IMG/VR virus record: IMGVR_UViG_3300031539_000014
DNA length: 64,000 bases
Reading direction: 5' to 3' (one strand)
From: a virus
The translations under genes and the position numbers were made by a program. The first letter of the stretch is position 1; each line of letters opens with the position of its first letter. The notes beneath the pieces were generated by a model that was given only the letters and a program-made list of their open reading frames with translations, was not told the origin of the DNA and did not search any database. Below, piece after piece: positions 1-64,000 of the stretch.

Positions 1-22
1 TGTTGAACAGAATTTAGGGGCC

Positions 23-1579
23 GTGGCTATGATTCTTACATCCAGTACCGAGTGGCAAATATACGCCTTTTCTCAATTTTCAAATGAATTAAAAAAATTA
101 GCGGAAGATAGATTAATAGTGCTTCGCGAAATTAGGTCTATTCTAGCTACATTACGAAGCGTCATGAGTCAGATAATTGAGGATAGAAAACATCCTGAAA
201 TTTATATTAAAGTAAATAATGCTATGAGGCATTTGACAATAATGCTGTCTAATCTATATAGAGTGGAAGACGGGCTAAGAAATTTTTCATATATGCATGT
301 AGCTTCATTAAATCAAGCACAAAAAAGATTAGATGCAGCGATAAAAGAATTAGGGAACAACGACGAAGAATTACAGAACCTGTTTGATCCTGTAGTAGGC
401 GGGGAAGAACGAAATACCAGAATAAGACAATTTTTAGAAGACACCGCTAAGAATGAAATAAGAAAAAAAGAATTAATCGCTACTACTATTTATTATTCCT
501 TTTTAGATTTATGTAAAAAAATTCCCATCCCGATGAGTAATGCCAAAGGGATTATTGGAGGATATGCCGGAACTGTGCCACAAACCCCTTTAGATGAGCA
601 TAGGGATATTTTTGGCACAATCGCACAGATAAAAGGCATAAAAAATCTTACCGAATCAATGTCAATTCTAAAAAATATTATGGTGTCATTCAAAACTAAC
701 TGGACAGAAATAGAAAGATTAGCTAAAATTCATTTAACGGGCCTTAATTTTTTAATACCAAGAATTATCAGGATACGCGATGATATGCATGATACTTTAA
801 TCAGAGCGGAAAATCAGAGTAACCCTACCATATTACATATGAAACGTTTGCCATGGGTAGCGGAATTAACAACTCTTCAAGCAATGGGTATTTTAGAAGG
901 ACTGACTGTTACTGGGGAGTCACAAAATTTAGTTCTTGATTTACGAGCTATGGATGAAATTATTTTATATTTAACGGAAAACGAAATTGATGGTCCGACT
1001 GAACTTATAAAAAGAATTATTGACTTAGCTGGTCCCTTATCATCTGCTATGTTAAATCCTGAAACAGCTTTATCCGCACGCATACAAATAGGTGATACGC
1101 TGTTTTTGCTTGACAGGTATATAGCTGCGGAAAATAAATTGATAACTGTTTTAGATAAATTAAATTTAGATGATAATCCGGGCTATTCAGCCGTAAAGGA
1201 TGGTTGGAAAATATTAGTTGGCGGAGCTTCTGGAATTTTAAGTGGATTAAATTTAAATACTAAAAAACCACTTGAAAATTTTGGGGCCAGAATAACTACT
1301 GGCACGGGAAACCGGATTTCTCCCTCTGTGGACACAATAACAGAAACATGGAGAACAAGTAGTTCTATTGCTATGGCTATTGGCAATTGTTTTAAAAACA
1401 ACCCAAACACCAAAATATCACAAATCAATCCATCACTTTTAAACGAAACTATTGATGACATTCCACAAACTGAAAATGAAAAATTAATGACAGACGGTTC
1501 TAACGTGTATTTTAAACAAAAAGCTAATGTAGAATTGGAATACTCTGCGGTAGAGTTTTCTAAAATTTGGGAACAATAA
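23..1579 (+). CDS. Hypothetical protein, probably virion/tail module
   Basis: 518-aa ORF whose stop overlaps the start of the gp25-like gene; no recognisable motif. Confidence 0.55.
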   Translation: MAMILTSSTEWQIYAFSQFSNELKKLAEDRLIVLREIRSILATLRSVMSQIIEDRKHPEIYIKVNNAMRHLTIMLSNLYRVEDGLRNFSYMHVASLNQAQKRLDAAIKELGNNDEELQNLFDPVVGGEERNTRIRQFLEDTAKNEIRKKELIATTIYYSFLDLCKKIPIPMSNAKGIIGGYAGTVPQTPLDEHRDIFGTIAQIKGIKNLTESMSILKNIMVSFKTNWTEIERLAKIHLTGLNFLIPRIIRIRDDMHDTLIRAENQSNPTILHMKRLPWVAELTTLQAMGILEGLTVTGESQNLVLDLRAMDEIILYLTENEIDGPTELIKRIIDLAGPLSSAMLNPETALSARIQIGDTLFLLDRYIAAENKLITVLDKLNLDDNPGYSAVKDGWKILVGGASGILSGLNLNTKKPLENFGARITTGTGNRISPSVDTITETWRTSSSIAMAIGNCFKNNPNTKISQINPSLLNETIDDIPQTENEKLMTDGSNVYFKQKANVELEYSAVEFSKIWEQ

Positions 1580-2001
1580 TGAAAGATTTATTAGTAATTT
1601 ACAGCGACTCTACGACCGACAGGCTAAAAAAAGGCTTTAATAATTATCCTAGACACGCGACAGATATAAAGACGTTGCTTCAAACTATTGTTAGAGAACT
1701 TTTAAATCAAATCGGAACAAATCATTTTGACCCAAATATTGGGTCTATATTGAATCAATTCGCTGGTCAAGGATACAGTCCTTATGATGAAGATCAAATT
1801 AGAACCGCAATTTCAATGGCTGTGTCACAAACAGAAGAAAAAATACTTTATGAACAATCTTCTGAAACATACTTAAAAAATGAAGAAGAACTTACCAGCC
1901 TTACTCTGGACTCTATCGCCTACGATCACGGCCAAGGTAGTTGGTTCATAGATATAAGAGTGAAAACAAAAGCTGATCATGTCTATCTAGTAAAGATTTA
2001 A
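1579..2001 (+). CDS. Baseplate wedge subunit, gp25/GPW-like
   Basis: About 140 aa; FDPNIGS motif, size and position directly before baseplate J resemble gp25 family; ATG at 1579 overlaps upstream TAA. Confidence 0.6.
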   Translation: MKDLLVIYSDSTTDRLKKGFNNYPRHATDIKTLLQTIVRELLNQIGTNHFDPNIGSILNQFAGQGYSPYDEDQIRTAISMAVSQTEEKILYEQSSETYLKNEEELTSLTLDSIAYDHGQGSWFIDIRVKTKADHVYLVKI

Positions 2002-2013
2002 TGAGGAAACACA

Positions 2014-3267
2014 ATGGCTAAGAATGTAATTGCTTACATAAAACAAAAACTAAAAGATTACGATCCTATGATTGATACCAGGAATACGGCCGCCTTAGTA
2101 GATCTTATGGTAAATCCTTTAAGTACTATTTTAGAGCCTTATGATACTGAACACACAGCTTTACAAAATCAGCTTTCCATTTCAGATCCAACAAGTTTAT
2201 CAGAAGCTGAGATGGATCAAATTGTCGCTAATTTTCTTATTCAGCGAGACCAGGGCGATAAATCCAGAGGTTATATAAAAATTTATTTTTATAGAGCACA
2301 GGATTTCACATTGTCCGCGGGGTCGCAAGTAGAAACATCTGCGGGATTAAAATTTTATACATTAAGCAACTATACCATTTCTAATACTCAAATGCTGGCT
2401 AATAACCAACGTTATCCATTATATTCGACTGATAATATATTAATCGAAGCTGAAAGTGCTGGATTACAATATGATATCAGTCCTGGAGCAATTTCTAAAA
2501 TTTATGGGGTAACCGCTGAATTTGCTTATGTAACAAATAATACCGGGTTTTCTGGAGGAGCCACCAAAGAAAATAACACGGCCGTTTACACTAGACTTTT
2601 GTCGTCCGTTACCAATGAAACAATAGCGTCGCCGGACGGTATAACAAAACTCATAAAAAGAAATTTCCCGTCTGTTAATACAGTTGTTGTAAAAGGTATG
2701 ATAGATGATGAAATGGCACGTGACTTGTCGTTTAATGCAACAGTATCGGGGTTATTAAATTGGAACTCTTCACAATATTATGAGTCTGACCTTGATGGGT
2801 GTGTGTCGGGATATCACGAATACCCTTATAACCAAAGTCAAGCTTATTTTGGACTATTTCAGGATGACGCGGCTACCTCGGGCTATGCTCCAACTGATTT
2901 ACCTCTGGCTACTGAGTTTACAACAGAATTTTTACAAAATATGTATGCCAACAATTATAGAAAATATGATGTTCTTTATTCTGAGGTTAAGGCCGACATA
3001 ATACTTAATCAAACATTTAACGCTGCTCCTGCAAAATCTGTGTTCCCAGCAGATTGGAGTAGATCCGACGCAGCCTTAGGATTAAACAATATGATTTCAA
3101 ATAATGAAATAGCTATAGATTTGTCAGTTGGGGCGGTTCGTTTAGGATACAGGTATACCGAAGATGATGCGATTGCCCAACCTATTATTTTACCATCAAT
3201 CAAATCTATAGAAAAAATAATTGACTTACTGAGACAAGCTAAATTGTCTGGTAGAAGTGCAACTTAA
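2014..3267 (+). CDS. Baseplate J-like protein
   Basis: N-terminal pattern typical of baseplate J (LDxIVANFLIQR..G.KSRGYI, IEAESAG..Y.ISPGAI, FSGGA..E). Confidence 0.7.
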   Translation: MAKNVIAYIKQKLKDYDPMIDTRNTAALVDLMVNPLSTILEPYDTEHTALQNQLSISDPTSLSEAEMDQIVANFLIQRDQGDKSRGYIKIYFYRAQDFTLSAGSQVETSAGLKFYTLSNYTISNTQMLANNQRYPLYSTDNILIEAESAGLQYDISPGAISKIYGVTAEFAYVTNNTGFSGGATKENNTAVYTRLLSSVTNETIASPDGITKLIKRNFPSVNTVVVKGMIDDEMARDLSFNATVSGLLNWNSSQYYESDLDGCVSGYHEYPYNQSQAYFGLFQDDAATSGYAPTDLPLATEFTTEFLQNMYANNYRKYDVLYSEVKADIILNQTFNAAPAKSVFPADWSRSDAALGLNNMISNNEIAIDLSVGAVRLGYRYTEDDAIAQPIILPSIKSIEKIIDLLRQAKLSGRSAT

Positions 3268-3283
3268 TAATGGGTGATAATAA

Positions 3284-5035
3284 ATGGCAATAAGTAAAGC
3301 AAGAGCATATTGGACTCCGAGATATAGCCAGGTAGTAAAAGACCTAGAGGCAATAGTTGGTAAAACTAAATATTATGACTATAGTCCGGTATTAATGCGA
3401 CAAATAGATCAAAATACTGGTGTAGAGGTATGGGGAGTTTTTAAAACTAATGATGACACAACTACCGGAAAATTATCATACATTACAGTTTTACGACAGG
3501 GGGGTTATCCAATTCCACATGATGGGTTTGGGTTAGCTTGGAAAAAAACTATTTTACATCCTGGTGATTCTTCGGCTATGTATAATGTATATTTAGTTGA
3601 CAATGATGTGCTGCATGAAGAAGTGTATGCTCTTAATGAAATGATTGTTCAGGACGCTGGTATCAATAACTTTCTAATTGCTGGTAAAAGAGAAATTTTA
3701 GCTGGTACTTGGTACAAATTTAAAATAAGGGTACAGGCAAATTATTCTACACGTATTTGGATAATGGAGGATACTTATACTTGGGACCAAGCAGTAAATT
3801 TACCTTACAATGGCGGCGATAATCCAACAGGTTATTGTCTAGATCGTGGGGCTCAAGTAGCTGGTGCGACTACAGCCGCGTATGTGCCTATTTCACAAGG
3901 CACTTATTTCGGAATTGGCGTCCCAGAAACACAAAATTCGGAATGGTGGTACAGAGATATTGTTATAGCCAGTATAGCTGACGCGTATCCGATGCAATTA
4001 TTTAAACTAGAAGCTCCTGGACAATATTTTAATTCGGGGTCACCGGCACACGTATATTACAATGGTTATGGGCAATGGAATGCCGAGACACCGTTTGGTA
4101 ATGGCGTTTCTTTATATATTTGGAACGTTACTAATAGCGAATGGGAACTGGCAGGGACTAACACTGCGACTGCTGAAGCAGAACCACAGGATAAAGTCAT
4201 AGACTACACATTACCGGATATAGACGATTATATTACTACAACTCTTGGAGTTGATCATTTTACATTATTAGCATATGCAACGGAAGCCGATGAGACAGCC
4301 ATATTACGCACACATTATATTGGAATAGATAATGTATTTCCTTCAGGAATTCATATGGGGAATATGTTAGATATATACGTGCATGCTCCAGATAGGTTTT
4401 CTACGGCTGAAAATGATGCAGGTGCTGTAAGTTCTGTTATGCTAACAGCCGACGAAGGGTTTAATTTACCTATTCAAGAAATACTTGAAGTTAGAGGTCC
4501 TGGTGGTACGTTGTTAACACGAAACGTAGATTATTCAATTAGCTTGGGAGACACAGGTAACGCGTGGTCAACTAAATCAAACCAATCAATTAATATTGTT
4601 GGTGGACCGCTGTCTATTACGGTGCTGTACAGATATTATATAGATGGAGCCACTTTGCAAGATTTTGTGGAAGATAATTCTGTTAGAAACGCTGGAACGG
4701 ACAATTTAGTAAAGATTGTTCCTCCCGCTACCATAGAGATAGAATCACTAGAATATAGAGACGGGCCTGCTCAAGAAGATGTTAGAACATCAGTGGCCGC
4801 CTGGATTAATGATTTAGGTAACGACACAACATTCGAAATTACAGACCTAATTAATTATTTATATTCTTTAGGAATTACCTATGTAGATCTGGATTCACTA
4901 ATTATTAATGTTCGAAAATATGATTATACTGGAGCGTTGGTTGATAGTAGCGAGATAACTTCCGACTATACTATAACAACAATGAACGCGTTTGTAACAG
5001 ACACAAGTCAATTATATGGGATAATTAGATTATAA
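3284..5035 (+). CDS. Baseplate/tail structural protein
   Basis: 583 aa, beta-rich; C-terminus (VAAWINDL..FEITDLINYLYSLGI) resembles baseplate J C-terminal region; operon context. Confidence 0.5.
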   Translation: MAISKARAYWTPRYSQVVKDLEAIVGKTKYYDYSPVLMRQIDQNTGVEVWGVFKTNDDTTTGKLSYITVLRQGGYPIPHDGFGLAWKKTILHPGDSSAMYNVYLVDNDVLHEEVYALNEMIVQDAGINNFLIAGKREILAGTWYKFKIRVQANYSTRIWIMEDTYTWDQAVNLPYNGGDNPTGYCLDRGAQVAGATTAAYVPISQGTYFGIGVPETQNSEWWYRDIVIASIADAYPMQLFKLEAPGQYFNSGSPAHVYYNGYGQWNAETPFGNGVSLYIWNVTNSEWELAGTNTATAEAEPQDKVIDYTLPDIDDYITTTLGVDHFTLLAYATEADETAILRTHYIGIDNVFPSGIHMGNMLDIYVHAPDRFSTAENDAGAVSSVMLTADEGFNLPIQEILEVRGPGGTLLTRNVDYSISLGDTGNAWSTKSNQSINIVGGPLSITVLYRYYIDGATLQDFVEDNSVRNAGTDNLVKIVPPATIEIESLEYRDGPAQEDVRTSVAAWINDLGNDTTFEITDLINYLYSLGITYVDLDSLIINVRKYDYTGALVDSSEITSDYTITTMNAFVTDTSQLYGIIRL

Positions 5036-6108
5036 TGCCACAACGATATAATGTTTCAACTTTATGGCAATCTTTAGGATCTTTTTGGGCGGACTTCGAA
5101 GACAAAGGTGTTATGGAAGTTGTTTGGAATGCCTATAGAGATATTATTACAGAAGAATATAGAACAACTTATCAACTTAATCTTTCTAAAGCATTTCAAT
5201 ACATGCCGGATTATTTTGAAGAACGCCTGCATTATTTTGATATTATTTATAGTGCGGACACCGCTACTTATTCTGGATTAGTTAATACTACTATAATTTC
5301 AGGATTATATAATTATTATGTGCCTGGTGAGATCTTTAGTATAGTTTCTGGATTAGACCATTATTATTATTTAAATGAAGATAATCAAAGAATGTATGAA
5401 CATTTAACGGAAGATACTGATTTTGAAATAATTGACTATAGTAGAATTCAGTTTTTAAATAATCCTCCTTTCACAGCCGACGGAGATCTAGCTAATGTTG
5501 ACGGCGGTAGTTTATACGCACCAGCAGTATTTCGAATAAATCCTATTATGTTCGCGTTATTTGGAACATTGGTTGATATTACCAAAGAACAGTTTAAAGA
5601 AAGAAAATATCACGCTTTTAAAACTGAGGTTACTAATTTTGAACAACAAAAAACAGACTTAAAACATTTTAAATATTTGATATGGTCATTAAATTATTTA
5701 AAGCGACAAAAACCAACAATAGAAGTATTAAAAAAATTATATGGAGTAGCAAAAGGAGTTCCTTTTGCATATGTCTCAGGATATGTTGAGTCTATTGGTA
5801 TAGATGGAAGTAATTATACTTTAACTATTGCGGAAGAAACTTATTATGTCCCGGACATTTTAACTTTAGCTGTAACTAGCGGACAAGCGATAGGCCAGTT
5901 CGATTTACTGGTGAGTGGCATTGAGGTCCGCGATTATATTACAGATCAAGCTAGAATGATAGAATTGGCGGAAGAGCCCTGGCAAGCACGAGCTATGCTA
6001 GAATTTGTTGCTGATTCAAGTTTAAATATTTTAGATTACGACGAAACTTTTGTTAGCGGCATAGTAACTGATATTACTCCAGCATATATGACCGCCTACT
6101 TTAATTAA
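5035..6108 (+). CDS. Baseplate/tail protein
   Basis: 357 aa, translationally coupled, structural operon context. Confidence 0.45.
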   Translation: MPQRYNVSTLWQSLGSFWADFEDKGVMEVVWNAYRDIITEEYRTTYQLNLSKAFQYMPDYFEERLHYFDIIYSADTATYSGLVNTTIISGLYNYYVPGEIFSIVSGLDHYYYLNEDNQRMYEHLTEDTDFEIIDYSRIQFLNNPPFTADGDLANVDGGSLYAPAVFRINPIMFALFGTLVDITKEQFKERKYHAFKTEVTNFEQQKTDLKHFKYLIWSLNYLKRQKPTIEVLKKLYGVAKGVPFAYVSGYVESIGIDGSNYTLTIAEETYYVPDILTLAVTSGQAIGQFDLLVSGIEVRDYITDQARMIELAEEPWQARAMLEFVADSSLNILDYDETFVSGIVTDITPAYMTAYFN

Positions 6109-6119
6109 GAGGTTATTAA

Positions 6120-8342
6120 ATGGAACGCGAAATAGTTAATGCGGGTGCAAAACTTTCTCTCTCGTCTTTATTTGAACATCTACAAGATGATGTTAAATTA
6201 AATACGTATAGAGATTTTGACCAGATTATAGACACATACGGCATCAATTGCGACACTGTATCAGGACTTGTCCCTGCTAGTGACACCACATTAAAGGTTA
6301 CAGCTGCTGGTGCTCAAATAGCTATTAATACGGGCACCGGTTTGACTGCCGCGTTTAATTATATTGATGTCTCTACGCCAGACACAAGTACTCCGCCCGG
6401 CAATAATACTTACACAGTTTATATAAAATATGTGGAAAATCAAGACGAACAAGTAGATATCATTAATGGGTTTTTGTATGCGACTGGGGAGCCAACTGTA
6501 CCTTCACGTGGACACGCTGATTATGAAATAGTGTATGATACAGATCCGGGAGTATCTGGGTTAACATTGGCTGAAATCGTAGTAAGCACCGGAACAGTAC
6601 AGTCAGTTACAGATTTAAGACATGCCAATGTATTAAAATTAAAACATTGTGTATTTCCAGACACTGTAGTAAAAATAGATAGAGATTCTGACATAGCTGG
6701 AAAACTTACGGCTAATTATATTGGTACTAAGGGTCCCGAAGGGTACGAAATGCTTATAAATACGGCCGGTATGACACAAGACGAAGAACTTAGCGCTTCG
6801 GGAATTGTACAAGCACACGATTATAGACATTGGCACGGTAATGAAGTTACACAAGGCAGTAGAACAGTATTGGATAGTGTAAGTGCTATTACAGCACATT
6901 CAGAACTTAAAGCAGCTTTTAGGTATGGTGTAATAAATTTTCAAGAAGGTAATGGAGATAGATGGATTGTTACGAAAATAATTCCAAGTAAACCTAATAC
7001 ACCTACTGATTTAACTATCGGCTTACGCGAACTGGTGCCCGATGATATTACCACGAAAGCACTAACTAATAGTATTAGATCTTATACTGTTAAAGAAATT
7101 TCTTTAGCTCATAATATAAATGCTAATACAGCCCTAACAGATTGGCGACAATCTATTGTTACTTATCAAACAGCACACCCAACCTGGGGCGCTGACGAGT
7201 TATATGCTGTCTCAGGTTTAGAAGCCACAATGTCTGGATTATTCAATCAAGGTTATGCCTACGACGCTGGTGGTATTGTTCCTGAAGAAAATTATGATCC
7301 TGAAGGACTAACAGCGTTAGGTTGGAACGAAACCGGTGGAACCATAACAGACGTTTTGGAAGCCATAGATCTTACTTTAGCATTTAGCGATGACGCGAAA
7401 AGCACTTTAAATTCTGATATGGCAATTATTTCTAAAGAAATATTAAATAAAGAATCAGAAATTAAAACACACCCAGATAAAGGAAAAAGGCAGTTTGAAG
7501 CTCTTTGTAAGTGGACACGGCCCGCTTTAGTAGATTTAGAACCTATCGTAAAATATCAATTAAAAATATATAAACTAACACATACTTCAACCGCCGTAGC
7601 GGATGGAACCCCTCTTACAACTCTTCTGTCTAACTATACTGCAGAAATTGTTAAAGATATAAACGTTGAATCAGTAGCAGCGGGAATACGTTGGACAGAA
7701 AAAGGCAATACAACCGTAAAAGCCGGAGTAACCCAAACAGCGTCTAAAATTTATTTAAATAGTACCACAGGAATGGATGCACTGGACGCGATAAATATTA
7801 CAGTTAGTGGTTTAGGGCAATATTCTGCCATTATAAAAACTGTCAGTAGTGATGGCGACGGGGTTTATATAGATTTAGCCCTGCCTTTAACTAACTCATA
7901 TAACAATGAAGTAATTCCATTAGCTGAAGACACCGTTTTATCTTACGCCGAAGTAGTTGAAAGTTTAGATCAATATTGGATTGACGGTGTGTACAAAACA
8001 ACTTATGCATTTCCTATTGATGTTGATCAATACTACATTGTCTATATCAGATCAGTTAGTAAATATGGAATAGTGTCTGATTGGTCAAATGGTGTTAAAG
8101 TTACAACTAATGATCTGTCGAGTGGGGGTGTTACTTTAGCTAATAAATCTAAAGAAGACAAAACATTTCTGGCTCAAGCAAAAGAAATAGAAAGAAAAGA
8201 AATAAAAAGAGAATTTGAAACGCAAATACTGGCCTTACAACAGCAAGTTGCAGCGTTACCTACACAAGACCAAGTTAGTAATTTAAGTGTAGAACTTTCC
8301 AGTTTGGATACCAGAGTTGGTAGTTTAGAAACACCAGCATAA
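6120..8342 (+). CDS. Tail fibre/host-specificity-like protein with Fn3-like segments
   Basis: 740 aa; beta-rich, YIVYIRSVSKYGIVSDWS Fn3-type motif, C-terminal coiled coil. Confidence 0.5.
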   Translation: MEREIVNAGAKLSLSSLFEHLQDDVKLNTYRDFDQIIDTYGINCDTVSGLVPASDTTLKVTAAGAQIAINTGTGLTAAFNYIDVSTPDTSTPPGNNTYTVYIKYVENQDEQVDIINGFLYATGEPTVPSRGHADYEIVYDTDPGVSGLTLAEIVVSTGTVQSVTDLRHANVLKLKHCVFPDTVVKIDRDSDIAGKLTANYIGTKGPEGYEMLINTAGMTQDEELSASGIVQAHDYRHWHGNEVTQGSRTVLDSVSAITAHSELKAAFRYGVINFQEGNGDRWIVTKIIPSKPNTPTDLTIGLRELVPDDITTKALTNSIRSYTVKEISLAHNINANTALTDWRQSIVTYQTAHPTWGADELYAVSGLEATMSGLFNQGYAYDAGGIVPEENYDPEGLTALGWNETGGTITDVLEAIDLTLAFSDDAKSTLNSDMAIISKEILNKESEIKTHPDKGKRQFEALCKWTRPALVDLEPIVKYQLKIYKLTHTSTAVADGTPLTTLLSNYTAEIVKDINVESVAAGIRWTEKGNTTVKAGVTQTASKIYLNSTTGMDALDAINITVSGLGQYSAIIKTVSSDGDGVYIDLALPLTNSYNNEVIPLAEDTVLSYAEVVESLDQYWIDGVYKTTYAFPIDVDQYYIVYIRSVSKYGIVSDWSNGVKVTTNDLSSGGVTLANKSKEDKTFLAQAKEIERKEIKREFETQILALQQQVAALPTQDQVSNLSVELSSLDTRVGSLETPA

Positions 8343-8346
8343 AATT

Positions 8347-8979
8347 ATGGCTAGAATTCGTCGAACAAATTTGTCACATACGTTTACCGGGTTACCGCCT
8401 AATATTACAGTAATGTTAGTAGACGGACTATATAAAGTAGAAACTAATGATGTCTGGAAAGCTTTACCTAGACACGTTGGTCAAACATCAACGGAAGGTG
8501 TAATAAGGTTCGATAATTTAAGGGACTCTATTTATTCATTGTTAGTAGTAGATTTTGATTATTCAGATAAATCTCAATACTACATACAAATTGGTGATCC
8601 TGATTTATTTGATACTATTATTTATCATACTATTCCTACCCCAGTAATTATTACATCTGTTACTACGGGTGTGGAAGGCACGGTTATTTATATAGATATA
8701 ACTTGGAAGTTAGCTCCTAATGGAGTGGACGGGTTCTATCATATTTATATGCAACCACAAGATGGTGTGTGGTCTGAAAGATTGGTAATTGATAATCCTA
8801 AAACTTTTAGTGCCAGGATATCCACCAGTCTAAAATATTATACACAATACACATTTAAAATAAGAACGCTAAATGAAGATGGTAAACCTAGCGCCTTTTC
8901 AAATTTAATGTCAGTTATTACACCAGAGCTTGAACACGAAGATACTACACCGCCGTATAATGCAACCTTTATCCAATAA
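8347..8979 (+). CDS. Fn3-domain tail-associated protein
   Basis: ITWK...YHIY...YTFKIRTLNEDGKPSAFS Fn3 pattern. Confidence 0.55.
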   Translation: MARIRRTNLSHTFTGLPPNITVMLVDGLYKVETNDVWKALPRHVGQTSTEGVIRFDNLRDSIYSLLVVDFDYSDKSQYYIQIGDPDLFDTIIYHTIPTPVIITSVTTGVEGTVIYIDITWKLAPNGVDGFYHIYMQPQDGVWSERLVIDNPKTFSARISTSLKYYTQYTFKIRTLNEDGKPSAFSNLMSVITPELEHEDTTPPYNATFIQ

Positions 8980-9695
8980 TGTGTGTGGAAAAAATTTCGG
9001 CCTTTATACGAATGAGGAATGCACAATATACAATTAAAGCTTGTATATTGTCGGTAATTGACTACGTGGATGAAATAATTGTTGTTAATAACAACGATGC
9101 TACTAGTTTTAAAATACTAAAAGAATTAAATAATTCAAAAATAAAAATTTATGATTGGCCTTATGAAATTGTAAAAGTTTGGACATCTGAAACAAATAAT
9201 CTGCCTTGTGACGATTGTCATTCATTAATTGCTATGAGCAATTTTGCTCTAGATAAATGTTCTAATGATTGGTGTTTAAAGGTAGATTCTGATATGGTAT
9301 TTTTTAAAACTGGGATGGAAGCGATTTTAAATACTAATTTTATTCAGCCGTTTTTAGGGGTTGGAGGATATGAGTGTACTGATCCTTTTAATTTTACTTA
9401 TGAATTTTTTGGAGAGGAGCCCAGATTTTTTAATAAGACTTTGGAGGGAGGATTACAATTTCGCAAATATTTTAATACAGGCGGTGAAATTATTTGGAAC
9501 CCGGCATGGTCTATGGATACTAAAAATTGGGGCCCAAGATACAGTAATTTAAACAAAAAAAGATGTTGGGTCCATTACGGCTGGTCGACATCGTCAGACC
9601 CACAACGACCTTATAGAGGTTTGAAACAGACCGCTATTAATTTTAGTCACCATAGAGATATTATTCCTAGTTTACATAAAATTTTTAATCAATAA
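8979..9695 (+). CDS. Glycosyltransferase family 2
   Basis: ISAFIRMRN..TIKACILSV..YVDEIIVV and WCLKVDSD (DxD) motifs. Confidence 0.75.
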   Translation: MCVEKISAFIRMRNAQYTIKACILSVIDYVDEIIVVNNNDATSFKILKELNNSKIKIYDWPYEIVKVWTSETNNLPCDDCHSLIAMSNFALDKCSNDWCLKVDSDMVFFKTGMEAILNTNFIQPFLGVGGYECTDPFNFTYEFFGEEPRFFNKTLEGGLQFRKYFNTGGEIIWNPAWSMDTKNWGPRYSNLNKKRCWVHYGWSTSSDPQRPYRGLKQTAINFSHHRDIIPSLHKIFNQ

Positions 9696-9701
9696 AAGAT
9701 A

Positions 9702-10871
9702 ATGAGAAAATTTAGGATCCATGTGCTTTCTTTAGCACACACCAAGTGTAACGACGATTATGTAAAATGTGCTTATACACAAAAAGCATACAACATGTGT
9801 AAGATGATGTCATCATTAGGACACGAAGTATATTTATATGCTCCTTATAATAAACCGACTGATGCCCCACTTCCGCCCCACGATAAATTTATTCCCGTTG
9901 TCAGCGAAAAAACTTGGGATGACTATTTGAAGTATTACAATACTAATGATCAATTTTTTAAATTTGCAGTTGACGATCCAGTTTGGGACGAACTACGAAG
10001 AACCCTAAAAATAGAATTACCTAAAAATATTGATCCTGACACAGAAAATTTTGTTCTTTGCTGGTTTGGTCATTATTTTGATGAACCCACTAAAGGGTTG
10101 CCTGGTAATACGTTCGTTATTGAGGCTGGAATTGGATACACTGGAACATTTTGTAATATGCGAGGACGTGTCTTTGAAAGTAATGCTTGGTGTTCATGGG
10201 TGTACGGACGACAAAACATAGAGCAAGGAAATTGGTACGATACTGTTATTCCTAATAGTTATGATCCTGACGATTTTCCGTATAGTGCTGAAAAAGATGA
10301 TTATTTTTTATTTGTAGGTAGATGTATCGAAACAAAAGGAATTAATATCGCCGAACAAGTCGCCAGAAAATTAGGTAAAAAATTATACATCGCTGGACAA
10401 TGCTCAAGCAACTTGAAAGCTTTAGGCGTAACATTAGACGATCAAGTACAATATATTGGAGTATTAAATAAAGAAGAACGTGGGGAATGGATGAAAAAAG
10501 CGCAAGCTGTTTTTATTGCCACATACTATTGGCCGCCTTTCGAGGGAGTTCATATTGAAAGTATGTTTTGTGGGACCCCCGTTATCACAAGCCCGTTTGG
10601 AGTTTTTAGCGAAACCGTCCAAAACAACAAAGTAGGATTTCGTTGTGCAAGTTTCAAAGAAATGCTGTGGGCCGCGCAACATGTTAAAAATCTAGATTCT
10701 TATAAAATTAGAAGATACGCAATAGACAATTTTTCTTTAGATCGGGTTCGTTGGATGTATCAAAGATATTTTGAGCAATTTAGCGATCTTTATAAAGCTG
10801 GAGGATGGTATGAAACTGAAAAAAATCCAGTTGAATCTTTAGATCGTCACGATAAATATTATGTTATATAG
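9702..10871 (+). CDS. Glycosyltransferase family 4 (GT-B)
   Basis: YFLFVGR..ETKG, EGVHIESMFCGTPVIT (E-x7-E) motifs. Confidence 0.85.
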   Translation: MRKFRIHVLSLAHTKCNDDYVKCAYTQKAYNMCKMMSSLGHEVYLYAPYNKPTDAPLPPHDKFIPVVSEKTWDDYLKYYNTNDQFFKFAVDDPVWDELRRTLKIELPKNIDPDTENFVLCWFGHYFDEPTKGLPGNTFVIEAGIGYTGTFCNMRGRVFESNAWCSWVYGRQNIEQGNWYDTVIPNSYDPDDFPYSAEKDDYFLFVGRCIETKGINIAEQVARKLGKKLYIAGQCSSNLKALGVTLDDQVQYIGVLNKEERGEWMKKAQAVFIATYYWPPFEGVHIESMFCGTPVITSPFGVFSETVQNNKVGFRCASFKEMLWAAQHVKNLDSYKIRRYAIDNFSLDRVRWMYQRYFEQFSDLYKAGGWYETEKNPVESLDRHDKYYVI

Positions 10872-10896
10872 AGGTATCATTTATAAGACATGATAT

Positions 10897-10926
10897 AAAA
10901 AAAGAGCCCAGGGCAGACTCTTTTTT
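10897..10926. terminator. Bidirectional intrinsic terminator
   Basis: A-tract/agag..ctct hairpin/T-tract between convergent genes. Confidence 0.75.
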
Positions 10927-10947
10927 AGCCTGTTTTTAAATTTAATG

Positions 10948-12264
10948 CTATTTGACTAAAAGCATCTTTTTCGTTTCAGTAAAATCACCGGCCTGGATTT
11001 TATAGAAATACATTCCTGATGGAAAATCACCGGCATTCCAGGTTACTCGATATTGCCCGGCAGGTTGATCGATACCAGATATGGTTTCAATATGATGACC
11101 GAGGAGATCATAAATATCTAGCTTAACATTAGTGGGCTGAAAGAGAAAGTAACTGATCGTTGTTGAAGCATTGAAAGGGTTCGGATAGTTTTGCTTTAGC
11201 GAACACTTTAACGGCAAGCTAACAATATCCTCTAATACATCTTGGGCATCACAGCCTACTCCAAACGCCCCGATATTATTACTGTCCTCGCCAGTTCCTA
11301 TACAAGGGGAATCACTCTGTAATAGATAATTGGCTGTATCTGACCAACAAAATAACGGGTCTTCGTGAATATTGTGGACCCCCAAAACCGTTGTATCCTC
11401 GACGTCGCTGTAAGAAATTGAGTATATACTGCTTCCGTGAGTAGTGAAGCCATTATTCCAGACTATGGTGTTAGAAATGATCACGTCTGAATACTGTTCC
11501 AGGTACACTCCTGTTCCAGGATAGTTATCGGTAATAGTAGTATTTGACATCAAGAATTTGGAATGATACGCGTATAAGCCGCCGCCTTCGGTTGAAGCTT
11601 CGTTGTTGGCAATAAGGTTGTAGTGAAATTCTGGTGTTGGTTCTTGCATGTTCTCGGACATAAAAATGCCGGCTCCTGTCACAGCATGATTATTGCAAAT
11701 ACGGTTATAGGAAATAACCGAATATGACCAACAAATAAAGATTCCTCCGCCTCTCTCGACAGCGGTATTATCGGCAATTAGGTTTTCGGAAATTACAGGA
11801 TTTGAACCGGTCCACAGAAAAATTCCGCCGCCCGCATCATTGGAAATATTATTAATGATGTGATTGTTGCAAATAATCGGATCGGAAGAGATACAACTTA
11901 TGCCCCCTCCATGATTTCCACGACCATTCTGAATAGTGAAGCCGATTAACATGGAATTGCTTCCTGCGTAATAATTCTGGTAATAGAACGTTACTGTTGA
12001 CCCAATTAAGCTACCATCGATAATGGTCTGATCGATATAATTGGTGTCTTCTGTTGTTAAAAACAGTGACCCTAGGACAACAGCGTGTTCTTCAAGATAA
12101 ACGTTCTCATAGTAAATGCCCGGTTGAACCAGCACCGTGTCGCCATCGATGGAGGCATCGATGCCCGCCTGGATAGTGGCGTAATCGGCGGGAATGTTGG
12201 TAATAGTAGCTGAACCCGACAACACTATCCCCATTAACATTAAAAAGCAAAGAAGAGATTTCAT
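10948..12264 (-). CDS. Secreted right-handed beta-helix (pectin-lyase-like) protein with T9SS type A C-terminal sorting domain
   Basis: Signal peptide; IPADYATIQAGIDAS.DGDTVLV.PGIY.ENV start; GGGI repeats; C-terminal QNYPNPFN...GMYFYKIQAG..TETKKMLLVK. Confidence 0.9.
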   Translation of the reverse strand: MKSLLCFLMLMGIVLSGSATITNIPADYATIQAGIDASIDGDTVLVQPGIYYENVYLEEHAVVLGSLFLTTEDTNYIDQTIIDGSLIGSTVTFYYQNYYAGSNSMLIGFTIQNGRGNHGGGISCISSDPIICNNHIINNISNDAGGGIFLWTGSNPVISENLIADNTAVERGGGIFICWSYSVISYNRICNNHAVTGAGIFMSENMQEPTPEFHYNLIANNEASTEGGGLYAYHSKFLMSNTTITDNYPGTGVYLEQYSDVIISNTIVWNNGFTTHGSSIYSISYSDVEDTTVLGVHNIHEDPLFCWSDTANYLLQSDSPCIGTGEDSNNIGAFGVGCDAQDVLEDIVSLPLKCSLKQNYPNPFNASTTISYFLFQPTNVKLDIYDLLGHHIETISGIDQPAGQYRVTWNAGDFPSGMYFYKIQAGDFTETKKMLLVK

Positions 12265-12327
12265 TGGAACTCCTTTTTTAAGATAATATTATTCTTTCAT
12301 TTTCTTATACCCTAATTAGAGTAAATA

Positions 12328-13701
12328 ATGGCAAGTAAAATACAAATAAAACACGAACAGCCACTTACCTTAAAAGTAACTGGCGCGACAGATGATTCCG
12401 GTGGTTCTGGAATCAAATCTTATAGTATATATTATACGGTTGTAGCTTCTGGTATTCAGCCGGATATAACAGACGCTAAATTACTTACAACTATAGACCA
12501 TCTTACAAGTATTCCTTCTACTTTATTTGCTTACACGACAAGTGGTTATCCGTCATCAGGCGAAACAGCTTCCGGTATTGTTCGTGACCATTATCACAGC
12601 GACCATATTTTTGAATATGAGTGGGACGGCTGGGAATCAGAAATGGAACATTACTTTTGGACATTGGCGGAAGATTTTTCTGGAAATAGTAGTGTTTTGG
12701 CATCAGGCGTTCATCCTGGTAACCCTATTTATAAAGAAGCAGATTACCAAGCTGTATATGCAAAAAATATTGCTCCTAAAGTTTCCGTTCAGAATAATGT
12801 TTTCTTATTTACAGGAAAAGGGACTCAAGTTTTTAAACACGATATTGTTGGAAACAATATACAACTTTATGTTCCAGCTGAATCAGAGTTAAGAATAATA
12901 TCCCCTGATCGTTCTGAGGTCATTGATAAAGGAATATTGGAAGGATATCATTATTTTGAGCATGCGGACGATTTGTTAATATTTGTAAGAGTTTCTGATT
13001 GGGAAACTCCAGAGGGTAATTTATTAGTTAGTGGAATTGTGACCAGCCAAGCTTATCTTTTAACTGATAATGACATAGTAATCGGGCAACTGGAAGCAGA
13101 TTATGGTGCAAATTTTCCTTATTTATTAAATATGTTTTATGGCGGTAAATCGTTAATACCACATACGTCAGATTTTATGTTTGGTTTAGAAGACGATGCC
13201 CATCCCCAATATCTTTTAATAGACGGTACTCGAGATATGGCGGGTGATCTAGACATGGGAACCAACAATATTACAAATGTTGGTACTGTAGATGGAGTAA
13301 TTGTTAGTGGCCTGGTTTCTATATTATGGGCGGATTCTAGTTATAGTCTTGCTAATGATGGTGTACCGTCAACTAATGAATATGTTCAAGATGATGCTGC
13401 AACAGTTAAAATAAGAGTTTCATACGCCCATCAATCTATTTTTAAATATATGCATTTAGATTGTAAAGCTTGGGTAGATGTGGGAGAAAATACAGGCACT
13501 ATCACATTAACCTGTAATAGTGTGTCTGATGATATTATGGTACCGAATGGCCTTGTTGGGGCGCAAGACTTGCCTTCAGCAACTATTAGTTTGTCTACAT
13601 GTGTTCCAGGGAACTGTTACCAAGTTACTGTATCATTAAAAGCAGAACAGGCTGGAGAAGTTGTTAGAATGCGTTATCCTGTAATTTACTTAACGGTATA
13701 A
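12328..13701 (+). CDS. Tail fibre-like protein
   Basis: DDAHPQY and MAGDLDMGTNNITNVGTVDG motifs common in phage tail fibres. Confidence 0.5.
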   Translation: MASKIQIKHEQPLTLKVTGATDDSGGSGIKSYSIYYTVVASGIQPDITDAKLLTTIDHLTSIPSTLFAYTTSGYPSSGETASGIVRDHYHSDHIFEYEWDGWESEMEHYFWTLAEDFSGNSSVLASGVHPGNPIYKEADYQAVYAKNIAPKVSVQNNVFLFTGKGTQVFKHDIVGNNIQLYVPAESELRIISPDRSEVIDKGILEGYHYFEHADDLLIFVRVSDWETPEGNLLVSGIVTSQAYLLTDNDIVIGQLEADYGANFPYLLNMFYGGKSLIPHTSDFMFGLEDDAHPQYLLIDGTRDMAGDLDMGTNNITNVGTVDGVIVSGLVSILWADSSYSLANDGVPSTNEYVQDDAATVKIRVSYAHQSIFKYMHLDCKAWVDVGENTGTITLTCNSVSDDIMVPNGLVGAQDLPSATISLSTCVPGNCYQVTVSLKAEQAGEVVRMRYPVIYLTV

Positions 13702-13768
13702 TAAATGTGTTGATTTTTAGTTGAAAAAGGAGTATAATTAAACTATGAACTTAGAGATGCAAATATAG

Positions 13769-14209
13769 ATGTCAAAAATTTTAATTGCCGGCAAACAGGC
13801 AACCCATATCAATATAATAAAATATATTGGAGATACACACGATATTATTACTGTAATGACTTTTAATGATATGCAGAAAATTCTTTCTAATGGGTATTTT
13901 GATTTTATATTAGTATCACAAAATGGAGATACTACTGATGTTACACGGATGCTGGAATATACACGTAAGCGTAGTCAAGAAGCTGTAATTATAGTTTTAT
14001 TAAATAAACCACTACTCGATCATGAAACCGTTGATTGGGTGCAATACCTGGCAAAAAATGTAGGTATAGATTTTTTTGTTCCCTTCTCTAGCGAGGCGGG
14101 CGAGATTTTAAACATAGCAATTACAAGCGCTACAACCAGGTTAAAACAAAGGGAATTAGGTCCTCGATTTGAGGAGTTAGCTAATAAGATTTTAACTAAA
14201 CTTTCTTAA
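13769..14209 (+). CDS. Receiver (CheY-like) fold protein, atypical
   Basis: KILIAG...FDFILVS beta-alpha pattern; canonical phospho-Asp not evident. Confidence 0.4.
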   Translation: MSKILIAGKQATHINIIKYIGDTHDIITVMTFNDMQKILSNGYFDFILVSQNGDTTDVTRMLEYTRKRSQEAVIIVLLNKPLLDHETVDWVQYLAKNVGIDFFVPFSSEAGEILNIAITSATTRLKQRELGPRFEELANKILTKLS

Positions 14210-14221
14210 ACAGGGGGGCTA

Positions 14222-14497
14222 ATGAATCCAAAACAAGAAAGTCTTCTGTTAAACATTATGGAAGGCGTTAATGACAAGCTGGATAAACAGCAAACCAAAT
14301 GGTGGGTTAAAATTGCGATTATATATGGCATAGTAATTCTTCTGTTGGGTGGGCTAGCTCACTGGAACAAGTCTCAAGACGCTACTATAGAAACTTTAAA
14401 AAATGAAAACCATAAGTTAGAGTTAAGAATACAAAAATTAGAGACTCAACGCCAATTTGAAAAATTACGTATACCGGATAGTACAAAACATGAATAA
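14222..14497 (+). CDS. Small membrane protein (holin/spanin-like candidate)
   Basis: One TM helix plus coiled coil, upstream of endolysin. Confidence 0.35.
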   Translation: MNPKQESLLLNIMEGVNDKLDKQQTKWWVKIAIIYGIVILLLGGLAHWNKSQDATIETLKNENHKLELRIQKLETQRQFEKLRIPDSTKHE

Positions 14498-15386
14498 AAC
14501 CCTAATACAAACAGTAGTTTTAATAGCTGTCCTAGTTATAGCAGGAATAGTTATAAAATATATAGTTATCAATAAATTTATTGGTGAGACTAAGCAGCAG
14601 ATATCTAAAATTGTTCAGTTAGAAAAATTAAATAAAGATCAAAAAACGATGTATGAAGACTCTCTATCTACAATCTGGTCTTTTACAACAACCAAAATTA
14701 AAAATCTTGAAAAAGAAGTAGACAACTTAACTGATAATTATCAAGCATTTATTGATAGCTCAAAGGGAACTTTGTCAGCCGTCCATACCGGTAAAGGTGA
14801 AGTATCTATATCAGATACAGTACCAATCTCTGATATAGAAGATTGGCCAGACACATTAAAAATAACTACCCCTTGGGCTGAATTTTTCTATAACAGAAAA
14901 CTGGAAATTGCTTCTATTAAATTAAATTTTCTGGTAAAGTTAGAAGGTATTGAAACTTCTGATCCTTACGGCAATCGTCAAGCTATAGAGAGAGTTTTTC
15001 TAGAATCCATACTTACAGGTGAAACAAGACCAGTAAAATGGGAAGCTAATTTTACGTTTTTCAAACAAAGTAAAAAATTATGGCATTGGTGGAACCCTAA
15101 AATCCATTCGGGCATATTATTAACTAAACCGGTTCAATATTGTTTATCGGCTAATCTAATGTCTTTTGGTCTGGACAAATATATTGAAACTACCGCGTTT
15201 TATTTTTTAGATATCGGTGTAGCCAGTGACTTTCAAGATAAAATTACCATAACAGGAATCCCTATTCTTTTGAATATGGGAAATTTTTTACCTTTTATTT
15301 CTAACGTAAATATAGGCCCAGGTTTGGGATTTGAAGTTAATTCTCAAAAACCTGTATTTATTATAAAAATGGATGTTACTTTTTAA
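14490..15386 (+). CDS. Membrane-anchored coiled-coil protein (spanin-like candidate)
   Basis: N-terminal TM helix from ATG 14490, coiled coil, lysis cassette position. Confidence 0.35.
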   Translation: MNKTLIQTVVLIAVLVIAGIVIKYIVINKFIGETKQQISKIVQLEKLNKDQKTMYEDSLSTIWSFTTTKIKNLEKEVDNLTDNYQAFIDSSKGTLSAVHTGKGEVSISDTVPISDIEDWPDTLKITTPWAEFFYNRKLEIASIKLNFLVKLEGIETSDPYGNRQAIERVFLESILTGETRPVKWEANFTFFKQSKKLWHWWNPKIHSGILLTKPVQYCLSANLMSFGLDKYIETTAFYFLDIGVASDFQDKITITGIPILLNMGNFLPFISNVNIGPGLGFEVNSQKPVFIIKMDVTF

Positions 15387-15441
15387 TTGACTTATACTAT
15401 TTTTATATGTATACTAAATTAGTTAAACCAAAATAATCACA

Positions 15442-16098
15442 ATGTTCAATTTAAATTACCCATGGCTTTTAGCAAAATCGTTGATAACCAACAAAAAAGT
15501 AGAGTATACTTTTTCAACGCCCGACGATACAGTTCAAATACCGGAACTAAAAATAAATGATATTTCTATGGATTTGCCTTGGAATCCCGATAGAAAATGG
15601 GGAACACGTCCTCTGTCTATTATAGACAGTGTGATAGTTCACCAAACATTGGCAGCCAATCAAACATTGGCAGGCATAAATAAATATCATATCACGCCTG
15701 GACCAATGAACCATATTTCATCGAAAGGGTGTCCTCATATTTGTTATCATTACGCGATAGAGCCTGACGGTAGGTGTTATAAATTAAACGATGACAGATA
15801 TATAACGTGGCATTGCAAAGGTCACAACGCTGCTTCCCTAGGTGTTTTGGTTAATGGTAAATTTAGGGGACCAAGAGGGCTATCAGACTTTGAAGGCGAC
15901 GATCCTTCAGTGGCTCAAATACACACTTTAAAAAGACTTTTAAATATTATTGTTCTACCTTACGGACGTACAGTTAAAGGCCATTGCGATTACGATCCAC
16001 AAAATAAGTCGGCGTGTCCAGGCTATGTAATAGAAGAACAAATTACCAATTGGAGTAAAAACGGCGGATATAACTATGAAAACACTAATAAACTTTAA
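15442..16098 (+). CDS. N-acetylmuramoyl-L-alanine amidase (endolysin)
   Basis: IVHQT, HICYHYAIEPDG, WHCKGHN, GHCD...KSACPG zinc amidase_2 motifs. Confidence 0.85.
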   Translation: MFNLNYPWLLAKSLITNKKVEYTFSTPDDTVQIPELKINDISMDLPWNPDRKWGTRPLSIIDSVIVHQTLAANQTLAGINKYHITPGPMNHISSKGCPHICYHYAIEPDGRCYKLNDDRYITWHCKGHNAASLGVLVNGKFRGPRGLSDFEGDDPSVAQIHTLKRLLNIIVLPYGRTVKGHCDYDPQNKSACPGYVIEEQITNWSKNGGYNYENTNKL

Positions 16099-17176
16099 TT
16101 ATGACGCAACTGATGAAGTAACTAGCGGAGATATAGCAAAGATCGCTATGTTAGTTAACATTTCAAATATAAGCGAGGCCGCCAGGAAAACTGACATTCC
16201 ATCGCAATTTGAAATGTTTAAATTAGCTGATGATCAATGCGCGTTAGTTATTAAAGACCCAAAGCACGGGTATATCAAAAAATACGCAAATTATAATCGA
16301 GATCTAACAGAATTAAATACATTCTTTTTCTTACAGAAAGCCGGGTACCTGCCAGACGAAATCAATAAAACCGCGGCTTATTATCTTTTGGAGGCTAATA
16401 AGAAATTTAAACTAGAGCCTCCGGAAGAATTAAAGAAACTAGCAGGTAAAAATATAAAAAATAATATTATTCACATAACGTCTATAGATCCTGTTGTGTA
16501 TCAAATGAAATTGGCACATCGAAAAAACGAGATAACAAAAACAGCTATTCACAAATTAAAAGATGAGCAGTTCGCATTACCTAAACAAAGAAAATATCCT
16601 ATTATAAATGAAGAAACAATTAAAACAGCAATGATGTATTTCGGTGCTTATAATGACCAGTTAGACACATTAGATAGAATTAATTTCGCCGTTAATACAA
16701 TTCAGGCGGCTAAATCTTTTAATATTGAACCAAGCGAAGACATAAAAAAATATAGCCACTTATCTTTAAATAATATAAATCCTGATTTTAAATTTCAAAT
16801 AAGAGAGCGGCAGTCTCTTGTTCTTGAGTCTGAAATAAAAGAATTGTACGACGATATTCTAGAAAAATCGGCCGAACTGAAACCTATTAAATTAGCGGCA
16901 TTACTTCGAAAGGCCGATGAGTTAGCAGGTCTGAAGAAACATTGGGGAAATTTTATTGAAGACCCCATTATTTCAACTTTAGACGTTATAAAAGAGGCAT
17001 CAATTAAAATTGGCGAGATTACACTAACAAAAACTGCACTAACTAAATTATGTGCTAAAGATGTTTCTAAATGGATCGATGGGAACACTTTAAAGGAATT
17101 ACAAGGACCGGATGGATTAGACGTTTTTGCCAGTTTACCAAAACCAACACAAGATGGATTATTGACAAACCTCTAA
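16076..17176 (+). CDS. Hypothetical protein
   Basis: 366-aa ORF coupled to endolysin. Confidence 0.6.
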   Translation: MKTLINFNYDATDEVTSGDIAKIAMLVNISNISEAARKTDIPSQFEMFKLADDQCALVIKDPKHGYIKKYANYNRDLTELNTFFFLQKAGYLPDEINKTAAYYLLEANKKFKLEPPEELKKLAGKNIKNNIIHITSIDPVVYQMKLAHRKNEITKTAIHKLKDEQFALPKQRKYPIINEETIKTAMMYFGAYNDQLDTLDRINFAVNTIQAAKSFNIEPSEDIKKYSHLSLNNINPDFKFQIRERQSLVLESEIKELYDDILEKSAELKPIKLAALLRKADELAGLKKHWGNFIEDPIISTLDVIKEASIKIGEITLTKTALTKLCAKDVSKWIDGNTLKELQGPDGLDVFASLPKPTQDGLLTNL

Positions 17177-17188
17177 TCAACAAACGCT

Positions 17189-17458
17189 ATGTTGTTGTAT
17201 CTTTTACTGATCGAAATAGGCTCAGCTTTAATAATATTAGCTGGGGCAATCCTTGTTTCGGTAACAATAAAAAAAGCTATAAAGGAACAAGGATCCAAGA
17301 AAATTGAAGTAAGTATGACAGACCGGTCTTATATGTCTGGTAAAAAAATTAGTCCTGTTGTTGACGTAAAAGAACTAACTAAAATAGCTCTGCAGACTAA
17401 ACCTGCCAAAGTTAATATAAACACTGACACTACTATCTTCGATGGGAAATCCAAATAA
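17189..17458 (+). CDS. Hypothetical membrane protein
   Basis: 89 aa, N-terminal hydrophobic helix. Confidence 0.5.
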   Translation: MLLYLLLIEIGSALIILAGAILVSVTIKKAIKEQGSKKIEVSMTDRSYMSGKKISPVVDVKELTKIALQTKPAKVNINTDTTIFDGKSK

Positions 17459-18596
17459 GGAAAGACTCTTACACTTAATAAACCAAGGTCTTTCTGTTGA
17501 ACAAATTTCTAAACAATTAAGACTGGCGGATTCCAATGATTTATTTTATATTCTTGGAATGTACAGTCTTAAATTAAAACCAAAAAAGCAGGATGTTACA
17601 AATATGAGCGCAGGGTTAGATATTGGCACTAGCCGTCTATTATCAGCAAGAAACGACGGCCCTCAAATAATTTTAAAATCACAAAGAGATGCTTTTTTAA
17701 AATTACCTTCAGGTAAACAAACACAGAACGCGTTAAAACGACTTTCTGTAAATTATATTGAATTAGAAGGAAATTATTTTATTGTGGGCGATGACGCTTT
17801 CGAATACGCACATGTTTTTCCCGCAACTGATTTAAGGCGACCAATGGCTTCTGGTATGTTAAATCCAGCAGAACCTGACGCTTTTCCAATTTTACAAGCA
17901 TTAATTCATAATCTTTTGGGGGACCCAAGAACAGAAAAAGAAAAATGTTATTATTCTGTACCGGCCCCGCCCATAGATGTTGATAAACTTACACAATATC
18001 ATTCGGACATTGTGGGTGAAATAGTAAGATCTTTAGGATACGAGGCACAACCTATTAATGAGGGATATGCCGTAGGTTTGATTGGTTTAGAAAAACATAA
18101 TCTAACAGGTCTCGCTTTATGTTTTGGCGGAGGATTAGCTAACGCTGCGGTGCTATATAAAGGATTATCAGCCTTACAACTATCTGTCACAAAAGCTGGA
18201 GACTTTATAGATAATAACGCATCTCAGGATACTGGTATACCTAAAGTTCACATTACTGCGTTAAAAGAAAACGGAGAACTGGATATCTCTCAAACTCAGA
18301 CTACTAGGGCCGGGCAAGCCATTAAATCTTATTATTTATTAGTTATCAGGCACGTGCTTACCAATTTATTAGAACAATTTAAACTAACTGAAAATATGCC
18401 TCATTTTGACGAGCCAATTGGTGTAGCCTGTGCAGGTGGAGGAGTATTAATAAAAGGATTTGCTGAAATATTTAAACAAGAGTTTGAAGCTATGGAAATG
18501 CCTTTTAAATTAAAAGATAACGGACTTGAAATTATAGAAGATTCTCTCTCTGTTGTAGCTCGTGGATGTCTGTCGGAGGCTTTGTTAGATGAATAG
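17442..18596 (+). CDS. Actin-like ATPase (MreB/FtsA/ParM superfamily)
   Basis: GLDIGTS (phosphate 1), CFGGG (phosphate 2), ACAGGGVLIKGF (adenosine), VARG (connect) motifs. Confidence 0.85.
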   Translation: MGNPNKERLLHLINQGLSVEQISKQLRLADSNDLFYILGMYSLKLKPKKQDVTNMSAGLDIGTSRLLSARNDGPQIILKSQRDAFLKLPSGKQTQNALKRLSVNYIELEGNYFIVGDDAFEYAHVFPATDLRRPMASGMLNPAEPDAFPILQALIHNLLGDPRTEKEKCYYSVPAPPIDVDKLTQYHSDIVGEIVRSLGYEAQPINEGYAVGLIGLEKHNLTGLALCFGGGLANAAVLYKGLSALQLSVTKAGDFIDNNASQDTGIPKVHITALKENGELDISQTQTTRAGQAIKSYYLLVIRHVLTNLLEQFKLTENMPHFDEPIGVACAGGGVLIKGFAEIFKQEFEAMEMPFKLKDNGLEIIEDSLSVVARGCLSEALLDE

Positions 18597-19245
18597 TTTT
18601 TTAAAAGAAGCGATTCTTATTAAAATAGGTAAAAAATCTGTAAAAAATGATACCTTACGAAGTACCGTGGCTGGTGGAATTGCTGGTGTCGTTGGAACAG
18701 CAGTTACACAGCCACTTGATAATGTGGTAGTTCAAATGCAGAATGAATTGAAGGGAGTTGCCGAGGCACGGGCTAAAGGATTAAAGGCACCAATTAAAAC
18801 TGTTAATAGTGCAAAAGATTTTTTGCGACAAGTAAAATTACAAACTTTAGCAAGAGACACCTGGACAAAAGTTACTCCCATTAGAGCACTTAAAGCTGGG
18901 ATATCTACTGCCACTATTTTTGGTGCATATGCCGGCTTGAACCAATTAATGAAAAAACAAAGTTCTGTTTATAGCGATTTTGGGGTAAAGCCGGGAACTA
19001 CTAAAAAAACCGAACCAACTACTTCCAGATGGACACCGTTAGACGCTGAGTCCAGATTAACGTGGTCTAAATTAACCGGCCATCAGAAAAAACAAGTTAA
19101 TCAAACTTTCACAGATATGCCGGACAGATTGCGAGATCATAATAAAACTTATTTTGTAAAAGAATTAAAAAAAGGAAGAAAGTTCGATAAACTTTTGGAA
19201 CGTATTACGCAAAAATTACAAAAACAACCCAAGGCAGCACTCTAA
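18589..19245 (+). CDS. Hypothetical protein
   Basis: 218-aa ORF overlapping neighbours. Confidence 0.55.
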   Translation: MNSFLKEAILIKIGKKSVKNDTLRSTVAGGIAGVVGTAVTQPLDNVVVQMQNELKGVAEARAKGLKAPIKTVNSAKDFLRQVKLQTLARDTWTKVTPIRALKAGISTATIFGAYAGLNQLMKKQSSVYSDFGVKPGTTKKTEPTTSRWTPLDAESRLTWSKLTGHQKKQVNQTFTDMPDRLRDHNKTYFVKELKKGRKFDKLLERITQKLQKQPKAAL

Positions 19246-19754
19246 TGACTATAAATGAAATAATTATGTCTACAGAAGAAATTGAACCTGAAACTATTAG
19301 ACAGATGTTTCCCACATTAAATGAATTAGATATAGAAAAAGTGCACGCGGCCAGGCTTATTATTCATACACGATTTCCATTTGAAGATTTTTATGTATTT
19401 GAGGACACTGTTCTGGCTTTAAACGGGTCTACTCCTGATTTTAGTATTTTACAAGGTTGCACACCTGAACAAATATGGTATGCTGTTGACATAATGACTA
19501 AGTTAAGACCGCAGGTTGAGTTTTCTTGGGAAGTGCAAGCTTATTGTAAATGGATGTCAAATGATGCAGGCGTTTATATTTATCCCCCTGTTTTTGATGA
19601 TTTAGATAATCCTTATTATGAAAAAGCCGTAGAATTAGCAAAAGGCGAACTAATAGATAACAGTTCGATTGAATCTACTCAAGCAGGAAAATATCTGGTA
19701 ATACAAGTTTATATAAACCGCACGAAAAAAGAACAAAATACGGAGTGGAGGTAG
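19245..19754 (+). CDS. Hypothetical protein
   Basis: 169-aa ORF, coupled. Confidence 0.6.
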   Translation: MTINEIIMSTEEIEPETIRQMFPTLNELDIEKVHAARLIIHTRFPFEDFYVFEDTVLALNGSTPDFSILQGCTPEQIWYAVDIMTKLRPQVEFSWEVQAYCKWMSNDAGVYIYPPVFDDLDNPYYEKAVELAKGELIDNSSIESTQAGKYLVIQVYINRTKKEQNTEWR

Positions 19755-19762
19755 ATTAAATT

Positions 19763-21628
19763 ATGCCAGTATCAAGCACCCCTTACCCTATAAGTGACTA
19801 CCCATCAAACTACGCTAAATATCCTTCACCATTTTTTGATTTGTCGCGAACTTTTGTTCCGTCAAAAATTAAAACTTTATTTAAATTTTGCAGAGTCTTC
19901 TTTTATAAAAATGAGTTTATAAACAGTGTTCTCTATAAACTAACTGAATATCCAATTACAGACTTAATTTTCAAACATAAAGATCAAGAATTAAAAGATA
20001 AGTATCGGGAATTATTTAATCACTATTTAAAAGTTAGAACCTTATTAATAGAGATTGGTTTAGACTATCATACTTTTGGAAATTGCTTTATATCAGCCAC
20101 TACAAAATTTAAAAGATATTTGACATGCCCACAGTGTCAGCATACTGTTCAAATCAGTGAACAAAAAGATTTAAAATTTAAACAATATAATTTTAATGGC
20201 ACTTGTCAAAATTGTAAAACTCAAGTAACTTTTAAAATAGATGACAGACCACTAAAAACTCCAGACGCAATTAAATTTATTCGTTGGCAACCTGAAAGAA
20301 TCGATATTGATTATGATCCGCTTACTGGCGAATCTATTTATTATATTTCAGTTGATCCAAAAATAAAACAAGGTCTGGTACAAGGATCAAGAAAAATATA
20401 TGAACGCACCCCATTAATATATATTGAAGCTCTCAAGAAAAAAAGAAAAATTCAACTAGACAGCAATAATTTATATCATTTTAAAAGACCAACTCTGGCC
20501 GATGAAGATATGTCCTGGGGTAAACCTGTTTTACTTCCAGCCTTAGGCATTATTTGGTATATGCAAACTTTACGCCGTGGAAATGAGGCAATTGCTTCAG
20601 AACATATTATTCCTCACAGAGCAATATTCCCCGCCGGTACTGGTAATCTGGACCCGTATTCACAAGTAAATTTGACAAAATGGAGATCTCAAGTAGAAGC
20701 TCAATTAGAAAAATGGAAAGAAGACCCTAACCATATCGGAATATTTCCTATACCTATGGGAATGCAGTCTATGGGCGGAGATGCTAAGTCTCTAAACGTA
20801 ACTCCTGAATTAAAATTTTTGGAAGAATCCGTTATTAACGCATTAGGCGTTCCTATAGAATTTGTAAAAGGCGGGGTTAACTGGACTGGGTCATCTATAT
20901 CTTTAAGAATTGTAGAAAATCATTTTTTAAGTTATAGGGAACATTTATTGGATTTTCTTAATTACTTTATGATTCCTAAAGTTGCTGAATTTTTAAAATA
21001 CCCAACAGTGGCTGTTGAAATGAAGAAATTCAAGATGGCTGACGACACGGAATCTAAACAATTGGCTATTCAACTTAATCAACTTGAAAAAATTTCTGAT
21101 TCCAAACTTTTGGAAGATTTTGGTTATGATTATGACCGAGATAAAGAAGCCAAATTACGAGATATCGAATTCAGATCTGATTTATCTGAATTAATGTTGG
21201 CCAGACAGTCTCGTGCACAAGGTAAGGCACTTGTTGTACAAATGAATTATCAGGCTCAAGGCGAAAAAGAATATTTAGACACTAAAGCTACAATGAGAGA
21301 AAAACTATTCGCAGATGAAATAGCTAATGAGAACGCTAAAGTTAAAACTAAGTCAGAAAATTTAATAGAAAAATATACTTATGAAGTTATGTCATTACCA
21401 GAGGAACAACAGATTCCAATCTTAGAAAAAATGTATGCTAAAATACCGAACACTGCCATGGCGGTCGTAAATAGAATAAAAGATAGTCAAGCAGGTGTTC
21501 CTTTAGTTAATGGAACTAAACCACCGGCCGATAATCGGGCGGTTGAAGCTGAACAAGAAAAAAATAAAGTAAAAAAAGTAGAAGGAAAAAAAGATAAAAG
21601 CAAAGCCCAAACACGAGGTAACCCATAA
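19763..21628 (+). CDS. Probable portal protein with zinc-ribbon insertion
   Basis: 621 aa; portal-like layout (YHTFGNCF, YHFKR, WGKPVLLP, GIFPIP), CPQC...CQNC insert. Confidence 0.6.
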   Translation: MPVSSTPYPISDYPSNYAKYPSPFFDLSRTFVPSKIKTLFKFCRVFFYKNEFINSVLYKLTEYPITDLIFKHKDQELKDKYRELFNHYLKVRTLLIEIGLDYHTFGNCFISATTKFKRYLTCPQCQHTVQISEQKDLKFKQYNFNGTCQNCKTQVTFKIDDRPLKTPDAIKFIRWQPERIDIDYDPLTGESIYYISVDPKIKQGLVQGSRKIYERTPLIYIEALKKKRKIQLDSNNLYHFKRPTLADEDMSWGKPVLLPALGIIWYMQTLRRGNEAIASEHIIPHRAIFPAGTGNLDPYSQVNLTKWRSQVEAQLEKWKEDPNHIGIFPIPMGMQSMGGDAKSLNVTPELKFLEESVINALGVPIEFVKGGVNWTGSSISLRIVENHFLSYREHLLDFLNYFMIPKVAEFLKYPTVAVEMKKFKMADDTESKQLAIQLNQLEKISDSKLLEDFGYDYDRDKEAKLRDIEFRSDLSELMLARQSRAQGKALVVQMNYQAQGEKEYLDTKATMREKLFADEIANENAKVKTKSENLIEKYTYEVMSLPEEQQIPILEKMYAKIPNTAMAVVNRIKDSQAGVPLVNGTKPPADNRAVEAEQEKNKVKKVEGKKDKSKAQTRGNP

Positions 21629-21792
21629 TGATAAAATATGGAACTAAATTATATAGATGTACTCATTGCGGCCTGCAGACTACTATGCCGACCGAAGAAT
21701 TTGAAAAACAGGCTAGCACAGAGACTTGTGCCGATGGTGGAAATAAACACGAATTAAAAGAAGTTACCAATGAAGAAATTCAAGAAATTTGA
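21628..21792 (+). CDS. Small Zn-finger-like protein
   Basis: Translated by hand: MIKYGTKLYRCTHCG...C...H, 54 aa, overlaps portal stop. Confidence 0.55.
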   Translation: MIKYGTKLYRCTHCGLQTTMPTEEFEKQASTETCADGGNKHELKEVTNEEIQEI

Positions 21793-21943
21793 TTTAGACA
21801 ATCCTCAAGAAACTAGTGAATATGAAGATTTATTGAATAATCCAGATAGATACACTATTATAAAAGAAAATTTTACATGGGACAAATTAAAAAATAATAA
21901 ACCTTTCATAGCTGTTTGGTATGAAATATTAGACGAAATGTAA
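21770..21943 (+). CDS. Small hypothetical protein
   Basis: Translated by hand: MKKFKKFDLDNPQE...WYEILDEM, 57 aa, ends before terminator. Confidence 0.55.
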   Translation: MKKFKKFDLDNPQETSEYEDLLNNPDRYTIIKENFTWDKLKNNKPFIAVWYEILDEM

Positions 21944-21946
21944 AGT

Positions 21947-21975
21947 AAAAAGGGATGTTAGTTAACATCCCTTTT
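21947..21975. terminator. Bidirectional terminator at the +/- strand switch
   Basis: aaaagggatgtt...aacatccctttt. Confidence 0.8.
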
Positions 21976-22007
21976 ATTTTAATAGTTAGTGTGCACATTA
22001 CTTTATA

Positions 22008-22256
22008 TTAGAAGATCAATGTATTGAAGAATGTACTGTCTAGTGGATCAAATTTTTCAAGTTCACTAATTCGACTTTTGATGGATTTACTTACAATGTC
22101 TAGACTGTCCTCGTAATCTTTATCTAAGCTGTCTTTATAATCTTCTAAAAAATTTATTTGTATATTATTGTTAGAAGGTGTAGACGTATTAATAGTTAGA
22201 ATACAAGACATAATAATTAGCAAAACTATAATGCTTATTAATAATGTTTTTTCCAT
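22008..22256 (-). CDS. Hypothetical membrane protein
   Basis: 82 aa, GGAG RBS, N-terminal TM. Confidence 0.5.
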   Translation of the reverse strand: MEKTLLISIIVLLIIMSCILTINTSTPSNNNIQINFLEDYKDSLDKDYEDSLDIVSKSIKSRISELEKFDPLDSTFFNTLIF

Positions 22257-22267
22257 ATTTTACTCTC

Positions 22268-22633
22268 CTACAATAATGATCTATTTACAGCTTCTACAAT
22301 ACTCTGGGGAGTTGGATAATTATCGCTCCACATTTGATATTCTATATCATAGGGGCCATCGTCTATTTCTATGTTATGGCTGTCTAATATTCTGACATTT
22401 ATTTTCATCATTCGTCCAAACACATAATCCGCGTAGAAAACATTCGATGGTGCGTGTCTTATATTACCAATATAGTCGCCAGAATTTTTAATATTATCCC
22501 AGACCTCGTCTTCAGTGGCGTTAGGCCGGTCTTTTAAAATTCCCATTCCAAAAGGTTTACCACAGGCTTGCCATAATAACCAAAAAAGTCTTTTACAAAA
22601 AATTTCTGGATTGTGTAAAATTTTTACTTTCAT
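22268..22633 (-). CDS. Hypothetical protein
   Basis: 121 aa, AAGGAG RBS; YADYVFGRMMK motif. Confidence 0.65.
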   Translation of the reverse strand: MKVKILHNPEIFCKRLFWLLWQACGKPFGMGILKDRPNATEDEVWDNIKNSGDYIGNIRHAPSNVFYADYVFGRMMKINVRILDSHNIEIDDGPYDIEYQMWSDNYPTPQSIVEAVNRSLL

Positions 22634-22661
22634 TTTTTACTCCTTCAATAATGAAATATGG

Positions 22662-22790
22662 AAAAGACGGCCATTAAATTGGCCGCCTTTCTTCTTAACA
22701 GAGGCAGGGGCCGACGGAACAGAATATCTGGAAGCCTGCATTTGACACGCTTAAAATCACTGCCAACTGTTAGTAGGGTGAGTTGGTTTA
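22662..22790 (-). ncRNA. Candidate small RNA 1
   Basis: Promoter motif at 22796-22809, terminator at 22662-22690, internal hairpins, no RBS-led ORF. Confidence 0.4.
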
Positions 22791-22795
22791 TAATA

Positions 22796-22809
22796 TCTTA
22801 TACCATTTT
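22796..22809 (-). promoter_or_regulatory. Conserved promoter-like motif AAAATGGTATAAGA
   Basis: Identical copy at 23206-23219; variants at 23397, 32334, 38603, 12303. Confidence 0.6.
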
Positions 22810-22817
22810 TATACGCG

Positions 22818-23000
22818 CTAATTTAATGTTTTATAGGTTATCAATAGAATCAAATCAGATCTGGTTTGTTTTAACACCAGATCTTCATGAGGCGCGGGAA
22901 CTAATTGTGCGGAAAGTATTTCTATACCTTTCTTGCTCCAACTATTGACTTTACCCTCTAAGTCTTCCACGGTCATACCACTGAAAAGTTTAATTTTCAT
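22818..23000 (-). CDS. Hypothetical protein
   Basis: 60 aa, coupled to upstream ORF. Confidence 0.55.
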   Translation of the reverse strand: MKIKLFSGMTVEDLEGKVNSWSKKGIEILSAQLVPAPHEDLVLKQTRSDLILLITYKTLN

Positions 23001-23187
23001 TTGTTATTAACCCCCTATTGTCTGCTTCAGAAAACACGGCTTGAGCCCAGTTATCCATAGTAGGACAACCGTATGGCCCTGGGTCATCCCAGGAATGGCC
23101 AGGAAAATAAGGAAAGTTATTCAAAGCCTTAGCCACAGCTAATAATTCTTCATTATCCATAGAATCTAATTTTTCTCTAAGAACCAT
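22990..23187 (-). CDS. Hypothetical protein
   Basis: 65 aa, AAGGAG RBS, promoter motif at 23206. Confidence 0.6.
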   Translation of the reverse strand: MVLREKLDSMDNEELLAVAKALNNFPYFPGHSWDDPGPYGCPTMDNWAQAVFSEADNRGLITNEN

Positions 23188-23224
23188 TGTTGCTCCTTTC
23201 TATCTTCTTATACCATTTTAAAGT

Positions 23225-23391
23225 AAAAAAAGGCCATCGTTAGATGACCTTTTCTTCATAATGTCCCGCATCTTTACATCGAAGATTGGATTGTCTGTAT
23301 TCAGAAATCTGCCTCGTCCCAACTCTCCGGGCGTAATAAATCAAACAGGACCTCAGTTGAAAGTTATCAACTGGGAATTGTAAACTCCATA
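23225..23391 (-). ncRNA. Candidate small RNA 2
   Basis: Promoter variant at 23397-23410, terminator at 23225-23253, hairpin cagttga/tcaactg. Confidence 0.4.
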
Positions 23392-23393
23392 TA

Positions 23394-23756
23394 TTATCTT
23401 GTACCATTTTTTTGTTTCTTTATTTTTTTGCCATCAATAAATTGAGCCACCTCATGGTCATCTGATGTTCCATATGTAAATCTATAACAAGTAATAATTA
23501 AATGAGGCAACATTGGCGGATTATGCATTATACGGGTGACTAAATAATACCTGGAATCAGTTATATGTTTGTTAAGGTATATTTCACAATCATTCTTAAG
23601 AATATTAATTATAGATGGGTCCACATATGTATGTTTTTTGATAATGTCTTCCCATTTTATTTGTACTTTGTAAATTGCTTTAGTTAATCCTTTCGGAGTT
23701 TCTCTATTACTTTCAAACTCTATTTCATGTTTTAAATATTTCCATTTGTGTTTCAT
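23394..23756 (-). CDS. Hypothetical protein
   Basis: 120-aa ORF. Confidence 0.5.
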   Translation of the reverse strand: MKHKWKYLKHEIEFESNRETPKGLTKAIYKVQIKWEDIIKKHTYVDPSIINILKNDCEIYLNKHITDSRYYLVTRIMHNPPMLPHLIITCYRFTYGTSDDHEVAQFIDGKKIKKQKNGTR

Positions 23757-23758
23757 TA

Positions 23759-25168
23759 TTACTCCGAATTGTCAGAGATGTTAAAGTCAAATAAATTACT
23801 GCTGACGGGCATTTTGGAGATAGCATCCTCATCAACTTTAAAAAACTGTGGTAGAAATCTTTTAAACTCGTTCATAAGAAATTCTCGTTTATCGCTCCAT
23901 AATAAATCTTTATTAACTTTCGCTATAGCATCATAATCTATTACTTTCTTACGGCCATTATCTACCCATTCTTTATATTTAGTCTCTATAGCGTCTACAA
24001 ATCTTGGTACTGAAACTAAAGGCCGTAAGTGACCGCTGTCTAACCCCATATTAAAATGGCCTATATTTTTTACTAATATCGAGTTAGTGCCTTCCAATAC
24101 TTCCGGAATAGCAGAATTATTTGGAGCTATACTAGAGGTGCCACAGGCCGCGGCCTCAGATAAACTCAGACCCCAGCCTTCACCGATTGCTGTAGTAACA
24201 TTAATATCCGCAGCATTATAAAATTCACACAACTCTTTTTCAGTAAAAGGATTGCCAATAATATTTCTATTAGCAATTAAATTGAGTGCTTTTGTATTAA
24301 AATCTCTATCAGAATATCCCGCATTTATAGCGTGAGCTTGCAATGAATTTGCTGACCCTGGGCCCATAGTCCGCTCACTTGTATTGCTGTGTAAATATAG
24401 TGCAACGTCGTTTTTTGGCAAAACAGTGTCCACTACCTTAGTCATGTCACAGCCGCTCAAATCACAATATTTTTTATGTAATAAATAGTAATTTCCACAT
24501 TTACATTTTTTATACCCGTGCGTCACCAATGAGAAAGCTCGCAAGGTAAGAGGAATTATTTTTCTAGGTTGAAACCTATTGACATTAATAGCTACAAACT
24601 TATCCTTCCAGCCCATTTTTTGTTTAATTTCTCTTCTCTCTTGTTTAGATAAGAGTTTAAACACCTCAACATCAACGCCGTGATGTAAAATTTTAATTTC
24701 TAATTTATTTATCAGTTCGGGAAATCGCTCATAAATGGTATTTACGGCGAATTGAGAATAAGTTATGTTTTGACTTACCACCCCTGGTTGAAACGGTAAG
24801 TTCCAAACAGGATTAAAAGGTGTGCCATCAACGGGAAAATAGGTAATTATAGGTTTATTGGGACAAATCTTTTTAACAGTAGGAATAACTTGTTGAATAT
24901 GGAAAATGTCCTGGAAAAGAAAAATAATGTCGGGGTTGACATCTTCTAGAGTTTGTTCTATTCTTTTCAATCCTAAAGGGTCTGTTGGATCAGTGGAATA
25001 AATAAAATATTTGGTAGCATCATACCTATGTCTACCAAATTCATTTATTCCTAATATTGATACGTCGAACTCTTTATGTGCTTCTTTTAATAAGTTTTCA
25101 GCCACGATTCCAAACCCCGTTTTTACTGTGGGTGAATCTGAGTATACAAAAATTTTAGGTTTAGTCAT
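23759..25168 (-). CDS. Glycosyltransferase family 4 (GT-B) with Cys-rich insertion
   Basis: DSPTVKTGFG, NVNRFQPRK, EGWGLSLSEAAACG motifs; CKCG...C...C insert. Confidence 0.85.
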   Translation of the reverse strand: MTKPKIFVYSDSPTVKTGFGIVAENLLKEAHKEFDVSILGINEFGRHRYDATKYFIYSTDPTDPLGLKRIEQTLEDVNPDIIFLFQDIFHIQQVIPTVKKICPNKPIITYFPVDGTPFNPVWNLPFQPGVVSQNITYSQFAVNTIYERFPELINKLEIKILHHGVDVEVFKLLSKQERREIKQKMGWKDKFVAINVNRFQPRKIIPLTLRAFSLVTHGYKKCKCGNYYLLHKKYCDLSGCDMTKVVDTVLPKNDVALYLHSNTSERTMGPGSANSLQAHAINAGYSDRDFNTKALNLIANRNIIGNPFTEKELCEFYNAADINVTTAIGEGWGLSLSEAAACGTSSIAPNNSAIPEVLEGTNSILVKNIGHFNMGLDSGHLRPLVSVPRFVDAIETKYKEWVDNGRKKVIDYDAIAKVNKDLLWSDKREFLMNEFKRFLPQFFKVDEDAISKMPVSSNLFDFNISDNSE

Positions 25169-25239
25169 TATCTTAATTGATTTAAGTGTTTTTTTTAATA
25201 TACATAATTATAGACATAGTGTCAAGCTAAAAAAAGGAC

Positions 25240-25524
25240 CTAAGTCCTTTTTATCATTAGTGTTATCCGAAAATATATTTCAGATATTACATCTATTACA
25301 AAACAGTATAGTGCTCCTAAAAATCCTGCCAATGGGTTCCAATATAAAATAGCCATAATTAGACCATAATAACACATTAACATAATGTTTTTATTTTTGG
25401 AATATCCTAGAGCTATTATTAATTCAGTTAATACTAAACTAAATAGTCCCCAGCCATACCCTATAGAGGCAGTTATAACTATTGCTATGAATAATTGAGT
25501 AAATAAAAATTTATTTTTCAGCAT
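25240..25524 (-). CDS. Hypothetical membrane protein
   Basis: 94 aa, several TM segments. Confidence 0.5.
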   Translation of the reverse strand: MLKNKFLFTQLFIAIVITASIGYGWGLFSLVLTELIIALGYSKNKNIMLMCYYGLIMAILYWNPLAGFLGALYCFVIDVISEIYFRITLMIKRT

Positions 25525-25562
25525 ATTGTTTTACTGGACGGACAGCTTTAGCTGTCCTTATT

Positions 25563-25754
25563 TTAAATTTGATCCGCCACCGCGTTTTGATAAGTTTTTA
25601 AATCTATTGCCATAATGTCCCACCATCGAGCTCCTCTAATTTTGTGCACAATATCCATTGCCCCAACAATACTGTCTGCTCTTATATAGATTACTCTTTC
25701 TTTTATTAACTTATTTTTTATATTATAGATATCTAGTGCCGCACGATAATGCAA
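25563..25754 (-). CDS. Hypothetical protein
   Basis: 63 aa, GGAGGA RBS. Confidence 0.5.
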   Translation of the reverse strand: MHYRAALDIYNIKNKLIKERVIYIRADSIVGAMDIVHKIRGARWWDIMAIDLKTYQNAVADQI

Positions 25755-26067
25755 ATTTACTGTTCCTCCACATTAGGACTTTCTGTCTCGTTTTCGTGGC
25801 CACCGCTTTCTTCTTTGTCTGTTTGAAGAGCTTCTACCAATTGGTCAACACCATAATTTAACATAGCTTTAACAGCCTCGCCTAATTTTGGGAGAACGTC
25901 TTCTTTAAAAATTTCTTTGGTCATTTCTTTTGATTATTATTACCTCTGTCTGTAATTATTTTTACGATGGTTACTATAAAAGTCGATACTCCAATTACCA
26001 CCGATTTTCGCGCCGCCTCAATCAATGAGTCGTACGCTGGATTTGTTACCATACTTTGGGAATTTGG

Positions 26068-26550
26068 TTAGAGTTGTTCTTCGTATGGCTTGCAATGTAA
26101 AATATAGAATTCGTTACAATGTTCCACAAATTCCCTTAACATGTTGTCGAGTTGTTGCATGTTCACAACTATTTTTTCAATTATCACGTCTTGATCTTTT
26201 ACAGTTATATACTCACAGCCAGATTGTAATTCATAAGGCGATCCATCATATTTCGTTAGTTCTTGATACAAAGCCAAACGAAAACCTCTCTCAGCATAAT
26301 TAGAAATTGAAAACTGCATACAAGATAAAACATTCAAGATTTTTTCATTTTCAGGATTTATCCAATTAACTCTGATTATTGTTTCAGTGTCTTTTATTGA
26401 GTCTATTTCTTCTATTAATGCAATCGGTAAAGGTAACCTAAGTTCTAGAATAGTGTTGGCTCTTACGTATTTTATTTGTTCCTCTATTTCACTTTTGAAA
26501 GTTGTTCTAGAAAGAATTTTCCTCTCTGTGGGTGCAGTCTGCGTATCCAT
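26068..26550 (-). CDS. Uncharacterised RT-coupled partner protein
   Basis: 160 aa; ATG 67 nt inside the RT 3' end with GAGGA RBS. Confidence 0.65.
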   Translation of the reverse strand: MDTQTAPTERKILSRTTFKSEIEEQIKYVRANTILELRLPLPIALIEEIDSIKDTETIIRVNWINPENEKILNVLSCMQFSISNYAERGFRLALYQELTKYDGSPYELQSGCEYITVKDQDVIIEKIVVNMQQLDNMLREFVEHCNEFYILHCKPYEEQL

Positions 26551-27383
26551 TCTATTTGTCCTCTTAATTTTTGATATTCATTTATATTTAAGCTATGACC
26601 AGACTTTATAAAATTATGCAGTTTGGCTCGGAGATTTCTATAAGTAGTTTTGTTTATATTTATTTTTTTGTTCACCACTATGCCCGTAACCACCATTCGC
26701 CTAGATTGTTTTTTTATTTTTGTTTTTTTTGAATTTAATCTGAATCCAAAACCTTTAGCTGTGCCGGCTACAGTTCGTATTACTTCTCCGATTGCCATAA
26801 TTTTATTACTAGAAATACTAATATCGTCGGCATATCTACTGATAATACATTTTTGTTTTATTTGTAACTGATTTAAAGATTTATCTAGTCCATGACACAC
26901 AATATTACTAATGATCGGCGAGGTTGGTGCGCCTTGTGGTACTCTTCCTTTATATGTTAATATTTCTGAAAGAAAACCTATTTCTTCATCTTCATTTTTA
27001 AATTTAATTACTTGTTGTTTATTTAATATTCTTTTTAAATTATCGGCAACAACTTGTTGGGTTATACTATTAAAAAAATTTTTTAAATCAACACTAACTA
27101 TAATTTTTGCCCCAACATGTTGACGTGCGTTAGTTATCGGGCTTCTATTTTTGACAAATCCGTGAGCGATAGGATGTGAAGAAAATTTATACAAAATATT
27201 ATATAAAATAGAATTTTGTAAAGATTTTAATTTACCGAACGGTGCGTCAATATAACGAGGGCTGCCTGAACGTTTTTTGATAGGATAAGAAGTGTAATAT
27301 GAGCTTTTATTATTTATAATATCTTCTATTTCTTCTTTAGTAGTATTTAATATCTCATAAATAGTTAATAATTTAGTTGTCAT
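26484..27383 (-). CDS. Retron-type reverse transcriptase
   Basis: NARQH (region X NAxxH), VDLKNFF, PQGAPTSP, RYADD, VVTGIVVN (region Y VTG); 299 aa, no extra domain. Confidence 0.92.
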   Translation of the reverse strand: MTTKLLTIYEILNTTKEEIEDIINNKSSYYTSYPIKKRSGSPRYIDAPFGKLKSLQNSILYNILYKFSSHPIAHGFVKNRSPITNARQHVGAKIIVSVDLKNFFNSITQQVVADNLKRILNKQQVIKFKNEDEEIGFLSEILTYKGRVPQGAPTSPIISNIVCHGLDKSLNQLQIKQKCIISRYADDISISSNKIMAIGEVIRTVAGTAKGFGFRLNSKKTKIKKQSRRMVVTGIVVNKKININKTTYRNLRAKLHNFIKSGHSLNINEYQKLRGQIEWIRRLHPQRGKFFLEQLSKVK

Positions 27384-27388
27384 ATTAA

Positions 27389-27498
27389 TTAATTGTACTC
27401 CTGCTGGAAGCAGGCCCTAGTGATAAATTAGCCTGTGCAGCGTTTGAGTGAACTTAAAATTTTATAATGGCGAATCACCATTAAAATACTACAATTAA
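27389..27498 (-). ncRNA. Retron msr-msd-like unit L3
   Basis: a1 27490-27498 / a2 27389-27397 (9-bp perfect); unpaired G 27489 opposite G 27398; hairpin UAAUGG-UGAUUCG-CCAUUA. Confidence 0.7.
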
Positions 27499-27507
27499 AA
27501 ATTTTTT

Positions 27508-27664
27508 CTTGTTACACTGACGAACATGTTTACTTTTAGAGATAAATAACGCAGTTATTCATCTCGTAAAGTTAACATTTTCGTATTGATATTTGCTAAT
27601 ATCAAAAATTTAAAACAAAGACGAATCATCTTTGTGTAATTGTGTTACATAAATCTGTAACAAG
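27508..27664 (-). ncRNA. Retron msr-msd-like unit L2
   Basis: a1 27656-27664 / a2 27508-27516 (9-bp perfect); G 27655 opposite G 27517; SL1, then ACAAAGA-UGAUUCG-UCUUUGU; long msd-like hairpin 27527-27577. Confidence 0.8.
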
Positions 27665-27844
27665 TTTTTCATAAAAATACCTTGCTTCATTATAAAGCAA
27701 GGCTTGATACCGATTAAAAAAGCATTAATTAATTTAGCACATCATTTTGCATTAAAGATCTATAAGGTTTAAACCTTATTTCATTCTTGTTTTAGTAACA
27801 AGCCTGGTTACTTGTGTACCCGCGACCCCGGCAGCGTCGGGTCC

Positions 27845-28038
27845 CTTCAGCAATCGACGATAACACCAATCTTTCGAACGCAGAATGACGTGAGAAAGGA
27901 CAAATGCGAATGCATTTGCATTGGTGTTAAGTAAGATTGCTGTGCCATGATCATAATTGATTATGGCTATAGGTGGTACCATAGTATATTCAATTTGACG
28001 AAGCATCAAATATATTCGTCCCGCCCTCATTTCTGAAG
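27845..28038 (-). ncRNA. Retron msr-msd-like unit L1
   Basis: a1 28029-28038 / a2 27845-27854 (9 of 10 bp); G 28028 opposite G 27855; AUUUGA-UGCUUCG-UCAAAU; branched hairpin closed by aacaccaat/attggtgtt. Confidence 0.7.
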
Positions 28039-28061
28039 TCGTCGAAATTTACGCTGCTAAA

Positions 28062-28229
28062 AAATTATTGTCTTTAATAATCGGAGGTGGTGACCTAAAA
28101 TTCCCCTATACATTCTAATTCTTCAGAACATCCTAATCTTATGGGAAATAAATTGTTCTGTTAATAAATTATAATTGGAAGTAATTGCAAGACGTTTCAT
28201 CTAACTATTGCATGGTTGCAAAATAATTT
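28062..28229 (-). ncRNA. Retron msr-msd-like unit L0 (weakest)
   Basis: a1 28220-28229 / a2 28062-28071 (9 of 10 bp, all A/T); G 28219 opposite G 28072; AGA-UGAAACG-UCU; cagaaca/tgttctg hairpin. Confidence 0.45.
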
Positions 28230-28253
28230 ATAGATGGAATATTTTTGTTGCCA

Positions 28254-29813
28254 TTAAATTGAATCAAAAATGCCTAAAGCTATTGTATCTTGTTGATCTC
28301 CCCTAATATCTGACAATTTGAGTATTTGATCAGAAAATTCATCCAGAGTTTTTGAGAAAAAACTCCAACCGCCCTCTATTAAAACGCTATAAATAGACAC
28401 TTTATTGCTTTTCTTCCATTCCTTATATTTTACTAACCAGGAATCACGTACTGCTGCTTCACCATCAGTAATAAACACTATGTCAGCTTTAGAGTAATTA
28501 GTTTCTGTATCAATAACGTCCTTAGCTTTATTCAGTGGTGGCTCAAATTCAGTTCCACCTCCTTCAAAATATTCCGCCATAGCCAGAATTTCTTCTATAC
28601 TGGGCGGTTTATTTTTTAAGAATTCATGAACTTTTAGGTTTTGTGAGCCATATCCTGAAGAAAAATGAATTACGAAAAAATTTCTTTTTTGAGACATAGC
28701 TACTTCTAGTAAAGCTAGGGCTACGGCTTTACTCCAAATTTCAGGATCTCCACTCATTGAGCCTGAATTATCAATACAACATACGATGGCTCCTTTAGAT
28801 TTTTTCGCTTTGCCTCTTAGATCATATTGTAAACATTTATTTTCTACCAGGTCTACCATAAATTCAAGTCTACGGTTTGGGTCATTCAGCTTAGTTATTT
28901 CAGATGGAAGCAGTTTGGATAAATCGCTGCCACGTTGAATAGAAAATATTTCGTCTATTCCTTTTTTTATTTTTTCTTTTTGTTGTTGTAGTGCCATTCT
29001 TTTAAAACGACCTGCTAACTTAGCTATGGCTTTTAATTTACTAGAACTACGTAATCTTTTAACTAGTTCCATTTTCTCATGATAAGGTTTACTCTCATAA
29101 CTTCCGGAAGCTCCTAATCCCCAAGCTTCCAAAAATTCAGATTCCTCTCTTACAAAATCAGCTGTTTTTGAAATAGCCGAGGATATCATTCCTTGAACTT
29201 TCTGTTCCCTCATAGATTCTTTAAAAGTCTGATGGAACTCTTCCACTTTTTTCTTTGCTTCTTCAAGAGTAGTTTTTTGTTTTGCTATAGCACTGCCAGT
29301 ATTTTTACTATCTTTATCTTCTTTGCCGTCCATAGCGTCAATCATGTCTTGTAATTTTTGCTCTTCTTCGGCTTGTTGTTGTTGGGCGTCTAATAATTTT
29401 TGAAGCTCTTCTTTTTGCTTTTTTAATTCTTTAATAATTTCCAAAGCTTTTTCGGCAAGAGCTTCCGTAGCTATTGTTGAGAGAACTTTATCACCAACGG
29501 TAAAAACTCTGACTTCTTTGTGTTTAGAAAGCGCTTGGATTTGATTCATAAATTCTTTATTTAATAAAGATTCCCCAGCTATTTGCCAGTCGTCTAGTAA
29601 ATGGGGACGTAGTCGCGCAACTGAAGAATAAATATCTTGTGTTAATTTAAGAAAAGGCTTATATTCTTTTTTTCCTGTATTTTCTAAATCTAGTAGAGGG
29701 TGTGAATTTTGTTTTACATCATTATAATCATTTACATCGAAATCGTCACAAAATATACTATACTCAGATTGTGCAATTTCATCGAAAATTGATTTCTTAT
29801 TTAATTTTTTCAT
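28254..29813 (-). CDS. vWA-domain protein (ViaA/CoxE-like)
   Basis: CIDNSGSMSG MIDAS, FEGGGTEF, IVFITDG; GSDLSKLLPSE motif. Confidence 0.88.
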   Translation of the reverse strand: MKKLNKKSIFDEIAQSEYSIFCDDFDVNDYNDVKQNSHPLLDLENTGKKEYKPFLKLTQDIYSSVARLRPHLLDDWQIAGESLLNKEFMNQIQALSKHKEVRVFTVGDKVLSTIATEALAEKALEIIKELKKQKEELQKLLDAQQQQAEEEQKLQDMIDAMDGKEDKDSKNTGSAIAKQKTTLEEAKKKVEEFHQTFKESMREQKVQGMISSAISKTADFVREESEFLEAWGLGASGSYESKPYHEKMELVKRLRSSSKLKAIAKLAGRFKRMALQQQKEKIKKGIDEIFSIQRGSDLSKLLPSEITKLNDPNRRLEFMVDLVENKCLQYDLRGKAKKSKGAIVCCIDNSGSMSGDPEIWSKAVALALLEVAMSQKRNFFVIHFSSGYGSQNLKVHEFLKNKPPSIEEILAMAEYFEGGGTEFEPPLNKAKDVIDTETNYSKADIVFITDGEAAVRDSWLVKYKEWKKSNKVSIYSVLIEGGWSFFSKTLDEFSDQILKLSDIRGDQQDTIALGIFDSI

Positions 29814-30986
29814 TTAAACACCATCCAATGTTAAATCCATACCGACAGCTTTTTTCATTAAATCAGAAGTTAATTTGTTAACTTTTTCCACTAGTTCGGT
29901 CATGGCTTTGGTGTCTTTTCCCTTTTTACTCATTGTCTTAATATGTTTGCTCATATTATCTCTGGCGGTACGTAATTTTGTAAGAGCATCAAAACCTTCG
30001 TCTCTCCGTTTGGTTTTATCAGTAAGTTTTACAATATCATTGGACATTTTAACGCAAGAATTAAATATTTCTTCTATTTTATTACGTTCTGGATTAGTTA
30101 GGTCAATAATAGTTGAGTGGACTTTCTTTATCTTATCAGGATCCTGCCAAAATAAATGTTTTAGGATCTCGAAATCTCCTTCTTCAACAATTTTTGACCC
30201 TCTTAACCAAGCTTCTGCTCTAGTTATGCGTACCGCAATTTTATATGTTCTATCAGAAACTTTGATACCATTACTATCTAGGGATTTTCGTACTTTACTA
30301 AACATCTCAAACATCCCTTTGCTGAGTTCAACAGTATAGATATCGGTTTGAGCTAACTTAAGTTCTTCTATTTGTATAATATTTTTAGGTATACCATTAG
30401 TCTCATTTAATTCTAACATTCGAAGAAATTCAGAAGTTTCCTGAATGGGATCCACTTTATATTTTAAATGAAACCGATCAAAAAGTGCGTCGAGGTTGTC
30501 TGAATCTTCAGGCACTTCATTTGAAGCCCCAACCAAACACAGTAACGAACTTTGTTCAGGCTTACCATCATTGTAAAAAATCCTTTCGTTGGCTAACGAA
30601 AGGAGGGCATTTAGAATTCCTGTATTTGCTTTAAATATTTCATCAAGAAAAGCAAAATGTGCTTCTGGTAATTTTCCAGTTACTAATCTGCGATAATGGT
30701 CTTCCATAAGCCCTTTGGCAGAAATTGGGCCAAATAGTTCATCCGGCGTAGAATATCTGGACAATAACCATTCAAAATAGTTTGCTCCCGATACATGTTT
30801 TGCAAACTCTTTAACCATCATAGATTTTGCTGTTCCAGGAGTTCCTAGAAACAATATGTTTGTTCGACTTAGCAAAGCTAAGATTAAGCCTCTTACAGCT
30901 TCATATCTTTCTATAAAAAGATCGTTTAATTCGATTTCCAAGTTTTGAAGTTTTTCTCTGATTGTTTCGATTTTGTTGCCTGACAT
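29814..30986 (-). CDS. MoxR-family AAA+ ATPase (RavA-like)
   Basis: GTPGTAKS Walker A, FLDEIFKA Walker B, GASNE, ALFDRF. Confidence 0.9.
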   Translation of the reverse strand: MSGNKIETIREKLQNLEIELNDLFIERYEAVRGLILALLSRTNILFLGTPGTAKSMMVKEFAKHVSGANYFEWLLSRYSTPDELFGPISAKGLMEDHYRRLVTGKLPEAHFAFLDEIFKANTGILNALLSLANERIFYNDGKPEQSSLLCLVGASNEVPEDSDNLDALFDRFHLKYKVDPIQETSEFLRMLELNETNGIPKNIIQIEELKLAQTDIYTVELSKGMFEMFSKVRKSLDSNGIKVSDRTYKIAVRITRAEAWLRGSKIVEEGDFEILKHLFWQDPDKIKKVHSTIIDLTNPERNKIEEIFNSCVKMSNDIVKLTDKTKRRDEGFDALTKLRTARDNMSKHIKTMSKKGKDTKAMTELVEKVNKLTSDLMKKAVGMDLTLDGV

Positions 30987-31001
30987 TATTTTATTATTCT
31001 C

Positions 31002-31574
31002 CTATTCCAAGCTAAATGGTGGTCTTTTTGGCGGCCCTATAGGGCCTGGACCTTGCAGCAATGATTCCATTTCTGGATGATGTGGGCCAAATATAAGTAT
31101 TTTAAGTATTCCATCTAAAGTTTTTTGTAAAACATCTTGTATAAATCCTTTATAAGGGTCTTCTATTTTTTCTGTAATTTCAAAAGTTAGACTAGTATTG
31201 GCATCGGTTCTAACAGTAATTGTTGTTTCATGATCATGGCCTGGGTCAAATCCAAAATCCATAATCATTTTTTTTCTTTCCTCAACCGTCCAAGGAATAC
31301 TTTTTTTTATAACAACGCCGTCTTTTGTTTTTGGCATTTGTACCTTATTTCGACGTTCTTTTAAGGCAGCATCCACCTCTATTTGAGTTCTACCATATTG
31401 TTCTGGAGTAGGTAATTTATAAGGTATGTTTGTTCTAATTGCTATTTCTTTTAAAGCCAAAATATTACAAACATAGCAAACCTGACCTCCTCCTTCATCT
31501 TCTTTTTTAGTAAGAGGTCTTCCACATTGAGAGCATAAAGGAAGATCTTCTTCATGTTGATTCATTATAATCAC
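31002..31574 (-). CDS. Hypothetical protein with N-terminal Zn finger
   Basis: CSQC...CYVC; GGAGG RBS. Confidence 0.55.
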   Translation of the reverse strand: MIIMNQHEEDLPLCSQCGRPLTKKEDEGGGQVCYVCNILALKEIAIRTNIPYKLPTPEQYGRTQIEVDAALKERRNKVQMPKTKDGVVIKKSIPWTVEERKKMIMDFGFDPGHDHETTITVRTDANTSLTFEITEKIEDPYKGFIQDVLQKTLDGILKILIFGPHHPEMESLLQGPGPIGPPKRPPFSLE

Positions 31575-31593
31575 CTCCGTATTTTAATATAAT

Positions 31594-31625
31594 AAAAAAA
31601 GAGTCTATAATCAAGACTCTTTTTT
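31594..31625. terminator. Intrinsic terminator
   Basis: aaaaaaagagtct...agactctttttt. Confidence 0.75.
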
Positions 31626-31908
31626 AGTATTTTTTCCTTGAGAAAAATCTCTCAAATAACTGCTTGAATTGCACCTGTCACCAGAATGGATCAAGTCTCT
31701 ATTGTCTTGCTCATTTTGAGATGAAATTGTAGACAACGACTGTCCGTTATGTCCCCAGAATCGGTTCTGTCCAAATTTTTGCTTGTTCATGTGAACTTGC
31801 CTTATTAACAAATTCACGCGACTTTTCACGCTCAGCCAAATGGAAATAACATTTCTTCTTTATGCCTGTTAGAAACTGAAAAACAGACAGCGCTGTATAT
31901 TTCACGTT

Positions 31909-32220
31909 TCATTTCTTGATGAGGTGTAGTATCACTTCATTAAATTTTAAATGTATGTTGTTTATAGAGTTATATAGGTCTTTTCTTTCATTGGGTGCAA
32001 TTACTGATTTTTTTAATTTAGGAAATAATCCTTCTAGTTCTTTGGTTAACTCTAACAGTTTCTTAACAATGTCTGGGCACACACATTTGCACTGTTTTAA
32101 CTCTTTATTCTTGTTAGTTTCAAGCCCCAGTCTTCCAATTATCGTAATACAAACAGAAATGAAATAATCCAAAACATAGTTTTGGGACAGCCCTTCCTCC
32201 TCTTTGTCATCCTTATCCAT
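31909..32220 (-). CDS. Hypothetical protein
   Basis: 103-aa ORF. Confidence 0.4.
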   Translation of the reverse strand: MDKDDKEEEGLSQNYVLDYFISVCITIIGRLGLETNKNKELKQCKCVCPDIVKKLLELTKELEGLFPKLKKSVIAPNERKDLYNSINNIHLKFNEVILHLIKK

Positions 32221-32363
32221 AACAAATCGGTGGGCCTGTACTAAATAAACCGACCGTAATACTCATTTTTTACTTGATTCCTTTCCTTAAATAATTTATA
32301 TTGTTATTGATACGAAATTTGAGGTTCTAATTATCTTATACCATAAAAGAGGTAAATTTAAAA

Positions 32364-35300
32364 ATGTCAAAAGCGATAGATGAACTGTCCACACCCTATC
32401 AAAACGATTTAATTCGAAATGCTATCATAACTAGTATAAAAGATCAATTCCCCGTAGTCGGAAAGCACCATACTTTGAAGCTAGACTTATTACATTTAGA
32501 TTTATCTAAGGTAGATGAGCTGGACCTTCCAGCACAAAAAGAAGCTAAATTAGCAGGAAAAGCCTGGACTGCTCCCTTATTGGGATCTTTTAGCTTAATT
32601 GATAATAATACTGGACAAATAATTGATAAAACTACCAAAATGAGAATAGGAAATATTCCACAATTAACTAATAGATTTAGCACTGTTTTAAAAAAAGGGA
32701 CTGAATATCAAACTGTTAATCAATTACGATTAAAGTCTGGAGTATACACAAGGCAACAGGCTACTGGTGAATTTGAGTCTAGATTTAATTTAGAAAAGGG
32801 ATTTAATTTTAGATTATGGATGGATCCAGATAAGGGTATTTTTCTTTTAAATTTAGGAAATCAGAATTATAAACTATATTTAATATTACACGCACTTGGT
32901 GTTTCTGACTCCGTATTAATAAAGGCATGGGGCGAAAAAATATTTAGCTCAAACGCTAAACAAGGAACACATGGAATGGAGGCGTCTATTATTAATTTAT
33001 TTGAAAAATTAATGCATGAGAAAACAGATTACTCTACAGCTTTAAATGGTTTAAAAACTTATTTGAAGGAAACTAAAGTTTCTTCAGAAACAACTAAAAT
33101 AACTTTAGGACAATCTTTTAGTACAGTGTCTACCGATACTTTAATAGCAACGTCCGAAAAATTACTTAAAGTTATGAAAGGGGAAGAGCCGCCAGATGAG
33201 CGTGACTCCCTTCTATTTAAAAAATTATTTCCTTTAGACGATTTAATAAAAAACTATATGACAATGACTATGCCAAAAATAAAATCTAATTTACAATATA
33301 GAGCCGATTCTAAAAATAAAGTTAGAGATATTTTATCTTCAGAAACATTTACTGATCCTATTTTACTTTTCTTTAATAAAAGTGAACTAACCTCTTCACC
33401 ACCTCAAACTAACCCGGTAGAAATGTTAGGAGAGTGGAGAAAAACCACGTTAATGGGAGAGGGCGGTATTCGATCTGTTCATGCTATTACAAATGAAGTA
33501 AGAGATATTCACGAAAGTCAGATGGGGTTTTTAGACCCAATTAACACTCCAGAATCCAGTCGAATAGGTGTTACTTTACCTATTACTATTGGTACTACGA
33601 GAAGCAAAGGCGAAATGTACACTGATTTAATAAAATCAGATGGAAAAAGTATAACTGTTAGTCCTACAAATTTTCATGAAATGTTTGTCGGGTTGCCAGA
33701 TCAATTTAGTTATAAAAATTTAATTCCTGTTCCACACGGATCCAAAGTAAAAGCTATACACAAAGGAAAAATTTCTGAAGTGTCAACAAATAAAATAGAT
33801 GCCTGGATACCTAGTCCAGCACATATGTTTTCTTGGACTACTAACTTAATTCCTTTTTTAGCTAATAATGAAGGTGCTAGAGCAATGATGGGCACTAAAA
33901 TGCTGCCCCAGGCTTTACCATTAAAAAATCCAGATTCTCCGTTTATTCAAACAAAAGTATTTGGTACACAAAGCTTTGAAAAAGCTATCGGAGAATTTGT
34001 TAACCCTCGTGCTACACAGACAGGAATAGTTAAATCTGTTACGGAAGATTATGTTACAATAGATATCCCCGGACAACCTAAACCCAGAAAAATTGGCTTA
34101 TTTAATAATTTTCCTTTAAATCAAGGAACATATTTACACTCTACACCTATAGTGGTTGTTGGCGATAAAGTAAAAACTGGCGACACGTTAGCAGTTAATA
34201 ATTATCAAAAAGATGGCTTGTTGGCATTAGGTGCTAACGTAAACGTTGCTTATATGCCTTGGAAGGGATATAATTTTGAAGACTCCGCGGTAGTAACAGA
34301 ATCTTTGGCTGAAAAATTTACATCTGTTGCTATAGTACGAGAAAGGATTTCTACTTCTCCTCAAGGCGTTTTAAGTAAAAAAGTATTTAGAGTTGCTTTT
34401 CCCGATATATTATTACACGGTTTAGAGGACAAATTAGACGATTCAGGAATTATAAAAGTTGGTGAAACTGTAAATCCTAATGATGTTTTAATTGCTTATA
34501 TGGAACGTAGGGATTTAACTGATGAAGAAAAAATTCTTAAGCAGATGAACAAAGTAATGTCTAGTCCATATATTAACAGATCTTTAGTATGGAGCCATGA
34601 AACGTCTGGAAAAATTTTGTATGTCAATAAAATTGGTAAACAAATCATGGTACATATAAAAACCGAAACGCCCATGGTTGTTGGAGATAAGGTGGCTGGA
34701 AGACACGGTAATAAGATGATTGTTTCAAAAATTATTCCTGATGATGAGGCTCCACACACTTTAACTGGAAAACGTATAGACTTAATGATTAATCCTCACG
34801 GTGTTCCAGGACGAATGAATATTGGACAATTATTAGAAACTGCCTATGGAAAAATATCTGATAAAACTAAGCAGTCTGTCAGAATAGAAAATTTTTCTAA
34901 TGAAGATCATCTGGATAAATTAAAAAAAGAATTTAAAAAATATAATTTGCACTTTAACGAAGTTCTACTAGATGGTAAAGATGGTAAGCCTTTTGAAAAC
35001 CCAATTTTTACCGGTAACCAATATATGATGAAATTAAAACAAGTAGTGGAACATAAATTAAAAGCAAGAGATTATGGATCATACACTGTGGACCAACAAC
35101 CAGGTAAAGGAGAAAAGGGCGGACAAAAAATGGATCCCTTAACTACCTATGTAATGCTGGCTCATGGTGCGAAAGAAAATCTTAGAGAGGCCTCTATAAT
35201 AAAAGGCCAAAAGAATGACGAGATATGGAGAGCTTTACAACTAGGACTCCCTTTACCTCCGCCCAAAGTTAACTTCGCTTTTGATAAACTATTAACTTAT

Positions 35301-38300
35301 TTAAAATCAGCAGGAGTTGATACACGAAAAGACGGTCACACATTAACGCTAACACCCTTCTTAGATTCTGATGTAAAAAATATTTCTTCTGGTAAATTAT
35401 CGGATCCTGGCCATATGTTGGTAGGTAAGAATTTGACTTCTATAAAAGGCGGTCTATTTGATGAAGATATCACTGGCGGTAAAAGTGGAAAAAAATGGAG
35501 CCATATTAAATTAGAAGAAAAAATGCCGCACCCTATATATGAGTCTGCTATCATCAGCATTTTAAAATATACAAAACCACAATTTGAAAAAACCCTAGAT
35601 AGTCCAGACGGTAATAAAGAAATTGAAAAAGCTTTATCTCAAATTAATATAGATGATGAAATTAAAAAATCAACTAAAGAGTTATTAGGGGTTCCTGATG
35701 TAAAAGTTAATAGTATTAATAAAAGGATTAGATTTTTACAGGCATTGAAAAAAAATAATTTAAAACCTACAGACTATATGATTCAATATTTTCCAATTAT
35801 GCCTCCTCTATTTAGACCTGTATATCCTTTACCTGATGGTACTTTAGTGACGTCTCCAATTAACGCACACTATCGTGATCTTGGTGAGATTAATGATGCC
35901 TTGAAAACGTACAAAAATTTGGGACCGGAAGTATATAAAGAATTTTCTACAAAAACTAAAAAAGATTTGTATCGTACTTTAAAAGAAACTGTTGGTCTTA
36001 TAGATGTAACTAGGCCTGGAATGGCAAATAAGTATGAAGGGCTCATAAAAACTTTAGTAGGTACTACTCCTAAAGCAGGGTTTGTTCAAAATAAAGCGTG
36101 GGCAAAAAGACAAGACTTTTCTGCCAGATCAACTATTACTTTAGAGCCATCGTTGGGGTTAGACGAAGTTGGAATTCCTTATGATATGGCTAAAATATTA
36201 TATAAACCTTTTATTGTACAAGAATTAGTAAAACAAGGCCTTCCAGCTATAAGGGCATTAGATGAAATAAAAGCAGAAAGTTTGATTGCCCGTACGGCCC
36301 TTATTCAGGCAATGAATAAGAGACCCATATTATTAAATAGGGCCCCTTCATTGCATAAGCACGGGGTGCAGGCTTTTAAACCTATATTAATGGTTGGTAA
36401 ATCTATTAGAATAAATCCATTAGTAGTGTCCGGGTTTAATGCCGATTTCGATGGAGACACAATGTCGGTGCATCTTCCAATAACTACCAAAGCAGTAGAC
36501 GAGGCTAACAATATGGTTCCGTCTAAAAATGTTTTCGGAGCAGGTTCTAAACTAAATATACCAGTTAAATCTTTTAGTCAAGACTATATGCTGGGTTTAT
36601 GGCATTTAACTCGTGATCAGGCAGATTCTAAAAAGAAATTTAATTCAATAGCGGAAGCCAAAGGCGCTGGTTTAAAAATAGCTGAAACATTTGAACTTGC
36701 AGGAATAGGAAAAACCACTCTAGGAAGAATTGCGGTCAATGAGATGCTGCCACAAAAATATAGAAATTATAGTAGAATAATGACACATAAAGCGTTAACA
36801 ATACTAATGACTCTTATAGCACAAGAATCACCTACTGATTACGCCACCATAATTGATTCATTAAAAGATCTGGGGAATCAGTATGGGCATAGATACGGAG
36901 CAACTGTTTCTTTAACTGATGTTGATGTTGATAAAACGTTTAAAGAAAAAGCTATAAAATTTGGCAAGAAAAAAGAAAAATCTTCGTGGAACAAAAACGA
37001 AAGAGCCGATTATTGGCAAAAAATGACAGAACAAATAAATCAAAAAACTTTTGATAGTTTAGCAAATAAAAATAATTCACTTATGCATATGTTAGATTCC
37101 GGCTCAATAGGAAAAAAAGGAAACATTGCCCAAATATTGTCTATGGGCGGAGTCAAAACAGACATTAGAAATGAACCGTTGGAGCGACCGTTCGTAAAAT
37201 CCTGGACTGAAGGCCAAGACATGGCTGATTATTGGGAGGGCTTGTATAGTTCAAGAAAAGGTATTGTTGATAGAACTATCAACACCGCGGACTCAGGGGC
37301 ATTAAACAAAGCTTTACTTGGAGCTATAAGAGACGTATTAATTACAGACGATGATTGTGAAACAACAGAAGGAATAAAGCTCAGTATTGACGATCCGGAC
37401 ATAGTAGACCGTTTTCTTTTACACGCTATTCCAGGAGTTGGGGCTAAAAATGAATTAGCAACTCAAGCATCAATCGCTAAAGCAAAACTAAAAAATATAA
37501 AAGAAATAGAAGTTAGGTCACCCTTAACTTGTCGAGAAGATTATGGAATTTGTCAACTTTGTTATGGATTGATGAGTAATGGTAAAATTCCTCCTCTGGG
37601 AACTAATGTAGGAATTTTAGATGGTCAGGCAGTTACAGAAAGATCTACACAACTGACAATGCAAACCTTCCACACTGGTGGAGCTAGGGGTACTGGAATT
37701 ATGGAAAAATTCCCCAGACTTGAACAGCTCTTAAAAGTTCCCAAAATTGTCAAAGGCAAAGCTATTTTAGCAAGTAAGTCTGGAATAGTAGAAAGCATAG
37801 ATAAAAGCCCAATTGGTGGTTGGGATGTAGTTATAAACGGAACGCACCACAGAGTACCATTAAATTTAAATTTAGTTGTTAAAAAAGGACAAAAAATTAC
37901 AGTTGGAGATCAAATTTCAGAAGGTGTTATAAAACCTCAAGAACTAGCTACTTTAAAAGATTTTCGTTCAGCTCAATTACAAATGGTAAAAGATTTTGAC
38001 AATGTATATAACGGAGATTTTCATAAACGTACTTTCGAAACCGTAGTACGCGGTATTTCTAATAACGCAGAAATCACATTGGCACCGGCTTCTACTGGAT
38101 TTTTAAGAGGTGATTTAGATAAAATTTCTAGAATTAATTCTATTAATGAAGATAGGGTAAAAAATAAATTACCGTTAATCGAGTATCGGCCATATTTTAG
38201 ATCTATAAGTATGCTTCCAAGCGATCAACAAGACTGGCTTTCAAGACTAACTACTGAAAGATTAAAACAGACAATTACTGAAGGCGCGGCTTCCGGCATG

Positions 38301-38396
38301 GCGACCAATATTAAAGGCAGAGACCCGCTACCAGCATATATTTATGGATTGGAGTTTGCTAAAGATTTTGATCCTAAAAGAGGACAGTTCTATTAA
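32364..38396 (+). CDS. rpoBC: Fused DNA-directed RNA polymerase beta-beta' subunit
   Basis: Beta motifs (GYNFEDS, GDKVAGRHGNK, NPHGVPGRMNIGQ), beta' motifs (LNRAPSLH, NADFDGD, TQLTMQTFHTGG) in one 2010-aa ORF. Confidence 0.95.
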   Translation: MSKAIDELSTPYQNDLIRNAIITSIKDQFPVVGKHHTLKLDLLHLDLSKVDELDLPAQKEAKLAGKAWTAPLLGSFSLIDNNTGQIIDKTTKMRIGNIPQLTNRFSTVLKKGTEYQTVNQLRLKSGVYTRQQATGEFESRFNLEKGFNFRLWMDPDKGIFLLNLGNQNYKLYLILHALGVSDSVLIKAWGEKIFSSNAKQGTHGMEASIINLFEKLMHEKTDYSTALNGLKTYLKETKVSSETTKITLGQSFSTVSTDTLIATSEKLLKVMKGEEPPDERDSLLFKKLFPLDDLIKNYMTMTMPKIKSNLQYRADSKNKVRDILSSETFTDPILLFFNKSELTSSPPQTNPVEMLGEWRKTTLMGEGGIRSVHAITNEVRDIHESQMGFLDPINTPESSRIGVTLPITIGTTRSKGEMYTDLIKSDGKSITVSPTNFHEMFVGLPDQFSYKNLIPVPHGSKVKAIHKGKISEVSTNKIDAWIPSPAHMFSWTTNLIPFLANNEGARAMMGTKMLPQALPLKNPDSPFIQTKVFGTQSFEKAIGEFVNPRATQTGIVKSVTEDYVTIDIPGQPKPRKIGLFNNFPLNQGTYLHSTPIVVVGDKVKTGDTLAVNNYQKDGLLALGANVNVAYMPWKGYNFEDSAVVTESLAEKFTSVAIVRERISTSPQGVLSKKVFRVAFPDILLHGLEDKLDDSGIIKVGETVNPNDVLIAYMERRDLTDEEKILKQMNKVMSSPYINRSLVWSHETSGKILYVNKIGKQIMVHIKTETPMVVGDKVAGRHGNKMIVSKIIPDDEAPHTLTGKRIDLMINPHGVPGRMNIGQLLETAYGKISDKTKQSVRIENFSNEDHLDKLKKEFKKYNLHFNEVLLDGKDGKPFENPIFTGNQYMMKLKQVVEHKLKARDYGSYTVDQQPGKGEKGGQKMDPLTTYVMLAHGAKENLREASIIKGQKNDEIWRALQLGLPLPPPKVNFAFDKLLTYLKSAGVDTRKDGHTLTLTPFLDSDVKNISSGKLSDPGHMLVGKNLTSIKGGLFDEDITGGKSGKKWSHIKLEEKMPHPIYESAIISILKYTKPQFEKTLDSPDGNKEIEKALSQINIDDEIKKSTKELLGVPDVKVNSINKRIRFLQALKKNNLKPTDYMIQYFPIMPPLFRPVYPLPDGTLVTSPINAHYRDLGEINDALKTYKNLGPEVYKEFSTKTKKDLYRTLKETVGLIDVTRPGMANKYEGLIKTLVGTTPKAGFVQNKAWAKRQDFSARSTITLEPSLGLDEVGIPYDMAKILYKPFIVQELVKQGLPAIRALDEIKAESLIARTALIQAMNKRPILLNRAPSLHKHGVQAFKPILMVGKSIRINPLVVSGFNADFDGDTMSVHLPITTKAVDEANNMVPSKNVFGAGSKLNIPVKSFSQDYMLGLWHLTRDQADSKKKFNSIAEAKGAGLKIAETFELAGIGKTTLGRIAVNEMLPQKYRNYSRIMTHKALTILMTLIAQESPTDYATIIDSLKDLGNQYGHRYGATVSLTDVDVDKTFKEKAIKFGKKKEKSSWNKNERADYWQKMTEQINQKTFDSLANKNNSLMHMLDSGSIGKKGNIAQILSMGGVKTDIRNEPLERPFVKSWTEGQDMADYWEGLYSSRKGIVDRTINTADSGALNKALLGAIRDVLITDDDCETTEGIKLSIDDPDIVDRFLLHAIPGVGAKNELATQASIAKAKLKNIKEIEVRSPLTCREDYGICQLCYGLMSNGKIPPLGTNVGILDGQAVTERSTQLTMQTFHTGGARGTGIMEKFPRLEQLLKVPKIVKGKAILASKSGIVESIDKSPIGGWDVVINGTHHRVPLNLNLVVKKGQKITVGDQISEGVIKPQELATLKDFRSAQLQMVKDFDNVYNGDFHKRTFETVVRGISNNAEITLAPASTGFLRGDLDKISRINSINEDRVKNKLPLIEYRPYFRSISMLPSDQQDWLSRLTTERLKQTITEGAASGMATNIKGRDPLPAYIYGLEFAKDFDPKRGQFY

Positions 38397-38598
38397 AATA
38401 ATATAAAGAAACCAGCAGCAATATCTGGCTTCTTTGTACCATTTTATCTTTGTTTGTGTAATATTTTGCTCACGTCCTTGTCCCAATTTCCCAGTTTTTC
38501 TTTTTCGAACACTTTTTGTATTGGTTTGTCTTGTTTGTCTTGCTTTTTAGTTGTGTTCGATTTCGTGGCGGTGCTCATAACCTACACCTCCTTTCTAT

Positions 38599-39261
38599 AT
38601 GTCCTTATACCATTATCTAAAAATGAAATTTATAGAAAAATTTGGTTGGCATAAGCGAAGTAAAAAACTTCAAAGATCAGGAAACAATTTACAGCACGAA
38701 GGTCTAATTATAGCTAATCAATTAATCGATAGCCTCACTTTACCTAAATCAAAAATATTATTGGGTGGGCAACTAACTCATACACAGTTGGCCACAAAGT
38801 TATTAGAACTACAGATAGAAACCTCTTCTCAAAATATTTTAAAAAGTGGCACAGCTTTAGCCAAGAAAATATTACTAAAATTACAGCCTGATAAATTTAC
38901 AATTACCAGATTTTTAAAATCTTTGAACCTAGAATTTAAACAAGATGATTGGGAAATAGCTATTAGTTATGTGCAAGATCCTCACAGTATTGCCCAAAGA
39001 GCCTGGGTAAGAGATTTTTTATTAAATGAAATTGGGCCTGCTCACATTGCTAAACTTTCTACTTTGATTAGAGCTGGAATAAGAACAGACAGTGCGTTCG
39101 CAGAAATATTAAAAAATTGGGTACCGGACAATATGGCGTTACAAAGACTAGTTAGTTTTCAACTACACGACCCTTTAGATAAACCTTTAGTTAAATTAGA
39201 AATAATTAATAAAGATAAAACATTTTTTATATATGAAAATGGAAAATGGGTAAAAAAATAG
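38599..39261 (+). CDS. Hypothetical protein
   Basis: About 210-220 aa, followed by terminator 39254-39284. Confidence 0.5.
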   Translation: MSLYHYLKMKFIEKFGWHKRSKKLQRSGNNLQHEGLIIANQLIDSLTLPKSKILLGGQLTHTQLATKLLELQIETSSQNILKSGTALAKKILLKLQPDKFTITRFLKSLNLEFKQDDWEIAISYVQDPHSIAQRAWVRDFLLNEIGPAHIAKLSTLIRAGIRTDSAFAEILKNWVPDNMALQRLVSFQLHDPLDKPLVKLEIINKDKTFFIYENGKWVKK

Positions 39262-39287
39262 CCTCCAAATACGGAGGCTATTTTATT

Positions 39288-40388
39288 TTAAACTAGTTCA
39301 CCAGAATCTTTGTCACTTGTTAAAACTTTATTTACTGGAAGATAGGACTGTAAAGTACAAATTAGGTCTTCTCTATTTTTACAATATTTTGTCTTCCCTG
39401 AAACAGTTATTGGGTAATTTTTAGAAATTTGATCTAGACATGTTACTACTAGGTATTTATTATCACAGTCTTTCGAAAAGACATAATCAATTTCTAGCGC
39501 ATAAAATAACAAGTCTATATCCAAAACTCTTGTCCTAAAATTACCTTGGAACGTATTAGTTACATTAGTTTCTTTTTCATTGTTTACTAATGGTGGGGCA
39601 GTATTTTCGTTAGTCATAGGACCTTTACCATGCCTTGTTTGATAACAGCGCGTAACATAATAAATACTTGTTATTCCTCCGCCAGCCATAGCTAAAGCGT
39701 CCTTACTAGTAGTATTGCTTCTAGTAACATATGGAAAAAATCCGTGATCTTTATCAAGAAGTAGTCCTTGGGCTCCCTCATAAATAACATTATATTTATT
39801 TATGGGTAATTCACAAATTGGACCAATACTTGGTAATTTTAATAATAGCTTAATATTATTAACAAATGAAACAATAGCCTGTTTGTTAGTAACTTTGTAG
39901 TAATCGGCTATGTTTTCTAGTTTTATTTTTAAAACTTGTTCATGATAAAGATCTATAAAATGTAACTTATAGTGGTCTTCTTGCCGTTGAAGAGTTGATC
40001 CAAAACCCACACCTACTGATCCATGTATAGCCGTCTTCATATTATGGTCTATGTCGAAAGGCGTAGTAACAGGAGAAAGAACATTGATATATAATTGTGG
40101 AGTAAGTCCTTTCTGACATAATATATTATATTCATACAACAAAGCAGTTGGGTACACAGTACATTGTGGTCCCCAATAGGTTGGAATGTTGTGTAAAGTC
40201 CCTGAGCCAAAGGATGAAAATACATGACGTATATTATTTTTGACTACAGTATGACCGACCTGATGACCCCCATTAAACCTTACAACCATAGTATTTTTTG
40301 GATCTAGTTGAGAAGCAAGAAAAGACACTACACGTCCTTTGCCTTCGTCTCCAAAACCTGCACCAATAACAATTTTACTGGTTTTCAT
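39288..40388 (-). CDS. purA: Adenylosuccinate synthetase
   Basis: GAGFGDEGKG, RFNGGHQVGH, EGAQG, YVTRSNT, TRHGKG. Confidence 0.9.
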   Translation of the reverse strand: MKTSKIVIGAGFGDEGKGRVVSFLASQLDPKNTMVVRFNGGHQVGHTVVKNNIRHVFSSFGSGTLHNIPTYWGPQCTVYPTALLYEYNILCQKGLTPQLYINVLSPVTTPFDIDHNMKTAIHGSVGVGFGSTLQRQEDHYKLHFIDLYHEQVLKIKLENIADYYKVTNKQAIVSFVNNIKLLLKLPSIGPICELPINKYNVIYEGAQGLLLDKDHGFFPYVTRSNTTSKDALAMAGGGITSIYYVTRCYQTRHGKGPMTNENTAPPLVNNEKETNVTNTFQGNFRTRVLDIDLLFYALEIDYVFSKDCDNKYLVVTCLDQISKNYPITVSGKTKYCKNREDLICTLQSYLPVNKVLTSDKDSGELV

Positions 40389-41257
40389 AAACACGTATCT
40401 GAATCTTTGGCCGGCTCTGGAACTAGTTTCTCCGTAACTGTGGTGTCAGGTTTAACGCTTAACACGGAAAGAATCGTGTCCGAAATTAATTTTGGAATTT
40501 CAGTATGATCATGTGTTACAATCAGATTTTGACCTAGCAACTGTTTCCATTTTGAATCAACGTGCCTATCATTATGATCTACATGAATATGGAACACATT
40601 ATTTTGTTCTTGAGCTTTTTTTAATAGTTGTTCCATAGTATATGTTCCCTGGCCAACAGTGTAATCTCCCATAATGCCTTGAAGTGCGGATAATGGAAGA
40701 TGGCCCAGACAAGGCTCGTCACCTACTGTAAATACAAAACCTTTCTTTTGACGTTTGGTAAACGAATCAAGATGAGTGTGGTTGCCAGCAAAATACCATG
40801 CCAATAGATAACTTTCCCCAGCATTACCGCCCCCACCGCCTTCTAACCAGGTTCGCTCCAACCACATATCAAGTTCAGCATCTCCAGATTCAAATTGTCC
40901 GATTTGTAGCGGCGCATCATCACATTCATGATCACCTATTGCCCCAAACATTAACGTTACATCTGGAACTCCGTTTTGAATAAGAGCCCCAATAAGTGTT
41001 GGTAGGCCATTTTTTATCATTTCGTGCGGCATGTCACCCATACTGCCAGTAACGTCTAAATACAGTTGAACTGGAACAGTGTTTGGATGCTCATTGGAAT
41101 CACAAGCCTCTCGCTTATTAATCCCTTTCGGATTCATATCTTTGTGTATTTTGGCAATCAAGTTTTGTTTAAATATTTCATCTCGAGACTTATAGTGGTA
41201 TCCTGCGGTCATCGCCCGAACGCTGCGATTTGGTTCTGAATAACTTGAATTTCCCAT
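40385..41257 (-). CDS. vWA-like protein
   Basis: LDVTGSMG MIDAS, GDHECD, GGGGNAGESY, TVGDEP; ATGA overlap with purA. Confidence 0.8.
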   Translation of the reverse strand: MGNSSYSEPNRSVRAMTAGYHYKSRDEIFKQNLIAKIHKDMNPKGINKREACDSNEHPNTVPVQLYLDVTGSMGDMPHEMIKNGLPTLIGALIQNGVPDVTLMFGAIGDHECDDAPLQIGQFESGDAELDMWLERTWLEGGGGGNAGESYLLAWYFAGNHTHLDSFTKRQKKGFVFTVGDEPCLGHLPLSALQGIMGDYTVGQGTYTMEQLLKKAQEQNNVFHIHVDHNDRHVDSKWKQLLGQNLIVTHDHTEIPKLISDTILSVLSVKPDTTVTEKLVPEPAKDSDTCL

Positions 41258-41258
41258 A

Positions 41259-41618
41259 TTACTCGTTCCCCCCAAACAGATGAACATATCTGTTTTTTGA
41301 TATTTCAAGTTTTATTTCCAGGTTACGCAGTCTTATGCCAATTTCTACATCTTTGTCAACAAATTCACGACCATTAAAATCCGACGCTACTTTTAAAGAT
41401 GTAATATTGTCCGGGCTCATATCTAACATATTTTCCCGATCACGTTTAAGTTGCTTGATTTCAATTTCGGTATCTTCAATCTGGCGTTTATACACCATTT
41501 GTGCGCTTTCCTGTATTGAAAGTGCCCGGTCTCGACGAATTTTTGGGGCTGTTCTTATTAAAGATTCGAAAAAAGCTCCTTTTATTTCGTCTGCTTTGAT
41601 TTGCTCATTTTCTGGCAT
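41259..41618 (-). CDS. Hypothetical coiled-coil protein
   Basis: 119 aa in SPFH-vWA-purA cluster. Confidence 0.6.
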   Translation of the reverse strand: MPENEQIKADEIKGAFFESLIRTAPKIRRDRALSIQESAQMVYKRQIEDTEIEIKQLKRDRENMLDMSPDNITSLKVASDFNGREFVDKDVEIGIRLRNLEIKLEISKNRYVHLFGGNE

Positions 41619-41788
41619 ATGCTTTCCTTTTATTAAATTTTTATTAAAAGAGAGAACAGCTCCCAGGCACGTGCTTAATAGCCGTCTTTATTTGTTCCCA
41701 GGACTGCCCGATGATCAACTCGGTGGTCTCATCTAGCTAGTTATGAGACAACTGTTCTCCCGTAAGTTTCTCTATTGATAAACTTTAT

Positions 41789-42994
41789 TTATTTGTTGCC
41801 ACCTGTTGGCAATTTTAAACTTAAACTTAAATCTTGGGCAGTTTTTGCGGATAGCATATCAATTAGTTGTTGAGCACCGCCTCCAGCAATATTACCACTA
41901 CCATCTTTTCCTGCCATAACAATTTGAGGCACCCAATTTCCTTGATATTTAGAAATAGCGTCGGCGTATATCTTATTAACTTCAACCCAGGCTTCCAATT
42001 TTTTATCCAGGGCTCCGTCAGCACTCATAACTAATTGTTTTCTTTGAGCTTCACCTTGACCTAGTAATATTTCTTTTTGCTTAGTAAACTCAGCAGCTTC
42101 TTTTTCAAGTTTAGAAACATCTCTTCTCATTTCAGCTTCGGTAACTTTTTGAGCTTTAATTGTTTCTTGTTCCCATTTAGCTTGCATAGCTGTAGCTTTA
42201 CCTTTTTGTTCTACGGTATAGGCTTCCTGTTCAGATTCTTTGGCTCTAGCTATTGCTGTTTGAACCGCCATAATGGCTTTTTGTTGTTCTTCAATTTGAA
42301 GTTCAACGCGGTCATCATAAGAAACATCATTAATAGTTAAGTTTGAAGTACCTATACTAAAATTATGAATAGGGGAAATTTCCTGACGGGATTTTCCTCC
42401 AGGTGAGTTTGGGTCTGAAATAATTTCGACAACTTGCAGCGTACGAGTTTCGTTCGTCATAGGGTCTGTAGTCTTCCTATCTTGACTAGTAGTACGATAT
42501 ACGCCATTTTCTAATTGATCTTCAATTAAATTCAGTAAATAGCTTCTTTTTTCAGAATAGGACTCTTTAGCGGACATCAACGGCCCTGTCATATAAACGC
42601 ATTTTTCAATACTTGTGCGTATCAATTCTTGTTCTAAAGCGGCCTGGCTACCGAAAGCTTTGTGGATTTTAATTATTTCTTCATCTGCTAAAGGCATATT
42701 TAATAAAAACATTCCAGAAATCGTAGCATGCGACCCATCTTGAAATCTTATTTTAATTGATTGGTCTAAAGCGGACCCTTGGTCATCGGCATTGGAAAAC
42801 CAGTAAGGAAATACTCTTTTATATTTTGTTACTGTGCCTAAATTTTGATATTTAAGACCGGGAGTAGTGTAGACATGAAGTTCTCCGTCGACAGGGTCTT
42901 GTATAACCATACTTTCATCGGCAGCGAGATTTTCAAATAAACTACCCCAGGCAGCAATTACTAAAACAATTGCCAGTATCGCCAGGATACCCAT
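41789..42994 (-). CDS. SPFH/band 7 family membrane protein
   Basis: N-terminal TM, SPFH domain, AE-rich coiled coil, WVPQIVM tail. Confidence 0.8.
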   Translation of the reverse strand: MGILAILAIVLVIAAWGSLFENLAADESMVIQDPVDGELHVYTTPGLKYQNLGTVTKYKRVFPYWFSNADDQGSALDQSIKIRFQDGSHATISGMFLLNMPLADEEIIKIHKAFGSQAALEQELIRTSIEKCVYMTGPLMSAKESYSEKRSYLLNLIEDQLENGVYRTTSQDRKTTDPMTNETRTLQVVEIISDPNSPGGKSRQEISPIHNFSIGTSNLTINDVSYDDRVELQIEEQQKAIMAVQTAIARAKESEQEAYTVEQKGKATAMQAKWEQETIKAQKVTEAEMRRDVSKLEKEAAEFTKQKEILLGQGEAQRKQLVMSADGALDKKLEAWVEVNKIYADAISKYQGNWVPQIVMAGKDGSGNIAGGGAQQLIDMLSAKTAQDLSLSLKLPTGGNK

Positions 42995-42996
42995 AT

Positions 42997-43335
42997 TGGT
43001 GGAGATGGCCGGACTCGAACCGGCGTCCGCATAGATTAATACTAAACATTCTACGTGTGTACCTGATATCTAAATTTTCGCCTCATTTACCGCTATCAGT
43101 AGCTATTCTATAAGGGCTAGTCCTTTATTTTCGTGAATAGGGTGGGACAGTTCTATTCCTTATTCTATTTTCCCCAATACTTTTATTTATCAAACAGAAA
43201 AATTTCTATAAAAGTTGCGGCTAGGCCGCTAATGCGTAACTGTTGTCAGTTAAATTAGTGTTGCCGTTTTACGAGTTTACAACAACTCGACACGCTTGTT
43301 AAGTTTTTGTCTTTACGTCGAATCCTTTCATCCCC
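42997..43335 (-). ncRNA. ssrA: tmRNA, predicted tag (A)DNSYALAA
   Basis: 5' GGGGAUGAAAGGAUUCGAC; 3' T-arm and CUCCACCA; internal uuaacu-GAC AAC AGU UAC GCA UUA GCG GCC UAG. Confidence 0.93.
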
Positions 43336-43336
43336 A

Positions 43337-43411
43337 TGGTTGCGGGGGCCAGAATCAAACTGGCGTAGTCTGGCTTATGAGGCCAAACGGGTAATCAACA
43401 ACCTCCCCGCC
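43337..43411 (-). tRNA. tRNA-Met(CAT), initiator-like acceptor stem, atypical
   Basis: GCGGGG/CCCCGCAACCA acceptor with 1:72 mismatch; CU-CAU-AA loop; lacks three consecutive G-C anticodon pairs. Confidence 0.75.
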
Positions 43412-43521
43412 TTTTTTCCCCAGGCCTGCCTTTTGGCGACGTCCGGACAGTCGGCAGATCGCTACTTTTGCCTGGGGAAACATTGTAAATTTTCAATTAT
43501 TGAGAACTTTGTAAATAAAGA

Positions 43522-43608
43522 ATCAACGATACGGGACCTGAACCCGTATACGATCTTGAGGGCTGCAATTTACTGATCACCCTGTCTACCATTCTTACTG
43601 ATAGCCGT
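43522..43608 (-). pseudogene. Degenerate tRNA-like sequence (Leu/Tyr type)
   Basis: T-arm ACGGG-UUCAGGU-CCCGU and GGUAGAC D-loop, but irregular anticodon arm. Confidence 0.4.
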
Positions 43609-43883
43609 CCTACCTAAGAGCGTGCAGCTACAAATAGGGCGCACGGATGCAGGCGCGTCTCCAAAACATTCCGCCACGTTGTCTTTATTTACATAAAATG
43701 ATCAATATTGTGCTATTACGCCAAAGGTTAAAACATCAGATGTTTCATAATCTCTTGACTACCCTCTGCAACTCTTTTGCCTTTATTGTTTTAAAGTCAC
43801 GGCTCATGGTCACGGAGGGAGAGATAACCACTCTTTAAAGGAAATGGACAATAACCTCCATTGGCTGCTTTTAAGCCTACCTC

Positions 43884-44111
43884 TTATTGATCATATGTTT
43901 TCAAATAATATTCTATAAGTTCTTTTGTAGGCTTTATTCCTACATAAATTGGAATTATGGTTAAGCCCCAAATGCCGTGTGATATTAAAGATATTAATAT
44001 CAATAGCGGCACACCAACAGCTAACCATCGTATTGTGTCGTCCATTAGACCACGATCATAAAATATTCTAACTATTGTTAAGACTGACACTAGTAAATCA
44101 AACAATACCAT
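43884..44111 (-). CDS. Hypothetical membrane protein
   Basis: 75 aa, hydrophobic. Confidence 0.45.
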   Translation of the reverse strand: MVLFDLLVSVLTIVRIFYDRGLMDDTIRWLAVGVPLLILISLISHGIWGLTIIPIYVGIKPTKELIEYYLKTYDQ

Positions 44112-44347
44112 TTGTTATTACCCTTTCTTTTACCACATTTATTTATATTTTTTATTTGTAAATTCGGTGGGGCCTCTGCATTTTTCATCAGAGTGACAAG
44201 CAAGGCTGCCCTGAAACTAAACACAAACAAAAACTTTTACAGCAAAGTTTGGTGCTTATTGAGAAATGACATTAAATTGTCAAATACTGTAACCCTTAAT
44301 CAGTTCCTACACGTTGCGTGAGCTTTAGCCCACCCCCAATTTTTTAA

Positions 44348-44420
44348 CGACGAAGGTAGGAATCGAACCTACGTATCGTTGGTTAACAGCCAACTGCTCA
44401 GTCCTCTTAGCTACTCCGTC
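44348..44420 (-). tRNA. tRNA-Asn(GTT)
   Basis: Cloverleaf, GUUGG-CU-GUU-AA-CCAAC. Confidence 0.9.
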
Positions 44421-44464
44421 AACTTAACCGTAATCTTGCGTAATACCCATTCATACATCCTTTA

Positions 44465-44539
44465 CGGGACTTACGGGATTCGAACCCGTGATCTCCTGCG
44501 TGACAGGCAGGCGCGGTCTCCAAACTACGCTAAAGCCCC
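44465..44539 (-). tRNA. tRNA-Asp(GTC)
   Basis: Cloverleaf, CCUGC-CU-GUC-AC-GCAGG. Confidence 0.92.
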
Positions 44540-44593
44540 TTTAAACAATTTCATTGGATTTTTTAAACCTAACTTTATTAATTTTGTTAAACT

Positions 44594-45142
44594 TTATAGT
44601 AAAACAACTCCAGCATCCACCATGTTATAATAAAAACTATCTGGCGTTGTTCCAATATCTCGAGTATGAGACATCAATATGTATGTTACGAAACCTGCTT
44701 TAGCGGCCTGCATGGCAGTATATTTTACACAAAATTTAAGAGCTACACCACACACAAAAACCGCCCCAACTCCCAGATCTTTTAATTGAACATCAAGACC
44801 CGTATGATTAGTTCCATCATTATCCGAAAATGGTCCATAAGGATGTGATTCTCTGTCAGTTCCTTTTTTAATACGAATTGTCTCCCCTCTTGAACAAGGA
44901 TATAGCTCCGGATAAAGTTCTGCTCCAAATGTGCTCTGCACACAATGCTCTGGCCAATCTTTTATGAAAGAAGTATGGTCTTTTGGGTGCCAGTCCACAG
45001 TATACACTATTACGTCATATACAGGCAGGTCTCTATTTATCAATGGAATTATTTCTTTAGCATTAGGCACTGATAAAGCCCCGTCTGTTCTTACAAAATC
45101 ATTTTGCATATCTACTACAAAGAGAGCATTTTTTTTCAACAT
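44594..45142 (-). CDS. pncA: Nicotinamidase
   Basis: VVDMQNDF, DWHP, WPEHC, KKG, GVALKFCV isochorismatase-family motifs. Confidence 0.9.
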   Translation of the reverse strand: MLKKNALFVVDMQNDFVRTDGALSVPNAKEIIPLINRDLPVYDVIVYTVDWHPKDHTSFIKDWPEHCVQSTFGAELYPELYPCSRGETIRIKKGTDRESHPYGPFSDNDGTNHTGLDVQLKDLGVGAVFVCGVALKFCVKYTAMQAAKAGFVTYILMSHTRDIGTTPDSFYYNMVDAGVVLL

Positions 45143-46287
45143 CTTAATATTTCCTTACAAAGATTTATTTCATTTTTGTTGCCCGTATGTTTATTTATAT
45201 CGTCAGATAATTTAACAGTGGGTAACCATTGTTTATTTCTTCCAAACACTGCGTCTAATTTAATAACTATGTTTAAAGGTGTTGCTCCGACATCATTGGT
45301 CAGATTTGTTCCAATTCCAAAAGCACACTTTATTCCTTTTTCATCACATTGTGCTTTTAGTCGTAAGGCTAAATCAATATTTAAACTATCAGAAAAAACA
45401 ATAGTTTTAGTAGACGGGTCAATCCTGTGTTGTTTGTAATGTTTTATAATCTTATCAATGTAAGCAAAAGGATCACCGCTGTCCTGGCGTACCCCATCAA
45501 ATAATTTAGAGTATAGAGTATCAAAACTCTGCAAGAAGACATCGCTGGTATATGTGTCAGTAAGGGCAATGCCTAATTTTCCTTTGAAGATGTTAGCCCA
45601 ATTTTTTAAAGCCATATAATTTGCTGAATTGTAACCATACTTAACAGCGTGGTACATAACCCATTCGTGAGCATGCGTGCCGATTGGTTTTATATCTTGG
45701 TGATAAGCTAATCGTACATTACTTGTACCAACTAAAGAACCTTTTAAGGCTTTAATTACAGTTTCGTGATTATCATAAGAATATCTTCGACGAGTGCCAA
45801 AATCAGAGACTGTTAATTTATGGCACTTTATTCTTTGGGCTTTGTCTAAATTTATTTTTTGGGTAACGTCTCTGGAATATATCGGGGTTTTTATTGTTTG
45901 AAAATAAAATTCAGATATAGTAGCTAATAAAGGTACTTCCCACAACACAGCTCTATACCAGGGCCCTTCTACAATAATTTCTATATTACCACAAGGAAAT
46001 TGCTGTATTTTAACCTCATTCGGATCGAATACATAACCACGTAAGAAATCAAGATAAACAGGACTTAAAAACGGGCATGTCTCTATCAACCAATAACAGG
46101 CTCTTTCAGATAATGTGTATTGCACCCAGGAACTAATTTCTGCTTTTAAAGATTTAGCAAAATTATCTGGAAAATTAGTTCTGCCTCTATTGTGAAATTT
46201 ATATCTAACAATAGATCTTGGAAAATGCTGACAAATGGCCTGTTGCATGGTAAATTTGTATAAATCGTTATCTAGTATCCCACGCAT
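45136..46287 (-). CDS. pncB: Nicotinate phosphoribosyltransferase
   Basis: DNDLYKFTMQQA, DFGTRRR, GTHAHEW, LTDT, RQDSGDP, KLSDD..K. Confidence 0.93.
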   Translation of the reverse strand: MRGILDNDLYKFTMQQAICQHFPRSIVRYKFHNRGRTNFPDNFAKSLKAEISSWVQYTLSERACYWLIETCPFLSPVYLDFLRGYVFDPNEVKIQQFPCGNIEIIVEGPWYRAVLWEVPLLATISEFYFQTIKTPIYSRDVTQKINLDKAQRIKCHKLTVSDFGTRRRYSYDNHETVIKALKGSLVGTSNVRLAYHQDIKPIGTHAHEWVMYHAVKYGYNSANYMALKNWANIFKGKLGIALTDTYTSDVFLQSFDTLYSKLFDGVRQDSGDPFAYIDKIIKHYKQHRIDPSTKTIVFSDSLNIDLALRLKAQCDEKGIKCAFGIGTNLTNDVGATPLNIVIKLDAVFGRNKQWLPTVKLSDDINKHTGNKNEINLCKEILRC

Positions 46288-46322
46288 TTAATTTCCTTTC
46301 TTTATTACAACTAATTAAGATT

Positions 46323-46619
46323 TTAAACTAAATCATCTTCTTTTTCGAAATTGAACTGATCATGATATTCTTCAGGAATTAACTGTCTGTACCAACTAGG
46401 CAACAAACTACCATCAACAGACGCTAGACAAAGTTCCCTTAGAGTTAGTGTAAATAGTTTGCAGTTTTCACTATGTTTACATTCACTACAAGCATTTTCA
46501 GAATGAACGTTTTTAAAACCTTTACACCAAGCTGTCCCCATCATTATAATTATCTTGCAGGCCCTTGGAAAATTAGATTTTAATTTATTTGTAAATTTGT
46601 CTTGTTCTTTTATTTTCAT
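46323..46619 (-). CDS. Hypothetical Cys-rich protein
   Basis: 98 aa, GGAGG RBS, CxxC motif. Confidence 0.5.
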   Translation of the reverse strand: MKIKEQDKFTNKLKSNFPRACKIIIMMGTAWCKGFKNVHSENACSECKHSENCKLFTLTLRELCLASVDGSLLPSWYRQLIPEEYHDQFNFEKEDDLV

Positions 46620-46632
46620 ATTTTCCTCCTAC

Positions 46633-46710
46633 TGGCGGGCCTACTAGGGTTCGAACCTAGACATCTTCAGTTTTGGAGACTGATATGTTAACCAGTTACA
46701 CCACAGACCC
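46633..46710 (-). tRNA. tRNA-Trp(CCA)
   Basis: Cloverleaf, CU-CCA-AA loop, encoded CCA end. Confidence 0.9.
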
Positions 46711-47280
46711 TAATTTAAATTTATTTTTTTGTTTAGTTAATAATCTTTTCATTACAATTTTACCTCTATGCATTCTGGTTCTTACTGTAACATTGGATGT
46801 GTTCATTTGATCAGCTATATCTTCTGGCTTAAGTCCTACAAAAATTTGTAATAAAAGTGGTTCTTTGTAAATATCCGGCACTTCCGCTAAGGCGGCCACT
46901 ACTTCGTCGGATAAATAATGTTTTAATAGAGACTCAAGCTTTACATAATTTGTTTCAGCCCCTAATAAATTTGCACCATAGTCGTCATATGAATTATCCG
47001 AGGAGATTATTTCTTCCGTATAATCAAACAACGGAAGATCACAATGTGCACGCAATCTACTGCTACTGAAGAATGTGTAAATAGTGTTGGTCATAATTGT
47101 ACGTAACCAGGAATATGGTTTAGTTTGCGGTGTATACTGATCCTTGTGTATAAAAGCTTTGTACAATGTTTCCTGTACAAAATCTTCAGCTGTTTGCGCG
47201 TTTTTTAAAATACAGTAAGCTGTTTTGCACAATCTTTTTCTAAAAGGCATAAAAGTGTCAACAAACTCTTTCGAGTCCAT
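46696..47280 (-). CDS. ECF-type sigma factor
   Basis: AEDFVQETLYKAF, WLRTIMTN (region 2); EDIADQMNTSNVTVRTRMHRG (region 4); ATG 47280 with RBS. Confidence 0.88.
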   Translation of the reverse strand: MDSKEFVDTFMPFRKRLCKTAYCILKNAQTAEDFVQETLYKAFIHKDQYTPQTKPYSWLRTIMTNTIYTFFSSSRLRAHCDLPLFDYTEEIISSDNSYDDYGANLLGAETNYVKLESLLKHYLSDEVVAALAEVPDIYKEPLLLQIFVGLKPEDIADQMNTSNVTVRTRMHRGKIVMKRLLTKQKNKFKLGSVV

Positions 47281-47302
47281 ATTTTTTCCTTTCTTTTTTA
47301 AG

Positions 47303-47376
47303 TACAGCCGGAGGGATTTGAACCATCGGCCTCCTGATCCACAGTCAGGCACTCTAGCCAGCTGAGCTACGGCTGC
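47303..47376 (-). tRNA. tRNA-His(GTG)
   Basis: Cloverleaf, CU-GUG-GA loop. Confidence 0.85.
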
Positions 47377-47555
47377 GGTTTATATTGTGTTCTACGAAAA
47401 TTTTTCCAATTTCGATCAACTGATCTGGGAGAATTCTCCCCTTTATGTGGTGGTCATATTAAACAGTGTAAAGTTATGCTGGCAACATATTGTTTATATG
47501 CACGCTTCCATACTTGTGCGTTATCGGTAGTTTTTAATTCTTTATTATATGACAT
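47367..47555 (-). CDS. 62-aa protein with in-frame UGA (selenoprotein candidate or pseudogene)
   Basis: AAGGAG RBS; MSYNKELKTTDNAQVWKRAYKQYVASITLHCLI-UGA-PPHKGENSPRSVDRNWKNFRRTQYKPQP; UGA at 47454-47456. Confidence 0.55.
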
Positions 47556-47622
47556 GTCTAACTCCTTGTTAAAGGTTAATTAGACATATGAACTTGTATA
47601 TCTCATTTTTATTTCCTCTTTA

Positions 47623-47693
47623 TACACCTGGCAGGAATTGAACCTACGACCACGTGTTTATAAGACACGGCCTCTACCACTGAGTTACAGGTG
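47623..47693 (-). tRNA. tRNA-Ile(TAT)-like with 6-nt anticodon loop
   Basis: Normal acceptor, D and T arms; CGUGU-CUUAUA-ACACG. Confidence 0.6.
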
Positions 47694-47698
47694 TTTAT

Positions 47699-47947
47699 TT
47701 ATAAAGAATTTATTTGATTTTCCATATCTTCATTCGATTTTCTCTCTTGTATAGGAGGAGCGTCTTTTCCACCTAAATTTCTGGGATTTCCACACATATA
47801 GCAAGAACATACTTTAGTAGTGTTGCGTAGATAGCGTTTAAATTCTTTTTTGTGCTCTTCAGAAAAAAAATTCCAGCCTTCAATTCTATGTTCTGACTTC
47901 CTTATACCAATAGTTTGTCTGTGTTTTTTATCATGGGGATGCATCAT
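47699..47947 (-). CDS. Hypothetical Cys-rich protein
   Basis: 82 aa, GGAG RBS, CSCYMCGNPR. Confidence 0.6.
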   Translation of the reverse strand: MMHPHDKKHRQTIGIRKSEHRIEGWNFFSEEHKKEFKRYLRNTTKVCSCYMCGNPRNLGGKDAPPIQERKSNEDMENQINSL

Positions 47948-47968
47948 ACTTGCTCCTGGATAATTAGT

Positions 47969-48149
47969 TTTTTTATTGTACTTGGTGAAATCCTCAGAGT
48001 CTGTGACCGGAAGCTTGTGTTGAGCGTAAGCGATTCACTAGCGGGGGTCAAAAGATCTTGAGTATTTTACTCCATATGTTATTAGTTAAATACCCTTACT
48101 GACGAAACATCAGTTTGCTCAATTTATAATTAAGAACTACAATAAAAAA
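47969..48149 (-). ncRNA. Orphan retron msr-msd-like unit Y
   Basis: a1 48138-48149 / a2 47969-47980 (12-bp perfect); G 48137 opposite G 47981; ACUGA-UGUUUCG-UCAGU. Confidence 0.7.
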
Positions 48150-48152
48150 TTT

Positions 48153-48239
48153 TGGTGTAGACGGTAGGAGTTGAACCTACGATGTTTCTATGTGTCGGTT
48201 CTACAGACCGAGGCGTTCGCCAACTACGCTTACGTCTAC
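48153..48239 (-). tRNA. tRNA-Tyr(GTA)
   Basis: Cloverleaf with long variable arm, CU-GUA-GA loop, encoded CCA. Confidence 0.9.
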
Positions 48240-48241
48240 AT

Positions 48242-48416
48242 TCATTGTGCTTTTGTATTTGTTTGTGTATACATTATTTAGTGTCGCCGCTGAAACCTGG
48301 AAGGTTTCAAGACATTTAACGCCATCAGTGTTAAATGTCTTCACCAAATATATCTCTGAGATATTAATCTAAATAAAGGGCGAAACACCCTCAGCGCCGA
48401 AGCACATCCACAATGA
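48242..48416 (-). ncRNA. Orphan retron msr-msd-like unit X
   Basis: a1 48409-48416 / a2 48242-48249 (8-bp perfect); G 48408 opposite G 48250; AGGG-UGUUUCG-CCCU; 12-bp perfect hairpin aagacatttaac/gttaaatgtctt. Confidence 0.65.
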
Positions 48417-48496
48417 GTTTATATTTATTTTACAAATGAAAAGGTTACTTTTGCACTATCAGGGTCCCCTGTTTTCATTTTTTTCCTAGTTTTTAA

Positions 48497-48568
48497 AGCT
48501 CCCGAGAGGACATGATCCCCTGACTAAGCATTACAGGTGCTTTGTTTTTCCAACTAAACTACAGGAGC
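48497..48568 (-). tRNA. tRNA-Thr(TGT), atypical
   Basis: Cloverleaf; loop CC-UGU-AA (C33); T-loop AUCAUGU deviant. Confidence 0.6.
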
Positions 48569-48576
48569 TAATATTT

Positions 48577-48837
48577 TTACACGGGTAAATTTAATACAAC
48601 AGTTTTTAAATCTATTTTTAACATCCAATCATCAGGCCATAAATTTTCCAATACTTCTTCGTATTGTTTGGGAGCACCGGCAGACCAGCCGTCGTTTCGT
48701 ACAAAAACTATGTCTGGTCTAGCCGAATGCAAGGCTAAAGCTTTTTCAGGAGACATTGCATCACCATGCTCATTGTATATAACACGAGTTGGGCCAGTAG
48801 TTAATAATTGGACTATTAGTTTTGTTATGTCGGTCAT
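48577..48837 (-). CDS. Hypothetical protein
   Basis: 86 aa, FVRNDGWSAGAP motif. Confidence 0.55.
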   Translation of the reverse strand: MTDITKLIVQLLTTGPTRVIYNEHGDAMSPEKALALHSARPDIVFVRNDGWSAGAPKQYEEVLENLWPDDWMLKIDLKTVVLNLPV

Positions 48838-49003
48838 TTTTTATTTACCATTTTCTGCAAAGCATTGTCAATAATATCGTTGATAAATTTGCGTTCACAT
48901 TCTAAACAAAGTGTAGTTTCTTGAGACGTAAATATACATTGTTTAATTTCTCCGCAGGTATCACATTCTGCTAGTTTTAAATTTCTTCTTTTATACATTT
49001 TAT

Positions 49004-49771
49004 TTAAAAATTTGTTCTATAATAAGCCTTGCCTACTATTGCGGGCACTAACGAATCTATTTTTACCGTATTAGAAATCATTTGAATTGTAAAATCAGGA
49101 GACATCATATAATAAAAATCAATCACAGCATAATGGATTGTATCGGCCCAGATTACTTGGTCTTGGTTATCTGTAAAAATAAATGAATGATAAACTGTTT
49201 GTATGTTATTATCCGTAATACATTTAAAAGCAATATTTGAAATATTGGACCAGTTGCCAGACTCGTCAACAGCTTTAATGGCAAAATAATATAATGTGTC
49301 CGTAAGTCCTGTTATTGTTACTGTTTGTAATGATCCTGCTGTATCTGGAATAGGAGGAGTTGCCCACACTTGAGCTGATAGCCAACTAAGTGAATCAATG
49401 AAAGGAGTTTCTCTATATCTTATATCATAGGTTGTAGCGGTGCCAACAGTAGAATCGTCTCCTGGGGCGGTCCAAGTAAGTGTTACTTCCCACAGATTTG
49501 GATTATACCAACGCAACGGTTCATTTTGTAATTCATTTATTAACGAGTCCCGATAAATTTGTGATGATTCACTAAACAATGAATCAACCATAATTTCATA
49601 AATCCATGGCCTATTATTTAATATTACTCGATAAGCTGCAGAATCAGGTAAATTTACTATGTCCCAATAAATACAAATATTGTTGTGGCTGGTTTCAACA
49701 TATTCCAGTACTGGCGGCTGTGCAAAAACACATACCGCCAATATTGAAACAAATATGATTATTTTCGCCAC
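49004..49771 (-). CDS. Secreted Fn3-domain protein
   Basis: Signal peptide; LTWTAPGDD..VGTATTYDIRY...YYFAIKAVDESGNWS. Confidence 0.8.
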   Translation of the reverse strand: MAKIIIFVSILAVCVFAQPPVLEYVETSHNNICIYWDIVNLPDSAAYRVILNNRPWIYEIMVDSLFSESSQIYRDSLINELQNEPLRWYNPNLWEVTLTWTAPGDDSTVGTATTYDIRYRETPFIDSLSWLSAQVWATPPIPDTAGSLQTVTITGLTDTLYYFAIKAVDESGNWSNISNIAFKCITDNNIQTVYHSFIFTDNQDQVIWADTIHYAVIDFYYMMSPDFTIQMISNTVKIDSLVPAIVGKAYYRTNF

Positions 49772-50130
49772 ACACCTTTACCGCAACCACCAGGAACCTG
49801 AGTATCCACTATTACTGTATCTGAAGCTGGTGACCAATCGACACTTTCATTTAATGCTAAGTCAACGGCTTTTATTCGAATATTAACAGGACCGTCTGCT
49901 GTGGCACTGAATGTGTAAAAGGTGTCGGGAGTAGTAAATTCAATTGGCCATGTCACACCGTAGTCCGTAGAAAATTGAATTCTATAGCGAAGAATATCAT
50001 TATCTCCTGGACCTGTCCAGTCGAATGTTACTTGATTATTGTTAGTAGTTCCACTTTCACCAAGTATTACCGCGGGAATCAAAAGTGTGAAAATAACTGT
50101 TAGAATTATAATTTGGGCTATTTTTTTCAT
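49759..50130 (-). CDS. Secreted Fn3-domain protein
   Basis: Signal peptide; FDWTGPGDN..YRIQFS...IRIKAVD..NES. Confidence 0.75.
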   Translation of the reverse strand: MKKIAQIIILTVIFTLLIPAVILGESGTTNNNQVTFDWTGPGDNDILRYRIQFSTDYGVTWPIEFTTPDTFYTFSATADGPVNIRIKAVDLALNESVDWSPASDTVIVDTQVPGGCGKGVWRK

Positions 50131-50146
50131 TTTTCCTTTTTTTAGT

Positions 50147-50428
50147 TTAAGGGTTAACTTTTATACCTGCCCATCCATCGAGCATATCTTTAGTTAAAAA
50201 TCTTCCAAGATCTTTGTTTTTCATCCCGGATAGTACGTTTTCCTTGATGGAAACTTTTAATAATTGTTTTGAAGGCCTATCTTTTTTTGCTTTTATCCGA
50301 GCCATAACCAGGTTGTAAATTCGTTGCACGGCTCTATTAATTTTGTTTACTTCATCGGTACGACGTGAACGGTAATTAGTATATTTGGCTTTTCTATTTG
50401 GATTAAGTCGGCGCTTTTTTCCTGCCAT
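50147..50428 (-). CDS. Basic hypothetical protein
   Basis: 93 aa, GGAG RBS. Confidence 0.5.
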   Translation of the reverse strand: MAGKKRRLNPNRKAKYTNYRSRRTDEVNKINRAVQRIYNLVMARIKAKKDRPSKQLLKVSIKENVLSGMKNKDLGRFLTKDMLDGWAGIKVNP

Positions 50429-50450
50429 TTTATCTCCTTAGTTTTTAGTA

Positions 50451-50807
50451 TTAAGTTAATAGTAACTTTCTATGTTTTACTGTTTTTGTTGTAACAACTT
50501 TCTTTTTTTGTAGATCTACTTTAGGTGTACGAAAAATTTTACCGCCAGCATAGTCAAAAGCTGATAGACCACTAAGATACCAAATTTCTTGATATTGTTT
50601 ATCAGTTGTTTTTATTTTAGCATATACAGTGCCACCTATATGGCTAGCACGTACCACATCATATTTTCTAAATTTTGATTTTCCTTTTAAATAATCTAAA
50701 GCAAAAATAGCACAATGGTCTTTATACCAGCCTTTAAATTTAGGACGAGCAACATGGCCACCAGCTATTACAAATAATCCGTCTTTGTCTTTTAATATTA
50801 TGCTCAT
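50451..50807 (-). CDS. Hypothetical protein
   Basis: 118-aa ORF; FVIAGGHVARP motif. Confidence 0.55.
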   Translation of the reverse strand: MSIILKDKDGLFVIAGGHVARPKFKGWYKDHCAIFALDYLKGKSKFRKYDVVRASHIGGTVYAKIKTTDKQYQEIWYLSGLSAFDYAGGKIFRTPKVDLQKKKVVTTKTVKHRKLLLT

Positions 50808-50812
50808 AGCAT

Positions 50813-51205
50813 TTATATAGCCGGGTTATAAATTATTCCGTGTTTTATTAACGTCAAATAGTGAGGTTCTTTCCATAACACAGTATAAGGTATTATTATG
50901 TTTGGAATATTTCCAAACTCCAATAAATTATGCATTTCTTTTGCTTTAGCTATATTTACAGAATGAATTATAACACACTCTATCTTATAATCGTGTTCAT
51001 GGTTAGCCAAAAAACGAGCTACGTGAGTACCACAATCGTTGTCGCCCAGATCTCCATCTAAGAAGATAACCTCCGGGTTATTAAGATTTATACAACTAAT
51101 AGCCTGTTTTGAAGTATACGCACTTATGACTGGATTGTCCAGAAATTTTTTTTGAAATTCTGTTTGGCGTTCTACAGAATCGTCTATTATTAAAATTGTG
51201 TTCAT
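50813..51205 (-). CDS. Cyclic-phosphate-processing receiver-like domain protein
   Basis: ILIIDDS.ER...IFLDGDLG...G..VA.FL...VIIHSVN pattern. Confidence 0.65.
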   Translation of the reverse strand: MNTILIIDDSVERQTEFQKKFLDNPVISAYTSKQAISCINLNNPEVIFLDGDLGDNDCGTHVARFLANHEHDYKIECVIIHSVNIAKAKEMHNLLEFGNIPNIIIPYTVLWKEPHYLTLIKHGIIYNPAI

Positions 51206-51209
51206 TTTG

Positions 51210-51593
51210 TTATTTATCGTAAAAAGGTGTATCTAAAGGAACTTCCATGACATGGTATATTTTAAAATGTACCGAATTATCTTTAGTAATTTTTAATTTT
51301 CCGGAGCAACGGAATTTTTTTTCTTCCCAAATTTCACCATCATCAAACTTTCTGTCATAAACAGCGAACGTTATAATCGCGAAATCAGAAATATGGTCGT
51401 AATAATTAATCTCAAACTCTGATCCATTTTTATCTACTACTCGTGATAATCCTTTTTTAATGTGTTTTTCGTACCAGAGATCAATCCCCTCATCATAATC
51501 ATCGCAACGTACACCAGGAAATTTCATGTGCATATGGCCGTCACTGAAATAAATTATTTTATTTTCGCCTTCGTGTGTTTCATATTTATCCAT
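51210..51593 (-). CDS. Hypothetical protein
   Basis: 127-aa ORF with RBS. Confidence 0.55.
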   Translation of the reverse strand: MDKYETHEGENKIIYFSDGHMHMKFPGVRCDDYDEGIDLWYEKHIKKGLSRVVDKNGSEFEINYYDHISDFAIITFAVYDRKFDDGEIWEEKKFRCSGKLKITKDNSVHFKIYHVMEVPLDTPFYDK

Positions 51594-51610
51594 TTTACTT
51601 TCCTTTTATT

Positions 51611-51682
51611 TACCCCTGGGAGGAATCGAACCCCCTTTATGGCGTTAGAAGCACCAAGCCCTATCCAGTGGACGACAGGGGC
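51611..51682 (-). tRNA. tRNA-Arg(TCT)
   Basis: Cloverleaf, CU-UCU-AA loop. Confidence 0.85.
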
Positions 51683-52182
51683 TTTATTATTTTTATTATT
51701 TTTTGTACGCTTGCTTCACCAGAGTTCAACACAGTAAAAGGGATATGATGATTTTCTAAAAGTGCTAAAATCTCATTATCTTTTTGCAGTGCTTGTTCCT
51801 CAGAATGCACTCTTCCAACAGGGTGGTACTGCGTGTGTCTTTGTAAGAAGTAGTTTAAATTCGTATACTTTTCAAATTCTTGCAATATTAGACGATGGAA
51901 CAAATGATTTTTTGTGGCGTCATAAATAGCTGATAAAAGAAGGGGGGAATCCATTAACGCAATGTCTATCTTCCCATCTAATCGTTTTAAACGATGTTGC
52001 TGCTTAGCAAACACATAAATTTGGTCTTTTAGAACTCCGTATGATTCTTCCCACACTTTATCTTTGGCATATTCCTGCACGCACTCACAATTTATTTCTT
52101 GAAACTTCAATTGCGAATATACAGCAGCCGCCATTGTTGATTTTCCTGAATCAGGGCCACCAAAGAAATTAACTACTAGCAT
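51661..52182 (-). CDS. P-loop kinase, NadR/Ttd14 AAA_28-like
   Basis: GGPDSGKST, EYAKD, DSPLLLS, GRVHSEEQA..KD. Confidence 0.75.
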   Translation of the reverse strand: MLVVNFFGGPDSGKSTMAAAVYSQLKFQEINCECVQEYAKDKVWEESYGVLKDQIYVFAKQQHRLKRLDGKIDIALMDSPLLLSAIYDATKNHLFHRLILQEFEKYTNLNYFLQRHTQYHPVGRVHSEEQALQKDNEILALLENHHIPFTVLNSGEASVQKIIKIIKPLSSTG

Positions 52183-52202
52183 AATAATATTATTGGCTAA
52201 AT

Positions 52203-52511
52203 TTAATTTATAATAGTAAACATTACATGTGTTTCAAGTGGGTCATATTGTTTCAAGAATTTATTTATTCTAAATTCTTTTAGTTTTTTTAAGGATGCTT
52301 GTAGTTCGTATTTAGTTTTGATTGATATTCTAAATTTATCTGGTTCTGGGCATTCAAATTCGTCAAGTAATTCTAAAAATATTTCAGAAGTTCGAAAATA
52401 TTTTTTTATCTCTTGATATAGATCGTTTAAAATTTTTACATATTGTTTATTTTCTTGTAAATATGTAAAAATTTTTTTATCGTTTACCAGTTTATATTTA
52501 CACAACTTCAT
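52203..52511 (-). CDS. Hypothetical protein
   Basis: 102-aa ORF. Confidence 0.45.
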   Translation of the reverse strand: MKLCKYKLVNDKKIFTYLQENKQYVKILNDLYQEIKKYFRTSEIFLELLDEFECPEPDKFRISIKTKYELQASLKKLKEFRINKFLKQYDPLETHVMFTIIN

Positions 52512-52872
52512 CCGACTTTTTTACCGCCTTAACAATTTTATGTAATTTAAGCATTATGTCCTGTCCCATAATAAAAGCTTTCTCGGCAGAAGGGTAATAA
52601 CCTCTGCCAAAATCTTTTCCAAAAACAGGATGTGAGACATTAGGTAAATTGCCATACCACAGTTCGTGAGTTTTCGGACCATAGTGGCCTAGTATGTAAC
52701 CAAGATTTTGATTAACTCGCTCTTCGGCCGGCATAGTTACAGGTTCTTTTAAATCTGGGTCTTTTTCAATAGCAAGTTCGTCAGCTAACATATCTTGATA
52801 AGCTTGTTTCATTTCTTCGGTTGTTTTAACTTTATCAATTCGATCATGATAAATTTCTCTGTATGTCTTCAT
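52498..52872 (-). CDS. Hypothetical protein
   Basis: About 124 aa from MKTYREI; NLGYILGHYG motif. Confidence 0.55.
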   Translation of the reverse strand: MKTYREIYHDRIDKVKTTEEMKQAYQDMLADELAIEKDPDLKEPVTMPAEERVNQNLGYILGHYGPKTHELWYGNLPNVSHPVFGKDFGRGYYPSAEKAFIMGQDIMLKLHKIVKAVKKSDEVV

Positions 52873-52889
52873 ATTTACTCTTTCCTCAA

Positions 52890-52961
52890 TACCCACGCCA
52901 GGAGTTAAACCCGGATTTTACGGTTCGTAGCCGAATGCCCTATTCATTGGACGACGCGGGC
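52890..52961 (-). tRNA. tRNA-Arg(ACG)
   Basis: Cloverleaf, CU-ACG-AA loop. Confidence 0.85.
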
Positions 52962-52999
52962 TTTACAAGCCTCCCTATATTTATAGGGAGGCTTGTAAA
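52962..52999. repeat. 18-bp perfect inverted repeat (terminator or processing hairpin)
   Basis: tttacaagcctccctata-tt-tatagggaggcttgtaaa between AAA stop and tRNA-Arg. Confidence 0.8.
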
Positions 53000-53006
53000 T
53001 TAATTA

Positions 53007-54368
53007 TTATTGTTTATTAAGCAGTTCCATTTGTTTAGTCATTTGGCTAGCAGATGCCTGTAAAGCTGCCGCACTTAATTTTAATTTAGTTAGCGGTTTG
53101 TCAGATAAAGAAATTTCTAAAAGTTTACCTCTTTCAACTACCTCTCTGATAACAGCGGGTTGTTGACCAATTAATATTTCGGCGACAGGATTAAAGTCTT
53201 CATTTGCCAGTAAAAGATCTTTTCCATATAGATGAATTAATTTTAAAACAGAATCTTTATTAGGCCTATCTACTATAATTACAGCGTCTAGACGACCAGG
53301 TCTAAGAAACGCTTTATGAATTTTATCCAGATAGTTAGTGGTTAAAACCGTAATTACACTGCGTCCTTTAGTTTCAATACCATCTAAAATATTTAAAACC
53401 AGGTTCATATCTTGATCTCTCTCCACATTTCCAGATTTTAGTTCTGTGGACGATGTCTTAAAATCATGGACAGCCATTAGAGGATCAATGTCCTCACAAA
53501 AAACAACAGCGGGATTATAATATTCGACAACTCTATGTGCGTCTCCGAATTCTTTGGGATCCCTAATATAAACAAAAGTAAATTTATTATCTACAGCCAC
53601 ACTGGCTACCAATGAAGCAATTAAAGATTTGCCGGCGCCATAATCTCCTGCCAATAGCACGCCGCGTTTAGTAGGAATACCAAATTTTTCGCATTCTTTG
53701 GTTCGACGAATAGGCGTTAAAAGATTTGCGATAACCTGCAACTTAACATCATGATTTAATATAATATTTTCTTCTTTAACATTAAGACCAGTCATAAATT
53801 TTATTTCGGGAAAAGGCAATAATTCACCTTCGTGATCTTTATTATCATTTCTGAATCTAACTTCAATAGCTTTACCGGAATAAATAGAATGTTTTTTAAG
53901 ACGTAACCTGGTTTTTTGTAATAAGGTTTTAACAATTTCTGAATATTTTCTTTTGACAGTTATTTGTAATAGTAAAAAAGCACCTCTGGAATCTCCACCT
54001 ATTCCTGTTTCGGCGTAACCGCCTTCCATAGAAGGTAGTGTTATTCTGCCCCAGGGAATTTGAGCTGTTTCGTCTTCTGCGACAGCCACCTGGATCATTC
54101 TGGGCGGCTTATCCCCGAAAAAGCTTGGAGTAACTGCTTGATGTACCATTCCAAATTGTTCCAACAGTGTACAATAAAAAGAAAAGGCGGCATCTAAAAC
54201 AAAATAACCTTTTATTTCTTCAGAGAAGGATACGTTTGTTTCCTCATATTTGTTTTGTTTGTGCAGGGCCTCGATAGCCTCATTATAAGACATGCCTTCT
54301 GGTATTATCAATTTTTGTCCAAATCTTTGGACGTCCACTACTGTAATTTTTTTAGTTTTGTTTTCCAT
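53007..54368 (-). CDS. AAA+ ATPase
   Basis: GDYGAGKS, FCEDID, TTNY, RPGRLD. Confidence 0.88.
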   Translation of the reverse strand: MENKTKKITVVDVQRFGQKLIIPEGMSYNEAIEALHKQNKYEETNVSFSEEIKGYFVLDAAFSFYCTLLEQFGMVHQAVTPSFFGDKPPRMIQVAVAEDETAQIPWGRITLPSMEGGYAETGIGGDSRGAFLLLQITVKRKYSEIVKTLLQKTRLRLKKHSIYSGKAIEVRFRNDNKDHEGELLPFPEIKFMTGLNVKEENIILNHDVKLQVIANLLTPIRRTKECEKFGIPTKRGVLLAGDYGAGKSLIASLVASVAVDNKFTFVYIRDPKEFGDAHRVVEYYNPAVVFCEDIDPLMAVHDFKTSSTELKSGNVERDQDMNLVLNILDGIETKGRSVITVLTTNYLDKIHKAFLRPGRLDAVIIVDRPNKDSVLKLIHLYGKDLLLANEDFNPVAEILIGQQPAVIREVVERGKLLEISLSDKPLTKLKLSAAALQASASQMTKQMELLNKQ

Positions 54369-54383
54369 ATGTTTTTCCTTTTT

Positions 54384-54662
54384 TTAATCTTCTTCTGGCC
54401 AGACAAAGTCTTCACCATATTCTTCGTCTATTTTTTTCTTGGTTACATTAATCGCAATTTCAACCGCACTGCCTGGTGTGTCATTAACTATTTTAATATA
54501 TTTATTCCAACTTATTTCGTCCATTTGAGCATACATATAATCTTGAAAACTTGCAAATCCCTGCCCAGCCAGCCACTCGGTAAATAATTTGGAAAAATCA
54601 ATTGCAATCCCGCCCTCCTTAACAGTTATTTTTACCAGTATTAAGTTCTCTTTTGGCATCAA
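54384..54662 (-). CDS. Hypothetical protein
   Basis: 92-aa ORF. Confidence 0.5.
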   Translation of the reverse strand: MMPKENLILVKITVKEGGIAIDFSKLFTEWLAGQGFASFQDYMYAQMDEISWNKYIKIVNDTPGSAVEIAINVTKKKIDEEYGEDFVWPEED

Positions 54663-54868
54663 TCTTCTCCTTTAGGTTCATGAAAAATTTCATCTTGGCA
54701 CACCTGGCAAAGTTGTGAAATATTAAACTCTTTTCTGCTTAAATCATCTCTAAAATTCTCAGTCTGAATATTGGTCGTGCCACATTTAACGCAACACTCG
54801 CCGTCTGATGTTCTGCCAAATATTAGCTTTTGTAATTCTTTTTTGTTTATATTTGTATTTGTACGCAT
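54659..54868 (-). CDS. Small Zn-finger protein
   Basis: CVKC...FRDDLSRKEFNISQLCQVCQD. Confidence 0.6.
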   Translation of the reverse strand: MRTNTNINKKELQKLIFGRTSDGECCVKCGTTNIQTENFRDDLSRKEFNISQLCQVCQDEIFHEPKGED

Positions 54869-54880
54869 TTTTATCCTCAA

Positions 54881-54963
54881 CGGAAGGAGTAGGATTTGAA
54901 CCCACGGAACTTTCATCCGACTGTTTTCAAAACAGTTCTCTTAAACCACTCGAGCATCCTTCC
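54881..54963 (-). tRNA. tRNA-Ser(TGA)
   Basis: Cloverleaf with long variable arm, UU-UGA-AA loop. Confidence 0.9.
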
Positions 54964-54970
54964 TTTTTTA

Positions 54971-56071
54971 TTATTTAAATCCTTTATTTATCTGCACTGT
55001 TTTCTTACTATTATATATTTCAGCCAAAGAAAATGTGTTAGATTCACTTTCCAGGATAAAAGGTATCTCCAATTTTTCAGATAAATTTTTAGCCTCATCA
55101 AGCGTTAAATTTCTAGTTCGCAGTATATCAAAAGTTCTGCCAGGCCTTAATAGTGCATTATCTATTTTTTGCTCTCCGTGAATATTAGTGGTTATAATTA
55201 TTTTTTTTGATCCAATGTTCAATAATCCATCTGACGCGTTAAGTAGTTTATGCATAAAATAATTATTACCCTCTATTCTGGGGGATAAATTAAAATCTAT
55301 ATCTTCTAAAATAAGTAATTGGCAATCATTATCTATGAAAGCCATAAACAGCTCATCGTGGTCATAAGCTCTTTGACTATTGGAATACATTATTTGAAAC
55401 GATTCATTATTTTTATCTGTTATACTTATGTTAGTCCTAGTTTTCCACTCAGACGCATATTTTTGTACCATGTATTTAATAAATTTAGTTTTGCCTGTTC
55501 CAGGAGGCCCTATTAATAATAGAACCGAGGCTAAGCTAGATCTGTAATTATCCAAATATTTATTTACAGATATGTCAACAAAAGGATATGCCTCATCATA
55601 TATTGTTATTGTATTATTATCATAAAAAGAGCTATAGGTGAGATCGTCTTTATGAACATAATACCATTTATATTCTATAGCTAAGCTACTGTCTGTGTGT
55701 TCTATCAATTCTTGAATTAGTTGATCCTTGATATTTTTTAAATTAGCGTCAGCGTTGTATAATATATCAAAATTTATATATAGCCCAACAGCCTGGTTCT
55801 TATTAGAAATATGTGAAACAATTATGAAATTTTTACTTTCTCCTAAAACAATTGCTCCCAATGGAGTTCTTAATATTTTTCCTATTTTGGCCGACAATAA
55901 GCTAGATGTAAGCTCATCGATAGAACCAAATTTATACCTGATTGGCAAACGTTCTAGTAAATAAAGATTATTATCGATGATGATCCTTTCAACGAACTGG
56001 GCAGATAAATAAGCTATTGGCATAGATATGCCTTCTAACCACGATATTTCGTAATTTGTTCTACACTCCAT
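54971..56071 (-). CDS. AAA+ ATPase (BCS1-like)
   Basis: GPPGTGKT, ILEDID, TTN, RPGR. Confidence 0.85.
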   Translation of the reverse strand: MECRTNYEISWLEGISMPIAYLSAQFVERIIIDNNLYLLERLPIRYKFGSIDELTSSLLSAKIGKILRTPLGAIVLGESKNFIIVSHISNKNQAVGLYINFDILYNADANLKNIKDQLIQELIEHTDSSLAIEYKWYYVHKDDLTYSSFYDNNTITIYDEAYPFVDISVNKYLDNYRSSLASVLLLIGPPGTGKTKFIKYMVQKYASEWKTRTNISITDKNNESFQIMYSNSQRAYDHDELFMAFIDNDCQLLILEDIDFNLSPRIEGNNYFMHKLLNASDGLLNIGSKKIIITTNIHGEQKIDNALLRPGRTFDILRTRNLTLDEAKNLSEKLEIPFILESESNTFSLAEIYNSKKTVQINKGFK

Positions 56072-56114
56072 AAAAATACTCCTTTATTCTTTACCATAAT
56101 AAATATAATTTTAG

Positions 56115-56155
56115 TGCCCCCTGGTAGGATTCGAACCTACGACATAACTCTTAAG
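56115..56155 (-). pseudogene. tRNA 3' half only
   Basis: GAGUU-AUGUC-GUAGG-UUCGAAU-CCUAC-CAGGGGGC; no D arm or acceptor 5' strand found. Confidence 0.65.
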
Positions 56156-56159
56156 ACAT

Positions 56160-56335
56160 TATTTCAAAAAATAAAATTTTCTCGTTATTTAGATTTTAAA
56201 TTTAATGATCGTGAAACTATTGGTCTTAAATTAGATATTTATATCCCTAGTTTAAAACTTGCTTTTGAAATTAATGGTGTTTTTCATCGCAAAAATATTT
56301 TCGGCAAACTTGCTTTTATTAATTGTTTATTGACA
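56160..56335 (+). pseudogene. PD-(D/E)XK (Hef/Vsr-like) endonuclease fragment
   Basis: LKLDIYIPSLKLAFEINGVFH motif, no own start, antisense to tRNA cluster. Confidence 0.55.
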
Positions 56336-56345
56336 AAGAGTTATA

Positions 56346-56418
56346 TTCCTCCTACAAGACTTGAACTTGTTACCCCCAAATTAAAAGTTTGGTGCTCTGC
56401 CAGATGAGCTAAGGAGGA
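56346..56418 (-). tRNA. tRNA-Lys(TTT)
   Basis: Cloverleaf, CU-UUU-AA loop. Confidence 0.9.
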
Positions 56419-56426
56419 ATTATTTT

Positions 56427-56948
56427 TTACGTTGAGGAATGAATCACCACTGTGCCGGCTAACTTTACAGACAGGCCTATGTTTGTTAGGATTAGATTAT
56501 CTATTTTTTCCAATTGAGGTCGTATTATGTTAATGCCCGCGGCAGTAGCTGCTCTACCAAACAGACAAAAATGTTTTGTCTGTTTAAATCCTTTTAATTT
56601 AAGCCTAATCGTATGCATTTCTTCGTAAGATAGCTCATGTTCGTCCTCAGTGGCATCAGGAATATATTTTATCATACTTTTAAACCGGCCTATTATTTTT
56701 AAATAGTTCACGGGCTCGCGTATAATAATATTGCCTGGTGTTTTTATACTGTTGTTTATCCTTTCAAAAATTCCTTGCCAGTCCGCTCGCTGAATGTGAT
56801 GAAAAACATTATCTATCAAAATAATGTCGTATTTATTTATTCCGATATCAAATGTTGCGGCTTCAGCTTCATAAAACGTACACCTACCGCAAACATTGTT
56901 GGTATAAGGTAATTTTTTTGCGTATCGTATTAAATCCGATGGCTTTTT
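56427..56948 (-). pseudogene. N-terminally truncated class I SAM methyltransferase-like ORF
   Basis: Frame extends upstream to a TAG at 56949-56951: YDIILIDNVFHHI...KTPGNIIIREP; motif I not found. Confidence 0.5.
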
Positions 56949-56994
56949 CTACGCGTTAATGCCGCTGGCTTTGCCCGTTATCAAACTTTTTTAT

Positions 56995-57549
56995 TTATTT
57001 TTTTTTAATTTCTTTTTTTAGTTGGGCTAAGGATTTTGGTTTAGCTTTTTGAATAACATCTTGAGCATAACCAACATCACCGCATTGATATTTTATGAAA
57101 GCCCCTCGCGATTTAGCGGCTTTTAAAGCAGTCGTATACCCTCTAATAGAGTATGATTTACCATCAATTTTAGTTGCCCAGGCAAATAAACCTGATTTTA
57201 ATTTAAAAACTCCGGTATAGCCTGATGTGTTGTTGCAACCTAATTGAAAAGTAAGATTATGTGTTGAACGACTAAGTAGCTTTATGGCCGTTTGGTCTGT
57301 AGGATTACCGGTAGAATGGTGAATAATCATCTTCATTTCGTAAGCTTCCTCCCGCTGTTCTACGTGCATATTGAACATTTCAGCTTGATGTGCATACCAA
57401 GTTTTTCTATGATAACGCCAATAAATTTCACTTCCTCTTGAACGAAGAACAATTTCTCCTCTTTCTTGCATGCCGTTAATTCGGTCTGCTGTTGCTTTTG
57501 ATACCCAATTAAAATGGGCACCATCGTTGGTTACAATTTTAGATCTCAA
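56995..57549 (-). CDS. AP2-domain protein (homing-endonuclease-associated type)
   Basis: NNTSGYTGV...AWA..DGK....GY.TALKAAK.R. Confidence 0.65.
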   Translation of the reverse strand: MRSKIVTNDGAHFNWVSKATADRINGMQERGEIVLRSRGSEIYWRYHRKTWYAHQAEMFNMHVEQREEAYEMKMIIHHSTGNPTDQTAIKLLSRSTHNLTFQLGCNNTSGYTGVFKLKSGLFAWATKIDGKSYSIRGYTTALKAAKSRGAFIKYQCGDVGYAQDVIQKAKPKSLAQLKKEIKKK

Positions 57550-57576
57550 TTTTTTTTAAAATGGTTTAATGAAAGT

Positions 57577-58233
57577 TTAATTAGTTTTCGATGAGTCCTC
57601 TTCTTTGGATGGCTCGGCGAAAAATTGAACAGAAGCAGTAAAACCGCGACCTCGATGGGCCATATAATTGTAGAGGCCGTTCACAGTTTGTCCAGAATAA
57701 TGTTTTACCCCATCTTTGGTAGAATTATAAGACATAGTATTAGCTAAATTAATATTTAGCTGCCTGGAAACATCTGATAAGTCCTGATTGCTTCCAACGT
57801 ATGTAAAAGTCCACCGACCAGTATCTGTTAGTGTTTTAATTTTGTCTGCTAAATCTTTACCTCTTATTTTTTTAGAATTATTTTCGTGACCATCGCTTAC
57901 TATGATTATTAGAAAAGCTGTTTCAGAGTCATCCTTGTCCGGCATTTCCTGAAGTCTAATTATAGCGTCGTCGACAGCGTCATATAACGCAGTTAAGCCA
58001 TCAGGCTTATAATCTTGTGGTTGTAGTTTTGATAACATATCAACCGGAGCGTTCCAAATGAACGGTATGTCTACTAGTGTTGAAAAAGTTATTAGGCCTA
58101 TTCTTGTATCCATATTGGTTGATAGGTCTTGGCAAGTTTCTACTTGCTCATTAAAAGCTCCCACAATTTCTTTTTCTAAACCTTGCATAGACCCGCTACG
58201 GTCTAAAACAAAAGTTATATAAGTTTTTATCAT
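57577..58233 (-). CDS. vWA-domain protein
   Basis: VLDRSGSM, GLTALYDAV, IVSDGHENNS, WTFTYVGSN. Confidence 0.88.
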   Translation of the reverse strand: MIKTYITFVLDRSGSMQGLEKEIVGAFNEQVETCQDLSTNMDTRIGLITFSTLVDIPFIWNAPVDMLSKLQPQDYKPDGLTALYDAVDDAIIRLQEMPDKDDSETAFLIIIVSDGHENNSKKIRGKDLADKIKTLTDTGRWTFTYVGSNQDLSDVSRQLNINLANTMSYNSTKDGVKHYSGQTVNGLYNYMAHRGRGFTASVQFFAEPSKEEDSSKTN

Positions 58234-58261
58234 TTTTTCTCTTTTATTGTTTTATGTTAGA

Positions 58262-58346
58262 CGGAAGATATAGGATTTGAACCTATGGGGCTGTTACACC
58301 CTACGAGTTAGCAACCCGTTGCTTTGGACCTCTCAGCCAATCTTCC
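58262..58346 (-). tRNA. tRNA-Ser(GCT)
   Basis: Cloverleaf with long variable arm, UU-GCU-AA loop. Confidence 0.9.
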
Positions 58347-58349
58347 TAT

Positions 58350-60368
58350 TTATGCTTTTATGTTAGTTATGGGTTTTAAAGAATGTACTATTTCTACGAG
58401 GTCTTCTTGATTTTTCATAACTATTTCAATATTTTTATATGCCTCTGGGGCTTCGTCAAGATGAGTTTCATTAACTGAAAAAGATATTATATCCATCATT
58501 TGTTGCTTAAAATTATTTATGTTTAAAGTTTCTTTAGCTTTTTTACGACTCATTGTGCGTCCCGCACCATGAGAACAGCTGTGTAAACTTTCATTATTAT
58601 TAGTCCCACGCACAATATAACTATTAGTACCCATACTGCCTGGAATTATGCCAAAAATTTCTTTACGAACTTTTGTAGCGCCTTTTCTATGTACCCATAA
58701 ATTTTTACCGTAATGATTTTCTCTAGCTACATAATTATGATGTATATTTACTTCATTTTCAAATTTTATATCTGGAATTAATTGTTTTATTATTTTCTTT
58801 ATAGTTTCAAGCATAACCGCTCTATTATGAAAAGCAAAATTCTGTGCCCAAACAACTGCCTCTAAATAAAATTTTCCTTCTTCGGATTGTTCTGGCAAAA
58901 ACTCTGTTCCTTGTCTTGCTCTGGAATGCCATTTACTGTTTTGTAATTTAGCTTCATTCATAAATACTCTCGCTATCGCTTCCCCTGGACCACGCGACCC
59001 TGAATGCAACATTATACAAAGATGGTTATGCTCATCAGTTTGTAATTCGATAAAATGATTGCCGCCACCAAGTGTTCCCAAATATTTTGTTGATGATATT
59101 AGCCTATCTTTAACAACGTCAGAATGTTTTTCTGCAAATTTTAACCAGTCGGGTTTTTGTGAGGTTGCTAAAGCAGGTATACAGTGTGCTATTGCTTCAT
59201 CAAAAATTTTATTAGTTCCTAATTGTAATGAGTTCTCACGTTTTAAAAACCCCATTGGTATAAGGCGATCCATAGCTTTAATGAAATTTTTAAAAATATC
59301 GGTATTTATATTTTTTTCTATTTTAAAATCAGTTAATACCCAACCCATTCCACAACCAATATCACATTTATCTTATGTTTTCCATAAGTTTGGACTATAC
59401 CATCACTAGAGTCATAAGAGTAGCAGCTCCTCGTCTAGGCTCGCCGTATTAATTGTTAATATTCTCCTGAATGTAAAATTCTATGGCAACATGAGCAAAG
59501 TAAATCACATTTTTTTAACTCGGCATCAACTTTTTTTCTGGAAAATCTAGTTAGGCCGCTTAAGCTTAAATAAAGTTTTTTTGTCTCTGGATTTCTGTGA
59601 TGAAAGTCAAATGCGGCTGCATTTTTTCCAGTATATTTATAATCACATTTTTTACATTTGCTGCCTTTTTTTCGAATTAGTTCACCCTTTAGCTTTCTTG
59701 CCCATTTTGCTTTATATTTAAAACGTTGTTCTCTATTCCTATAGTTCCATTCGCGCTTGTATTGAACACAGTCGTTATATTTACGGCCATTGTGACCATT
59801 TATGTAGGTTTTAGTCCTACCGTAATGATCTACATTTTTTAATTTTTTATTACAACCACAAGCACATTTAATGTAAGGAGCTTCCTTATATTTTTTATCC
59901 CAACATTTTTGTTTACGTTCTTTCTGTGTCATTAAGTCTCCATTGATTTATTTATATGCAAATATACTCTATACCGCAACCAATGTCAACTCTTTTATTA
60001 CACAATTCTATATAAAAGACTGCTATCTTTTATACAAGTCTCTGAACCATTGCTATCTTGTTTCCAAGAAGTCTGGCTGCTGATTGCCCTCGATTTTACG
60101 TTAGGGGTTCCAGCAATTGAGCGAGTTTTACAGGCGCCAATATATCAACGCCTACAAAATTTGGAATTAATTCGTGCTCTGTGGCAACTACTGATCCAAT
60201 TGGACATCCAACACCTTGATGTATGTCTGGCATAAAAGAGGCATATTTTATAAAATCGTTGCTACAAACATTTTCTACTTGGTCTAAAGCTCCAGACTCT
60301 ACCGATGACAAGTCATCCACCCATATTTTGGCCGGTACCTTCATATCATTTTTATGCATTACTTTCAT
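58350..60368 (-). CDS. rtcB: RNA ligase RtcB, spliced (exon 1 60148-60368, exon 2 58350-59364; 411 aa)
   Basis: MPDIH.G.G.PIG, reconstituted VGVDIGCGM, GGGNHF, HSGSRG, HHNY, HRKGAT, SHGAGR. Confidence 0.9.
59365..60147 (-). mobile_element. Group I intron in rtcB
   Basis: Core elements AAUUGCUGGAA, GCAAUCAGCAGCC, GUUCAGAGACU, GUAUAGUCCA; P1 with U-G at 5' splice site; terminal G at 59365; removal restores frame. Confidence 0.9.
59456..59932 (-). CDS. Intron-encoded HNH homing endonuclease
   Basis: CACGC, CKKC, FDFHHRNP, CDLLCSCCHRILH. Confidence 0.85.
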   Translation of the reverse strand: MTQKERKQKCWDKKYKEAPYIKCACGCNKKLKNVDHYGRTKTYINGHNGRKYNDCVQYKREWNYRNREQRFKYKAKWARKLKGELIRKKGSKCKKCDYKYTGKNAAAFDFHHRNPETKKLYLSLSGLTRFSRKKVDAELKKCDLLCSCCHRILHSGEY

Positions 60369-60546
60369 TGTTATGTCCTTTTTTTAAAGCATTGGCTATT
60401 TCCGTTAATTGATAACACGCCTCAATCAATAATTTATTAGTTAAATTTATTGAAGCAAGTAAGAATCCATCAGGGTATTTATCAGGTATTAGCTTAGTCA
60501 TTTCTGAAATTTTGTTTGTTAACTCTTCAGCTTCGTTTTTATCCAT
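60352..60546 (-). CDS. Hypothetical protein
   Basis: 64 aa with RBS. Confidence 0.5.
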   Translation of the reverse strand: MDKNEAEELTNKISEMTKLIPDKYPDGFLLASINLTNKLLIEACYQLTEIANALKKGHNNESNA

Positions 60547-60559
60547 TTTTTTCCTTTAA

Positions 60560-60632
60560 TCGTGGCGGGAGGAATTGAACCTCCTGCCTCCAAGTTATCA
60601 GCTTGGAGCTCTACCGACTGAGCTACACCACG
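60560..60632 (-). tRNA. tRNA-Ile(GAT)
   Basis: Cloverleaf, CU-GAU-AA loop. Confidence 0.92.
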
Positions 60633-60639
60633 AATATTT

Positions 60640-61179
60640 TTAAACAAAGATAATGATTACGCCCAAAACAATGCCTAGGCCCACCATGGAAGCATGTCCA
60701 AATAACGATTCTGGGGATGGTCTAGGGTCGTACATTTGATATTCAGCTGGTTTACCGTTTTCATATCTTTTAGAAATTATTTGCCTAGGTACGCACTTTC
60801 TTTTATATATTATGCACCAGTACCAGAGCCAGGCAATAGTAATCGGTACTCCTACTATAAATTGGATTATATCTTTTCCAATAACTTTATAAGCTATCAG
60901 AAACATAGTAAACTTTCCAACTTTAGTATCAGCAAGCTGTTCCGCATGACTTGTTACCGCGGTCAATCCCGCATCCATAGCCGTGCCTATTTCTTTGCCA
61001 AGACCGACCCATTTACCGACTTCACTAACTTTATTGCTTGCGGAAGCAGAGGCGATTTGTTCTGGGGTTAACATATTCTTGTCAATTAGTATTTTAGTAT
61101 TATCGCCATACTGAGTTTGTTGAGCCGAAGTAATAACAGTAAGGCACAAAATACCAAAGATAATGATTACTTTTTTCAT
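60640..61179 (-). CDS. Hypothetical membrane protein
   Basis: Signal peptide from MKKVIII, VGKWVGLGKEIG motif, two TM helices. Confidence 0.6.
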   Translation of the reverse strand: MKKVIIIFGILCLTVITSAQQTQYGDNTKILIDKNMLTPEQIASASASNKVSEVGKWVGLGKEIGTAMDAGLTAVTSHAEQLADTKVGKFTMFLIAYKVIGKDIIQFIVGVPITIAWLWYWCIIYKRKCVPRQIISKRYENGKPAEYQMYDPRPSPESLFGHASMVGLGIVLGVIIIFV

Positions 61180-61505
61180 TGTTTTATCCTTTCGTTTTAT
61201 GATAGGGGTGGTCAGCTGGAATATCGGCTGTATCAAATGCCCATGTTACAAGTGCCGCGACTATACCTATGTTCCAACCAATAAATAATGAAATACCGGC
61301 CTTAATTAACCACGGAGTCTCATAAATTTCACCTTTGGTGTAACTGACCCAGTAATCTAATGTATAGCCATTAATTGGGACAATTATTAACAAAAATATT
61401 ATTATTCCAATTAACCACGCAATGATGATGGAATTGTCCGTGTTTTATCCTTTCTTTTGTTTAATTGTTTAAAATTAGTGGGGGCAAGTTTGATTATTTA
61501 ATAAA

Positions 61506-61577
61506 TAGGGCTATAAGGATTCGAACCTCAATTAACTGGATGTAACCCAGCAGCCCTAGCCGTTGGACGATAGCCCC
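61506..61577 (-). tRNA. tRNA-Val(TAC), atypical body
   Basis: Cloverleaf, loop GU-UAC-AU; D arm resembles Glu/Gln-type tRNAs. Confidence 0.7.
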
Positions 61578-61585
61578 TTTGTTAT

Positions 61586-62557
61586 TTAATTTTTTGAGGT
61601 TTGTACTACACGCGGACTACGTAAATTTACTGTTTCAAACCCATATTTATCAAGACCTAGGCCACGCAATTGTTTTTCATATTGTTCAGAAGAAGCGGTT
61701 TTTTGACGCATTGTGTGAAGTCTTTTTAGTGTCTCTTCATAATCTTTATTCAATATATGAACAGCTACATATAATTCTTTTAAATGCGCCAAGGTAAAAT
61801 CATTAGTGTCATTAACCCATTTCTCGATATCGTCTTTTGTTAATTTAGTTTTCTTTTTTAAATAAGTTTGTCTATCCGTAGCGTTTGGAAATCCGATGTA
61901 TTCGATTCTATCGAACCGAGAAGGGCGATTAATCAATCGATCGGGTAAACGTTCGGGATAATTGGTAGTAGCCACAATTAACATATTTGAGACATCTTCC
62001 CCACCATCCAGAAACTGTAATAAATAATTATTTACATCACCACTATCACAATAAGTGTCAATATCCTCAATAATCACAAGAACTTTTCTATCTGGCTCGA
62101 TGACTCTAAAAATTTTAAGTGCTTCAATCACTTCACAACTAAATCCCATAACCATGCCTTTGTATTTATCAATGAAGTCTTTGACAAGAAAAGTAATAGC
62201 ACAAGTTTTTCCCCCTCCTGGAGGCCCGTGTAACAAAATACCTCTTCGGTGTGGTTCACCCATCTCTTGATATTTTTCTTTTAATGGCCAAAATGTCTTT
62301 GCCTCATTAATAACATTATCCGAAGGGCTGTCCGCAAAGCGCACCAATTCTGTAGTTGAAACCGTCATTGGAGCAAAAATTACTCCTGTATTACTAAACC
62401 CGGCCCGATAATATCCTGGCTTTATTTTCCGTCTCATACATATCACAGGTTGATAAGAACCGGTGCTGGACAACGAATAGGCCGTGTAAGTTTCTTTTGT
62501 TAATGATCTTTCATAATCATCATAATCATCATAATTTTCTGCACTATCTAGTATCAT
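61586..62557 (-). CDS. AAA+ ATPase
   Basis: GPPGGGKT, IIEDID, TTNYPE, RPSRFD. Confidence 0.88.
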   Translation of the reverse strand: MILDSAENYDDYDDYERSLTKETYTAYSLSSTGSYQPVICMRRKIKPGYYRAGFSNTGVIFAPMTVSTTELVRFADSPSDNVINEAKTFWPLKEKYQEMGEPHRRGILLHGPPGGGKTCAITFLVKDFIDKYKGMVMGFSCEVIEALKIFRVIEPDRKVLVIIEDIDTYCDSGDVNNYLLQFLDGGEDVSNMLIVATTNYPERLPDRLINRPSRFDRIEYIGFPNATDRQTYLKKKTKLTKDDIEKWVNDTNDFTLAHLKELYVAVHILNKDYEETLKRLHTMRQKTASSEQYEKQLRGLGLDKYGFETVNLRSPRVVQTSKN

Positions 62558-62588
62558 AATTTCTCCTTATTGTTAATTTTTATCTTAA

Positions 62589-62664
62589 TCCGGGCAGTAA
62601 GATTTGAACTTACGACCTCCTGGTCCCAGGCCAGGCATTCTAGACCAAACTGAACTATGCCCGG
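62589..62664 (-). tRNA. tRNA-Pro(TGG)
   Basis: Cloverleaf, loop CC-UGG-GA (C33). Confidence 0.85.
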
Positions 62665-62767
62665 AGTATTTATTCGTCTGTTATTAACCACAGTATAAAG
62701 AAAATAATCGCTGCGCTTGGGCTATCAAGCAAAAAACAAGCTATTGCTAAAATAATAAAAATATCCA

Positions 62768-63184
62768 TTATAATTTAAACCCATAACTTTCTATCAATTG
62801 TACAATGTTTGGTTCTTTTCTTGCTTTGGCTGTCTTGTGAATTCGTTTGATTTCAATTTTTAAAAAATCTATTAATGTATCATTAGTCTGATTCTTTAAA
62901 TTATTACAAAGTGCTTGAGTATCCATGAAAGCATCGGTTCTGGCAGTATCGCTGTCAACATGAAGTTTATAGACAACACGGTCAGTTATTTTCTCAATTT
63001 GTTTTTTTAATTGTTCGGTACCTTCTTGTTTAGACCTCGCTTTCATTTTCATGTAATTATCTTCTTGTTCTTGTTTTTTTACAAGTAAAGACTTTTGATA
63101 TTCAGCCAAATAAGGCTTAATAATCGATTTTGCTATTATAAAAATAGCTATAGATCCAATTGTTATAATTACAAACGTAATCAT
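62768..63184 (-). CDS. Hypothetical membrane-anchored protein
   Basis: N-terminal TM from MITFVII, coiled coil. Confidence 0.5.
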   Translation of the reverse strand: MITFVIITIGSIAIFIIAKSIIKPYLAEYQKSLLVKKQEQEDNYMKMKARSKQEGTEQLKKQIEKITDRVVYKLHVDSDTARTDAFMDTQALCNNLKNQTNDTLIDFLKIEIKRIHKTAKARKEPNIVQLIESYGFKL

Positions 63185-63370
63185 TTTTGTTGTCCTTTCG
63201 CTTCTTTCATTCGGCACTCAGCCAGTTTAGTAACCAATTCATTAAATGTTATAAATCCTTCCTGTGACAACTCTTCCTGCACCACACGGCCAATTTGTGT
63301 GTTGTCTTCCTCGGTTAAATAATCATACGGTTCGTTTTTATTACACATCACAGCACCTCTATTGTTTATA

Positions 63371-63751
63371 TTAATCGCCTAAATCTAATTGTTCTCTATA
63401 TTTTTTATTTCCTCTAAAAACAGCATTAGTCCAGCATTGAATTGATACATCTGGGGGTGAAAAATTTTTTGTTCGTTTGGCAAACACAGAGTCGTGATGT
63501 TGAACATAATTAATCAGTTCTTTCAATTTTATTAATTTCAAATTATTACCACGCATAATAAAATGTTGTGCCACGACACATAACCCTTTCATAGTTTTTG
63601 TAGTACTGTAGACCATGCCCGCGCCACCATCATATCCTTGGTACTCTTTATCATCTCGTGTATTTTCATCCCAAAATCTTAAGAAATCATACCCGGTGCC
63701 CTTCTCTTTGATTTCTTTTAGAAGCTTTATTTTACTCGTAATCTTTCGCAC
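63371..63751 (-). CDS. Hypothetical protein
   Basis: 126-aa ORF. Confidence 0.5.
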   Translation of the reverse strand: MRKITSKIKLLKEIKEKGTGYDFLRFWDENTRDDKEYQGYDGGAGMVYSTTKTMKGLCVVAQHFIMRGNNLKLIKLKELINYVQHHDSVFAKRTKNFSPPDVSIQCWTNAVFRGNKKYREQLDLGD

Positions 63752-64000
63752 AGCAATATTTACCTTTGTTCATAATTTTATATTATTTATAATCCTATGT
63801 TCTCTATATTTTAACTGGTTTCTTTCAGAAAAATTTCAAGTGTTATTTCTTTATTATAACCATTTATAATTGGTTCATTTCTATAACACATTAAATATTT
63901 ACCAATATCGGGCAGTTTAATTCCAAAAATATATAAGTTTAAAGCAGGGTTATATATTACACCATAAATTCTAAACCGACCACGATAAACTGGGTTTATG

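What the first reader, a model, noticed from the sequence alone, without database searches (positions are those of the whole stretch)
47367..47555. Possible phage-encoded selenoprotein: CxxU motif with SECIS-like hairpin
SEEN: strong AAGGAG RBS; the frame reads H-C-L-I-[UGA]-P-P-H-K-G-E-N and stays open 28 more codons. A GGGA-GAAUUC-UCCC hairpin has its loop starting 17 nt after the UGA with G first. UGA is a normal stop elsewhere here (ATGA overlap at 40385). KNOWN: the bacterial SECIS model places a loop with an early G about 16-37 nt after UGA. I recall small phage proteins with CxxCPPHxGxN...WK...TQY (unverified). INFERENCE: Sec replaces the second Cys using host SelB/tRNA-Sec; the alternative is a recent nonsense mutation or sequencing error.
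Basis: partly seen in the sequence, partly recalled or inferred. Interest (0 to 1): 0.72.

Follow-up and report, generated by a model that had tools for sequence, protein, structure and literature searches.

The report
UGA at invariant cysteine, phage gene
A small gene inside the tRNA cluster of an uncultured giant phage has a real UGA "stop" exactly where about 140 relatives have an invariant cysteine, but the evidence cannot yet tell a freshly broken gene from a selenocysteine codon.

Summary
The gene is on the minus strand (47555..47367), and TGA (47456..47454) is codon 34.

- **Family:** Read through, the 62-aa product belongs to an unnamed family of about 60-aa basic proteins with no Pfam, PHROG, NCBIfam or PDB match. 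The family sits in tRNA arrays of uncultured huge phages.
- **Position of the TGA:** It falls on the most conserved residue, Cys in 105/105 relatives. The 28 codons after it keep every invariant residue.
- **Not a sequencing error:** Contigs from a JGI sample and several ENA/Logan assemblies are 99.99-100% identical and carry the TGA.
- **Hairpin:** A 5-bp hairpin (-7 kcal/mol) sits at SECIS distance. It is unusual at about the 3-5% level and stronger than in any of 37 Cys-type homologues.
- **Possible hosts:** Zixibacteria/Cloacimonadota-like genomes have SelB, tRNA-Sec and UGA-containing SelD and SelW.

Against selenocysteine:
- None of 37 distinct IMG/VR homologues (45 copies) has TGA, and no diverged ortholog of this phage exists.
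- The hairpin loop (AAUU) lacks the G/GU seen in 11 host-lineage SECIS elements; a model built from them scores it about 0 bits.
- The cysteine looks like a metal ligand.
- The window holds no Sec machinery.

Odds: fixed nonsense allele about 0.45, selenocysteine about 0.33, other readthrough about 0.1.

The parts
47562..47567 (-). Shine-Dalgarno AAGGAG, 6 nt upstream of the ATG
   Evidence: Read directly from the sequence. 21 of 55 long genes in the window carry an SD core, against 8% in the background.
47367..47555 (-). Read-through ORF: 62 codons plus TAG. Member of an unnamed ~60-aa basic family, C-x2-C-P-x-H-x-G-[E/C/D]-N ... R-N-W-K-x2-R-K-T-Q-Y-K
   Evidence: Translation. Exhaustive phmmer found 108 relatives. 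Alignment A1. Column counts over 105 relatives. A leave-one-out HMM scores it 92.7 bits.
47454..47555 (-). The 33-codon ORF that table 11 gives, ending at the TGA (protein P0003)
   Evidence: this exact 33-aa product is called on 14 contigs from JGI, ENA and Logan assemblies.
47454..47456 (-). In-frame TGA at alignment column 34, the invariant second Cys of the CxxC motif (Cys in 105/105 relatives). The next base is C (UGA-C)
   Evidence: The DNA is identical in L002-L004.
47427..47440 (-). Hairpin 1: GGGAG-AAUU-CUCCC, -7.0 kcal/mol. The stem starts 13 nt after the UGA and the loop 18 nt after. It is built from the codons GGG GAG AAU UCU CCC (G-E-N-S-P), three of which are rare
   Evidence: The covariance model of host-lineage SECIS scores it -0.1 bits.
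47414..47425 (-). Hairpin 2: GAUC-AGUU-GAUC, only 4 bp and -1.8 kcal/mol. The loop starts 32 nt after the UGA and contains GU
   Evidence: The covariance model scores it -2.6 bits.
47302..47376 (-). tRNA-His(GUG). The last 10 nt of the read-through ORF, including its TAG, lie inside the 5' end of this gene
47623..47694 (-). tRNA-Ile(UAU), immediately upstream. The gene sits in an array of 15 tRNAs plus a tmRNA, all on the minus strand (42997-62665)

Best explanation
The gene is the local copy of a conserved, normally single-copy, ~60-aa basic protein that huge phages keep inside their tRNA gene arrays. This protein probably binds a metal through C31, C34, H37 and E/C/D40.

In this phage lineage the codon for the invariant ligand C34 (TGT or TGC in relatives) has become TGA by a single transversion. 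The allele is fixed in a nearly clonal population sampled several times.

On this reading, translation normally ends at the UGA and gives a 33-residue fragment that lacks the conserved half. At most a trace of full-length protein would arise from near-cognate readthrough at the weak UGA-C context. The downstream hairpin is then coincidental.

**Shown:** the family, the column, the reality of the TGA, and the intact downstream frame.
**Inferred:** that the UGA terminates, and that the event is recent.
For: - UGA is an ordinary stop in this phage, and table 11 gives a dense gene map. No other TGA-split gene exists in the 64 kb.
- TGA at this column is unique. All 37 distinct IMG/VR homologues (45 copies) have TGT or TGC, and a DNA pattern demanding TGA returned only 13 random matches. 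All 105 protein relatives have Cys.
- The population is nearly clonal: the contigs are 99.99-100% identical over 10-11 kb. Fixation of a new allele therefore needs no selection, and an undecayed downstream half is expected.
- The hairpin is short, and its minimum-energy loop AAUU lacks the G/GU present in all 11 SECIS hairpins taken from the candidate host lineages. A covariance model of those scores it -0.1 bits. No Rfam model, SECIS families included, matched at E<=10.
- The E/C/D alternation at column 40 and the H at column 37 point to a metal site rather than a redox CxxC. From my own knowledge, Sec as a plain zinc-type ligand has no established natural precedent.
- The window has no tRNA-Sec or UCA-anticodon tRNA. 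The 735-kb relative LR756501 has no tRNA-Sec above threshold.
- I found no natural phage selenoprotein in the paper library.
Against: - Only 1 of 40 single-base routes to a stop in this ORF hits codon 34, a chance of 1.5-2.5%.
- This is also the family member with the strongest hairpin at SECIS distance: 0 of 37 homologues reach -7 kcal/mol. The chance is 3-5% by the other backgrounds. The two coincidences together are roughly 1 in 1000 under this explanation.
- The hairpin depends on rare codons: GGG 13%, GAG 20%, CCC 11%.
- Broken copies are rare in the family. None of 45 IMG/VR copies has an internal stop.
- The gene is single-copy in five complete 334-735 kb phage genomes, so losing it may not be neutral.
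- All sampled contigs carry TGA, and no Cys allele is on record.
Confidence: 0.45

Rival explanations
1. Selenocysteine. The UGA is decoded by the host's SelB and tRNA-Sec, giving a C-x2-U protein. Hairpin 1, possibly together with the GU-containing hairpin 2, serves as a small, atypical in-ORF SECIS.
For: - The UGA aligns with an invariant Cys, and the downstream sequence is fully conserved: 45 bits for the 28 residues after the UGA. This is the classical Sec/Cys signature.
- The hairpin has the right geometry. Its stem starts 13 nt and its loop 18 nt after the UGA, the same loop distance as the fdhA SECIS of a Cloacimonadota genome.
- The hairpin is the strongest among 38 family members. It is improbable given codon usage. 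It lies in the variable linker of the protein, where RNA structure is free to evolve.
- The host is probably in the FCB group. The phage carries a T9SS-sorted protein whose best full-length matches are Zixibacteria/Cloacimonadota MAGs, and its tmRNA tag ends like theirs.
- Those genomes have the Sec system. The first five tested have SelB, tRNA-Sec and a UGA-containing SelD. A sixth, the one with the best match to the sorting domain, also has a UGA-containing SelD. Five of these six, including that one, have a UGA-containing SelW.
- The allele is fixed in all sampled contigs, and the family is otherwise single-copy and intact.
- Lead only: unverified notes of this scan describe other phage gene families with conserved UGA plus hairpin. 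If true, these raise the prior.
Against: - No second sequence shows the UGA, so there is no covariation.
- The minimum-energy loop has no G. The model of host-lineage SECIS scores about 0 bits. Hairpin 2 has only 4 bp.
- The window holds no Sec machinery, and the host is not identified.
- The Cys looks like a metal ligand.
Confidence: 0.33
2. Tolerated or programmed readthrough with a standard amino acid. The weak UGA-C context lets near-cognate tRNA-Trp or tRNA-Cys insert a residue at low frequency. The gene then makes mostly a 33-aa peptide and a small, possibly sufficient, amount of full-length protein.
For: - The base after the UGA is C. In E. coli this is the leakiest termination context (established knowledge).
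- The phage carries its own tRNA-Trp(CCA) about 750 nt away.
- The downstream frame is intact.
Against: - Trp at an invariant Cys would probably give an inactive protein.
- No readthrough-stimulating structure lies close to the stop; the hairpin starts 13 nt away.
- No other gene in the window uses such a device.
- I did not analyse the tRNA-Trp for a Hirsh-type change.
Confidence: 0.1
3. The 33-residue N-terminal peptide is itself the selected product, making this a shortened new form of the family.
For: The short ORF keeps a strong SD and is called in all assemblies.
Against: - It lacks every invariant residue except C31.
- The untranslated remainder would not stay a perfect family match.
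- No other truncated member was seen.
Confidence: 0.04
4. Sequencing or assembly error at the third base of a TGT/TGC codon.
For: A single base separates TGA from TGT or TGC.
Against: - The TGA is identical in the three contigs whose DNA was fetched (one JGI, two ENA), and the 33-aa product is on record on 14 contigs including Logan.
- The site is not in a homopolymer.
Confidence: 0.02

Closest known systems
Bacterial selenoprotein genes with an in-ORF SECIS read by SelB (prototype E. coli fdhF; small CxxU proteins such as SelW-like/Rdx, PF10262)
   Same: An in-frame UGA stands where homologues have Cys, as the second position of a CxxC motif. The reading frame after it is conserved. A hairpin has its loop 18 nt downstream.
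   Different: - The hairpin has only 5 bp, and its loop is AAUU rather than a G/GU loop on a 6-10 bp stem.
- No ortholog conserves the UGA.
- The gene is in a phage.
- The protein has no thioredoxin-like fold (AF2 predicts three helices with a poorly defined loop), and the Cys looks like a metal ligand.
Stop-codon-recoded phages (genetic codes 4 and 15; described for Lak and crAss-like phages by Borges et al. 2022, cited from my own knowledge)
   Same: A large uncultured phage with many tRNA genes and an in-frame stop codon.
   Different: - There is only one in-frame TGA in 64 kb.
- TGA ends 8 ordinary genes.
- The window has no suppressor tRNA.
- Table 11 already gives a dense gene map.
Small Cys-containing ORFs of phage tRNA regions, e.g. 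PHROG 4499 (phage T5 ORF053-like), to which the neighbouring gene 47699-47947 belongs
   Same: A tiny basic protein with a CxxC-type motif, located between phage tRNA genes.
   Different: - BLASTP finds no similarity to the neighbour at E<=100.
- No PHROG, Pfam or NCBIfam model matches.

Membership tests
SelB/SECIS-decoded selenoprotein gene | In-frame UGA aligned with Cys in homologues | tested here: met
   Column 34 is Cys in 105/105 relatives. All 37 distinct IMG/VR homologues have TGT or TGC there.
SelB/SECIS-decoded selenoprotein gene | Coding conservation continues downstream of the UGA | tested here: met
   The 28 residues after the UGA score 45.1 bits against a leave-one-out family HMM. 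N41, W50, K51 and R54 are all present.
SelB/SECIS-decoded selenoprotein gene | SECIS stem-loop with its apical loop 16-37 nt after the UGA and a G early in the loop (bSECIS consensus, as recalled) | tested here: inconclusive
   A hairpin is present and unusual at 3-5%. However, its minimum-energy loop is AAUU, and the register with G first gives only -4.2 kcal/mol. A covariance model of 11 host-lineage SECIS elements scores it -0.1 bits. Rfam gives no hit.
SelB/SECIS-decoded selenoprotein gene | UGA and hairpin conserved or co-varying in orthologues | tested here: not met
   No TGA-bearing member exists in IMG/VR. Neither the adjacent sigma factor (protein collection) nor the nearby NAPRTase (IMG/VR) has a close relative.
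SelB/SECIS-decoded selenoprotein gene | tRNA-Sec, SelA, SelB and SelD available in the phage or its host | tested here: inconclusive
   None is in the window and the host is unknown. The candidate FCB lineages have SelB, tRNA-Sec, Sec-SelD and Sec-SelW. SelA was not searched.
Unnamed tRNA-array small basic protein family of huge phages | Motif C-x2-C-[P]-x-H-x-G-[E/C/D]-N ... R-[N/S]-W-K-x2-R-[K/R]-T-Q-[Y/W]-K in a protein of about 60 aa | tested here: met
   All motif residues are present once the TGA is read through. The leave-one-out HMM scores 92.7 bits.
Unnamed tRNA-array small basic protein family of huge phages | Location within or next to phage tRNA genes | tested here: met
   The gene lies between tRNA-Ile and tRNA-His. 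27 of 45 IMG/VR copies have a tRNA within 500 nt.
Stop-codon-recoded phage (TGA as a sense codon genome-wide) | Many in-frame TGAs in conserved genes, plus a suppressor tRNA(UCA) | tested here: not met
   There is a single case in 64 kb, 8 genes end in TGA, and the window has no UCA tRNA.

The most novel reading that the evidence does not exclude
A huge phage of a selenocysteine-using FCB-group bacterium (Zixibacteria-like) encodes a selenoprotein. Sec replaces the invariant, probably metal-binding, second Cys of a tRNA-array-associated mini-protein. Host SelB decodes it through a minimal, atypical SECIS built from rare codons in the variable linker of the protein.
Probability: 0.33. Interest if true: 0.75.

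Novelty: new member of a known kind. Interest (0 to 1): 0.45.

Why it matters
**If the UGA is selenocysteine.** This would be a phage-encoded selenoprotein outside the redox families, with Sec in a likely metal site. It would also show that phages exploit host SelB with very small SECIS elements. I found no natural phage selenoprotein in the literature I could search. Unverified notes of this scan claim better-supported cases in other phage families, so this single-lineage case would add a family rather than open the field.

**If it is a nonsense allele.** It is an ordinary loss of an accessory gene.

**Either way.** The work defines an unnamed, widespread, single-copy mini-protein family tied to the tRNA arrays of huge phages. 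That family is a worthwhile target in its own right.

Tried and rejected
**Searches for close relatives that found nothing**
- Megablast of the region against GenBank phages: no match.
- The search for related loci with the protein, IMG/VR: no close relative.
- Word-indexed protein search with the protein: no close relative.
- Exact-flank DNA pattern with NNN at the codon, IMG/VR: nothing.

**Searches for TGA-bearing family members**
- Degenerate family pattern demanding TGA, IMG/VR: 13 matches, all random.
- The same pattern in metagenomes: stopped at 120 rows, all random, and it did not even reach this phage's own contigs. It is uninformative.
- Family profile against 285 genomes of the phylum of the best host-like match (Zixibacteria): only chance-level hits.

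**Searches for relatives of the phage**
- The neighbouring sigma factor and the NAPRTase have none closer than about 50% amino-acid identity.

**Other steps that failed or gave nothing**
- Walking out of the window along longer contigs: no DNA was returned because the sample files are too large. The rest of the phage genome could therefore not be checked for Sec machinery or for other UGA genes.
- No whole genome is held for this window.
- The AF2 model (pLDDT 74.5) has no PDB fold match.
- Genome-wide TGA recoding: rejected.
- Paralogy with the neighbouring phrog_4499 gene: rejected.
- Hairpin as an intrinsic terminator: rejected, because no U-run follows it.
- Palindrome as a repeated motif: rejected, because it occurs only once in the window.
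- A Hirsh-type UGA-reading change in the phage tRNA-Trp was considered but not analysed.

Full report
**1. What is there**

The feature is on the minus strand. AAGGAG (47567..47562) precedes the ATG at 47555 by 6 nt. The frame runs for 33 codons to TGA (47456..47454), then stays open for 28 more codons to TAG (47369..47367). The last 10 nt lie inside tRNA-His (47376..47302), and tRNA-Ile(UAU) lies just upstream. The gene sits in a minus-strand array of 15 tRNAs and a tmRNA.

The window is a 35% G+C piece of an uncultured huge phage. Its NAPRTase is about 50% identical to those of the 735-kb and 462-kb phages LR756501 and LR756500. It carries a fused multisubunit-type RNA polymerase gene and structural genes. 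Table 11 gives a dense gene map. No other gene in the 64 kb is split by a TGA.

**2. The family is real, and the TGA hits its most conserved residue**

An exhaustive phmmer search of 1.84 billion representative proteins with the read-through product gave 108 hits at E<1e-3. Nearly all are 55-120 aa long and cover residues 1-60. The only truncated hit is the 33-aa product of this phage itself.

- The consensus is T-x-N-S-x-V-Y ... C-x2-C-P-x-H-x-G-[E/C/D]-N ... R-[N/S]-W-K-x2-R-K-T-Q-Y-K.
- Over 105 relatives, column 34 (the TGA) is Cys in 105, column 31 is Cys in 104 and N41 is present in 105. Column 40 is E in 64, C in 36 and D in 5. Column 37 is H in 84 and N in 15.
- This pattern suggests a compact metal site rather than a redox pair.
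- The family has no Pfam, PHROG, NCBIfam or PDB sequence match. AlphaFold gives three helices with a poorly defined CxxC loop (pLDDT 74.5), and this model has no PDB fold match.
- In GenBank phages the family occurs only in LR756501/3, where the motif reads HCSRCGYHRGEN.
- In IMG/VR I found 45 copies, on contigs of up to 405 kb. Of these, 27 have a tRNA within 500 nt.
- Five complete 334-735 kb phage genomes have exactly one copy each.

**3. The TGA is not an error**

The exact 33-aa product is called on 14 contigs from JGI, ENA and Logan assemblies. Three contigs were fetched. They are 99.99-100% identical to the window over 10-11 kb and carry the same TGA. No full-length Cys allele is on record. 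The population is therefore nearly clonal, and the allele is fixed in it.

**4. Evidence that bears on selenocysteine**

*(a) Position.* Of the 40 single-base changes that would create a stop in this ORF, one hits codon 34. That is a 1.5-2.5% chance, depending on the transition bias assumed.

*(b) No decay.* The 28 residues after the UGA score 45 bits against a family HMM built without this sequence. The whole product scores 92.7 bits, above all 64 held-out members, although those members were themselves selected by similarity to it.

*(c) The hairpin.* GGGAG-AAUU-CUCCC (47440..47427, -7.0 kcal/mol) starts 13 nt after the UGA, and its loop starts 18 nt after.
- It needs GGG (13% of Gly codons), GAG (20% of Glu), UCU and CCC (11% of Pro).
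- A hairpin this stable at this distance appears in 3.8% of 3000 synonymous recodings.
- It appears after 3.2% of the 1990 TGA triplets in the window, or 5.2% when a G is required early in the loop.
- It appears in 0 of 37 distinct Cys-type homologues, where the best is -6.2 and the median -0.7 kcal/mol.
- Global folding of the 71-nt stretch is not unusual, at z = -0.53.
- A second, weak hairpin, GAUC-AGUU-GAUC (-1.8 kcal/mol), follows with its loop starting 32 nt after the UGA.

*(d) The host.* The phage carries a T9SS-sorted beta-helix protein (TIGR04183).
- Its best full-length matches, at 31-41% identity, are in Zixibacteria and Cloacimonadota MAGs.
- The phage tmRNA tag DNSYALAA ends like the Zixibacteria-type tags ADDYSYALAA and GDDYSYAMAA.
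- All five such genomes first tested have SelB above the curated cut-off, tRNA-Sec above the gathering score, and SelD with an in-frame TGA.
- The genome with the best match to the sorting domain also has a UGA-containing SelD, whereas two Bacteroidetes MAGs lack SelD.
- Five of these six genomes have a UGA-containing SelW-like CxxU gene.
- If the host belongs to these lineages, it can decode Sec.

*(e) SECIS type.* The 11 SECIS hairpins I extracted from those genomes (SelD, SelW and FdhA) have 6-10 bp stems and GUN, GGU or GGUCU apical loops, at -6 to -12 kcal/mol. A covariance model built from them scores the phage hairpins -0.1 and -2.6 bits, and has no hit near the gene. No Rfam family matched at E<=10.

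*(f) No comparative support.* A degenerate DNA pattern for the family that demands TGA at column 34 matched only random sequence in IMG/VR. The same pattern with TGY recovered about 45 true members, none with an internal stop. The phage has no relative closer than about 50% amino-acid identity in the collections. No tRNA-Sec is present in the window or in LR756501. I could not obtain the rest of the phage genome.

**5. Weighing**

Under a random nonsense mutation, two coincidences must combine: hitting exactly the invariant Cys (about 2%) and being the family member with the strongest hairpin at the SECIS distance (about 3-5%). Together they are of the order of 1 in 1000. That would be strong evidence for Sec, but five points weigh against it:
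- The prior for a natural phage selenoprotein is low. My literature searches found none. Unverified notes of this scan claim several, which I treat as a reason not to set the prior near zero.
- The hairpin lacks the loop features shared by every SECIS of the plausible host lineages.
- The residue looks like a metal ligand.
- No second sequence carries the UGA.
- The clonal population makes fixation and lack of decay uninformative.

I put a fixed nonsense allele, null or slightly leaky, at about 0.45 and selenocysteine at about 0.33. Functional near-cognate readthrough at the weak UGA-C context gets about 0.1, a functional 33-aa peptide about 0.04, and sequencing error about 0.02.

**6. Comparison with known systems and novelty**

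The case meets the first two criteria used to call bacterial selenoproteins: a UGA/Cys pair and downstream conservation. It is inconclusive on SECIS and on machinery, and it fails the conservation-of-UGA criterion for lack of relatives. I therefore do not file it as a selenoprotein. It is not a genome-wide recoded phage.

The firm new result is the protein family itself: an unnamed, single-copy, basic, probably metal-binding mini-protein embedded in the tRNA arrays of uncultured huge phages. The UGA allele is a candidate worth one reporter experiment and a deeper metagenome search. It is not an established recoding event.

Noticed in passing
window 47367-47555 (-); IMG/VR loci L018-L123: The ~60-aa basic CxxC...H...E/C...N...WK protein family has no Pfam, PHROG, NCBIfam or PDB match. 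It is embedded in the tRNA arrays of uncultured huge phages: 27 of 45 copies lie within 500 nt of a tRNA, and some loci hold up to 29 tRNAs in 12 kb. It is single-copy in five complete 334-735 kb genomes. A tRNA-related function is plausible but untested.
   Followed up: partly
window 47367-47376: The stop codon of the read-through ORF lies 8-10 nt inside tRNA-His. 5' processing of the tRNA by RNase P would therefore cut off the stop codon and leave a non-stop mRNA, in a phage that carries its own tmRNA (42997-43335, tag DNSYALAA).
   Followed up: no
window 47699-47947 (-): The neighbouring 82-aa protein with the motif C-S-C-Y-M-C-G-N-P-R matches phrog_4499 (E 1.2e-7), another small Cys-containing protein of unknown function. 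BLASTP finds no similarity to the focal gene.
   Followed up: partly
window 10948-12264 (-); loci L124-L179: A beta-helix protein with a T9SS type A sorting domain (TIGR04183) has its best full-length matches (31-41% identity) in Zixibacteria and Cloacimonadota MAGs. This points to an FCB-group host. Those MAGs have SelB, tRNA-Sec and UGA-containing SelD and SelW.
   Followed up: partly
loci L181-L186, L319-L323 (host-like MAGs): The SECIS elements of Zixibacteria-type SelD and SelW genes share a very regular apex, CCAG-GUN-CUGG or CCA-GUU-UGG. The centre of the triloop lies 34 nt (SelD) or 23 nt (SelW) after the UGA. A 23-nt covariance model (R1) captures them.
   Followed up: partly
L001 2980-3318 (LR756501.1): The family member of the 735-kb phage is 112 aa long. 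It keeps the N-terminal half and HCSRCGYHRGEN but has a different, longer C-terminus, and tRNA-Thr follows it directly.
   Followed up: no
window 42997-62665 (-): Fifteen tRNA genes and a tmRNA lie on one strand, interspersed with small ORFs, AAA ATPases, RtcB, and the NAPRTase and isochorismatase-like genes. About 38% of long genes in the window have an SD core, which is unusual for phages of Bacteroidia but compatible with other FCB lineages.
   Followed up: partly
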